Shown piece by piece: positions 1 through 32,000 of a DNA stretch of 32,000 bases. The position numbers were made by a program, and so were the translations under genes. Location of the stretch: the NCBI GenBank assembly GCA_963706795.1, contig OY970170.1, positions 750,001 through 782,000 on the forward strand. Reading direction: 5' to 3'. Origin of the DNA: Candidatus Saccharimonadota bacterium. GTDB taxonomy: Bacteria; Patescibacteriota; Gracilibacteria; BD1-5; UBA2023. The notes beneath the pieces are model-generated. The model saw nothing but the letters and a program-made list of their open reading frames with translations. It had not been told where the DNA came from and did not search any database. Every line of letters begins with the position of its first letter. Position 1 is the stretch's first letter.

Positions 1-1214
1 ACGCGCTTCCACAGGCTCCACAGCAGTACAAGCAGCTCCTCATGGTGGGTGGGGTAGATAAGTATTTTCAGATTGCGCCGTGTTTCCGAGACGAAGATCC
101 ACGCGCAGATCGACACTCGTGTGAATTCTACCAGATCGACTGTGAGATGAGTTTTGTAGAACAGGAAGACGTGTTTGCAGTGGCTGAACCATTCGCACTC
201 GACCTCGTTACGACGATGACTCCACACAAGCACGTGAAGGCTGCGAAGTTCCCACGATATACGCATACAGAGGCGCTCGATCTTTTTGGATCAGATAAGC
301 CAGATGTACGATTTGATATGCACTTTGAGGAGCTCAGTGAGGATTTCCGAGATTCTGGATTCTCAGTGTTCGCAGCAGCCGTTGCAGAAGGCGGAGTGGT
401 GAAAGCGATGAAATACGAAGGATCAAAAGGGAAGGGGATCATGAGTCGATCTGAGATCGATGCACTCACAGCAACTGCTCAGGCAGAAGGAGCAAAGGGA
501 CTCGCCTACATCATCTACGAAGCAGAAGGTCCACGCTCTCCGATCCTCAAGTTCTTCACGGGAGGTGAACTCGCAGCACTCGAGGCACGTTTTGCACCAC
601 AGCCAGGAGATATGATCTTCTTCGGAGCTGGTGAGCGAAAACTCGTGAACAAGGTTCTCGGGAAGGTGCGTCTCGCGATGCGCGATACGTTCGATCTCGT
701 AGACAAGAACGAACTCGCATTCGCTTGGATTACGGATTTCCCAATGTACGAGCTCAAGGACGATGGATCATACGACTTTGAACACAACCCATTCTCTATG
801 CCACACGGCGGAGCAGCAGCGTTCAACGAAGGTGTTGACCCACTCTCGATCTACGGTTGTCAGTATGACCTCGCATGTAACGGGTACGAAGTCCTCTCAG
901 GATCTATCCGCAACCACAATATCGCAGCACTCGTGAAGGCATTCGAGATCGTAGGAAAGGGAGAAGAAGAAGTGAAGGCAAAGTTCGGTGCGGTGTACAA
1001 TGCATTTCAGTACGGAGTTCCTCCACACGGAGGATTCGCGTTTGGATTCGACCGACTCCTCATGATCCTCAAGGATGAGACCAACATCCGTGAAATCTAC
1101 GCATTCCCAAAATCTGGAAAGGCCGAAGACACGATGATGGAAGCTCCAGCCGAGATCGACGACAAGCAACTCCGCGAACTCCACATCAAGGTGCGAGAGC
1201 ATCACGGAAAATAA
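1..1214 (+). CDS. aspS: Aspartate--tRNA ligase, C-terminal ~400 aa (5' end cut by the window edge)
   Basis: The frame is open from the window edge. ALPQAPQQYKQLLMVGGVDKYFQIAPCFRDEDPRADR matches the class II AspRS motif 2 region, and GVPPHGGFAFGFDRL matches motif 3. Stop TAA at 1212-1214. Confidence 0.95.
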   Translation, partial: ALPQAPQQYKQLLMVGGVDKYFQIAPCFRDEDPRADRHSCEFYQIDCEMSFVEQEDVFAVAEPFALDLVTTMTPHKHVKAAKFPRYTHTEALDLFGSDKPDVRFDMHFEELSEDFRDSGFSVFAAAVAEGGVVKAMKYEGSKGKGIMSRSEIDALTATAQAEGAKGLAYIIYEAEGPRSPILKFFTGGELAALEARFAPQPGDMIFFGAGERKLVNKVLGKVRLAMRDTFDLVDKNELAFAWITDFPMYELKDDGSYDFEHNPFSMPHGGAAAFNEGVDPLSIYGCQYDLACNGYEVLSGSIRNHNIAALVKAFEIVGKGEEEVKAKFGAVYNAFQYGVPPHGGFAFGFDRLLMILKDETNIREIYAFPKSGKAEDTMMEAPAEIDDKQLRELHIKVREHHGK

Positions 1215-1216
1215 TA

Positions 1217-1256
1217 AAAACCCTCCGAAGCCCGAAAGAGCGAAGGAGGGTTTTTC
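1217..1256 (+). terminator. Intrinsic terminator after aspS (structured hairpin CCTCCGAAGCCCGAAAGAGCGAAGGAGG plus T-run)
   Basis: CCTCC/GGAGG outer stem, GAA/GAA internal loop, inner stem capped by a GAAA tetraloop, then TTTTT. A near-identical element follows xth. Confidence 0.7.
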
Positions 1257-1301
1257 GTGGATTTTTCTTTGGATGTGATTTCAAACCGATATAATGAGCA
1301 C

Positions 1302-1460
1302 ATGAAAATCCTCGAACAGACTTCGCGCAGTGTCACCGTAAAAATGTCAAAGACTCTCTTCGACAAAGTTTTGGCTATGCAAAAGCTAGAAGACGAACTC
1401 ACAAGCTACGAATTTCGTTTCGATACTCCTGTTTCCACCAAAGAATTGCTTTCAAAGTAA
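1302..1460 (+). CDS. Putative antitoxin (small, ribbon-helix-helix-like) of the relBE-like pair
   Basis: 52-aa ORF ending 9 nt upstream of the RelE-like toxin gene. VTVKMSKTLFDKVLAMQKLED resembles an RHH strand-helix. The ATG at 1302 is preferred over the GTG at 1257, which lies inside the aspS terminator. Confidence 0.5.
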   Translation: MKILEQTSRSVTVKMSKTLFDKVLAMQKLEDELTSYEFRFDTPVSTKELLSK

Positions 1461-1469
1461 GACATAAGA

Positions 1470-1706
1470 ATGACACCTCAGTGGCGAAAATATATAGCGC
1501 GCCACCCCCAGAAGAACAAACTTCTGGAGATTATTATGAGGATTCAATCTGAAGATTTTGCAGGATTAGATCTAAAGAAACTCAAAGGTTTTGAGAATCT
1601 CTATCGGGTAAGACATGGAAGCATTCGCATCATTTTTATGAAAAAAGATGATGAAAATTACATCGTTGCGGTCGATACTCGATGAGATGTATATAAAAAA
1701 TTCTAA
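1470..1706 (+). CDS. relE: RelE/ParE-family type II toxin
   Basis: LKKLKGFENLYRVRHGSIRIIFMKKDDENYIVAVDTR(G)DVYKKF matches the RelE/ParE core (LkG...YRiRvGdyRiiy...v..i.hR.dvY). Reading TGA 1683-1685 as Gly restores the conserved C-terminal DVY tail. Stop TAA at 1704-1706. Confidence 0.75.
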
Positions 1707-3787
1707 CCCTCAAACACAAACTTCTCTCCAACCACAATCTCTCCAGCGAGTATCTTTTTAGCGATAGGATTTGAGACGAGATCATTGACGGCACGTTTCA
1801 TAGGGCGGGCTCAGAATTCGGGATCGAATCCTTCGTGCATGAGTTTGTTTGCGAGTCATGGAGCAAATTCGACGAGGAATCCTTCGTCTTGGAGACGGGA
1901 TTTAATGACCACGAGCTCCTTCTCGGCAATGAGTCGAACGAGAAATTCATCGAGTGGTCGGTAAAAGACAATCTCATCGATTCGACCCAAGAGCTCAGGC
2001 CTAAAATAATGGAGGAGTATCTTTTGGAGCTCATTGCGTGAAACATCTTCGATCGCTTCGGTAAGGGCATTCGAAGTCATGAGAATGATCGTGTTTTTAA
2101 AATTTACCTTGCGTCCTTTGCCATCTGTCAAGTGGCCTTCATCGAGGATTTCTAGGAATATTTTAAAGACGTCAGGATGAGCTTTTTCGATCTCATCGAA
2201 GAGGACGACAGAATATGGCTTGCGGCGTACCGCTTCAGTGAGTTGTCCACCTTCCTCATAGCCGATATAGCCAGGAGGGGCGCCGATGAGTCGGGCAACG
2301 GAGTGGGATTCACCATATTCACCCATATCGATGCGAATCATAGCCTCGCTATCGATAAAGAGTTCTTGTGCGAGAGCTTTTGCGGTCTCAGTTTTACCAA
2401 CTCCGGTAGGTCCAAGCAAAAGGAATGATCCAATTGGTCGCTTCGGATCTCAAAGTCCGACTTTATTGCGGGCGATGGCATCAGCAATTTTATGAAGTGC
2501 GGCATCTTGGCCGAGTACGCGTTCACTTAAGCGATCAAAGAGCTCAAGGACTCGGACTTTGTCGGATTCTGCGAGCTTGCCTGCAGGGATTCCAGTCCAT
2601 TTTGCAACGACTGTTGCGATATCAGAGCTCTCGACCTTCTCACGAATCTGGGATTTACCAGCATTTTTGAGATCAAGAAGGGAAGCTTCGAGCTTGGCAA
2701 TTTGTTGCTCAAGATTTGGGATTTGGCTATATCTGATTTTTGCGACTGCCTCAAAATCGAGCATGCGCTCTTTGGTCTCAGCTTCGTGGCGGAGATTTTC
2801 GATTTCTGCCTTGAGGTCTTCGCGTTTTTTTAGAATCGTGCGTTCAGCTTCCCATGCTGTGGTTTCGGTTTCGAGAAGGGATTTTTTGTCCTTGATCGTA
2901 TCCGAGAGGGTAGTAAGACGCTCTTTTGGTGTGTCTTTTTCGCGCTCGATAGCGGCGCGTTCGATTTCGAGGGATCGGACTTCTTTCTCGAGTCGATCGA
3001 GCTCGACTGGCTTGGTTGAGGCCTGAGTCCGAACGCTTGCTGCAGCCTCGTCCACTAGGTCAATCGCCTTATCCGGAAGTCTGCGATCCGGAATATATTT
3101 GATCGCGAGTTCGACTGCGTCCACGATCGCACCATCTGTGATTTCTATTCCATGAAATGCTTCGTAGCGCTCTTTGAGTCCACGAAGAATCGCAATCGAA
3201 TCATCACGATTCGGCTCATCGATATTTACTGGCTGAAACCTGCGCTCAAGCGCACTGTCCTTCTCAATATATTTGCGATATTCATTGATGGTGGTTGCGC
3301 CGATCACTTTGATGCGACCACGAGAAAGTGCTGGTTTCATAATATTTGCGACATCGGTCGAGCCTTCGCCACCGCCTGCGCCAACGATCGTGTGGATTTC
3401 ATCAATAAAGAGGATGATCTTGCCATTCGAGTCTTCCACTGCCTTGAGTACGCCTTTGAGACGCTCTTCAAATTCGCCACGGTATTTTGCTCCGGCGATG
3501 AGACCTGCGAGATCGAGAGTGCGAATAACGCGCCCTCTGAGGGATTCTGGGACTTCGTCATTGGCAATTTTACGGGCGATTCATTCGACAATCGCGGTCT
3601 TTCCGACTCATGGATCGCCGATGAGACATGGATTATTTTTGGTGCGTCTGGAGAGGATTTCGATCGTGCGACGAATTTCTTCTTCGCGGCCAATCACGGG
3701 ATCAACCTTGCCGGCTTTTGCCTCTGCAATGAGGTCAATGGAGTATTTTTCGAGGGCGTCATTTTGGCTTTCTTGTTTGAGTTCCAT
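1703..3787 (-). CDS. clpB: ATP-dependent chaperone/disaggregase ClpB, 694 aa, lacking the N-terminal domain
   Basis: One continuous minus-strand frame from ATG 3787 to TAG 1703 once five in-frame TGA codons are read as Gly. Walker A motifs GDP(G)VGKT and GPTGVGKT, a coiled-coil M-domain, and C-terminal DPEF(G)ARPMKR. The first residues ([32 protein letters not shown]) align to the linker just before NBD1 of E. coli ClpB. Confidence 0.93.
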
Positions 3788-3805
3788 ATATTATCTGATT
3801 ACAAA

Positions 3806-3832
3806 TTAGCACTTGTATTATATATGTGCTAA
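3806..3832. promoter_or_regulatory. CIRCE-like inverted repeat (candidate HrcA operator) upstream of clpB
   Basis: TTAGCACTT-N9-ATGTGCTAA against the CIRCE consensus TTAGCACTC-N9-GAGTGCTAA. It lies 19-45 nt upstream of the clpB ATG. Confidence 0.65.
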
Positions 3833-3846
3833 TTCTCTTTGCAACA

Positions 3847-3884
3847 AAAAACCTCCCCCAAAGCTGTATGCGAAGGAGGAGGAT
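3847..3884 (-). terminator. Intrinsic terminator of the 3891-4502 gene
   Basis: The minus strand reads CCTCC...GGAGG followed by TTTT. It shares the GCGAAGGAGG arm with the aspS and xth terminators. Confidence 0.55.
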
Positions 3885-3890
3885 TGTAAA

Positions 3891-4502
3891 CTACTTGTGA
3901 CTATTTTTAAGAATGAGTCTATTAGTGATGCTCACGATTCGAAGATCGATATTTGCCTTCATTGTGGTTGTTCTGCTGGTAACAAATTTTGCGAATGCTG
4001 CAGTTTTATCTGTTGCGATATAGGGGGTAAATGTAGTTGTGAAACTTGCCATTTGGCTATCTACGAGTGCGTAGAGCTCAGTTTTGAGAGCGGCTGTATC
4101 GATATTTGTATCGGTGTAGCGTGCCTTGAGATCTTTGATTTTTGCGTTGTAAGTAGCTCGTGCATCTGCTTGGTATTTTTTGTGAGCGACCTTAAAGGCT
4201 TTTTTGTCAGCCTTGGAGAGGTCTGTCTTAAGATATGTTCGGAGATATCCTTCATCTGTGTGGAACATCTGCCAATTTGCGCTGATAGTTGCGAAGTTTT
4301 TCTTAATCGTGCTACGAAGCGCTTCGCGCTCTGGTTTTGTGAGTTTTTGGAGACTAACTACTGGAGCGGCTGCAACTGTCGTAGAAGTTGTGACCGTTGC
4401 ATTTGTTGAAGTGGTCGTTTCATTGGCAAATGTACTTGCGGTACTCACAACCATGAGTGCACCGACAGATGCGAGGGTGAGGAGGGTATTTTTCGTTTTC
4501 AT
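3891..4502 (-). CDS. Secreted hypothetical protein (signal peptide, Thr-rich linker, helical Lys-rich body)
   Basis: 203-aa ORF. N-terminal MKTKNTLLTLASVGALMVVSTASTFA looks like a Sec signal peptide ending in an A-x-A-like site. No recognisable catalytic motif. Stop TAG at 3891-3893. Confidence 0.7.
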   Translation of the reverse strand: MKTKNTLLTLASVGALMVVSTASTFANETTTSTNATVTTSTTVAAAPVVSLQKLTKPEREALRSTIKKNFATISANWQMFHTDEGYLRTYLKTDLSKADKKAFKVAHKKYQADARATYNAKIKDLKARYTDTNIDTAALKTELYALVDSQMASFTTTFTPYIATDKTAAFAKFVTSRTTTMKANIDLRIVSITNRLILKNSHK

Positions 4503-4600
4503 ATATAAAAATTATGAATAAAGCAGCGAAAGCTACGTGAGAATTCTACGGATCAAATGTCAAAATTCTGTCAGCGTTCGAGAGATTTTTTGGACAAATA

Positions 4601-4626
4601 AAAAGAGCTCGAATGAGCTCTTTTTA
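4601..4626. terminator. Bidirectional hairpin terminator (AAAAGAGCTC-GAAT-GAGCTCTTTT)
   Basis: Perfect 10-bp stem flanked by A- and T-runs, immediately 3' of the DUF305 gene. Confidence 0.7.
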
Positions 4627-5106
4627 TTACTTGGTATATCCCCAGTCTTTTTGCCATTTTTTCATTTGCTCGATTTCAGAAGTCTGAGCCTTGATGATGT
4701 CTTCTCCCATTTTTTGAAGCTCAGGATGCTTTGCATTCTTGAGATATGCGGCCATGTCGAGTGCACCCTGGTGGTGCTCGATCATACCAGTGAGAAATGC
4801 CTTATCGAGATCGTCGCCTGTTTTGCCTTTGAGAGAAGCAGACATATCACTCATAGTCATGCCAGTTCCGTTTCGCATCATAGCGTTCATATCGTGATTC
4901 ATTCCTGACATCATATTTGCGCCAGAACCCATTTTATCCATCATCTGACCACGATTTCCACGTTCGCGTCCTTCGCCGTATGAGCTATTGTTGTAACCTG
5001 CAAAATTTACATGTCCTCGATAGTAGAATGAGGCAGCAACTGAGAGGAAACAAAGTGTAAATGCAATACCACAAAAGAGTATAATTTGTGGAAGATACTT
5101 ATTCAT
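4627..5106 (-). CDS. DUF305-family (ferritin-like four-helix) membrane-anchored protein with a Met-rich segment
   Basis: DKAFLTGMIEHHQGALDMA...HPELQKMGEDIIKAQTSEIEQMKKW matches the DUF305 signature. There is an N-terminal TM helix and a Met/His-rich stretch, GQMMDKMGSGANMMSGMNHDMNAMMRNGTGMTMSDM. Confidence 0.8.
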   Translation of the reverse strand: MNKYLPQIILFCGIAFTLCFLSVAASFYYRGHVNFAGYNNSSYGEGRERGNRGQMMDKMGSGANMMSGMNHDMNAMMRNGTGMTMSDMSASLKGKTGDDLDKAFLTGMIEHHQGALDMAAYLKNAKHPELQKMGEDIIKAQTSEIEQMKKWQKDWGYTK

Positions 5107-5174
5107 ATGCGTGTATTAAATAATCTTTGTCCGACAACTATAGCCCCTATTCCTTAACCCTTCTTTAATTTTCA

Positions 5175-6623
5175 TTAGAAAATTTTTGGCTCTCGTGCAT
5201 CGATGACTGATTTCATAGCTTGTTCAAGTACATGGCCGACCAAGAAGACTTTTTCTTCTCCAAGTTGTGGTCAGAGAATATGAAGTCCAACTGGCATTTC
5301 TGTAGTATCGCCTGATCCATCTTCGGGCTTTGCAAATCCTACTGGCACTGAGAGTCCAGGAAGTCCGGCGAGACTTGGTGGTACTGTGTAAATGTCTGCG
5401 AGATACATCTTGAGCGGATCTTCGACTTTTTCGCCGATCTTCCATGCGACAGTTGGTCCAACGGGTCCGACGATGACATCTACTTCGTTAAATGCAGCCG
5501 TAAAGTCATTGCGAATAAGCTCTCGTACGAGCGATGCCTTCTTGTAATATGCGTCATAAAATCCAGAAGAAAGCACAAATGATCCAAGCATAATGCGTCG
5601 TGTTGGCTCAGGACCAAAGGCTGCAGCACGGTTTTTGGCAATATCTGCACCATCTCATTCGATGTGACCAAAGCGCACGCCATCATAGCGTGAGAGATTA
5701 GTTGAAGCTTCGGCTGCCATGATGATGTAATAGACAGCGAGCCCGTATTCACTCGATGGAAGCGTTACTTCTTTGATTGTTGCTCCAAGCTCCTCGAGTT
5801 TTTTGATAGCTTTTTCAATTTCGGTGCGGACTCCTGCGTCGAGACCTTCTCTAAAATATTCTTTAGGGACTCCTACGCGAACTCCAGCGAGATCTTTTTT
5901 ATCCCAAATAGCCGTGTCTACTTTTACTGGCTCTGGAAGCGAGGTTGAATCTTTTGGATCCTGACCTGCAGTGATTTCATAGAGATATGCGGCATCGCGA
6001 ACCGTTTTTGTAAAGGTACCTGGGCTGTCGAGAGAGCTCGCCATGGCGATCACTCCAAATCGACTATTGCGACCATATGTTGGCTTAAATCCAACAATTC
6101 CACACATTGAGGCAGGGAATCGGATGGATCCACCTGTATCGGTTCCAAGTGAAGCAGGTACGAGTCCTGCGGCAACAGCTGCAGCTGATCCTGATGATGA
6201 CCCACCAGGAATGCGGTCTGGAGCCCACGGATTTGCTGTAGCACCAAATGCTGAGTTTTCACCGCTTGAACCCATGGCGTATTCGTCCATGTTGCATGTC
6301 CCGAGGCTTGTAAATCCTGCCTTTTTAAGACGCTCAATAGTAGTCGCGTCATAGGGTGGAGCGAAGTTTTCGAGCATTTTTGATCCCGCGCTTGTACGTA
6401 CATCAATCTGTGAAAACACGTCTTTTACACCAAGTGGAATTCCAGCAAGTTTGCTCGTTGGATCAGCAGTCGGAGCACTCTCTGCAAGGGTTACAAAGGC
6501 ACCAAGTTCAGGATTGAATTTGGCAGCACGGTTTTTAAAGTAGGCAAATACTTCTGCTGGAGTGATTTGTCCGCTCGAAATGAGATCGCGGATGGCAAGA
6601 AGAGAAAGTCTGTGGAGTTCCAT
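5175..6623 (-). CDS. gatA: Glutamyl-tRNA(Gln)/aspartyl-tRNA(Asn) amidotransferase subunit A, 482 aa
   Basis: [25 protein letters not shown] start, and the amidase signature [14 protein letters not shown]. Three track ORFs in the same frame fuse when TGA 5655-5657 and 5271-5273 are read as Gly. Stop TAA at 5175-5177. Confidence 0.93.
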
Positions 6624-6756
6624 GATGCGAATAATTGCTATGAAGTGAGGATTATAGGGGAAAAATATGAAAAATGAAGGCAAAATAATCGCCCCCCAGA
6701 TATGTTGCATTCTCTGAGCTTCTTCATACCATTCTTGCATCATAAATTCATACTCA

Positions 6757-7524
6757 ATGAAACTCATTTCATGGAACGTCAACGGAATCCGTGCCTGCGT
6801 AAATAAGGGATTTCTCGACTATCTCCGCATCGAAAATCCTGATGTTATCGGGCTTCAAGAAGTAAAAGCAAAGGAAGATCAAAACCCCATTCTTGCCGAG
6901 CTTCAAGATCTTGGATATCAGGTTATTTGGAATCACGCCGATCGTCCTGGATATTCAGGAACAGCAGTTTTCTCAAAAATTGCACCAAAATCCATCATGT
7001 TCGCACTCGATAATTCGATCGAAGACGACAACGAAGGCCGCGTAACAACGATTGAATTCCCTGATTTTTACTACGTCACGGTCTATACGCCAAACTCCAA
7101 ACGTGAGCTCGAGCGTCTCGCCTATCGACAGCGATGGGACGTCGCGTTTTATCATTACATGAAGGAGCTCGAGAAGAAAAAACCCGTCATTTTTTGTGGG
7201 GATCTCAATGTTGCACACAAAGAAATCGACCTCACGAATCCTCGAACTAATCGAGGAAATGCCGGATTTACAGACGAAGAACGCGCTGGATTTGAGAGAT
7301 TTTTAGGAGGCGGCTTTGTGGATACATTCCGACATTTTTATCCAGATACTCCCGAGATGTATACGTGGTGGTCAAATTTTGCAAATTCGCGAGCGAAGAA
7401 TGTGGGATGGCGCATCGATTATTTTATGATGTCAGATCATTTTAAAGATAGTCTTCAGAGCGCCTTTATCCGCCCAGATATCATGGGCTCAGATCATTGT
7501 CCTGTAGGCATCGAGATCAATTAA
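6757..7524 (+). CDS. xth: Exodeoxyribonuclease III (AP endonuclease)
   Basis: MKLISWNVNGIRA..., LQEVK, GDLNVAH and SDHCPV are ExoIII/APE1 family motifs. 255 aa. Confidence 0.93.
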   Translation: MKLISWNVNGIRACVNKGFLDYLRIENPDVIGLQEVKAKEDQNPILAELQDLGYQVIWNHADRPGYSGTAVFSKIAPKSIMFALDNSIEDDNEGRVTTIEFPDFYYVTVYTPNSKRELERLAYRQRWDVAFYHYMKELEKKKPVIFCGDLNVAHKEIDLTNPRTNRGNAGFTDEERAGFERFLGGGFVDTFRHFYPDTPEMYTWWSNFANSRAKNVGWRIDYFMMSDHFKDSLQSAFIRPDIMGSDHCPVGIEIN

Positions 7525-7530
7525 AAATAT

Positions 7531-7566
7531 CCTCCGAAGCTCGTAAGAGCGAAGGAGGTTTTTTTA
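7531..7566 (+). terminator. Intrinsic terminator after xth (CCTCCGAAGCTCGTAAGAGCGAAGGAGG plus T-run)
   Basis: Same architecture as 1222-1249. The inner stem is capped by a GTAA (GNRA) tetraloop and followed by T7. Confidence 0.7.
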
Positions 7567-7666
7567 ATTACGCATCTGAGAATTAATACATAATTAACCA
7601 TTCAGAATATACTGTTGCTGCCAAGGAATAATTCTTTGACGCAGCATACAAATATAGGAGAAAATC

Positions 7667-8122
7667 ATGGTACATCAGCTCCTTACTGATGAGGCTCAAT
7701 TAGAGATAGGTACGCAATTTGCCTCTCTTCAACACGCACTGATGCAAAAGATGTTTCGAGATATCGCACGCATGGTAGCGAATCAAGAAAATATCATGGA
7801 CCACCCCTTGATTTTAGGATTAAGTCCTCATGTGCGTGAAATGGTTGCAAAAATAGATCGCATAAATTTGCTACTCTTTATGAGTAGACTCAAGGAATGT
7901 CACTTTAATATCAAATACACATCAACGGTATCACTCCTTCCAGTGGTGACGCATATGTCAGAAGTCGAAAAGATTTTTGCAAATGTTGTCATGGTAGATG
8001 GACAGAAGACCCTATTTCCTCCATCACTTTTTGAGCCGAGTATTCACGAACGTAATGATTGTGATGACAAGGGTCTCAAAAACGATATAGATTTTGAGTG
8101 CAGCGGTACTATCTCGTATTAG
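7667..8122 (+). CDS. Hypothetical protein, family 1 of island A (151 aa, C-terminal motif DIDFECSGTISY)
   Basis: AGGAG Shine-Dalgarno 6 nt before the ATG, no in-frame TGA, and a terminator downstream. Collinear paralog of 9398-9850. Confidence 0.7.
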   Translation: MVHQLLTDEAQLEIGTQFASLQHALMQKMFRDIARMVANQENIMDHPLILGLSPHVREMVAKIDRINLLLFMSRLKECHFNIKYTSTVSLLPVVTHMSEVEKIFANVVMVDGQKTLFPPSLFEPSIHERNDCDDKGLKNDIDFECSGTISY

Positions 8123-8150
8123 ATATGACCATGCTCGTATGCAAAATTTA

Positions 8151-8180
8151 AAAATCACCTACCAAGAGGTAGGTGATTTT
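8151..8180. terminator. Bidirectional terminator between convergent island-A genes
   Basis: ATCACCTACC-AAGA-GGTAGGTGAT 10-bp stem flanked by A- and T-runs. Confidence 0.65.
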
Positions 8181-8186
8181 ATTGCG

Positions 8187-8648
8187 TTATGGAAGTTTGA
8201 CGAATGCGGCATTTAGGGCTATTTCTACAGCATCAAACTTCTTGACTACTTCAAGCAATCGGGGCTTGAATTCTTCCCCTTGTGACCACCATGTTACCAT
8301 GGAGACAAAATTGAAGAGTAGACTCTTGATTGGTGTTATCAGTGATTGATGATACTGAATCACGGGGATAATTTGTTCAAGTACATCGAGAAGCAAAGTT
8401 GCATCTGATGGATTGAACATGTTTCTTTCGAGGTTTGTGGTAATCGTCATGAGATGCACTGCAGGTGTGTTCATACCTGCTTTGCAAAGTGTTTCTAAGA
8501 CGAAAGCCACCTGTCCTTGAGCTTCTTTTTTAAATTTTTTGATGTGGATTTCACCAAAATCTGGTGGTTCACATCCGGCTAAAAATGCCGTAAATGCGAG
8601 TTCGTCCTCCTGTGGAGTACACCTCTTGTCTTTTGTGTAGTGACTCAT
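8187..8648 (-). CDS. Hypothetical protein, family 2 of island A (153 aa, predicted helical)
   Basis: GGAGG Shine-Dalgarno 5 nt before the ATG. Ungapped similarity to 8786-9166 (E.H[IF]K.FKK and P[IM]K..L...V..V....P........FDA.E). Confidence 0.7.
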   Translation of the reverse strand: MSHYTKDKRCTPQEDELAFTAFLAGCEPPDFGEIHIKKFKKEAQGQVAFVLETLCKAGMNTPAVHLMTITTNLERNMFNPSDATLLLDVLEQIIPVIQYHQSLITPIKSLLFNFVSMVTWWSQGEEFKPRLLEVVKKFDAVEIALNAAFVKLP

Positions 8649-8697
8649 TTCGACCTCCTTCGGTATTTGTTTGTGGACTGTCCCAATTCGGGTGAGA

Positions 8698-8727
8698 TGA
8701 TTACATCTATTTATATGACTTTGTCAA
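8698..8727 (-). promoter_or_regulatory. Candidate sigma70-type promoter for 8187-8648
   Basis: The minus strand reads TTGACA, an 18-nt spacer, then TAATCA, about 40 nt upstream of the SD and ATG. Confidence 0.35.
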
Positions 8728-8748
8728 AATAGAGAAGAAACCCTATGT

Positions 8749-8781
8749 AAAAACACCTGCTTTTGGCAGGTGTTTTTTTGT
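8749..8781. terminator. Bidirectional hairpin terminator 3' of 8786-9166
   Basis: CACCTGC-TTTTG-GCAGGTG stem flanked by A5 and T7. Confidence 0.65.
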
Positions 8782-8785
8782 TGAG

Positions 8786-9166
8786 CTATTGTACGACTGG
8801 GGAGATATTTTCCGCAGCGTCGAATAGTGTGGCTAGCCTTCTGATATGAGGACTGAGTTTATGATATTCTTTAATTCCACTGACGTACCAAACCAGCTTT
8901 GTAAGCATCCGCTTCATAGGTTCATAAATTGATGTGAACCTTTGGAGACGCACCATCTCTTCACATCCCTTAAGTAAGTACATGATGTCATCTTCATCGA
9001 AGCCTGTGTTGCTCTCGAGTCTGAGATGAATATCGTGAAATATTGCAGCTGTATCGCTCAATTCTGCTGGCAAATTTGCTTCTTGAATACTCGTTACCAG
9101 TGTTGGAAAGTACTTTTTGAATTCCTTGAAGTGACTTTCAGTTACTTGATCAGGAAGCTGATCCAT
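8786..9166 (-). CDS. Hypothetical protein, family 2 of island A (126 aa, predicted helical)
   Basis: GGAGG Shine-Dalgarno 6 nt before the ATG. Paralog of 8187-8648. Confidence 0.7.
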   Translation of the reverse strand: MDQLPDQVTESHFKEFKKYFPTLVTSIQEANLPAELSDTAAIFHDIHLRLESNTGFDEDDIMYLLKGCEEMVRLQRFTSIYEPMKRMLTKLVWYVSGIKEYHKLSPHIRRLATLFDAAENISPVVQ

Positions 9167-9397
9167 ATCACACCTCCGTTCTGTCTATATTTGTTTGTAG
9201 GATTACTGCTTTGTCGTCGGCAATTACATTCATTTAAGAATGGTTGTCAATTTACACTAAGGTTTTGATAGAGATCTGATTATTAAATATTAATTTAATT
9301 TTTGCTTAAAGAATTAAGAAATAATTAATAGTCGAATGTATACTCAAATATGTCGGAGAATGTTTCTTCGATTCAAACACATACACAGGAGTTCATC

Positions 9398-9850
9398 ATG
9401 GCCGTAACACAAGCTTTGTCTCTGAATACCCAAGTAAATGTTGGTGCAATTGTAGCAGGTGCATTTGATGCCGCCATCAAGAAAGCTCTGCTGGATCTTG
9501 CAACTGCCGCAACCAGTCAGGAGCCTGCCCATCTACATCCTATGATTGCGAGCTTGGGTGCAGATGTACAACAAGGCATTCAATCGATTAGTTCCGATGA
9601 TCTGCTGCAGTTCATCGGAAATCAAGCAGGCTGTGTCTATAGTATAGATTTTCTCCCTGCTGTACCACGTCCGCAGGTGCCGCTCCAATTTGAAACAACC
9701 AAAATCAGACTGGATGTCGAAAAGCCTGCAGAGGGTGCTGAATCAATCTTCTCAGCTGAATTGTTTATCGGTGGTGAAGTTACTTGTGACGTCCGTGGAA
9801 GCACTCGCGGTGATATCGATATCCGCTGCGGTGGCACTATTCGCTTCTAA
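9398..9850 (+). CDS. Hypothetical protein, family 1 of island A (150 aa, C-terminal motif DIDIRCGGTIRF)
   Basis: AGGAG 6 nt before ATG 9398; the track's start at 9350 has no SD. Collinear with 7667-8122: HP[LM]I..L...V...[VI]..I....LL.F......C.[FY].I.[YF] at the same offset, with the same C-terminal motif. Confidence 0.7.
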   Translation: MAVTQALSLNTQVNVGAIVAGAFDAAIKKALLDLATAATSQEPAHLHPMIASLGADVQQGIQSISSDDLLQFIGNQAGCVYSIDFLPAVPRPQVPLQFETTKIRLDVEKPAEGAESIFSAELFIGGEVTCDVRGSTRGDIDIRCGGTIRF

Positions 9851-9900
9851 TAAGTATTTAATATCACCTTTTGGTTGGTATTAAAACTTAACTTACTTTA

Positions 9901-9928
9901 CCTCGGACTTTCGTTCGAGGTTTTTTTT
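9901..9928 (+). terminator. Intrinsic terminator after 9398-9850
   Basis: CCTCGGA-CTTTCG-TTCGAGG followed by T8. Confidence 0.6.
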
Positions 9929-9929
9929 G

Positions 9930-9969
9930 AGCGTGAGTTTTTCTTGATATATCTTGAAAAACTCACGCT
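9930..9969. promoter_or_regulatory. 13-bp perfect inverted repeat upstream of sufC (candidate operator of the suf operon)
   Basis: AGCGTGAGTTTTT-N14-AAAAACTCACGCT, 37 nt upstream of the sufC ATG. No T-run follows, so it is unlikely to be a terminator. Confidence 0.35.
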
Positions 9970-10005
9970 TTTCTCTAAAATAGGACTAAATTAGTCATCA
10001 TTTAA

Positions 10006-10737
10006 ATGTTAGAAATAGATTCACTGAGTGTGGAGGTAGGAGGGAAGTCGATTCTTGCGGGTATTTCACATAAATTTGAATCGGGGAAAACCTACTTTTT
10101 AGTTGGAAAAAATGGCTCAGGGAAATCCTCTTTGGCACTTGCGCTCATGGGGCATCCAAAATACAAGGTAACCACTGGATCACTGCATCTTGATGGTGTA
10201 AAACTCGACGCACTCTCGCCCACAGAACGTGCAAAAAAAGGTATCTTTCTCTCGCTCCAAAATGTGCCTGAGATTGCAGGTGTGAAGCTCGGAGAGTATC
10301 TGCGCACGATCTATAACGAGCGTTTAAAACGAGAAAAACCTGATACAAAAGCGATAACACCTTTTATATTTCGAAGGTTTTTAAAACCATTTTTGGAGAA
10401 GCTTCATATTCCTGAATCTTTTCTGGATCGTGATCTCAATGTTGGGTTTTCTGGGGGAGAGAAGAGGCGAATAGAGATGCTTCAGATCGAGCTTTTGGAG
10501 CCAAGGATTGTGATTGTGGATGAGATTGATTCGGGGCTTGATATTGAGGCTTTCCGTGACGTGGTTGAATGCCTCGCGCTTATTAAAAATCAAGATCGCA
10601 CGATCATTGTGATTACCCATAACTATCGAATGGCCGAGCAACTCTCGCCCGATGAGGTAATCCTCATGAAGGATGGACAGATCGAAAAACTTGGAGGCGC
10701 AGAACTGCTCAAGCAATTCGAAACTCAAGGATTTTAA
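10006..10737 (+). CDS. sufC: Fe-S cluster assembly ATPase SufC
   Basis: Walker A GKNGSGKSS, GHPKY, the ABC signature FSGGEKRR, and Walker B IVIVDEIDSGLD. Confidence 0.93.
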   Translation: MLEIDSLSVEVGGKSILAGISHKFESGKTYFLVGKNGSGKSSLALALMGHPKYKVTTGSLHLDGVKLDALSPTERAKKGIFLSLQNVPEIAGVKLGEYLRTIYNERLKREKPDTKAITPFIFRRFLKPFLEKLHIPESFLDRDLNVGFSGGEKRRIEMLQIELLEPRIVIVDEIDSGLDIEAFRDVVECLALIKNQDRTIIVITHNYRMAEQLSPDEVILMKDGQIEKLGGAELLKQFETQGF

Positions 10738-10747
10738 TTAGATATTC

Positions 10748-12175
10748 ATGTCTCAAAACACCACCGAAACTCCGCAGACTCCTCATATTTTTGAGGGGCT
10801 TTCGCGTGAGCTTTTTGATGGGCGTGACGATATTGTTTATTCTGCGCTTGCAAAGCCTGGTATCGACGAAGCAGTTGTTCGACAGATTTCGCTTGCAGGT
10901 AAAGAGCCTCTTTGGATGCTCGAATTGAGACTCAAATCACTCGAAATATTTCAGTCTAAAACCCTTCCGACTTGGGGACCAGACCTCAGTGCTCTCGATT
11001 TGGCGTCAATCTACTATTATGCAAAACCAGAAGGTACGACCGATGCCAAAAGCTGGGACGATGTGCCAGAGAGTATCAAAAATACCTTTGAACGACTGGG
11101 TATTCCAGAGGCCGAGCGAAAGGTACTTGCGGGAGTGGGTGCACAGTATGACAGTGAAGTAGTATATCATTCTCTCAAAGAAGAACTCGTCGCGTTTGGT
11201 GTCATATTTGAGGATATGTCCGTCGCCATCCATAAGCACGAAGCACTTCTCAAAAAACACTTTATGAAGTGTGTGCCGGCAAATGATCATATGTTTGCGG
11301 CTCTCCATGGTGCGGTGTGGAGCGGAGGGACTTTTCTCTATGTCCCAAAGGGTGTAAAAATTACTGAGCCACTTCAGGCGTATTTTCGCATGAATGCCAA
11401 ATCAGGAGGTCAGTTTGAGCACACAATGATCATCCTCGAGGATGATGCAGAAGCACACTATATCGAGTGATGTTCGGCGCCGAAGTACGGAACTTCGAGT
11501 CTGCATGCGGGTTGTGTTGAGATATATGTCGGTAAGAATGCCAAGATGCGATATTCGTCCGTTGAGAACTGGTCGATTGATACGTATAACCTCAATACGA
11601 AGCGTGCAATTGTCCAAGAATGAGGATTTATCGAATGGGTCGGTGGTAATCTTGGATCGGGTGTCACGATGCTCTATCCATGCTCCGTACTCCTCGGTGC
11701 CGAATCCAAGGCTCGACATATTGGTGTAGCCTTCGCAAATGCTGGACAGGTTGCGGATACGGGCGCAAAGGTCATCCATATTGGTGAGCGCACAACATCA
11801 GAAGTCATCTCCAAATCTCTCTCAAAGGGTGGCGGAATCTCGAGCTATCGAGGACTCATCGACATTCGGGCAACTGCAAAAGATGCGGTATCCAAGGTTG
11901 ATTGTGATGGACTCCTGCTCGATGAGATTTCGGTTTCGGATACAATTCCGGATATCAGGGTTAAAACCCCCTTCGCTCTCGTTTCGCAGGAAGCATCGGT
12001 TGGGAAGATTTCAGAAGATACACTCTTTTATCTCGAGAGCCGCGGTATCAGCGAAGAAGCTGCAAAAACCATGATCGTCAACGGATTTCTCGCGCCAATT
12101 GTGAGTGAACTTCCGCTCGAATATGCCGTCGAAATGAATATCCTCATCGGCATGGAAATGGAATGAAGCCACTAA
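10748..12175 (+). CDS. sufB: Fe-S cluster assembly scaffold SufB, 475 aa
   Basis: Two track ORFs in the same frame join through TGA codons. YIE(G)CSAP reproduces the conserved SufB YIEGC.AP motif (TGA 11468-11470). The C-terminal EME(G)SH* resembles the usual ...EGS.. ending. Stop TAA at 12173-12175. Confidence 0.93.
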
Positions 12176-12184
12176 AATTCATCT

Positions 12185-12612
12185 ATGTTTATTACTTTTG
12201 ATCCTAAAACCCTCGCAGACTTCCATACCCGTTTGGTACAGGAAGTTTTTGTGTGATTTATCTCAAAAGGTTGCGAAGGCACTAAAGTCGAAGTCCTCGA
12301 ATCATTCAAAAAAACAGATCTCAGCCAAGAATGATCGAGTGAAATCACGATCTATTTCCGAGAATCAGATCGAAGCAAGCTCGAGTGAGCTCGTATTACA
12401 CACGCGGGTGCAAAATGGATATTTGCTTCTGCCAATGTTACTGGTCGCTGCGGTTGTGGGTCGAGTTTTTCTTTTGAGAAGAAGTTAGTAGACAAGAGCA
12501 AAATTGCATCGCTTCGTGCAGCACTTGGCGGAGTGTCCCAATCTGCAAAAACAAAGATCGAAGCCTATGCTCTGCAATGTGAAAAAAATCCGCTCCCTGT
12601 GGGAACGGATTA
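12185..12612 (+). CDS. sufA: A-type Fe-S carrier (IscA/SufA/HesB family) with a ~45-aa C-terminal extension
   Basis: Missed by the ORF track because of three in-frame TGA codons. The translation MFITFDPKTLADFHTRLV...F(G)FISKGCEGTKVEV...ANVTGRCGCGSSFSF carries the family Cys (GC.G) and the terminal CGCG.SF motif. Stop TAA at 12610-12612. Confidence 0.7.
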
Positions 12613-12792
12613 AAGCGTTGAAGTATAGTGAAAGAAAAAAAGTATGCGTGATACCACGTATTCACAAATCATTGCAAACGCGCAGAGCAGCACTACCACC
12701 ACTATACAGAGCTTGAGTATGACCATCCAGTCAGACTTCGTTAGGCTCATAAATGAGCCGAATTGCAGCCGATTGTACATTCTTCGCCACAT
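12610..12792 (-). CDS. Small (60 aa) single-TM hydrophobic protein encoded antisense within the suf operon
   Basis: GGAGG 4 nt before ATG 12792. Its own TTGACT-16 nt-TATAAG promoter lies at 12850-12823. Contains the TM segment VILKLCIVVVVLLCAFAMICEYVV. True stop TAA. Confidence 0.45.
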   Translation of the reverse strand: MWRRMYNRLQFGSFMSLTKSDWMVILKLCIVVVVLLCAFAMICEYVVSRILFFFHYTSTL

Positions 12793-12822
12793 ATTACCTC
12801 CTTGCTCTACGTAGACACATTC

Positions 12823-12850
12823 CTTATACGTTCTCTATTTACAAAGTCAA
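12823..12850 (-). promoter_or_regulatory. Candidate sigma70-type promoter for the antisense small ORF
   Basis: The minus strand reads TTGACT (12850-12845), a 16-nt spacer, then TATAAG (12828-12823). It abuts the sufD start codon. Confidence 0.4.
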
Positions 12851-13549
12851 ATGATTCAAGAATACAACGCACTTACCAGAGAGGCAGTCACGGACGGTTT
12901 TTGGAATATCGATATACATACTCCAAAACTTCTCGAGGTATCCGGCAAGGTTGAGCTCTTTGAAAATTGCTCAGGTGAATCCGAGAGAATTATTCGAATA
13001 CATGAGGCCTCTGATGTTATCTATCGTGCATTTTCGCTCGACGCTTCTGTTATGAAAACTCGATTTGAGGTGGTAGGCAGTGCAAAACTCAAGATCCGAG
13101 TTGGTTTTTTTGGTGTGCAAGGTGCCCCTATTAAGTCTGTTATTGAGACCGTGATTATGGGATCTGGCGTAACTGCAGATATTGCGATACTTGGCATTGC
13201 CTTCGATGGTGCTGAGCTCGATATTGATGGCAATCTCACAATCGAATCTGGCTGCAAAGAAGTAGTTGGAGCCATTCATGAATCAAATATTTTTTTAGGA
13301 CAGACGGGCGCGATTCGTGGTGTTCCAACCCTCAAAGTTCGTTCTGATGACGTAAAAGCGAGTCACTCTTGCACGATAGAGCGACTATCTGATGAACATA
13401 GATTTTATCTCGAAGGCCGAGGTTTGTCCGAACACGATGCAAAGTTGACGCTTCTTGATGGCAAGATCGCGAGCCTCTATACAGGACTTCCTGACGAACA
13501 AATTGAATCTATACGATCCATATTTCTTGAGAGTTTTGAATATGCGTAA
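12851..13549 (+). CDS. sufD: Fe-S cluster assembly protein SufD (short form, 232 aa)
   Basis: Beta-helix-like repeats and the C-terminal SHSCTIERLSDEHRFYLEGRGLSEHDAKLTLLDG match the SufB/SufD family tail. An upstream in-frame TAG at 12812 rules out a longer N-terminus. Confidence 0.8.
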   Translation: MIQEYNALTREAVTDGFWNIDIHTPKLLEVSGKVELFENCSGESERIIRIHEASDVIYRAFSLDASVMKTRFEVVGSAKLKIRVGFFGVQGAPIKSVIETVIMGSGVTADIAILGIAFDGAELDIDGNLTIESGCKEVVGAIHESNIFLGQTGAIRGVPTLKVRSDDVKASHSCTIERLSDEHRFYLEGRGLSEHDAKLTLLDGKIASLYTGLPDEQIESIRSIFLESFEYA

Positions 13550-14777
13550 TATCCGAGCTGATTTTCCGATCTTTGTAAAAACACCCGATTTGGTGTTTTT
13601 GGATAGCGCTTCTACGACTCAAAAACCGGCGCATGTGATCGACGGAATGGCCGAATATTTGAGCACGAGTTACGCGAATATCCATCGCGGAGCATATGAG
13701 CTTTCGGAGGCTTCTGAAATGCTCTATGAGGCCTCAAAATCAAAGGTTGCTGGGCTCATCGGAGCTGAGAGCGCACATGAGATTGTCTATACTGCAAACT
13801 CTACCGCAGCGGCCAATCTCCTCGCATCCTCAATTGCGCGCAGTGGATGGCTCAAGAAGGGTGACAGAGTGCTCTTGTCTATCGTTGAGCACCATGCTAA
13901 TATCGTGCCGTGGCTCATCCTCAAACAAGATATCGGAATAGAGGTTGAATTTTTTGGAATTCTCCCAGATTTTTCTATCGATTTTGAGGATTTCGAACGC
14001 AAATGCACTGCAAATACCAAGCTCGTTGCTACGACGCTTGCCTCTAATGTCACTGGAGCGATTTTTGATATTGCTCGACTCTCAAAGTTCCTCGATGTTC
14101 AAAAGATCGACGATCTGAGCCTTCCTTTTACTCGCCCACTTTTGGTGATTGACGGATCGCAGGCGGTTCCGACTTTTAAAGTGGATGTTCGGGCACTGGG
14201 GATCGATTTTATGTTTTTTACGGGGCATAAAATGATGGCGGATTCGGGAATTGGTGTGCTCTATGGCCGAAAAATACTCCTTAAAAATCTCGTTCCATCC
14301 ATCTGAGGTGGGGGTGCGATCAATTTTGTAAATACAGAAAACTTTGAACCTGCGGGGCTTCCATTCCGTTTTGAACCAGGTACTCCGAATATGACGTGAG
14401 CCGTGAGTATGCTTCGTGCTATCGAATATTTTGAGAGTATTGATGGATATGAGGCTATTGTCGAGATCGAGACTCCGCTCATTCAATATGTGCTAGAGAG
14501 ATTTGCGAAACTTGCTCCAAAAGTGCAACTTATAGGTCCAAATATCACTCAAAATAGAGTGCCGGTTTTTGCATTTACGGTCTCGGGAATGCATGCGAAT
14601 GACATTGCTGATATGCTCGCCGAATCGAACATCTGCGTTCGTGCTGGACATCACTGTACTGAGCCACTTCATGCACAACTCGAGATACATTCTTCAGTAC
14701 GAATGAGTATGTTTGTCTATACGACTCGAGCTGATGTTGATGCATTCTTTGAAGCTCTCGAATCCATCATCGCCTAA
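13542..14777 (+). CDS. sufS: Cysteine desulfurase SufS (class V aminotransferase), 411 aa
   Basis: FLDSASTTQKP, HHANIVPW, FFTGHKM (PLP lysine), GTPNMT(G)A, and RAGHHCTEPL (active-site Cys loop). Two TGA codons (14304, 14397) fall at Gly positions. Overlaps sufD by 8 nt. Confidence 0.93.
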
Positions 14778-14778
14778 T

Positions 14779-15186
14779 ATGTCGCTCTATTCTGACACGA
14801 TTCTCGAATATGCTAAAAATCCTCCAAATAAGGGGATGATCGATGCTCCGACTTTTTCGCATCATGAGATGAATCGAAGCTGTGGAGACAGCCTCACTGT
14901 CCACGTGCGTCTCGACGGCGACAGAGTTGCGGATTTTGGGTTTGAAGGCGATACCGCGATCGTCACAACCGCCTGTGCTGCGATTTTTGGAGAAGCCATC
15001 ATTGGGATTCCTTTTTGAGAAATTCTCACAATGACCTATGCCGATATACGCGAAATGGTTGGTACGGATATCTCTCCGAGGCGACAGATGGCAGCATGCC
15101 TAGGGCTCCTTGCATGTCGCAATGGTCTCCATGAATATTTGGGCGATGGCGTCAAAGACGACTTCAGCGATATGCTGCCAGCCTAG
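14779..15186 (+). CDS. sufU: SufU/IscU-like Fe-S scaffold / sulfur acceptor, 135 aa
   Basis: LYSDTILEYAKNPPNKG, NRSCGDSLTVHV, TTACAA and AACLGLL are the SufU-type Cys motifs. There is one internal TGA (15016-15018). Stop TAG at 15184-15186. Confidence 0.85.
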
Positions 15187-15199
15187 TATTTACAGCACT

Positions 15200-15234
15200 A
15201 AAAATCCCATCCTGTTCACGGGATGGGATTTTTA
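15200..15234. terminator. Bidirectional terminator between the suf operon and the convergent membrane-protein gene
   Basis: AAAAATCCCATCC-loop-GGATGGGATTTTT. Confidence 0.7.
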
Positions 15235-15274
15235 GTCGGGGATGAACGTAAAGGAGGAAAGTTCATCCACCGAC
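15235..15274. other. Extra 13-bp nested hairpin with AAGGAGGAAA in the loop; function unknown
   Basis: GTCGG-GGATGAAC-[GTAAAGGAGGAAA]-GTTCATCC-A-CCGAC, lying between convergent gene ends. Confidence 0.3.
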
Positions 15275-15338
15275 GCCGGTTACTATAGGCAGGGGAGTGG
15301 TTTTGTAAACTTTTGTTCCCGAGTTTTTTAATATTCTA

Positions 15339-16295
15339 TTAATGATGTTCTGCAGAATGATCATGATTTTCATGATCTGTATGTTCTAAAGCATGATGAC
15401 TTCCCTGACCATCCGCCCGTGATTTATTATCTATATAGGCTCGATACCACAGAGTTTCGACAAAGATTTCGAGCACGCTATTGAGGTGCGAAACAAAGAG
15501 AATAAAGCCGACGAGCAATCCCATCAAAATGACCACAAAGAGGATTTTGATCGATGCAATCGTGATATAGGTAAAGACTGCCGAGAGCAAAAATGGGAAG
15601 AGTATAAACGCGAGAACTGTTAAGATTGTTCGAACATATACCAGAATAAGCGTCAGATAGAGCTTTGCAGTAATACTGAGATTATCAAGTGCCATTTCTG
15701 CTGAAGCCACTACCGCATCAAATGCAGATTTTCCCTCCAGCACGATAAAAAACCGAGTATAGGCGAGCACGATATTTATGACCATGGCAATCATAAAATA
15801 TATGCTCATTCCTAAGAGGATATAGCTCAGATAGGTCGTACCTAAGAGGCGTACCAAAAACAGCGTAAAGGTGATAATCGACAGCAGCTTAAAAAGCGCC
15901 GTGATATTATTTGCCTCAAATACAGGGAGGAAATGCTTGAGTCCTCGCCCGAGGCCGTAGCTGGTGAGTCTTTCGGTTGATCTCGTGCGGTCAACACGGT
16001 CAATGAGTGCAATGAGCCCTCCTTCTGCCAAAGGGGTCACGAGCACAAACATGAGGAAGAACGCTACTGCAGAAATAATAATTTCTGAAAAGTATCCGTT
16101 GTGGACAAAGTTCACAACCAGACTAAAGAACTGATCTTTGAGGCCGAATATATTAATGTAGGTCCACGCTACCTGATAGAGGAGAATGAGCGACAGGTAT
16201 ATGGTCGAGAGGAGAGATGGGAAGAAATTGAATATCTTGATCGCTGTATTTGAACTCGCGACTTCCCATGCCGGAATGACTAAATCGTCTTTCAT
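15339..16295 (-). CDS. Polytopic membrane protein with a His-rich C-terminal tail (HHALEHTDHENHDHSAEHH)
   Basis: 318-aa ORF with about 7-8 hydrophobic segments and stop TAA. No family recognised. Confidence 0.75.
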   Translation of the reverse strand: MKDDLVIPAWEVASSNTAIKIFNFFPSLLSTIYLSLILLYQVAWTYINIFGLKDQFFSLVVNFVHNGYFSEIIISAVAFFLMFVLVTPLAEGGLIALIDRVDRTRSTERLTSYGLGRGLKHFLPVFEANNITALFKLLSIITFTLFLVRLLGTTYLSYILLGMSIYFMIAMVINIVLAYTRFFIVLEGKSAFDAVVASAEMALDNLSITAKLYLTLILVYVRTILTVLAFILFPFLLSAVFTYITIASIKILFVVILMGLLVGFILFVSHLNSVLEIFVETLWYRAYIDNKSRADGQGSHHALEHTDHENHDHSAEHH

Positions 16296-18559
16296 GCTGT
16301 ATTAAGGCCCAAGATTTCTCGGGCATGAGAAGTAAACCAAGACAAGAATCCTCAAACGGATTTTGATTCGATACGGATGATGTGCGTCTCTTTGATATAC
16401 GAAGGCTCGAGAATACTAAAGAGGAAAGTTGCCGATGGAAGTATACGAACCGTATGAATTTCCTTGATGTTTTTGTCTATGAAATATGGCGTGTATTCTG
16501 CCGATATTGGTGCGATGACGGATTCTTTACGGAGCAGTTCTATAATGCGAGTTTCATTACGTTCTCGTGCTTCTTTTGGCATGTCGCGTGACTTGAGATC
16601 TTCGAGGAGGATGTCGAGACTCGGATTGCGAAGCTTCGAAAAATTATATCCATTCTCCGATTGTCCCGAATGAAAATACGGGAAAACATAGGTTCCAAGG
16701 AAGCCGAGATTTACTCCAGTTACGAGGATATCGTAGGATTTATTTCCGTTTTTTGTGGTGTTATTAATAGCATCTGGACTGTTTTCGATATCTTCAATCG
16801 TTGTGGCGATACCTGCACTTTCGAGAACTCCAGATACTTCTTTGGCTGTGTCGGAAACTTCGGGAGTGAGACTCAGCGATCGAATGACGAGCGAGAGTTT
16901 TTTACCTTCTTTGCTGTAGTAGTATTTTTCGTCGAGATTTGCGTATTTGCTTGTTGGAGTGATAGATCCTGTGTTTGTAGGAACTGCGATAGTTCCGGTA
17001 GCAGCCTGTGTGGTTGCACCAGAGAGCGTTGCCCCCGTTGCTAGAGTCATATCAGGAGTTGCTGGAGTCGAAGCTTTTGGAGCTACAGGAATTACTCCAA
17101 AGAGCTCGATTTTTTTAGCTTCTCGTGCTGCTGCGTCGGCGATCATATAGATCGTTATACTCTCTGAGGCTGTCTGCTTTCCAGCTTTTTCAAATGAGAG
17201 AACATAGGTATTTGCTCATTCTTTCAGATTACCGATATCAGTACGGGCTCGGTATGTAAATGTAGTATTTCCAGGATTGAAACTCTTGAGTCGGTATGCT
17301 CCGATATAAACCGCATCAACTCCTGTAGGTACACTTCCTGAGAGAACGATCTCGGATTTGGATTCGGATACGACAATGGTGTCGCGAGATGGTGTAGTAA
17401 AATACGTATTTTGATTGACCTTTTGAGGAGTTGGCTGAGTTGTTGGAGGAATTACTGGGGCAATGACTGGCGGAGGAGTGGCGACAACAGGAGCCGTTTT
17501 TTCCATCTCAAGAAGTGCCTTTTTGCGGAAATATCCGAGTGTAGCAAGACGTTTATCAATATCACCTGAGCCTGTCTCGACGACAGAAGTATCAGTAAAA
17601 AATGGATTTTTTACTGCGTAGTTCTGATTATCAGTCTCAGCAGGGCGGACCTTTGTAATGATTGGTAAAACAATCTGTCTAAGACCGAGAGACACACGCT
17701 CAGTATTGGCAAATGCTGCGATAAAGTCTGGCGTCAAAAATTTACCAGTATCAAATCGTGCTGATGGAGCCTCAGTTATCGAACTATCTGGATAGATAAA
17801 ATTGAGACTGTCAGTTTGAGCGAGGAGGTTTTCTTTGTCGGGATAAAATCGGAGTACAAACTTTGAATACCCAGCTCCATTCCATGGAATATTATTGCGC
17901 ATCAGCGAGATGCGTTCAGCCTGATGAATCGTATCATTGTCGCGCTTCTCTAGGCTGTATGGCCCTGAGAATACAGCATCTTCTGGCTTGATCGTACCGT
18001 TTCTAAATTTTTCGGTAACCGACTTTTTGATGATAGGTGTCGAGAGCAGATGGACAAGTTCACTCGAAGGAGTCGAAGATCGGAACACAATAGCGTCGCC
18101 CTCACGAGTAATTGCAAGTTTTGCGAGACTCGATTGCATCTTTTTGTTGATGTCGGTCTCCGCAAGGAGTGAATAGGTCGCGAGAATATCCTCATCTGTG
18201 ATCTTTTCACCTGTACTCCAAACGGAGCCCTGTTTAAAATAACATCGAACTTCGCCGTAACTCTTAGAGAGATCACAGTTTGCGAGATCTCATTCCATTG
18301 AGCCGGTTTCGATGTTGTATTTAAGAAGACCACGGTACAGGAATCGAAGTGCAAAATCATTACCGCCGTCGAGTCGATATTGTGTAGGATTGAGACTCGG
18401 ATTTCCTCCGATTATTCCAACTGTGAGCGTGCCACCCTTCTCGGGGACAGTCTCTGCACCCTCATAAATGTAGAGCGCAATAATATGTGCCGCCGTAGCG
18501 ACACTGAAAATACAAGCAAGTAGGAATAAGTACTTCTTAATGCGAGAGTAGAGCTGCAT
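16280..18559 (-). CDS. Large extracellular solute-binding-protein family 5 (OppA/NikA-like) protein with inserted Pro/Thr linkers and a beta-sandwich-like module, 759 aa
   Basis: Three track ORFs (18290-18559, 17216-18139, 16352-17146) share one frame and fuse through TGA codons. The N-terminal TM/signal region is followed by KGGTLTVGIIGGNPSLNP...ALRFLYRGLLKYN, which is typical of SBP_bac_5. Reading through TGA 16352-16354 extends the frame to TAG 16280. Confidence 0.8.
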
Positions 18560-18572
18560 AAAAAGTTTTTGG

Positions 18573-18794
18573 CTAAGCGCCGAGGAAGAAAAGTGCAGTT
18601 GAGAGCGCTACAAAAACGACTGCGAGAACAATGGTGATAACGTGGAGAGCTTTTTCTGGTCCACGTTTTTCGAACTTTCCGAAGTCACCAGATCCTGGCG
18701 CAAGAGAGAGACCAGTACCTTTAGACTGAATAACGACGAGGAGACAAAGAAGCACGCTATCGGCTACGAGGATCCACTTGAGAATTTCAAACAT
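18573..18794 (-). CDS. secG: Preprotein translocase subunit SecG
   Basis: 73 aa with two TM helices. VVIQSKGTGLSLAPGSG matches the SecG loop (lLQ.gKG.Gl...fG). Confidence 0.85.
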   Translation of the reverse strand: MFEILKWILVADSVLLCLLVVIQSKGTGLSLAPGSGDFGKFEKRGPEKALHVITIVLAVVFVALSTALFFLGA

Positions 18795-18799
18795 GATTT

Positions 18800-19159
18800 C
18801 TACTTAAAAAAAACGCTATAGAGTGTATTGAAGAGCGTGAAAATCACAACCGAAATAGCGAAGTTCACAAAGCTTCCTGTCGAAAACGCGACTCACGCAA
18901 TGTTGAGCGCGCTAATAATCTTTTCGAGTAACCCGAGAATTACCGCATTAATGATGATCGAAAAGAGTCCAAATGTGATAATAATCAGCGGAAACCCAAA
19001 AATTTTGAGAATCGGCTTCACAAATGTATTTAAAAGACCAAGTACCACGCCTCAGACAAAATAGAGTTTCCATCCGCCGGTTGCCATGACTTCTGGCAAA
19101 AAGAACTGAATGGCAAACAATATAAGACCGTTCGCGATGATCGAAAGAAATATGCGCAT
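18800..19159 (-). CDS. Phage-holin-4_2 / YvlD-like small membrane protein, 119 aa
   Basis: Missed by the track because of two in-frame TGA codons. The translation MRIFLSIIANGLILFAIQFFLPEVMATGGWKLYFV(G)GVVLGLLNTFVKPILKIFGFPLIIITFGLFSIIINAVILGLL... matches the family core (lglvNtfvkPil..l.lP..ilTlGLF.lviNa). Confidence 0.7.
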
Positions 19160-19250
19160 ATGCTATAGGAAACGTAATACGAGTATATCTTCCACCTCAA
19201 AAATTCAATTGTTTTGAATTTTACGTCCTTTCTTCTACAATTTTGCGCAT

Positions 19251-20018
19251 ATGAAGCAACTTCCAAAAATCCTCCTCGGTGTTGGCGTGATCATTTCTTG
19301 GTCACATTTTTCACCTATTTTTGCTGCGAGCGGAGAAAGTATCGATACTCTTTTGGGTGATCTCGATAAGAGTGAACAGGCTGCGTCAGCTGCGCCGGAT
19401 GATAGCACTCCACAAAATACTGCAAGCTCGCAGAGTACGACAAACTCCAGCACTTCCCCTGCCAATGCTGATACGAGTACGCCGCCAAGTGCTCAAGCAA
19501 TCGATGGAAGCTCCACGACTGCAGACCCATATGCGAATGAAACAAAAAAACTCGAGAGTCAACAAACAGATCCTTACGCGAACGAAACAAAAAAACTCGC
19601 AGGACAGGGAGATACAGCTGCTTCTACTGCTGCAAGCACCCCTTCACCGACTACTAAAAATCCATGCGACGGGGCGACTGCGAGTGACCTCAGATGTGCG
19701 AGCTTTAAATTTGATCCCAATACTTTTGCTCCTGGCTCCGGTCCAGGCTATTACAACGGCGATAAAGAAGGAACTCAGGGTGGTAATACCGTTCAAATGC
19801 TTCGTAAGGTTGCACAGTTTTTACTCGTAGTGGTGAGTACGGGGGCGGTGATCTTTATTACGATTGGAGGTTTCTTGATGGCGATTTCTGCAGGAGATTC
19901 GGATCGTTCAACCAAGGGTCGTACAATCATTACCTATAACATTCAGGCGCTCGTTGTCGCGCTGCTTGCATACGGTATTATTCAATTCGTAATCTGGATT
20001 TTATGAGGTCTAAGCTAG
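19251..20018 (+). CDS. VirB2/TrbC-like (T4SS-pilin-like) protein 1, with a long Ser/Thr/Ala-rich N-terminal region and two DPYANETKKL repeats
   Basis: A signal peptide, a low-complexity region, a Cys pair, then two TM helices around GGFLMAISAGDSDRSTKGR. TGA 20004-20006 is read as Gly. Stop TAG at 20016-20018. Confidence 0.75.
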
Positions 20019-20368
20019 TACTGGCGATTTTTATTCTACTTGTGGCAAATGGGCTTGATTGTGCTCATGCTGCAGGTGCTCTCAATGCTCTGCCTGATGT
20101 GGACAAGGGTATTGGATTGCCATTTCAAAATGAGAGCGTGGGTCCAGCTGGATATATAGGGAAGATCATCAAAGAGGTTATAAAGTACACAGGACTGCTC
20201 GCCATCCTTGCATTGACCTATGGGGGTATCCTCATGATGCTCTCATACGGAGATGATGGCAAGATTAAGGGTGCAAAAAATATCATCACCTATGCTCTCG
20301 TTGGAATAGTGCTTTCTGGCGCAGCATATGCTATCATCGACGCGGTTAATTCCCTTAAAATCAACTAA
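20003..20368 (+). CDS. VirB2/TrbC-like (T4SS-pilin-like) protein 2, 121 aa
   Basis: A signal peptide, then two TM helices around YGGILMMLSYGDDGKIKGAK. Overlaps the upstream gene by 16 nt. Confidence 0.75.
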   Translation: MRSKLVLAIFILLVANGLDCAHAAGALNALPDVDKGIGLPFQNESVGPAGYIGKIIKEVIKYTGLLAILALTYGGILMMLSYGDDGKIKGAKNIITYALVGIVLSGAAYAIIDAVNSLKIN

Positions 20369-20733
20369 TGAAACGTCTTACTACGTTCTTGATCTTAGCT
20401 TTGGGGCTCGTCCTTATGGGTACGGCCTTTGCGGATCAATCTACTGCGGATCTCATGCTCGTTGGAGGTGGTACGTCGAGTGCAATGGCAGATACGAATG
20501 TATCACTCAAGGATAATTTCCTCAAAACCATCCAGGTCTATCTCATCTCGGCATATGGACTCATTGCCGTTGGGATATTTATCTTTATAGGTTTCCGACT
20601 CTTTAATGCTCGTGGAAATCCACAAGAATTCAAACAGGCATGGGTCGCATTTGCGTATACAGTAGTCGGACTTTCTCTCGCTCCGCTCGCTTTTGTCATC
20701 GTACGAATCGTCACTGGCTTTTCTATCTCGTAG
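20368..20733 (+). CDS. VirB2/TrbC-like small two-TM protein 3, 121 aa
   Basis: A signal peptide (MKRLTTFLILALGLVLMGTAFA) and two TM helices separated by FNARGNPQEFK. Its start overlaps the upstream stop (TAATG). Confidence 0.7.
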   Translation: MKRLTTFLILALGLVLMGTAFADQSTADLMLVGGGTSSAMADTNVSLKDNFLKTIQVYLISAYGLIAVGIFIFIGFRLFNARGNPQEFKQAWVAFAYTVVGLSLAPLAFVIVRIVTGFSIS

Positions 20734-20736
20734 CAT

Positions 20737-21297
20737 ATGAATATGATCCGCTTCGTGCTCTTACTTCTCGTAGTTACTCAGACTTTTTTGGGTACGGGTT
20801 TTGCAGTTTTTGCAGATAATCCAGGCATGGGAAGTTACGATGGAACGACACCCGCACCAAAAACAGAAGCCGACCCCTATGCCAATGAGACTAAAAAACT
20901 CAGTGGACAATGAAACCAAGGGGCAAACACTGCAACACCCACAGCAGGATCTGAAGATTCAGGGCCATGTTCGTATCAGGAATGATCTTCGGTATCCGAT
21001 ATGCTCAGTGGTTGTCAGCCAAACAAGGTCATTACTGCGGATAATTACGACTATAAAACTGGTGCGCGAGACCGCATCGTGGCAATTGCCAATCAGATTA
21101 TCATCGTTGGATCACTTCTCTCTATTGGTGCGATCGTCTATGCAGGATTTCTCTATGTAACCTCAATGGGTGACGACGAGCGTATCAAAACCGGTAAGAA
21201 TTCCCTCAAATTTGGAATTATTGGATTTGTGGTCATGCTCCTCTCATTTCCTCTCGTTAATGCCATCGTCCGTCTCTTTTATCAGATCGGAGGATAG
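20737..21297 (+). CDS. VirB2/TrbC-like (T4SS-pilin-like) protein 4, 186 aa, with one DPYANETKKL motif
   Basis: ATG 20737 and the track ORF at 21001-21297 are in the same frame, joined through two TGA codons. It has a signal peptide, a Cys pair, and two TM helices around YAGFLYVTSMGDDERIKTGK. Confidence 0.75.
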
Positions 21298-21299
21298 AT

Positions 21300-22136
21300 A
21301 TGAAGTTCCCTAGATCAGCCGTTATTCTCTTTGCATTTTATGCAGCGCTTTTTAGCGCTCTTTTGCTTTTTGTACAGGTGGCATATTCTCCGATTAGTGG
21401 GAATTCTCCTTCTCAATCTGAGAATATCGAAGCATCAGACCTTCATTTTGATATGACTTCTTCTGGTCTCACAGCTCGTGAACAGGTGATTCAACGTCTT
21501 GAAAGTGCACCCGAAAAACCCCCCTACGAAATCATCCTTCGAGCGACCAGTGATCGTGCGCCAGCACTCAAAAAACTTCTCGAGTCTACGCTCGCCTCAT
21601 CTTTTATATCCGAGCGTGTAACACCGATTTCTGTCGAAATGGTTGATAATCGCACGGAGCCACGTGGGCAGACTTCGAATGCTGGGGTTAGTATTATTGC
21701 TACGATTCCTTCGGATAGCGAATTTCTCAAGGTATTTGTGCACGAATTGGGTCACGTAGTAGATCTACATTTTTTGATGAAAAAAACCTTTTCATCTGAT
21801 CCAAGCGATGAATTTTATGCAATCTCATGGATCGACTACAACCAAAAGAAAAAAGGGATGAATGTCGACGATTTTGTGAGTGGATATGCGCTCACAAACA
21901 AATATGAGGACTTTGCAGAATCATTCGCATTTTATGTATTTCATAATGACGAATTCAAGCGACGTGCCTCTAAAAATGCATCGCTTGCGCGAAAATATAA
22001 TTTCCTCGCGGATAATGTCTTTGCTTCGGCAGAATTTCAGGGTACTTCGTTTGAGGCTAAGAGTGTTCCCAGCTATATTTGGGACACGACCAAAGTTGCC
22101 ATCAAAACAAACAAATATTTGTTTTACCTGCGATAA
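21300..22136 (+). CDS. Membrane-anchored HExxH zinc metallopeptidase (gluzincin-like)
   Basis: An N-terminal TM helix, VFVHELGHVVD (HExxH), and about 55 aa downstream YEDFAESFAFYVF, a candidate third-ligand Glu as in the MtfA/ATLF-like families. GGAGG lies 6 nt before the ATG. Confidence 0.75.
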   Translation: MKFPRSAVILFAFYAALFSALLLFVQVAYSPISGNSPSQSENIEASDLHFDMTSSGLTAREQVIQRLESAPEKPPYEIILRATSDRAPALKKLLESTLASSFISERVTPISVEMVDNRTEPRGQTSNAGVSIIATIPSDSEFLKVFVHELGHVVDLHFLMKKTFSSDPSDEFYAISWIDYNQKKKGMNVDDFVSGYALTNKYEDFAESFAFYVFHNDEFKRRASKNASLARKYNFLADNVFASAEFQGTSFEAKSVPSYIWDTTKVAIKTNKYLFYLR

Positions 22137-22326
22137 ACGCTATACTTCCTCTTGTAAATTTATTCCGCCCTTGCAGATGGAATATCGAGATATCTCTATT
22201 TTGGAGGCAAATCTCACCTCACATCCTTTTTAATCAGAGTCATCCCACTTTTGTGCGTATGTCTCGCGTTCGTAGATAGCTCAGAACCATGTGGTTTACA
22301 GGTATTTACGAGCAAAGCTCGGTTCT

Positions 22327-22869
22327 ATGACTGACCAAAACATTCATTCCTCCTCGGGTGAATTGGGCCAGATCGAGAGACAACAAAACCCTTCCGCTCC
22401 CAAAAAGAACAGAAGAGGTCCACGAAGGCGTCCAAATAAGCGACAGAGTGATTCACTCATATTCGCAAATCAGCCAAATCAGTCCCGATCTCACCAATCC
22501 AAAGAAAAACCTGTTCCAGGTTCTTCGTCCCGCTCCAAACAACCACTCCCCAAACACATCGAAGAGAATCGTTCTCTTATGTCGTCTGCTGGAGTGATGG
22601 TTGCTTCTTTTGTGGTCGATAGTGCGACACGATCCCTTCTCCAACCACCAAGACTCGAGAGTCGAGGGTATTTGCTTCCAAATGAAGTTCGTAATGCTCA
22701 TGCGAAGCTCCAAAAAGCTGCACGTTCCAGTTATGAAGTAACGATCCAAGATATTCCCGATATAGAAGAAAAAGATCTCGTTCGCCTCATCAAACAAGAT
22801 CTCGAGAAATGCTCAGAACAAACACTCAAAAAAACACCACTCATTATCCCACTTATTCATACACTTTAG
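22327..22869 (+). CDS. Hypothetical protein with a basic, disordered N-terminal half
   Basis: ORF in the operon position just before rnj. ATG 22327 is preferred to GTG 22291. PKKNRRGPRRRPNKRQ is low-complexity. No family recognised. Confidence 0.55.
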   Translation: MTDQNIHSSSGELGQIERQQNPSAPKKNRRGPRRRPNKRQSDSLIFANQPNQSRSHQSKEKPVPGSSSRSKQPLPKHIEENRSLMSSAGVMVASFVVDSATRSLLQPPRLESRGYLLPNEVRNAHAKLQKAARSSYEVTIQDIPDIEEKDLVRLIKQDLEKCSEQTLKKTPLIIPLIHTL

Positions 22870-22871
22870 CA

Positions 22872-24845
22872 ATGAATCCTCTAGAAGACGCAAACGCGCA
22901 ACCAAATAGCGAAAACACTCCAGCTCCACAGCCTTCTCAGGCTCGACCTCCTCGTGCTTACGAAGGAAAAAATCCAAAATCTCAAGCTCCGTCTGACAGA
23001 GCTCCAAAGCCTCCACGCGAGCGTAGTGGATATTTTGCAGGAAAAGATACAAAGCCTTCAGCTGGTCCCGAAAAACTCGAGCCAGGCGCGAGCTTCATCT
23101 CGATTCCAAAATGGCGAAATAAGCGCTCATTCCCATTTGTAACACCACAACAGGCGCTCAAAAAATTCCTCGGTTATGAGGAACTCCGCCCAACTCCAAC
23201 ACCAAAGGACGTACTCCGCATTATCCCATTTGGAGGAGTAGAGCAGGTAGGTCTCAACTGTACTGGATTTGAATACAACGGAGAAGTTCTCATCATCGAC
23301 ATGGGTCTCCAATTTGCTGACCAGTATCAGCACGGTATCTCATGCTCGATCCCAGATCTCAGCTATATTAAGGGTAAAAAACTCGCCGGAATCGTCATCA
23401 CTCACGGACATATCGACCATATTGGTGCGATGCCGTACGCAATCAAACAGCTTGGACGAAATGTTCCAACCTTTGCAACATCCATGGCCTACGAGCTCAT
23501 GGCCATGAAGCAGGCTGAAAACAACGCTCCGATGACTAATCTCGAGCGCATCAATCGCAATGTACCTATTCAGGTAGGAGAGCATTTTCAGATTATGCCA
23601 TTTACGGTTGATCACTCAATCCCTGACTCAGTAGGTATTCTCATCGAAACTCCGGTTGGACGATTTGTTCATACTGGTGACTGGAAATTTGATAAAACTC
23701 CACTTCCATATCGTCCAAGTACTGACTACTCACTCCTGGATTCAATCGGAAATCGCGGTGTTCGCGCTCTTCTCTCTGACTCAACGAATGCCCATCTTAT
23801 GGGTTCGTCTATCTCAGAATCCGAAGTCGTTCGCTCGATCGAAGAAATCTTTGAAAAATCAGAAGGACGCGTTATTACTGCGACATTCTCATCGATCATC
23901 GACCGTGTCATGATCATTATCTCCGCAGCCGAAAAATACAACCGCAAGGTCGTGCTTCTCGGACGTGGAATGAATAACTACATGGATATTGCCTTCAAGC
24001 TCGGATATGCTCGTCCAAAGCCAGGAACGATCATCTCTATGGAAGAAGCAAATCGCCTTCCAGACAACGAAGTAACTATTTGTTGTACAGGAGCGCAGGG
24101 TGAGCGTTATGCTGCTCTCATGCGTATCGCAACCGGTGAATCCAAGGACACAAGTCTCCGAGCTACGGATATCGTAGTATTCTCATCTTCGGTTATCCCA
24201 GGAAATGAGCGTGCGGTACAGGGGCTCTTTGATATCATCCTCACACAAGGACCTCGCATCTATCAGTACAAAGAATCCGAAATCCATGCCGGAGGACATG
24301 CCCGTGCCGAAGACACTAAAAAGATGATTAGTCATATTCGACCAGAAGTCTTCATGCCGGTCTACGGATATCCACACATGCTCCACGGTAATGCCCGCAA
24401 TGCCTACGAAGTCGGCTACTCTAAAGAGCGTGTAGTGATCACTCGCAATGGCCAGATCGTCGAATTTACCAAGGACGACTACCGTCTCACAGACATGTTC
24501 GTATCTCACCGTCTCCTTACCGTTGACGGATACATGGTCGGTATCACCAAAGAACCTGAACTCCACGATCGTGAGCAGCTCAAGGCTGGTGGTGTAGTTG
24601 CTGTCTCTATTGCCAAGAAGCCAGGAGATTTCCTCTTCAAACTTGATACCGCAGGATTCCCTGGTTTCCAAAATTTCCCTCGCCTCGAGTCTCGTATTAT
24701 CGATCTCCTCGACAATACCCTCAAAAACGAAATCCAGCGCTTCCAAAACGCCGAAGCCTTCAAAGAATTCGCTTCTAAAAAGGTTGCAGATGTCATATTT
24801 GAAGAGACGGGGAAGGAACCAATGGTTATCGTCCTCGTTCACTAG
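22872..24845 (+). CDS. rnj: Ribonuclease J (metallo-beta-lactamase / beta-CASP) with a ~113-aa Pro/Lys-rich N-terminal extension
   Basis: LRIIPFGGVEQVGLNCTGFEY, ITHGHIDHIGA (HxHxDH), TGDWKFD, DSTNA and HAGGHA motifs. Stop TAG at 24843-24845. Confidence 0.92.
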   Translation: MNPLEDANAQPNSENTPAPQPSQARPPRAYEGKNPKSQAPSDRAPKPPRERSGYFAGKDTKPSAGPEKLEPGASFISIPKWRNKRSFPFVTPQQALKKFLGYEELRPTPTPKDVLRIIPFGGVEQVGLNCTGFEYNGEVLIIDMGLQFADQYQHGISCSIPDLSYIKGKKLAGIVITHGHIDHIGAMPYAIKQLGRNVPTFATSMAYELMAMKQAENNAPMTNLERINRNVPIQVGEHFQIMPFTVDHSIPDSVGILIETPVGRFVHTGDWKFDKTPLPYRPSTDYSLLDSIGNRGVRALLSDSTNAHLMGSSISESEVVRSIEEIFEKSEGRVITATFSSIIDRVMIIISAAEKYNRKVVLLGRGMNNYMDIAFKLGYARPKPGTIISMEEANRLPDNEVTICCTGAQGERYAALMRIATGESKDTSLRATDIVVFSSSVIPGNERAVQGLFDIILTQGPRIYQYKESEIHAGGHARAEDTKKMISHIRPEVFMPVYGYPHMLHGNARNAYEVGYSKERVVITRNGQIVEFTKDDYRLTDMFVSHRLLTVDGYMVGITKEPELHDREQLKAGGVVAVSIAKKPGDFLFKLDTAGFPGFQNFPRLESRIIDLLDNTLKNEIQRFQNAEAFKEFASKKVADVIFEETGKEPMVIVLVH

Positions 24846-24850
24846 TTGGG

Positions 24851-24972
24851 GAATTTCCTCCAAAACGCGAACTTCACGTTCAAAGCTCCGTTTCCTCGCT
24901 CGGAGTAGCTTCCGCTACACCTTGCAGCGGTTCTCGCTTTTCACGCGAATTTCATCGTTTTTGAGGAAATTC
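24851..24972. other. ~122-nt highly structured element (long imperfect closing helix plus internal hairpins); candidate ncRNA or 3'-UTR element
   Basis: GAATTTCCTCCAAAACG (24851-24867) pairs with CGTTTTTGAGGAAATTC (24956-24972) at 16/17 positions. The helix continues with GAACTTCACG/CGCGAATTTC. Internal hairpins include GTAGC-TTCC-GCTAC (a GGAA tetraloop on the minus strand) and CCGCT...AGCGG. Confidence 0.35.
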
Positions 24973-24990
24973 TGAGGTGTATATGTTTAA

Positions 24991-25022
24991 AAAAATCACC
25001 CCGTTTCGGGGTGATTTTTTTA
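24991..25022 (+). terminator. Intrinsic terminator (ATCACCCCG-TTT-CGGGGTGAT plus T7)
   Basis: 9-bp GC-rich stem flanked by A7 and T7. Confidence 0.75.
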
Positions 25023-25045
25023 TTTTGTTGAATTTTTGCCATATT

Positions 25046-25071
25046 AAAAACCATCGTGAGATGGTTTTTTT
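25046..25071 (-). terminator. Hairpin terminator 3' of 25078-25485
   Basis: AAAAACCATC-GTGA-GATGGTTTTTTT. Confidence 0.65.
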
Positions 25072-25077
25072 ATACAA

Positions 25078-25485
25078 TTAATTTAATGCAATAATGCCTT
25101 TGATACTTGGAATAAGACCTATGTTACTCAAATTCTTTTTCTTTTCTGAGTATTCATCTGCTAGATCTTTACCAAGGCAACTCTTGACGATATTTTGAAA
25201 GTCTTCGAGTGCTCTTAAATCTTCCCAGCGGCTACTGTTAATACCTATTTTTGCTTCCGTAACATACTCCACAAGAGCGATAATTTGCATTCCTGTTTTA
25301 TCAGCCAAAAGTGTTGCAAAGAACGCTTTAAAGCCAACTGTATACTTTAATTGATTTTTAATCTTATCTCCGATGAGATTAATTTTATCAATTAATGTAA
25401 AATCGGGATATGCATAAAGCGTCATCCTTAAAGCTCTTTGTATTACTCTAATGTATTGCTCTGTATTTTTGTTATTATTTAACAT
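25078..25485 (-). CDS. Hypothetical protein, island B (135 aa)
   Basis: AGGAG 5 nt before the ATG, no TGA codons, AT-rich codon choice, and terminators on both sides. Confidence 0.65.
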   Translation of the reverse strand: MLNNNKNTEQYIRVIQRALRMTLYAYPDFTLIDKINLIGDKIKNQLKYTVGFKAFFATLLADKTGMQIIALVEYVTEAKIGINSSRWEDLRALEDFQNIVKSCLGKDLADEYSEKKKNLSNIGLIPSIKGIIALN

Positions 25486-25600
25486 ATATTCTCCTGTTGA
25501 TATGCTTAGTCACTATATGTGCCAAAATTCCTTAATCAAATCGTCTGCCCTTTGTCTAAAAAATACTACCATAGCAAGTAGTACATGTAATTTTACCAGT

Positions 25601-25631
25601 AAAAAAGCCATCGATCTCGATGGCTTTTTTA
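25601..25631. terminator. Bidirectional terminator between the island-B genes
   Basis: AGCCATCGA-TC-TCGATGGCT flanked by A6 and T6. Confidence 0.7.
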
Positions 25632-25704
25632 GTTTTGTTGGGAGATAGACATCAGTCTATATTCGTCTGAATCCATCTCCACCCCTTTGTGGGCTTACTA
25701 CTTG

Positions 25705-26046
25705 TTACTCTTCGAGATATCCAGTGTCTCTTGCATTCTCTATGAGATCTGCAAGATCTGTTGATGATATTACCTCATATTCTTCTTCTTTGTCATAAGG
25801 GAGAACAATATCCATATCAACAAATTTTACACCGAGTTTCTCTGCAAGTTTTTCGATGAGAACATATACTTTCACGCCGTCATTATCCAAGATAAGATCG
25901 TCGAGAAAATCATGGAACTTATCTAAGTTATCCACACATTCACTGTATAGCTTATTAAGCATATTATGCGCTAGCGTAGTGCGTTGTGTCTTATTTGTTG
26001 CCTCAATTACTGCCTGAACTTCTTGTTTTAATGCATTAATTTCCAT
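25705..26046 (-). CDS. Hypothetical acidic protein, island B (113 aa)
   Basis: AGGAG 6 nt before the ATG, no TGA codons, and an acidic C-terminal half (DKEEEYEVISSTDLADLIENARDTGYLEE). Confidence 0.65.
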   Translation of the reverse strand: MEINALKQEVQAVIEATNKTQRTTLAHNMLNKLYSECVDNLDKFHDFLDDLILDNDGVKVYVLIEKLAEKLGVKFVDMDIVLPYDKEEEYEVISSTDLADLIENARDTGYLEE

Positions 26047-26243
26047 ATTTGACTCCTTTGTCTGTGAGTGGAAAAATTGTTTGTTTTTGCTACGTACGTC
26101 ATGATATATCTTTCTAAAAAAATGTATTTAGTTACCTACAGGATTGTGAAGTAACTTCCTATTTGTACTCCGTTCGATTTTTCTTTCAACTATTCTGCCT
26201 CGGATTTTGTCTCAGACACCATAGGCAGTGAAAGTTTCATTTC

Positions 26244-26271
26244 TTGCATTTTTAATGACATAAAATATACT
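26244..26271 (+). promoter_or_regulatory. Candidate sigma70-type promoter of the glyQS leader
   Basis: TTGCAT (26244-26249), a 16-nt spacer, then TATACT (26266-26271). Confidence 0.5.
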
Positions 26272-26277
26272 TCCTGA

Positions 26278-26410
26278 GTCTTCCATACGAGAACTGGCCT
26301 GGAAACCAGATTCGGTTGATAACATAGAGAGTCCTGTCATGTGACAGGGAACTCGGGTGGAACCGTCCCTAACCCGTGGGACCCCGAGACCTTACTGAAG
26401 GTCTTTTTTT
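26278..26410 (+). promoter_or_regulatory. T-box riboswitch leader (glycine-specific, unusually compact) with terminator
   Basis: Canonical antiterminator: CUCGGG (26352-57), a 7-nt bulge UGGAACC (26358-64), GUCCC/GGGAC, and CCCGAG (26383-88). A stem III-like hairpin, CCTGTCA-TG-TGACAGG, lies just upstream. Terminator AGACCTT-ACTG-AAGGTCT plus T7 at 26387-26410. A hairpin loop CCUGGAAA (26298-26305) presents GGA followed by A. Confidence 0.75.
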
Positions 26411-26447
26411 GATCCTTCAAACGGGCTATCTCTTCATCTTTTTTGTT

Positions 26448-27900
<1,453 letters not shown>

Positions 27901-27902
27901 TC

Positions 27903-27938
27903 AAAATTCCCTTCCAGTCATTTGGAAGGGAATTTTTT
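27903..27938 (+). terminator. Intrinsic terminator after glyQS
   Basis: AATTCCCTTCCA-GTCATT-TGGAAGGGAATT 12-bp stem plus T-run. Confidence 0.75.
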
Positions 27939-28132
27939 AAATCGTAAAGCAAAAAAGTATTTTCTGAAACGATAGAAAACTCGCACATTCCTCATCACAG
28001 ACAAAAAATCCATAAAATGCATAAGATACGTCACATGAAAACTATTGCTTTCTTTTGGAATTGTCCTACACTTATCCTAATCTCTGTTTCGGTTATACGG
28101 GCGAGATGCATATATTTATTATTCTCGCACAC

Positions 28133-28348
28133 ATGGACGGAACTATTAAGAAGATCGTAGCTGCAAAGGGTTTTGGTTTCATTTCTCCTGCACTCGGTGG
28201 TGATGACGTATTCTTCCACTGCACTAAGGTAGACGGAGGAGCTTCAAACTTCGATCTTCTCCAGGAAGGTCAGGCTGTTACTTACGATGTTGCACCAAGC
28301 AAGAAGGGTGGTGTTGAAGCACACAACGTAGTTCCAGTAGCTGCATAA
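28133..28348 (+). CDS. cspA: Cold-shock domain protein, 71 aa
   Basis: MDGTIKKIVAAKGFGFISP...DVFFH...LQEGQAVTYDV..SKKG..A.NV are the CSD RNP1/RNP2 motifs. The track's upstream extension from 28055 was discarded. Confidence 0.9.
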   Translation: MDGTIKKIVAAKGFGFISPALGGDDVFFHCTKVDGGASNFDLLQEGQAVTYDVAPSKKGGVEAHNVVPVAA

Positions 28349-28366
28349 TAGGTTTTCCAACCTATT

Positions 28367-28394
28367 AAAATCCCCGAGCAATCGGGGATTTTTT
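28367..28394 (+). terminator. Intrinsic terminator after csp
   Basis: ATCCCCGA-GCAA-TCGGGGAT plus T-run. Confidence 0.7.
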
Positions 28395-28415
28395 ATGCTT
28401 CTGGCGTGTTTGTAA

Positions 28416-28442
28416 AAAAAGAGCGGGATTACCGCTCTTTTT
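28416..28442 (-). terminator. Intrinsic terminator of sodB
   Basis: AAAAAGAGCGG-GATTA-CCGCTCTTTTT, directly 3' of the sodB stop. Confidence 0.7.
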
Positions 28443-28445
28443 GAT

Positions 28446-29027
28446 TTATGCTGCAAAACGTTCTTCGATCTTTGGCCAATTGGTGATATTCCAAAAATTC
28501 TCGATGTATTTTGCACGAGCATTGCGGTAGTCGATGTAGTAGGCATGTTCCCAGACATCACAAGTGAGGAGGGCTGTGTCGCTACTAGTAAGGGGGGTTG
28601 CTGCATTGCTGGTGCTCACGAGATCGAGTGTTCCATCTGGCTTTTTGATGAGCCAAGCCCATCCAGATCCAAAGGTTGCGAGTGCAAGTTTTGCAAATTC
28701 GGCCTGAAATGATTCAAATGACCCCCATTTCTGGTTGATAGCTTCGAGAAGTTTACCGGTTGGAGTTTGTCCAGTGGCAGCTGCGAGTGAATCAAAATAG
28801 AATGTATGATTCCAGATCTGAGCGGCGTTATTAAAGATACCACCGCTTGATTTTTTGATGATTTCTTCGAGGGAAGCATCTTCGAATTCGGTTCCGACGA
28901 TGAGTTTATTGAGATTGTCTACATAGGTTTGGTGGTGCTTACCAGAGTGAAATTCGAGTGTTTCGACTGAGATGAATGGTGCGAGTGCATCCATTGCATA
29001 CGGGAGAGCTGGGCGAATGTGAGTCAT
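28446..29027 (-). CDS. sodB: Superoxide dismutase (Fe-type)
   Basis: [28 protein letters not shown] and [18 protein letters not shown] signatures. 193 aa. Confidence 0.93.
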
Positions 29028-29144
29028 ATTTAAAGTTGGTTAAAACATGGAAGTATAGAATAAAAGTCCGATCTTTCAAGCTTGTTCGGTTTACAATATC
29101 ATCCTCTCGTGTATTCTTCACGAGAATATCCCAAATTTTTTCTT

Positions 29145-29789
29145 ATGCGCCTTATTTTTACATTTGTTTCGTGTTTTTTGCTTGCCTGATGTGGGGCAAT
29201 TACTCCAGCAAAGCCAGCTGGTACTGGTGAATACGTAAATTCTACCTATACGAGCACGGTTACTAAGGATGTTGAGAGCGCCGTTTATGGAGCTCCAAAC
29301 TCAAAAGTACAACTCACGGTCTTTTCGGACTATCAGTGTCCTGCATGTATTAGTTTCCACAAAAAGATCGAAGACAAGCTCTGGAAAGACTATATAGATA
29401 CTAAAAAGATCACGGTTACATTCAAGAATTATCCACTCACCATGGTGCACCAAAATGCAGAAGGTGATGCACTTGCAGGACTCTGCGCACTTCCAACTGG
29501 TAAATTCCACGAATTCCGCAATGCGTTGTACGATCTCGAAGACAGCAAGAAGGGCGCTGCTGTTACAGATACCGAACGTGCAGATGTTGCAAAAAAGGCA
29601 GGTATAACTGATCCAGACTTCCAAAAATGTATCACTGAAGCATGGTACCAAAAGAAGCTCACGAGTGAGATGAAGGATGGTGATCGCCTTGGATTACAGT
29701 GAACACCTTCCATCTATTTGGGTGACACAATCGTCAATTTTAGTACTCCAGAGGAATTCTTTGGAATATTGGACGCGGCAGCGAAATAA
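29145..29789 (+). CDS. DsbA-family thiol:disulfide oxidoreductase lipoprotein, 214 aa
   Basis: MRLIFTFVSCFLLA(G)CG has a lipobox L-A-G-C whose Gly is TGA 29187-29189. Also FSDYQCPACISFH (CxxC) and LQ(G)TPSIYLG, where the Gly of the cis-Pro loop is TGA 29700-29702. Stop TAA at 29787-29789. Confidence 0.85.
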
Positions 29790-29805
29790 TAAGAAAATTA
29801 CAAAA

Positions 29806-29838
29806 AGAGATCAGTTTATTTGACCGATCTCTTTTTTT
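29806..29838 (+). terminator. Probable terminator after the DsbA-like gene
   Basis: AGAGATC-13 nt loop-GATCTCT followed by T6. The loop is larger than ideal. Confidence 0.5.
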
Positions 29839-29853
29839 GGCTAAAAGTAATTA

Positions 29854-32000
29854 ATGAATTCATTGCATCCAGGTGTATCTGAGCCATCTCCTTTAAACTC
29901 AGAAAACAAGCAACTGTCCCCAGAAGCCATCCAAACATTGGCCTACGAGGAGCGAATGTTACGTGAGCTCACGTCAGAGGAGAACACTATACGAATAGAG
30001 TCCGAAGACTTTATTTGAATGGTTCTCGAGTTACTCAAGACAGAGGATGTACAAAAAATAGCGCAAGCAAAGAGTCTATTTGAGGAGCAAAGGATTTTTA
30101 GTCAGTATGTAAATCCGAATCTTGCTGCAGATATCGCACAGGCCTTTTTAAAGCTTGGATGGTTCAATAATGCTTTTGGTTTTTACCGAATGGCTCTCCG
30201 CATCGATGCGGAGGAAGTGGCGGAACTTCTCGATACAATGATCGATACCTTCCTCGATATTAGTGAGTTTGATCTTACGCCAGATGAGCTTGCTCATAAA
30301 CCTCGTTTTGCGCAAGCTCAGCAAGAAATCATCGAAAAAATTCTGGCGAGAGCCAACGGTAATCTATTGGAGACCTATGGTTCTCGGATTTTTGTGACGA
30401 TTGGCCGCATATATGAGAATTTTCTTGATTCTCCACTTAAAGCACAAGAGTATTTTAAGCATGGTGTGGAGCTTGGCGAGTGATATGCATATTTTTTACT
30501 CTGAATTTCCTATGGAAATCAGAAGAATTATGCTGAAGCGATCCGAATTCATGAGCTTGGATGGCAAAAACATCAAGATCAGAATTGCCTTACATTGCTG
30601 GTACGTGAATATTTATTTAAGGGTGATAGAGTTCGCGCGATGCATGCGTATGAGCTTCTTGTTTCTGCTATGAGGATATCAGGGAGGAAACTTCGTAATG
30701 TTTTTCCTCTGCTGACGAGTGAAAGACTGTATCTTGATTCTGACTACTTAGCGATTCAAAGACATGCATCTGAGTCAGGAGAAACCATCGGGGGTATACA
30801 GCGGATGCAGGCGCTTGAGTCCATTAAAGAAATGACCGAGCCGTTTATCGATACCCTAGAAACCCATGAGTTCAAGCTCGCACTCCATCAAATGGGCGCG
30901 ATTGAATTGAACGATGTAGACAATGCGAGAGAATATATTGAGATGATTGCACATATTTTAGAGCTCTGAGATGAGTGAAAAACATGGCTCTGCAATTACT
31001 TTGAAACCTATGCTTCGCCGCTCGCTCTTAGAGTGTATACTGCCAAGGAAGAGGAAGAAGACAAGCAAAAAAATGTACAGAAAAAGGACGAATCAACCGA
31101 TGTAAAACCTCCTCAGGGTATGGTGCGAGCTCGTCTTGTTGAGCGTGTGCCGCAGGTGCAGACACAGGTGAGTATGCTGACAGATCAAGTTATACAAACC
31201 CCAGAAGATACGACTGAGCGCTACTCATTGCAAGAATATCTCGCTATGCACCTGGGATACATACAAGATCTTTGCTGGTTTGATGAGGATCTCGACTTAC
31301 TTGAGGCAATGGAAGTAATCCACGATCAGTGCTTCCTGCGTGATCAGGATACATATGGAGAAAATTCTATTGATGCGATTTCGGCATTTCAGCAGCATGA
31401 ACGAATTGCATATGCGACTCAAAAATATGATACCTTCCCAGAAAATTTAAAAATAGCCTACCGAAAAGCTATCGAAGAAATCGATGAAAAATATGGTAAA
31501 TCTTTTAGACGTCTCCATGTAAAACAGATCATTACTGAGGGTGAGACATATCCACTAGAAGAAGAATTTTTTTATCTCTTCTTAGAATGTTCGTTGCTCT
31601 GAGTGAACGAGGGGATTGCAAAAAGTCTCTCTGACTTGCTTCTTACCTCTCATTTCTCACAGGTAAATCAAAAGGCACTTGCGCAGGCATTCCACGAGTT
31701 TCCTGATACCATAGAGGACGAGAGACTGATAGATCACTTCCTTGAGGTTGGACTTGATGATATTGATGCACTGAAGGCACTTGTGACGATTGCCTCGGAG
31801 GATGAAAGTGAAGAAACAATCGGTAAAAATGCAGAATACCTTCGAGCGTGTCTTGTAGAACTTGGTCATCTCAGGCCAAAATCTTCGAAAAATTGGCTCT
31901 CGAGTTTTATAAAGAAGCACACAAATTGACTTCGTGCTCTCCATCCTGAATACAGCAAAGAACTTGATCATGTCATGATCGAAGCTTACAAGCATGATGA
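29854..32000 (+). CDS. Large (>715 aa) all-helical hypothetical protein (TPR-like segments), 3' end beyond the window
   Basis: Four track ORFs (30019, 30595, 31033, 31603) and the ATG at 29854 all share one frame and are separated only by TGA codons (30016, 30481, 30502, 30967, 30976, 31600, 31927). No TAA or TAG occurs in that frame up to the window edge. Confidence 0.7.

What the first reader, a model, noticed from the sequence alone, without database searches (positions are those of the whole stretch)
7566..9900. Island A: a four-gene cassette built from two paralogous families of unknown function
Seen in sequence: four ORFs lie between xth and the suf operon, arranged as 7667-8122(+), 8187-8648(-), 8786-9166(-) and 9398-9850(+). 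The outer two are collinear paralogs of 151 and 150 aa, with an ungapped match HP[LM]I..L...V...[VI]..I....LL.F......C.[FY].I.[YF] starting at residues 46 and 47. The inner two are also paralogs, matching at E.H[IF]K.FKK near the N-terminus and P[IM]K..L...V..V..........P........FDA.E near the C-terminus. Each gene has its own SD, and hairpin terminators separate the units. I recognise no known domain in either family. Inference: this is a duplicated two-component module. It could be an effector/immunity pair, a toxin/antidote pair or a surface/chaperone pair, and it may be lineage-specific and undescribed.
Basis: partly seen in the sequence, partly recalled or inferred. Interest (0 to 1): 0.7.

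Follow-up and report, generated by a model that had tools for sequence, protein, structure and literature searches.

The report
Fast-evolving orphan gene islet, Gracilibacteria
Four small genes from two previously undescribed protein families sit in a strain-variable gap between two housekeeping genes of a tiny candidate-phylum bacterium; they are real, separately switched-on, fast-evolving genes, but there is no evidence that they work as a paired system, and their function is unknown.

Summary
Four ORFs lie between xth and sufC at the stated coordinates. A1/A2 are paralogs (30% identity, E 4e-17) and so are B1/B2 (28%, E 6e-9). The genome reads TGA as sense (code 25, Gracilibacteria-type).

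Both families are true orphans, with no Pfam, NCBIfam, PHROG, PADLOC, PDB or viral match. Family A has 7 known members and family B has 3, out of billions of proteins searched. B folds confidently as a helical bundle with no structural neighbour. The A model is poor: helical N-terminal half, beta-rich C-terminal half ending in G-x-hydrophobic-x-F/Y.

The "duplicated two-component module" reading is not supported. The four genes are monocistronic, and their orientation does not fit duplication of a pair. In relatives A and B occur apart: B alone at xth–sufC, A alone between UDG and Tag. The xth–sufC gap is a variable hot spot holding 0, 1 or 4 genes, or unrelated cargo.

Amino-acid change (dN) is about 4.5–11 times faster than in flanking genes (dN/dS about 0.3). 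The promoters and an A-family 5' leader hairpin with compensatory changes are conserved.

Most likely these are independent, strongly expressed accessory genes. Interest is modest.

The parts
6757..7524 (+). xth (exodeoxyribonuclease III), the conserved left flank
   Evidence: Pfam Exo_endo_phos on the orthologs. It is 86-87% identical to the L001 and L002 orthologs.
7530..7566 (+). xth terminator hairpin plus T-run; left edge of the variable region
   Evidence: Read from the sequence. A hairpin is kept at this position in L001 and L002, and similarity to the relatives ends here.
7580..7613 (+). A1 promoter region: A-box GAATTAATACATAATTAA (7580-7597) plus -10-like TATACT (7608-7613)
   Evidence: It starts 87 nt before the ATG, the same distance as the A2 box. 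The box occurs only twice in the window, against 0.09 expected.
7619..7641 (+). A1 5'-leader hairpin, followed by an A/C-rich tract (CATACAAATA, 7645-7654) and the SD AGGAG
   Evidence: RNAalifold consensus hairpin with compensatory changes across six A-family leaders. Motif hit.
7667..8122 (+). A1, family A paralog (151 aa), the divergent copy
   Evidence: The AF2 model is poor (pLDDT 45): N-terminal helices and C-terminal strands.
8151..8180 (.). Bidirectional terminator shared by the convergent A1 and B1 genes (13-bp perfect stem, T-runs on both sides)
   Evidence: repeat I6.
8187..8648 (-). B1, family B paralog (153 aa), a helical bundle
   Evidence: AF2 gives pLDDT 82.9 and pTM 0.76, six helices.
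8664..8727 (-). B1 promoter TTGACA-N16-TGTAAT (8700-8727) and leader with CAAACAAATA (8664-8673), followed by the SD GGAGG
8749..8777 (-). B2 terminator (12-bp perfect stem)
   Evidence: (repeat I14).
8786..9166 (-). B2, family B paralog (126 aa)
9188..9250 (-). B2 leader CAAACAAATA (9188-9197) and promoter TTGACA-N16-TGTAAT (9223-9250)
9311..9344 (+). A2 promoter region: A-box GAATTAAGAAATAATTAA(TAGTC) plus -10-like TATACT (9339-9344)
   Evidence: A 21-nt stretch is identical to the region upstream of the A genes in L007 and L034.
9351..9373 (+). A2 5'-leader hairpin, followed by CAAACACATA (9374-9383) and the SD AGGAG
9398..9850 (+). A2, family A paralog (150 aa; public call starts at 9350, 166 aa), the conservative copy
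   Evidence: 55% identical to P0012 and 33-37% to P0015 and P0016.
9900..9921 (+). A2 terminator; right edge of the variable region
   Evidence: Similarity to the relatives resumes at about 9950.
9954..10737 (+). sufC promoter (TTGAAA-N16-TAAAAT, 9954-9981) and sufC; the conserved right flank

Best explanation
Island A is a strain-specific accessory islet. It was built by at least two separate duplication or insertion events at a flexible junction between the core genes xth and sufC of a code-25 (Gracilibacteria-type) Patescibacterium.

It carries four independent, monocistronic genes from two unrelated orphan families of small, soluble, mildly acidic cytoplasmic proteins. Family A has a helical N-terminal half and a beta-rich C-terminal half that ends in a conserved G-x-hydrophobic-x-[F/Y]-COOH strand. 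Family B is a five- to six-helix bundle.

Each family has its own conserved expression cassette:
- A genes carry an AT-rich A-box over the -35 region, a TAnAnT -10, a hairpin at or near the predicted 5' end of the mRNA, an unstructured A/C-rich tract, a strong SD and an intrinsic terminator.
- B genes carry a near-consensus TTGACA-N16-TGTAAT promoter, a CAAACAAATA leader and a GGAGG SD.

The coding sequences change 4.5-11 times faster at the amino-acid level (dN) than neighbouring housekeeping genes, yet remain under purifying selection.

Shown: the genes are real, the paralogy is real, the locus is variable, A and B occur separately in relatives, and the cis-elements are conserved.

Inferred:
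- The proteins act independently rather than as an obligate pair.
- The hairpin, A/C-rich tract and SD serve robust, stable expression. In an organism that encodes RNase J, the hairpin would act as a 5' stabiliser.
- The role is an accessory one under diversifying pressure, such as conflict with phage or interaction with the host bacterium. This functional guess is the weakest step (about 0.3).
For: Real genes:
- Full-length paralogy.
- Homologs of matching length in other organisms.
- dN/dS of 0.31 for A orthologs and 0.34 for B.
- A confident B fold from only three sequences.

Orphan status:
- No hit in Pfam, NCBIfam, PHROGs or PADLOC.
- No hit among PDB sequences or in Foldseek PDB and BFVD, best E 0.2.
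- No hit in phage genomes or viral contigs.
- 5.8 billion proteins gave only B1, B2 and P0011 for family B.
- Exhaustive HMMER over 1.84 billion representatives gave only A1, P0012, P0013, P0015 and P0016 for family A, plus two repeat-protein artefacts.

Variable hot spot:
- xth-sufC synteny is kept in 11 relatives.
- The gap holds nothing in L009 and L015, one B gene in L002, a CDF transporter in L012, L013, L017 and L020, and other unrelated ORFs in L010, L011 and L028.

A and B occur apart:
- L002 has B only. L007 and L034 have A only, between UDG and Tag. L004-6 have A only.

Independent units:
- Separate promoters, SDs and terminators on opposite strands.

Conserved cis-elements:
- The A-box 21-mer is identical in A2, L007 and L034, although the proteins are only 33-54% identical.
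- In the leader hairpin, 7 of 8 pairs show compensatory change. 89.6% of cells are paired against 72% in shuffles (0 of 500 reach the observed value) and 33-55% in slid controls.
- The B promoter pattern occurs only at B genes: 2 hits in the window against 0.04 expected, and 1 hit in the 34 fetched loci.

Fast evolution:
- A has dN 0.39 against 0.035 for the adjacent UDG.
- B has dN 0.66 against 0.10 for xth and 0.145 for sufC.

Soluble proteins:
- No hydrophobic segment; pI 4.4-7.1.

Distinct translation signals:
- SD present in 4 of 4 island genes against 2 of 20 housekeeping genes, Fisher p = 0.0014.
Against: - No function was assigned to either family, so 'independent accessory genes' rests mostly on negative evidence and on a handful of loci.
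- Most related contigs are short (0.7-12 kb). A partner gene elsewhere in those genomes cannot be excluded.
- In sample SRR34292219 both families are present (L002 and L007) on contigs of matching composition (tetranucleotide r 0.91). Genome-level co-occurrence may therefore hold even though adjacency does not.
- The P0013 locus has two small convergent ORF fragments downstream (50 and 70 aa, weak Hemerythrin hit). They could be a split B-like gene, but no DNA was available to check.
- Only 32 kb of the source genome was visible, so other A or B copies are unknown.
- The hairpin statistics come from six sequences, and the structure was derived from the same alignment.
- dS is near saturation, so the dN/dS values are rough.
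Confidence: 0.6

Rival explanations
1. This is a duplicated two-component module. A is a toxin or effector and B its antidote, immunity protein or chaperone, with pairs A1/B1 and A2/B2.
For: Two copies of each family sit side by side in the window. Both families evolve fast, as arms-race genes do. Both are present in sample SRR34292219. All four leaders share a CA(A/T)ACA(A/C)ATA tract: 4 of the 9 window hits, against 3.1 expected.
Against: The genes are never co-transcribed. They lie on opposite strands, each with its own promoter and terminator. The orientation pattern does not fit duplication of a pair. B is alone in L002, and A is alone in L007, L034 and L004-6. No toxin, antitoxin, immunity or defence domain was found. 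A has no secretion signal or trafficking domain.
Confidence: 0.15
2. The island is a remnant of foreign or mobile DNA, such as a prophage moron or a decayed integrative element, inserted between xth and sufC.
For: GC is lower (0.40-0.41 against about 0.44-0.45). SD-led translation is found in all four island genes but in only 2 of 20 housekeeping genes. There are no in-frame TGA codons against about 2-3.5 expected, which is not significant. Presence is strain-specific. A2's closest homolog is in a compositionally different organism with GC 0.54.
Against: There is no integrase, transposase, tRNA or flanking direct or inverted repeat. No relatives were found in IMG/VR, GenBank phages or PHROGs. 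The A2 promoter is identical to that of a chromosomal A gene at the UDG-Tag locus in relatives, and the B promoter is shared with the L002 B gene at the same chromosomal site. This points to long residence in the lineage.
Confidence: 0.12
3. A and/or B are accessory factors of the neighbouring housekeeping pathways: base-excision repair for A, or Fe-S cluster assembly and repair for B.
For: A genes lie next to base-excision repair genes in two independent contexts: xth here, and between UDG and Tag in L007 and L034. B lies directly upstream of the suf operon here and in L002. Its weak Foldseek matches include the hemerythrin-like Fe-S repair protein YtfE.
Against: Each gene has its own promoter and terminator. 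Both families are absent from the same site in close relatives with intact xth and suf. Other A contexts are unrelated, for example a trypsin-like protease and aconitase_C. The YtfE matches are noise (E 0.8-1.8, TM about 0.26). There is no Hemerythrin Pfam hit and no conserved His/Glu ligand. Housekeeping partners would not evolve 4.5-11 times faster than their pathway.
Confidence: 0.08
4. The ORFs are decaying or non-functional reading frames with no current role.
For: Distribution is extremely narrow, divergence is high, and no domain was found.
Against: The frames are intact, with dN/dS about 0.3. Length and motifs are conserved over seven A and three B sequences. B folds confidently. Promoters, leader hairpin, SDs and terminators are conserved.
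Confidence: 0.03

Closest known systems
Flexible genomic islets or hot spots between conserved core genes (the kind of site where defence or accessory genes accumulate in well-studied bacteria)
   Same: The flanks (xth, sufC) are conserved while the gene content between them differs among close relatives: 0, 1 or 4 genes, or unrelated cargo. The contents are lineage-specific, fast-evolving small genes.
   Different: No integrase, tRNA, repeats or recognisable defence or mobile genes. The content here arose partly by local duplication.
Type II toxin-antitoxin and polymorphic effector-immunity gene pairs
   Same: Small adjacent genes of two families, duplicated and rapidly diverging.
   Different: The genes are not co-transcribed and lie on opposite strands. 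No known toxin, antitoxin or immunity domains were found. The pairing is not conserved in relatives, and there is no secretion or trafficking domain.
5'-terminal stabiliser stem-loops of highly expressed bacterial mRNAs (for example B. subtilis aprE and ermC leaders, E. coli ompA; from my own knowledge of the literature)
   Same: A-family leaders have a 7-9 bp hairpin at the predicted 5' end, then an unstructured tract and a strong SD. The hairpin is kept by compensatory changes. The genome encodes RNase J.
   Different: The transcription start is not mapped and the stabilising effect is untested. There is no Rfam family for it.
Generic up-and-down helical bundles (hemerythrin-like YtfE/RIC, talin R4, Avd-like), the best Foldseek matches to B
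   Same: All-alpha bundle of 120-150 residues.
   Different: All matches have E >= 0.2 and a query-normalised TM of 0.42 or less. There is no sequence-profile hit, no conserved metal ligands, and no reverse transcriptase or repeats for a diversity-generating retroelement.

Membership tests
Type II toxin-antitoxin system | Two genes co-transcribed as one operon | tested here: not met
   A and B lie on opposite strands. Each has its own promoter, SD and terminator.
Type II toxin-antitoxin system | Recognisable toxin fold or domain and a DNA-binding antitoxin domain | tested here: not met
   No Pfam, NCBIfam or PADLOC hit. B is an acidic helical bundle with no HTH, RHH or AbrB match.
Type II toxin-antitoxin system | Pairing conserved across genomes | tested here: not met
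   B is alone in L002. A is alone in L007, L034 and L004-6.
Polymorphic toxin / effector-immunity pair | Effector with an N-terminal trafficking or secretion domain or signal | tested here: not met
   No domain hit. No hydrophobic N-terminus or TM segment. A C-terminal signal cannot be excluded.
Polymorphic toxin / effector-immunity pair | Immunity gene immediately downstream on the same strand | tested here: not met
   The gene order is A>, <B, <B, A>.
Polymorphic toxin / effector-immunity pair | Physical neutralising interaction of the two proteins | not testable with these tools
   No multimer prediction or experiment was available.
Known anti-phage defence systems (PADLOC) | Match to a defence-protein model | tested here: not met
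   Only noise hits, E >= 0.01.
Prophage / integrative mobile element | Integrase or transposase, flanking repeats, a tRNA target, or viral homologs | tested here: not met
Hemerythrin-like / RIC (YtfE) di-iron proteins (considered for B) | PF01814 profile match and conserved His/Glu/Asp iron ligands | tested here: not met
   No Pfam hit. No invariant His among the three B sequences.
Hemerythrin-like / RIC (YtfE) di-iron proteins (considered for B) | Four-helix-bundle fold superposable on YtfE | tested here: inconclusive
   Foldseek E 0.8-1.8, TM about 0.26.
Rfam cis-regulatory RNA families (considered for the A leader hairpin) | Covariance-model match at gathering score | tested here: not met
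   No hit at gathering score. The only sub-threshold hit, PsrR1, falls on the A2 terminator.

The most novel reading that the evidence does not exclude
Families A and B are parts of an undescribed, genus-restricted conflict or host-interaction system of episymbiotic or predatory Gracilibacteria. A would be an abundantly expressed, rapidly diversifying effector-like protein. Its invariant C-terminal G-x-hydrophobic-x-[F/Y]-COOH strand would act as a recognition or export tag. B would be a diversifying helical-bundle partner or modulator. Both would be driven by dedicated conserved promoters and, for A, by a new 5'-leader RNA element.
Probability: 0.15. Interest if true: 0.65.

Novelty: new member of a known kind. 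Interest (0 to 1): 0.3.

Why it matters
Gracilibacteria and their relatives are uncultured, reduced-genome bacteria, and most of their lineage-specific genes are opaque. This locus gives a clean, small example of how such genomes gain novelty. A junction between two core genes gains and loses small orphan genes between near relatives. Those genes duplicate in place and diverge about 4.5-11 times faster than their neighbours. Their promoters and an mRNA leader hairpin stay fixed while they do so.

The conserved A-box, the leader hairpin and the SD-led translation stand out in a genome region where housekeeping genes mostly lack an SD. They are concrete, testable handles on gene expression in a lineage where almost nothing is known about regulation.

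The finding does not by itself reveal a new system. The proteins remain of unknown function.

Tried and rejected
- **Domain and family searches.** All four proteins, all six complete A members, and the three-sequence B profile (PDB sequence search only) gave nothing against Pfam, NCBIfam, PHROGs, PADLOC or PDB sequences.
- **Structure.** The B model is good but has no Foldseek neighbour in PDB or BFVD.
- **A versus B, and A versus 'family C'.** Family C is the set of ORFs in the L010 and L011 gaps. hhalign finds both unrelated to A. I had suspected a shared HP...L...FL motif with family C and rejected it.
- **HMM artefacts.** P0014 and P0017 from the exhaustive search are internally repetitive proteins scoring by summed repeats. 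They are not family members.
- **Collection scans with protein patterns.** Scans of the metagenome, genome and viral collections found no further relatives. Two alignments were too divergent to give patterns.
- **Viral hits to the A-box.** Exact 19-mer hits in viral contigs are chance matches in AT-rich DNA. No A or B homolog lies nearby.
- **TGA depletion as a sign of foreign origin.** 0 observed against about 2-3.5 expected (P(0) about 0.03, or about 0.08 without one doubtful ORF; my rough correction for the island's low glycine content lowers the expectation further). I judge this not significant, and many host genes also have none.
- **Remnant of a deleted B gene in the empty L001 gap.** The alignment is not convincing.
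- **Identifying the source genome from the literature.** The closed Gracilibacteria genome of PMC6851277 is 1.34 Mbp, not 1,267,896 bp.
- **DNA-mimic idea for A (it neighbours UDG, like Ugi).** The proteins are only mildly acidic, pI 4.4-7.1. There is no support.
- **Small heat-shock protein and RelE/ParE-like ideas for A.** No HSP20 or ParE profile hit.
Full report
**Setting**

The window comes from a bacterium that reads TGA as a sense codon. SufB (10748-12175), GatA, ClpB and others are intact only when TGA is read through. Housekeeping genes average about 0.4-0.6 TGA per 100 codons. The xth protein and its relatives come from MAGs labelled Patescibacteria, Gracilibacteria or Peribacteria. 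The source contig is 1,267,896 bp.

Gene order around the finding is aspS, clpB, two small genes, gatA, xth, then the island, then sufC, sufB, a 142-aa ORF, sufD and sufS. T4SS-pilin-like genes, a Zn-peptidase and RNase J follow further on.

- A1 (7667-8122, +) and A2 (9398-9850, +) align over their full length at 30% identity, E 4e-17.
- B1 (8187-8648, -) and B2 (8786-9166, -) align over 116 residues at 28% identity, E 6e-9.
- The quoted motif strings are exact.
- The longer 9350 start used in public gene calls is unlikely. The homolog P0012 starts MAVT as A2 does from 9398, an AGGAG precedes 9398, and the upstream elements sit at the same distance from the ATG as in A1.
- Families A and B are unrelated to each other.

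**Both families are orphans**

- No profile library gives a significant hit: Pfam, NCBIfam, PHROGs and PADLOC.
- PDB sequences give nothing.
- GenBank phages and IMG/VR give nothing.

Family B. Word-indexed searches of 5.8 billion proteins return only the query for B1. With a three-sequence profile they return only B1, B2 and P0011. P0011 is the gene I had already found in locus L002.

Family A. An exhaustive HMMER search of 1.84 billion representatives returns A1, P0012 (151 aa), P0013 (156 aa), P0015 and P0016 (123 aa each), plus two repeat-protein artefacts. A seventh, truncated member turned up in L034 through the conserved promoter. Every member found through the protein collection is a singleton cluster.

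Protein properties. All are soluble and mostly mildly acidic, with no hydrophobic segment.
- B1 folds with pLDDT 82.9 and pTM 0.76 as six helices, five of them in the core shared with B2 and P0011. It has no structural neighbour: best Foldseek E is 0.2 in PDB and 0.45 in BFVD.
- The A1 model, made from only two sequences, is poor (pLDDT 45). It shows helices to about residue 77 and strands after that.
- All six complete A proteins end in G-[TK]-hydrophobic-x-[F/Y].

**The locus is a variable hot spot**

Two close relatives have flanking proteins 80-91% identical to the window.
- L001/L009 has a 190-nt gap with no gene between xth and sufC.
- L002 has a single gene, a family-B member 32% identical to B1.

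Similarity to the window stops at the xth terminator and resumes at the sufC promoter.

In nine more distant relatives that keep xth-sufC synteny, the gap is empty, or holds a CDF transporter, or holds unrelated ORFs. There is no integrase, tRNA or flanking repeat.

**A and B are not a conserved pair**

- L002 has B without A.
- L007 comes from the same sequencing run as L002, with matching tetranucleotide composition (r 0.91). L034 is orthologous to it. Both have A between UDG and Tag, without B.
- L004-6, from a different organism at GC 54%, have A after a trypsin-like gene, without B.
- For P0013 no DNA was available. Two small convergent ORF fragments lie downstream and remain unchecked.

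Within the window the order A>, <B, <B, A> gives one convergent and one divergent A/B pair. Neither a direct nor an inverted duplication of a pair can produce that order.

**Four independent expression units with family-specific, conserved signals**

B genes:
- TTGACA-N16-T[GT]TAAT occurs in the window only before B1 and B2 (0.04 expected). Among 34 fetched loci it occurs only before the L002 B gene.
- It is followed by a CAAACAAA[TC]A leader and GGAGG.

A genes:
- An AT-rich box, GAATTAA-N5-ATAATTAA, overlaps the -35 region, with a TAnAnT -10 placed 29 nt after the box start.
- A 21-nt stretch of the box is identical in A2, L007 and L034. The proteins are only 33% (A2 against P0015) and about 54% (L034 against P0015) identical.
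- Downstream, all six A leaders fold into a 7-9 bp hairpin at the predicted mRNA 5' end, followed by an A/C-rich tract and the SD.
- RNAalifold finds eight pairs, seven of them with compensatory changes. 89.6% of cells are paired, against 72% in shuffles (0 of 500 reach the observed value) and 33-55% in slid controls.
- From general knowledge, such 5' stem-loops stabilise mRNAs against 5'-end-dependent decay. The window encodes RNase J. This role is inferred, not shown.

Terminators close every unit. All four genes have an SD, against 2 of 20 housekeeping genes in the window (p = 0.0014).

**Evolutionary rate**

| Comparison | aa identity | dN | dN/dS |
|---|---|---|---|
| A orthologs, L034 vs L007 | 54% | 0.39 | 0.31 |
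| Adjacent UDG, L034 vs L007 | 94% | 0.035 | 0.05 |
| B1 vs the L002 B gene | 32% | 0.66 | 0.34 |
| xth, window vs L002 | 86% | 0.10 | 0.05 |
| sufC, window vs L002 | 80% | 0.145 | 0.03 |

All values are. dS is close to saturation in every comparison and exceeds 1.9 in all window-versus-L002 comparisons. The genes are constrained but accumulate amino-acid changes 4.5-11 times faster than their neighbours.

A2 is the conservative copy: 55% identical to P0012 and 33-37% to P0015 and P0016. A1 is the divergent one.

**Interpretation**

The best-supported account is an accessory islet assembled by local duplication and insertion at a flexible core-gene junction. It carries independently and probably strongly expressed small cytoplasmic proteins of two new families.

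The pattern is narrow distribution, presence/absence between near relatives, fast protein evolution and fixed regulatory DNA. It is what one expects of genes under diversifying pressure, such as conflict with phage or interaction with a host cell. That last step is inference (about 0.3).

Other readings have little support:
- The toxin/antidote or effector/immunity module lacks every defining feature I could test.
- A mobile-element origin has only compositional hints: GC 0.40 and SD use.
- Links to base-excision repair or Fe-S metabolism rest on adjacency and on noise-level fold matches.

**Verdict**

The protein families are new, but the kind of feature is familiar: an orphan-gene islet at a variable junction. 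Interest is modest (0.3). The conserved A-box and the covarying leader hairpin are the most concrete new items.

Noticed in passing
window 10748-12175, 5175-6767, 1703-3787 and others; L001 10960-11691: TGA is a sense codon (code 25 type). SufB, GatA and ClpB are intact only when TGA is read through. Public gene calls for relatives made with the standard code split genes, for example sufC of L001 into 68 + 174 aa.
   Followed up: partly
window, start regions of about 20 housekeeping genes (e.g. 6757, 10006, 28446): Housekeeping genes almost never have a Shine-Dalgarno motif (2 of 20). The four island genes and two genes of a second islet all do. Translation initiation in this organism seems largely SD-independent, with SD-led genes confined to accessory islets.
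   Followed up: partly
window 25078-25485(-) and 25705-26046(-): A second small low-GC islet (GC 0.32-0.36; the 25-26 kb bin is 0.34). It holds two SD-led ORFs of 135 and 113 aa with no Pfam hit. One has an ACAAACAA tract in its leader.
   Followed up: no
window 7619-7641 and 9351-9373; L007 about 5970-5989; L034 about 391-408(-); L004 about 2335-2357; L008 about 296-313: A conserved hairpin in the 5' leaders of all six A-family genes, kept by compensatory changes (7 of 8 pairs). It has no Rfam counterpart and is a candidate 5' mRNA stabiliser or regulatory element.
   Followed up: yes
L010 1035-1502, L011 6787-7299 (and L011 7861-11075), L012/L013/L017/L020 gaps, L028 6814-7872: The xth-sufC gap of relatives carries other cargo: a CDF-type cation transporter, a Cys-rich 155-170 aa family ('C'), a 352-aa unknown protein, and in L011 a 483-aa membrane protein and a 578-aa protein with a type IV pilin-like N-terminus.
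   Followed up: partly
L007 5196-6998; L034 1-1181; window 6757-8122: A-family genes sit next to base-excision repair genes in two independent contexts: between UDG and Tag, and after xth. This may be chance or a weak functional hint.
   Followed up: partly
window 20003-22136: Three consecutive small genes, all with hydrophobic N-termini; the first two match T4SS_pilin (the third was not scanned because it contains TGA). They are followed by a putative Zn-metallopeptidase with Peptidase_Mx1 and anthrax-lethal-factor-like hits.
   Followed up: no
window 12185-12613: A 142-aa ORF with three in-frame TGA codons lies between sufB and sufD. Relatives have an ORF of similar size at the same position (L001 13358-13771, L002 5217-5633). 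It was not scanned here (it contains TGA); the public gene calls for the relatives list no Pfam family for their counterparts.
   Followed up: no
window 9849-9925: A sub-threshold Rfam hit to the cyanobacterial sRNA PsrR1 (27.9 bits against a gathering score of 42). It coincides with the A2 terminator and is most likely chance.
   Followed up: yes
P0013 locus (JGI 3300071358, 2.9-kb contig; no DNA available): Downstream of this A-family gene lie two convergent ORF fragments of 50 and 70 aa, with a weak Hemerythrin hit. They may be one roughly 125-aa gene split at a TGA codon. The size and orientation resemble the A1/B1 arrangement.
   Followed up: no

Follow-up and report, generated by a model that had tools for sequence, protein, structure and literature searches.

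A changed genetic code is commonly seen as a firewall to gene exchange. Translation independent of Shine-Dalgarno (SD) sites is known from Bacteroidia, in which the anti-SD is present but little used, a few genes are SD-led and bS21 is part of the mechanism sequestering the anti-SD. Autonomous units of promoter, ORF and terminator are represented by phage 'morons'. For Gracilibacteria and Absconditabacteria hosts, in which prophages are reported to use code 25, code-11-compatible phages have been predicted, SD usage lying outside their description (Liu et al. 2023, mBio; PMC10746230). In addition, UGA read-through of imported genes with insertion of glycine was predicted for recoded CPR bacteria (Moreira et al. 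2021; PMC8080830).

The stretch of 32,000 nucleotides analysed here (the window) belongs to a 1.27-Mb code-25 genome, where TGA is not a stop but encodes glycine. Two islands of the window hold six genes, referred to as cassettes. Like the phages of Liu et al., cassettes are genes associated with a code-25 host that lack in-frame TGA and are readable in either code, and the several stops at some phage termini find a parallel in cassettes A2 (TAA TAA) and A1 (TAG with TGA one codon further on). Unlike those phages, cassettes are single-gene units scattered over the chromosome and not phage genomes. They resemble genomic islets, replacement slots and morons in being self-contained, in having their own terminator and in lying between conserved genes. 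Further points in common are the other cargo that a close relative has in the slot, the ORFan content and an atypical composition and codon usage. In contrast to islets, replacement slots and morons, cassettes have neither a prophage context nor an integrase, and no att-like repeat or tRNA target; what sets them apart from the host is, besides composition, their genetic-code grammar and their initiation signal. The host itself resembles Bacteroidia in its core genes without SD, G-poor leaders, partially kept anti-SD and small minority of strong-SD genes, but bS21 was not found, the anti-SD itself is altered and the SD-led minority is accessory instead of a regulated housekeeping set. With regard to the prediction of Moreira et al., this genome offers concrete cases in thyA and in no fewer than 14 further cassettes; where these authors speculated on protection from foreign DNA, a TGA-then-terminator architecture is here counted and tested against controls. 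We favor, with a probability of roughly 0.65, the reading that the six genes are accessory cassettes from a pool in which TGA is a stop codon and SD sites are used.

Host decoding and the cassettes of the window

The host encodes a tRNA-UCA, adjoining tRNA-Gly, RF1 as its only class-I release factor, and tmRNA together with SmpB. Its 16S tail (...CUAUCUCCUUUA) is still able to pair with AAAGGAG(A/G), perfectly in the case of AAAGGAG(A) and with one G-U pair in the case of GGAGG; the tail (...GGAUGGACUAUCUCCUUUAAUC) is identical in both rRNA copies. The anti-SD reads UCUCC in the host and UCUCU or CCUCU in relatives. A search of the host genome did not find bS21, which is reported to be frequently absent from the group containing the host (PMC9297842). 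Genes were called with our own dicodon model. The features of the window discussed below are as follows.

7538-9939: Island 1, 2.4 kb, between the terminator of the xth-like gene (6757-7524) and the sufC promoter region
7656-8122, plus strand: cassette A1, SD AGGAG at 7656-7660, 6 nt upstream of the ATG at 7667, 151-aa ORFan, stop TAG, no TGA
8151-8180: terminator shared by the convergent A1 and B1, a perfect 13-bp hairpin flanked by T-runs
8187-8658, minus strand: cassette B1, SD GGAGG at 8654-8658 (CCTCC in forward letters), start 8648, 153-aa ORFan, stop TAA, no TGA
8749-9177, minus strand: cassette B2, SD GGAGG at 9173-9177 (CCTCC in forward letters), start 9166, 126 aa, stop TAG at 8786, terminator hairpin 8749-8777
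9387-9921, plus strand: cassette A2, SD AGGAG at 9387-9391, ATG 9398, 150 aa, tandem stop TAA TAA at 9848-9853, terminator 9900-9921
12585-12801, minus strand: small SD-led ORF, SD GGAGG at 12797-12801 (CCTCC in forward letters), start 12792, 60 aa, hydrophobic, stop TAA at 12610, hairpin with T-run 12612-12585
21289-22136, plus strand: conserved SD-led HExxH gene, GGAGG at 21289-21293, ATG 21300, 278-aa zinc metallopeptidase-like protein, no TGA
25023-26216: Island 2, a 1.2-kb slot between the terminator of a 657-aa gene and the conserved glycyl-tRNA synthetase leader
25046-25495, minus strand: cassette C, SD AGGAG at 25491-25495 (CTCCT in forward letters), start 25485, 135 aa, stop TAA, GC 32%, hairpin with T-run 25046-25070
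25600-26056, minus strand: cassette D, SD AAAGGAG (26052-26058 region; CTCCT in forward letters at 26052-26056), start 26046, 113 aa, stop TAA, terminator hairpin 25600-25631

A1 and A2 are paralogues (30% identical), as are B1 and B2 (28%), and D is a weak paralogue of C. All seven SD sites listed in a preliminary description of this DNA, six for the island genes and one for the small antisense ORF, are present at 5-7 nt from the start and contain GGAG (7/7); the site of cassette D had been placed 1 nt off, at 26053-26057. Among the 33 confidently called genes of the window, GGAG at -16 to -4 is carried by three island genes and the HExxH gene (4/33), leaving the latter as the only core gene with a comparable SD, as had been proposed. 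Core genes in general, including those for ribosomal proteins, show no SD signal. Genome-wide they stay at control level, with GGAG at -16 to -4 in 20/932 genes (2.1%) versus 24 at a control position; pairing with the 16S tail is weaker at core starts than at internal ATGs (mean dG -0.92 vs -2.48 kcal/mol). Promoter consensus scans at the cassettes did no better than shuffles, so that promoters of their own are putative.

The six island genes contain no TGA in 828 codons (151+153+126+150+135+113), close to the earlier figure of about 830. Length- and GC-matched SD-less genes would be expected to contain 8.2 TGA in total, and zero was reached in 0/20,000 draws; this is to be read with the fact that TGA-free core genes are common (56% of SD-less genes of up to 160 aa) and that TGA is rare in well-adapted host genes. 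Core counts agree with those given before, namely five TGA in the 694-aa gene, three in the 475-aa sufB-like gene and seven within the window in the terminal ORF, and the measured genome-wide rate of 0.70 per 100 codons falls within the proposed core range of about 0.5-1. The island genes had further been described as AT-rich and shifted towards TTA/TTG for leucine. AT-richness holds for five of them, whose GC ranks no higher than the 15th percentile of SD-less genes, but not for the gene at 9398-9850 (48% GC, 94th percentile). The leucine shift is real, TTA and TTG together rising from 11% in core genes to 28% (p = 8e-12), but CTC, at 53% in core genes and 26% in island genes, is still the most frequent island leucine codon. 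All six genes stop at TAA or TAG and consequently bear no direct TGA-stop signature of their own.

A genome-wide class of SD-led genes

Throughout the genome, 53 ORFs of at least 80 codons follow a strong SD, compared with 7-21 for scrambled motifs (2.5-7-fold excess); an estimated 10-20 members of this set are chance ORFs, and some, rich in TGA and with coding scores below zero, look spurious. The spacer distribution has its peak at 6 nt (27/53). The standard code, taken to fit where no TGA occurs before 60% of the ORF, fits 45 of the 53, which comprise 7,564 codons and zero TGA. In the host, the class thus defined amounts to about 45 genes, or some 4-5% of the total; a sister species of the same genus (G001) has about 21. 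Its members are mostly ORFans, the only known families within the wider class being thyA, an MCP and a ThiF-type gene. Leucine codon usage of the class differs from that of SD-less genes (p = 3e-80), and the dicodon score of cassettes is about 0 per codon versus 0.34.

The first in-frame TGA comes late in 15 of 23 SD-led ORFs (5.1 expected; binomial 1e-5), whereas first-TGA positions in SD-less genes match a uniform expectation. In 15/45 class members this TGA stands at the expected gene end; downstream of it, TGA occurs 2.7 times per 100 codons, as often as off-frame. Often in these late-TGA members, an intrinsic terminator begins 5-37 nt past the TGA and finishes before any TAA or TAG. Such TGA-then-terminator ends were counted in 7/12 and 3/4 SD-led ORFs as opposed to 1/79 and 0/73 SD-less genes (Fisher 7e-7 and 5e-5). 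In thyA, which is one of the TGA-ending cassettes, as are those at 745457-746083 and 746272-746895, the Pfam match stops exactly at the TGA.

Raw TGA density does not differ between all SD-led ORFs and core genes (0.61 vs 0.68 per 100 codons) because chance ORFs and read-through tails are rich in TGA, and the signal is visible only when TGA position and terminators are taken into account. A TGA-blind filter for downstream terminators leaves SD-led genes with a density of 0.22 TGA per 100 codons, 84% of these genes having none and the matched expectation being 27 TGA (P = 0.003). With the same filter in G001, 12/13 genes are TGA-free versus 8.2 expected (P = 0.015), while total TGA does not differ (6 vs 7.7 expected, P = 0.33). 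This filter replaced a second codon model for atypical genes, intended for cassette calling independent of SD and TGA, which performed poorly. The base after GGAG (A in 21, G in 24) was also considered as a marker of host-adapted versus canonical SD sites and is uninformative, the motif definition biasing that position.

Cassettes and their slots in a second species

Matches in G001 exist for 20% of the SD-led class versus 76% of SD-less genes. By blastn synteny, Island 1 is a 2.4-kb indel, with the flanking genes adjacent in G001 and separated by 112 bp; insertion and deletion are indistinguishable here because none of the other genera searched has these genes linked. The slot of Island 2 is filled in G001 with 2.6 kb of other SD-led cargo, including a 28%-identical, SD-led and TGA-free homologue of cassette C (25078-25485) of 133 aa. 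This indicates that not all cassettes are recent, and cassette C is, judging by this homologue, old within the genus. The HExxH gene has a 63%-identical orthologue, and the SD is conserved in at least six G001 orthologues, which is indirect evidence for its use in initiation. Seven SD-led genes common to both species are TGA-free in both (2,836 codons, 1 TGA); synteny was examined for the HExxH gene and for cassette C. Core TGA codons show a conservation of only 18-25% from one genome to the other, so TGA avoidance in the shared cassettes persists despite fast core turnover, which one past import does not explain.

The persistently TGA-free shared genes fit either continued exchange with an outside pool or the separate translational class that had been offered as an alternative in the preliminary description. 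As a tentative extension, which we rate as less likely than not, cassettes may form a standing accessory pool kept code-neutral by selection, that is, SD-led and without in-frame TGA. Its members would pass from code-25 CPR bacteria to standard-code cells and back, with code-11-compatible phages as one conceivable vehicle, or would have to be decoded by standard-code machinery; if so, shared cassettes would be expected to be TGA-free in spite of rapid core TGA turnover.

Rather unlikely is a native translational class maintained by selection, its long-term residents being read where UGA is not decoded as glycine, for instance owing to limiting tRNA(UCA) or to use in both code-25 and standard-code cells via shared phages. 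The conserved SD sites, the seven genes TGA-free in both species while TGA/GGN turnover in the core is fast, and the grammar shared by cassette C and its diverged homologue are what such a class would lead one to expect. However, one third of the members end in TGA plus terminator, unreadable as a stop with RF1 only and tRNA-UCA, 80% have no match in the sister species, codon usage is not host-adapted and the TGA-free genes common to both species may have been imported separately instead of being orthologues.

Selection for efficient translation, with strong SD sites and TGA avoidance marking highly expressed genes, is very improbable. TGA density of SD-less genes does drop from 1.45 to 0.14 per 100 codons with rising codon adaptation, and the ribosomal protein operon contains 10 TGA in 4,730 codons. 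Cassettes, however, are low in GC and rank last in codon adaptation, with a score of about 0 per codon, and poorly adapted, low-GC core genes are those carrying most TGA (1.2-1.45 per 100 codons); ribosomal protein genes moreover lack an SD, and the TGA-plus-terminator ends are left unexplained. An artefact, either chance SD-like motifs at spurious ORFs or chimeric assembly with DNA of another organism, would be in keeping with the ORFs obtained with scrambled motifs and with the TGA-rich, negatively scoring SD-led ones, but is hardly credible given the excess over controls, the sharp 6-nt spacing and paired terminators, the diverged paralogue pairs within islands, the SD-led cargo in the same slots of the independently assembled G001 and the position of the islands (1-2.4 kb) inside a single 1.27-Mb contig with syntenic core genes on both sides.

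Probable origin and predicted decoding of the cassettes

Acquisition from a standard-code, SD-using background, the origin proposed in the preliminary description, is well supported at the level of the class, for which TGA-free ORFs, TGA-plus-terminator ends, codon usage, SD sites at fixed spacing and the absence of most members from G001 all argue; for the six genes, the proposed donor, phage or plasmid relative was not found. Island genes contain no Pfam domains, searches of 60 related genomes and of GenBank plasmids found no relatives, and a 5.8-billion protein index yielded no donor or relative of the six, B1 retrieving only itself. Scans of genome and metagenome contigs and an ESM Atlas search with the island proteins gave nothing useful, and A2, B1 and C had no match in IMG/VR and GenBank phages, a search reaching fairly close relatives only. 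A profile search with family A, which includes A2, against 1.84 billion representatives recovered only five distant relatives, all singleton metagenome sequences. The AlphaFold model of A2 (pLDDT 82) matches no solved fold (Foldseek E > 2; VIA best Z 3.2), and the C-family model (pLDDT 62) is too poor for structure searches. No integrase genes are present at the islands, no tRNA or Rfam matches within the window, no flanking direct repeats beyond chance-level 12-26-mers and no phage hallmark genes near cassettes.

On the reading of the cassettes as imports, the six genes and the 60-codon ORF would be autonomous units, each with SD, TGA-free ORF and intrinsic terminator, lying in intergenic slots between conserved core genes. 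The class is written in a standard-code, SD-using grammar, the host's own genes being SD-less with TGA as glycine. Its most likely origin would be horizontal input from other bacteria or from code-11-compatible phages or mobile elements, and most predicted Gracilibacteria phages, being code-11-compatible and without in-frame TGA, represent a fitting pool (PMC10746230). Since the 16S tail still pairs with AAAGGAG(A/G), cassettes are predicted to receive SD-dependent initiation. If translated, those with a TAA or TAG stop, as all six of the window have, could give a correct product, while TGA-ending cassettes would be read through into the terminator, probably followed by tmRNA action; any protein function is likewise conjectural.

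Incoming DNA would then cross the code firewall of this host at a measurable rate and at a visible cost, one third of imports ending on a stop codon that the host is unable to read, and a single chromosome would combine two initiation regimes and two coding grammars. Cassette grammar could be used for locating accessory and possible host-interaction genes in uncultured episymbionts, and for testing SD-dependent initiation in a lineage with a degenerating anti-SD. When recoded CPR genomes are annotated, gene callers that assume a single code over-extend cassettes or pick the wrong start. The NCBI model of the cassette C homologue in G001 has 188 aa, compared with 133 aa from the SD-led start.

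Decoding and translation initiation in the host

The host genome, a single contig of 1,267,896 bp with 43.5% GC in which the window covers bases 750,001-782,000, belongs to a code-25 organism that reads TGA as glycine. This assignment is based on the observations that long ORFs span the genome only with TGA as a sense codon, that a tRNA with anticodon UCA adjoins tRNA-Gly(GCC), that the sole class-I release factor is RF1 (score above the curated cut-off) with no RF2 found in the host genome, and that about 63% of core TGA codons align to GGN codons in a same-genus sister genome. The sister genome (G001) is a metagenome-assembled genome of 1.064 Mb in 33 contigs, 91% complete, and was used in full.

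Both host 16S copies end in ...GGAUGGACUAUCUCCUUUAAUC and the core of the anti-Shine-Dalgarno (anti-SD) sequence is therefore UCUCC, not CCUCC. All 25 further 16S genes from the same order (loci L092-L116, sister genome included) are non-canonical, carrying CUAUCUCCUU, CUAUCUCUUU or CUACCUCUUU, and CACCUCCU is absent from every 3' end sampled in this set. The anti-SD is UCUCC in most genomes of the order sampled, UCUCU in four same-family genomes and CCUCU in a sister family. Ribosomal protein bS21 was not found in the host, in agreement with its frequent absence from the group (PMC9297842). Genes were called genome-wide with a home-made iterative dicodon model, giving 932 confident genes, and terminator calls were likewise home-made. 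The lack of SD sites in core genes noted in the preliminary description extends to the whole genome: GGAG occurs at -16 to -4 in 20 of 932 genes compared with 24 at a control position, G is depleted 5' of core starts, and the 16S tail pairs more weakly to real starts (-0.92 kcal/mol) than to internal ATGs (-2.48 kcal/mol).

SD-led cassettes in variable intergenic slots

Six SD-led cassettes occupy two islands of the window, with A1, B1, B2 and A2 in island 1 (7538-9939) and C and D in island 2 (25023-26216).

Island genes and CA-rich motifs in the window
7667-8122, plus strand, island gene A1
8187-8648, minus strand, island gene B1
8786-9166, minus strand, island gene B2
9398-9850, plus strand, island gene A2
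25078-25485, minus strand, island gene C
25705-26046, minus strand, island gene D
7645-7657, CA-rich motif
8660-8680, CA-rich motif
9185-9197, CA-rich motif
26080-26100, CA-rich motif

All seven SD sites listed in the preliminary description are present 4-6 nt from the ATG, one of them shifted by 1 nt, and the only other SD-led gene in the window is, as described, the metallopeptidase-like HExxH gene at 21300. The six island genes are indeed TGA-free over 828 codons; length- and GC-matched SD-less genes predict 8.2 TGA codons, and none of 20,000 draws gave zero. The AT-richness ascribed to these genes holds for five of six, which fall in the lowest 15% for GC, but not for 9398-9850 at 48%. The reported shift in leucine codons to TTA/TTG is borne out, with CTC at 53% and TTA+TTG at 11% in core genes compared with 26% and 28% in the islands (p = 8e-12). 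Diverged paralogue pairs are found within the islands (A1/A2 30%, B1/B2 28%, C/D weak) and every island gene has its own hairpin-plus-T-run terminator. The confident structure prediction for A2 (pLDDT 82) combines one long helix with a small bundle of helices and a sheet of four strands and has no match among solved structures; the C-family model is all-helical and of poor quality. The CA-rich motif (ACAAACAAATA or ACAAATATAG) lies 5-30 nt 5' of the SD in A1, B1, B2 and D and may represent a common leader or promoter-proximal element.

Contig C4 of the sister genome is syntenic with the window. Island 1 is replaced there by just 112 bp between flanks that are 87% (xth-like) and 83% (sufC) identical, and island 2 by 2.6 kb of different DNA between genes that are 91% and 98% identical. 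This second slot contains an SD-led gene (AAAGGAG, 7 nt, ATG) with its first TGA at codon 319 and a terminator 26 nt after it, whose product, judged by eye, resembles a signal-peptide-bearing M23-type peptidase. The same 2.6 kb include an SD-led, TGA-free gene of 133 aa with 28% identity to cassette C. The NCBI model of this homologue (L019 6041-6439) gives 188 aa from an SD-less start further upstream; the SD-led start gives a length in line with that of cassette C and the public start is therefore probably wrong. Neither flanking repeats nor tRNA or mobility genes were detected at the islands.

A genome-wide class compatible with the standard code

Strong SDs were defined as AAGGAG, AGGAG[AG] or GGAG[AG]T whose GGAG lies 4-9 nt from the ATG of an ORF of at least 80 codons, the ATG being required at a gene 5' end or in core-gene-free space. 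The host contains 53 such ORFs, an estimated 10-20 of them due to chance, and the sister genome contains 26; five scrambled cores gave 7-21 in the host. Spacer lengths have a sharp maximum at 6 nt. The core coding model gives most of these ORFs a score close to zero, and their leucine codon use differs from that of core genes (p = 3e-80). When the SD is defined more loosely as a 5-mer, a sister-genome match over at least half the length exists for 20% of 85 SD-led ORFs, compared with 76% of 1,014 SD-less genes and 67% of SD-less genes of at most 160 aa. The only Pfam domains among the 19 largest members are MCP, a ThiF-type enzyme and ThyA. The host contig carries a tandem array of three SD-led paralogues at 745457-747683 (window -4543 to -2317). 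They encode 204-209 aa with 21-28% identity and no Pfam match, and each is preceded by GGAGGTGTAT or GGAGGTATAT, then C/T and ATG. TGA is the final codon of the first two, whose terminators follow 22-35 nt on, and TAA that of the third.

Taken over the full set of 53, raw TGA density is not unusual (0.61 per 100 codons); the distinctive feature is where the TGA codons lie. The first TGA falls within the final 40% of the reading frame in 15 of 23 TGA-containing SD-led ORFs against a uniform expectation of 5.1 (binomial 1e-5), and SD-less genes fit uniformity (91 observed, 94.7 expected). Past the first TGA, density in SD-led ORFs reaches the off-frame level of 2.7 per 100 codons. Because the first TGA is late and density beyond it is off-frame, 45 of 53 ORFs (7,564 TGA-free codons) are standard-code-compatible, a third of them "ending" on TGA, as are 21 of 26 in the sister genome, where the TGA-ending share is a quarter. 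Most of the TGA-ending ORFs have an intrinsic terminator that begins 5-37 nt past the TGA and closes before the next in-frame TAA/TAG. With a fixed criterion, a terminator lies in this tail in 7/12 and 3/4 SD-led compared with 1/79 and 0/73 SD-less cases (Fisher 7e-7 and 5e-5), and in thyA the Pfam alignment reaches the final profile position exactly at the TGA. Judged from sequence, this layout is that of a standard-code gene. At a cassette-terminal TGA, a host ribosome would add glycine and continue as far as the terminator; tagging and degradation would be the likely outcome since tmRNA and SmpB are present in the host.

A TGA-blind filter, requiring only a terminator downstream of the ORF, retained 25 SD-led genes in the host. 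Their TGA density is 0.22 per 100 codons and 84% lack TGA altogether, against a matched expectation of 27 TGA (P = 0.003) and 11 TGA-free genes (P = 0.001). In the sister genome, 12 of 13 genes were TGA-free compared with 8.2 expected (P = 0.015), with no difference in total TGA (6 vs 7.7, P = 0.33). High expression as the cause of TGA depletion was rejected because, among core genes, TGA is most frequent in the poorly adapted, low-GC ones that the cassettes resemble (1.2-1.45 per 100 codons).

Origin of the cassettes and further elements

The best-supported reading is that the window cassettes are accessory genes, of a class from a gene pool that uses SDs and TGA as stop, and that their insertion sites are neutral intergenic slots. 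Among published pools, the closest fit is code-11-compatible phages predicted to infect Gracilibacteria, of which 34 of 38 in one study lacked in-frame TGA (PMC10746230); no sequence link between this pool and the six island genes was found. Turnover of core TGA codons is rapid, since just 18-25% of them are TGA also in the sister genome, yet seven strong-SD genes common to both species (33-72% identity) contain one TGA in 2,836 codons counted over the two species, with the SD kept in at least six sister orthologues. The shared genes have therefore either come in repeatedly, by renewed import or by exchange with a pool lacking TGA, or stayed TGA-free under selection. Synteny was checked for the HExxH gene and cassette C, and the other shared genes may have been acquired independently. 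One early import with later drift does not account for these data. Moreira et al. (PMC8080830) speculated that recoding causes misreading of imported genes, and the TGA-plus-terminator cassettes are concrete examples. TGA use also differs widely among genera, as seen in the xth-like core gene (6757-7524), with no TGA here and in the sister genome and 10 and 14 in orthologues from two other genera (L008 and L009, 62-64% identical).

The ~660 nt (26217-26877) 5' of the glycyl-tRNA synthetase ORF (26878-27900) share 92% identity with the sister genome, contain a terminator-like hairpin (26386-26405) and have no Rfam match at gathering score. The ORF begins at Pfam core position 5, after an in-frame stop, and the sister frame is open for 499 aa; this arrangement could reflect a leader RNA (e.g. 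T-box-like), a frameshift affecting the N-terminus or an error in the sequence. A minus-strand SD-led ORF of 60 codons has its terminator hairpin (12585-12613) within the final codons of a convergent plus-strand gene (12185-12613, 142 aa, 3 TGA), leaving the true 3' end of that gene uncertain. Directly 3' of a 657-aa gene and ahead of that gene's terminator (24988-25022), a 17-nt inverted repeat (24851-24972, 94% complementary, 88-nt spacer), in a region alignable with the sister genome, may form a structured 3' element.

Follow-up and report, generated by a model that had tools for sequence, protein, structure and literature searches.

An operon of four VirB2-type pilin-like genes and a zinc peptidase as a lineage-specific version of the pilin arrays of host-dependent CPR bacteria

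Does a row of four small membrane-protein genes that ends in a gene for a metallopeptidase form a functional unit, and if so, what could such a unit do at the surface of a CPR bacterium? For the stretch of DNA analysed here (32 kb, referred to as the window), an initial annotation had proposed four tandem VirB2/TrbC-like pilin paralogues followed by an HExxH enzyme. We found that four VirB2-type pilin-like genes and a zinc peptidase gene indeed constitute a real, compact operon of five genes on the plus strand. It comprises P1 (19251-20018), coding for a VirB2-family pilin-like protein of 255 aa, the pilin-like genes P2 (20003-20368, 121 aa), P3 (20368-20733, 121 aa) and P4 (20737-21297, 186 aa), and the gene of a membrane-anchored zinc metallopeptidase of 278 aa (21300-22136). 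The junctions are as originally described: P1 and P2 overlap by 16 nt, P2 and P3 share the A of a TAATG, and gaps of 3 nt and 2 nt separate P3 from P4 and P4 from the peptidase gene.

These five reading frames exist at their proposed positions only if TGA is a sense codon, a dependence on the genetic code that the initial annotation had not stated. With the standard code, P1 ends at 20006 and P4 is interrupted by in-frame TGA codons at 20911-20913 and 20983-20985, while in code 25 both of these, like the TGA of P1 at 20004-20006, are read as glycine. Reading TGA as sense also joins several housekeeping ORFs of the window into full-length genes. In ClpB, three of the five TGA codons align with conserved glycines of E. 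coli ClpB (in the Walker A motif GEPGVGKT, in IVEG and in YGARP) and none of the five with tryptophan, and the C-terminus that P1 acquires under code 25, WIL-G-GLS, resembles the ends of its orthologues (WIVGGIN, WILGTAS). Judged from these alignments, the window uses genetic code 25 (TGA = Gly), as do Gracilibacteria/Absconditabacteria. The tRNA and Rfam scans of the window returned no match, and no suppressor or UGA-decoding tRNA-Gly gene was found in it.

The surroundings of the operon are best regarded as context. Upstream lies a divergent gene on the minus strand for a membrane protein of the Phage_holin_4_2 family (18800..19159; PF04020, 63.7 bits), which is also present at two related loci (L001 and L004) and for which we claim no membership of the module. 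In the divergent intergenic region, a promoter-like site (TTGAAT-16-TACAAT, 19214..19241, plus strand) matches the consensus 10 nt upstream of the P1 start; since the region holds 11 such sites where 7.3 are expected, the match is weak evidence for a promoter. Downstream, a plus-strand gene (22291..22869) encodes a small protein with an RNase_J_C domain (PF17770, 42 bits) and overlaps the start of the RNase J gene (22809-24845). From the stop codon of the peptidase gene to the start of the following ORF, the terminator scan gave no terminator-like site on the plus strand.

Are the four small proteins pilins? By hydropathy, each has one N-terminal and two C-terminal hydrophobic segments, which agrees with the layout first noticed, a signal peptide followed by a C-terminal hairpin of two transmembrane helices. 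Against the T4SS_pilin family (PF18895, curated cut-off 26.6 bits), P3 (32.3 bits) and P4 (28.9 bits) score above the threshold and P1 (26.4 bits) and P2 (24.7 bits) just under it as whole proteins; the domain of P1 alone reaches 29.3 bits. Among 48 orthologous domains, 44 match PF18895 at E <= 0.01 (best 3e-12), and six also match, weakly, the TrbC family PF04956 (best 1.3e-4), to which none of the four window proteins had a match at E <= 1. P4 further reaches 32.7 bits with NF045849, under its cut-off of 40, and homologues carry the name 'Type IV secretion system pilin' in public sources. Thus, the suggested VirB2-family character is borne out by PF18895, and the similarity of P1-P4 to canonical TrbC/VirB2 is weak at the level of these profiles. 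An AF2 model of P3 shows the hairpin (helix 47-80, loop 81-84, helix 85-120) at a pLDDT of 63.5, built on a shallow alignment, as the single-sequence homologue search returned only 4 matches. A Foldseek search with this hairpin against the PDB gave nothing significant (best the ATP synthase c subunit, E 1.1), which speaks neither for nor against VirB2 homology, because a bare hairpin at pLDDT 63 cannot discriminate. Against PDB sequences, a profile of the 48 domains returned nothing but designed helical proteins and, at a non-significant E of 0.32, TrwL.

The hairpin is common to all four proteins, but a conserved extracellular motif of its own distinguishes each position. In addition to the signal peptide and the two-helix hairpin, P1 has the conserved motif F-x-F-D-P-N and a long extracellular insert rich in Ser/Thr/Ala/Pro, which holds two copies of DPYANETKKL and a cysteine pair. 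P2 follows its signal peptide with a conserved mature N-terminal motif, LP.P...GLPF, and has the hairpin loop YGDDGKIKGAK; P3 combines its signal peptide with a conserved segment, L.V.GG..SA...NFLKTIQ, and the hairpin loop ARGNPQEFKQAW; and in P4 the signal peptide and the hairpin are accompanied by a single copy of DPYANETKKL and by a conserved loop, C-x(12-16)-C-x-P. The charged inner loop follows the consensus G-[DN]-x-E-K-x-K-K-A-K across the pilin-like proteins. The loop motif proposed earlier, GG.L(M/Y)..S.GD(D/S)....(K/T)G(K/R), is approximate: P1 fits it fully, but P4 has AG for the leading GG and P2 departs from it in the C-terminal part, (K/T)G(K/R). We considered DPYANETKKL as a cleavage or sorting motif and rejected it, as orthologues, including the closest relative (L005), have no copies. 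A search for a cleavage-type motif common to all four pilins found none.

The fifth gene encodes, as had been noted, a protein with a transmembrane anchor, an HELGH motif (residues 148-152) and a downstream EDFAESF (203-209). Its single hydrophobic segment forms an N-terminal transmembrane helix (about residues 5-29), followed by a disordered linker and a globular catalytic domain; the N-terminus has no lipobox cysteine, the helix being followed by a conserved Ser-Pro. The catalytic residues H148/E149/H152, Y196 and E203 are intact and invariant in 26 homologues. The protein passes the cut-off of Peptidase_Mx1 (PF15890, 30.3 bits against 25.6, residues 141-226), stays below that of ATLF (PF07737, 23.9 against 27.4) and far below that of TIGR04549 (38.3 against 75). 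With its model (pLDDT 87), Foldseek retrieved anthrax lethal factor (E 2e-4, prob 1.00) and PPEP-3 (E 0.019, prob 0.98), albeit with TM-scores of 0.35-0.45 only. The catalytic residues align to the catalytic segment of lethal factor, Y...N..E.FAE.F, in which the counterparts of Y196 and E203 are Y728 and E735. The model therefore suggests an M34-like peptidase, of the lethal factor and Pro-Pro endopeptidase type.

Is the association of the pilin-like genes with the peptidase more than a chance neighbourhood? It recurs in 61 other species-level genomes and is, therefore, more than chance. Sixty-eight species-level loci extended 2.5 kb or more upstream of the peptidase gene, and in 61 of them we found exactly four same-strand pilin-domain genes directly upstream of it; the remaining seven have none, and no locus has one, two, three or five. 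Among the Gracilibacteria genomes examined at species level, about 90% thus keep the five-gene order, and the 1.06 Mb of flanking DNA yielded only one other pilin-domain match. The relatives are recorded as Gracilibacteria / Patescibacteria. The genes stand close together throughout (median gaps of 4, 5, 9 and 6.5 nt, the last between P4 and the peptidase). RNase J follows the peptidase gene in 53 of 65 loci; eight loci have the quartet and the peptidase without RNase J downstream, so that the cassette stays together when its neighbourhood changes. An independent route, a search with a P4 profile, led to four pilin domains and then the peptidase in L089/L090 and L092 and, on a 1.3-kb contig (L085), to two pilin domains and then the peptidase; a metagenome scan with close P4 sequences gave one 1.3-kb contig. 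Both of the observations on which the initial annotation depended, similarity to T4SS pilins and synteny of the HExxH gene with pilin genes in related genomes, were thus made.

What became of the description as tandem paralogues? The genes are indeed four related genes in tandem, but they are not loose duplicates. For each of the four positions, all 660 of the top-10 BLAST matches across genomes fell in the same position, and the median identity is about 40% within a position versus about 29% between positions. By these comparisons, the four positions are separate ancient orthologue groups in a fixed order.

Tandem arrays of VirB2-like pilins in Patescibacteria, and with them multi-pilin arrays in CPR bacteria, have been described before (Quinonero-Coronel et al. 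2025; PMC12102498). The cluster had been posed as an open candidate; the operon is a lineage-specific version of such arrays, known from host-dependent CPR bacteria. As in those arrays, the genes are chromosomal, not on a mobile element, and the products are small signal-peptide proteins with two transmembrane helices that match PF18895/PF04956 at low identity between copies. However, the published arrays comprise 2-11 genes, are described as variable, are reported to be most abundant in Microgenomatia and Saccharimonadia, and come with no mention of a peptidase partner (PMC12102498), whereas the operon here always has exactly four genes in fixed order and includes the M34-like peptidase. The fixed unit argues against reading such arrays as a variable repertoire, at least in the Gracilibacteria class, and four non-redundant pilin-family subunits with one peptidase in about 90% of species provide a clean natural case. 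T4SS genes and a VirB2-like array are essential for the epibiotic life of the one genetically tractable Patescibacterium (PMC12857230), and in the Saccharibacterium Ca. Southlakia epibionticum a six-gene VirB2-like array is described as essential in the account given by a review (Wang et al. 2023, as reviewed in PMC12857230).

The initial annotation took the absence of VirB4/VirD4 from the window as a sign of a non-canonical system, a conclusion that our analysis does not support. Indeed, we found no T4SS ATPase or other T4SS gene in the scanned ORFs of the window or in the flanks of about 8 kb around L001, L002 and L004, which sets the operon apart both from the Patescibacteria arrays and from canonical pilin genes within T4SS clusters. 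However, in Gracilibacteria, T4SS components are reported to be dispersed away from virB4, and the assembly that holds L014, with quartet and peptidase, is listed with 'Presence of VirB4: Yes' (Table S1; PMC12102498). Absence from the window is therefore not evidence of a non-canonical system.

What, then, could the operon do? We slightly favour, as the most likely reading, a type IV secretion pilus or conduit of four subunits, with the peptidase acting on exposed N-termini of the pilins. A cleavable signal peptide would direct each small protein to the Sec pathway, and the exported protein would form a helical hairpin in the membrane, its two ends facing outwards and its short charged loop inwards. 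Together, P1-P4 would then build a single mixed assembly, either a fibre like a pilus or a conduit in the membrane, which is likely because they form ancient, non-interchangeable orthologue groups in fixed order, each with its own N-terminal motif. Assembly would be driven by a T4SS of the Patescibacteria monoderm type, with the VirB4 ATPase encoded elsewhere in the genome. The single N-terminal helix would hold the peptidase on the outer face of the membrane, where it would most likely cut or trim the N-terminal parts that the co-expressed pilins expose, be it for maturation, for length control of the variable low-complexity inserts, or for release. Co-assembly, VirB4 dependence and the pilins as substrate are steps that we infer. 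To our knowledge, a pilus has been shown by experiment in no Patescibacterium, and the monoderm T4SSs of Patescibacteria may or may not build one (PMC12857230).

Known systems offer partial precedents for this reading. Canonical conjugative pilins (VirB2/TrbC/TraA) are matured by signal peptidase, by a TraF-type serine peptidase and by cyclisation. P1-P4 share with them the signal peptide, the helix-loop-helix hairpin and the charged loop, and some canonical systems have a dedicated processing peptidase. However, the adjoining enzyme here is a zinc metallopeptidase rather than a LepB/TraF-type serine peptidase, there are four pilins instead of one major pilin, and a significant PF04956 match is lacking in the window proteins. 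As the C-terminal tails of P1-P4 are only 2-6 residues long, C-terminal trimming of the TrbC type is unlikely. Type IV pili and type II secretion use one major and four minor pseudopilins, and the operon resembles such minor-pilin sets in having several conserved, non-redundant pilin paralogues in one operon, which would build one fibre; this is an analogy only, as protein family and assembly machine are unrelated. For the enzyme, lethal factor and PPEP-1, -2 and -3 are the best structural matches, with HExxH, Tyr and Glu in a Y..TN..E.FAE.F segment, at 14-16% identity and without passing ATLF; the PPEPs are secreted Firmicutes enzymes, whereas the window peptidase is anchored in the membrane. 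Both PPEP-1 and PPEP-2, which are M34 enzymes, have as substrates surface proteins whose genes lie next to the enzymes' own (PMC12828418). The catalytic motif segment also aligns with Peptidase_Mx1 / TIGR04549 of Bacteroidota, a match limited to about 80 residues around the active site, and unlike the TIGR04549 lipoproteins the enzyme has no SusC/TonB context.

The same enzyme could also act elsewhere. It is possible, if rather unlikely, that quartet and peptidase form a co-expressed host-interaction module in which the peptidase cuts other surface targets than the pilins, such as envelope proteins of host or prey, own adhesins or S-layer, or peptides for uptake. Indeed, seven of the 68 species have an intact peptidase but lack pilin-domain genes over a distance of about 8 kb (about 3 kb in L068), so the enzyme can persist without adjacent pilins. 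At four further loci, larger T4SS_pilin arrays (of 6, 7, 8 and at least 5 genes) do without such an enzyme, which this pilin family therefore does not need in general. The targets of lethal factor and the PPEPs are proteins other than pilins, and among PDB sequences the best match bears the name 'substrate import-associated zinc metallohydrolase lipoprotein' (9urd, E 0.039), in line with the TIGR04549 score. That score is, however, far under its cut-off, the enzyme has a transmembrane anchor and no lipoprotein signal, and both the tight linkage to P4 in 61 of 68 loci and the persistence of the link to the quartet through changes of the downstream neighbour point back to the pilins.

Would the four hairpin proteins need to leave the membrane at all? 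A membrane-retained hetero-oligomer, i.e. a ring, channel or platform with no extracellular pilus, which may replace T4SS membrane parts undetected in Gracilibacteria or have nothing to do with type IV secretion, strikes us as improbable. The fixed, stoichiometry-like conservation of four distinct subunits would suit it, as would the distance of the quartet from virB4, the rule that Gram-positive-type T4SSs normally lack pili, and the one near-match of the hairpin model, the ring-forming c subunit (not significant). VirB6 homologues, moreover, are reported absent in Gracilibacteria (PMC12102498). On the other hand, the sequence family is that of T4SS pilins, and the long variable Ser/Thr-rich extracellular inserts of P1 and P4 suit a surface fibre better.

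Very little speaks for an adjacency without functional meaning, in which the order is simply inherited within a slowly rearranging core block (Suf genes, SecG, pilins, peptidase, RNase J): related genomes do share the housekeeping neighbours, and RNase J mostly follows the peptidase, but the five genes are still together where the identity of peptidase homologues to the window protein falls to 31%, both flanks change around the intact set, and the overlaps and gaps of few nucleotides indicate co-translation. That the array supplies interchangeable pilin variants for antigenic or host-range variation, the published reading of Patescibacteria arrays (PMC12102498) and one proposed for Bartonella/Anaplasma too, would fit the low paralogue identity and the varying length of the N-terminal inserts but is contradicted by the data, since such arrays should gain, lose and shuffle copies, whereas all 61 genomes with any have exactly four, with perfect positional orthology and an own conserved motif at each position.

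Returning to the pilus or conduit of four subunits, we anticipate that the module offers concrete targets for complex prediction, for proteomics of mature N-termini and for cryo-ET in the few co-cultured relatives. A stronger version, which we consider doubtful, would make the quartet an obligate VirB2-type assembly of four subunits and the first pilus or conduit of a T4SS to be heteromeric; it would replace the VirB5/VirB6-type parts that are not found in Gracilibacteria and have its exposed surface switched or shaped by the M34-like peptidase as a dedicated enzyme. If true, this would amount to a protease-controlled contact organelle for epibionts or predators that take material from their hosts.

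Gene calling with the standard code shortens one of the four pilin genes: the public call for P4 is 98 aa, in place of its real length, and surveys can therefore undercount or mis-size such arrays.

Read with the standard code, the first three of the four tandem pilin-like genes (P1, 19251-20006; P2, 20003-20368; P3, 20368-20733) and the HExxH metallopeptidase gene behind them (21300-22136) are single ORFs on the forward strand, and P4 falls into two same-frame pieces (20737-20913 and 21001-21297), with two in-frame TGA codons inside 20737-21297. Many housekeeping genes across the window are likewise cut, ClpB, GatA, SufS and an SBP_bac_5 protein into two or three ORFs each (such regions include 1703-3787, reverse; 5175-6767, reverse; 13392-14777, forward; 16280-18559, reverse), and these join to full length once TGA is taken as sense. 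Of the five TGA codons in the ClpB gene, three coincide with conserved glycines when the protein is aligned with its E. coli counterpart (GEPGVGKT, IVEG, YGARP), and none coincides with a tryptophan. Based on the merged ORFs and these glycine positions, the source organism decodes TGA as glycine (code 25). With this code, P4 is a single 186-aa protein and P1 extends to 20018, its tail WIL-G-GLS resembling the orthologue ends WIVGGIN and WILGTAS. The 16-nt overlap of P1 and P2 described in the initial annotation is reproduced by this extension, and the TAATG, 3-nt and 2-nt junctions, HELGH and EDFAESF are present as it had described; its five-gene cluster is thus confirmed, provided that code 25 is used. 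Public gene calls for this contig and its relatives are often truncated or carry tryptophan at TGA positions: the P4 entry has 98 aa, and HELWH replaces HELGH in some peptidase homologues. Scans of the window returned neither tRNA genes nor Rfam matches.

The comparison with pilin models bears out that the four proteins are VirB2-family-like. P1 to P4 match PF18895 (T4SS_pilin) with 26.4, 24.7, 32.3 and 28.9 bits (Pfam cut-off 26.6), as do 44 of 48 orthologous domains, six of the 48 additionally matching PF04956 (TrbC/VirB2); all four also match the NCBIfam Mbov_0395 pilin-like conjugal transfer family below its cut-off. By hydropathy, each protein has a signal-like N-terminal segment and two hydrophobic C-terminal segments, and P3 is predicted with moderate confidence to fold as a helix-loop-helix hairpin. 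The loop consensus common to the pilins, G-[DN]-x-E-K-x-K-K-A-K, would, by the positive-inside rule, leave the loop on the cytoplasmic side with both termini outside. In P1 and P4, the signal peptide is separated from the group-specific segments by low-complexity inserts, which differ greatly in length. P1 contains two copies of the peptide DPYANETKKL (19518-19547 and 19569-19598) and P4 one (20874-20903); the copies differ from each other at synonymous DNA sites, and the peptide was not found in orthologues from other genomes, not even in those of the closest relative (L005).

Is the arrangement of four pilins and a peptidase maintained in other genomes? Context look-ups of three related loci found small T4SS_pilin genes followed by the peptidase and then RNase J. 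When one genome per species was scanned, 132 species had a relative; the best 80 loci were retained, translated anew with TGA as a sense codon and screened with an HMM derived from the four domains of the window. Among these 80, 68 have at least 2.5 kb upstream of the peptidase. Exactly four pilin-domain genes lie directly upstream on the same strand in 61 of the 68, so that the synteny of the HExxH gene with pilins seen in this one genome extends to its relatives; the other seven (L019, L022, L032, L049, L057, L062 and L068) have no pilin-domain gene there, and not one of the 68 has one, two, three or five. The 1.06 Mb of flanks contain a single extra pilin-domain match, a solitary fifth gene in locus L078 (14173-14622, reverse strand), located 6 kb from the quartet and beside the gene for leucyl-tRNA synthetase. 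Median gaps across the five genes are 4, 5, 9 and 6.5 nt. RNase J follows the peptidase in 53 of 65 loci, and eight loci retain all five genes without RNase J downstream.

The four positions are separate orthologue groups. For each of them, the best ten cross-genome BLAST matches always came from the same position (660/660), and the median identity was about 40% for proteins of one position versus about 29% across positions, also where the proteins compared share a genome. The conserved extracellular segment differs from group to group: F.(F/I)D(P)N..SP(S)..Y..G in P1, LP.P...GLPF at the mature N-terminus of P2, L.V.GG..SA...NFLKTIQ in P3 and a C-x(12-16)-C-x-P loop in P4. The window also encodes, at 29145-29789 on the forward strand, a DsbA/thioredoxin-like protein whose N-terminus is of the lipoprotein type; it would fit a need for extracytoplasmic disulfides, e.g. 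in the conserved P4 cysteine pair. Quinonero-Coronel et al. (2025, PMC12102498), who applied PF18895 and PF04956 to 3,035 Patescibacteria genomes, reported 441 VirB2 arrays of 2-11 genes and read them as variation that may help the bacteria adapt to different host strains. For the quartet, the fixed number, the fixed order and the group-specific motifs speak against interchangeable variants and in favour of a single mixed assembly of P1 to P4.

The linkage was also examined in the opposite direction, from a P4 profile search to the context of the loci that it found. Orthologous matches again carry the peptidase: with code 25, L089/L090 and L092 show four pilin domains and then the peptidase, and L085, a 1.3-kb contig, two pilin domains and then the peptidase. 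More distant PF18895 arrays (L086 with eight genes, L087 with seven, L091 with six and L088 with at least five) have neither the peptidase nor a VirB4 gene within 4-5 kb. In this sample, the peptidase is linked to the quartet and not to T4SS_pilin arrays generally. In a single case, L086, a protease lies beside another pilin array: genes for an Rce1-like (CPBP-type) intramembrane protease and a DUF5667 protein (2614-3867) are found just upstream. A gene for an SBP_bac_1 solute-binding protein directly precedes the arrays of L087 (1269-2666) and L091 (1480-2865); the SBP_bac_5 gene of the window lies three genes upstream of the quartet on the opposite strand.

The peptidase matches PF15890 (Peptidase_Mx1) with 30.3 bits against a cut-off of 25.6. 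In its confident AlphaFold model (pLDDT 87), an N-terminal TM helix is joined by a disordered linker to a globular domain. The top Foldseek matches of the model were anthrax lethal factor, at E 2e-4, and PPEP-3, a Pro-Pro endopeptidase, at E 0.019, with nothing significant besides. In a profile-to-PDB sequence search, HELGH, Y196 and E203, invariant in 26 homologues, align with the catalytic segment of lethal factor. A conserved Ser-Pro after the N-terminal helix suggests that this helix is an uncleaved membrane anchor. The named members among 306 word-indexed homologues all belong to Gracilibacteria or 'gcode 4' bins, and 1.84 billion representative proteins gave 177 clusters below E 1e-30 and 1376 below E 1e-3; the family is small and lineage-restricted.

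The cassette is best read as a Gracilibacteria-specific version of the Patescibacteria VirB2-like arrays that differs from them in its fixed four subunits, transcribed together with an M34-like zinc peptidase that lies outside the cytoplasm. PMC12102498 makes no mention of a metallopeptidase partner of VirB2 arrays. Are the pilins substrates of the peptidase? This is plausible, though unproven, because of the same operon, the same membrane side, the variable N-terminal inserts and the precedent of PPEP-1 and PPEP-2, whose substrates are encoded beside the protease genes (PMC12828418). It is weakened by the seven species that retain the peptidase without adjacent pilins, by the other pilin arrays without this peptidase, and because no cleavage motif common to P1-P4 was found. 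The initial interpretation receives partial support: the VirB2-like pilins and the peptidase synteny are borne out, and a non-canonical machine is not supported by the missing VirB4. Its absence from the window does not show such a machine: VirB4 is present, according to Table S1 of PMC12102498, in an assembly named like that of L014, a locus that carries the cassette. According to PMC12102498, Gracilibacteria lack VirB6, and their VirB3 and TrsD genes mostly lie away from virB4. A six-pilin cluster of Southlakia epibionticum is essential, and a pilus in a monoderm has been raised as an open question (review PMC12857230).

Downstream of the cassette, a 192-aa ORF with an RNase_J_C domain (22291-22869, forward; 42 bits) directly precedes and overlaps full-length RNase J (22809-24845, forward). 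In several relatives, RNase J itself ends in a peptide resembling the C-terminal segment of the 192-aa ORF product (IPDIEEKDL...PLIIPLI), and in L019 a small ORF of this type stands alone downstream of the peptidase. Six ORFs of 110-170 aa without in-frame TGA or a Pfam match (7667-8122, forward; 8187-8648, reverse; 8786-9166, reverse; 9350-9850, forward; 25078-25485, reverse; 25705-26046, reverse) may be lineage-specific or acquired genes; the 25-26 kb stretch has a GC content of 0.34 versus about 0.44. The glycyl-tRNA synthetase gene (about 26373-27900, forward), a single 483-aa gene in the related locus L001, is split over two frames with a change near 26850, its C-terminal part starting at about 26833 in a different frame from the N-terminal part, which could reflect a sequencing error, a frameshift or a pseudogene.
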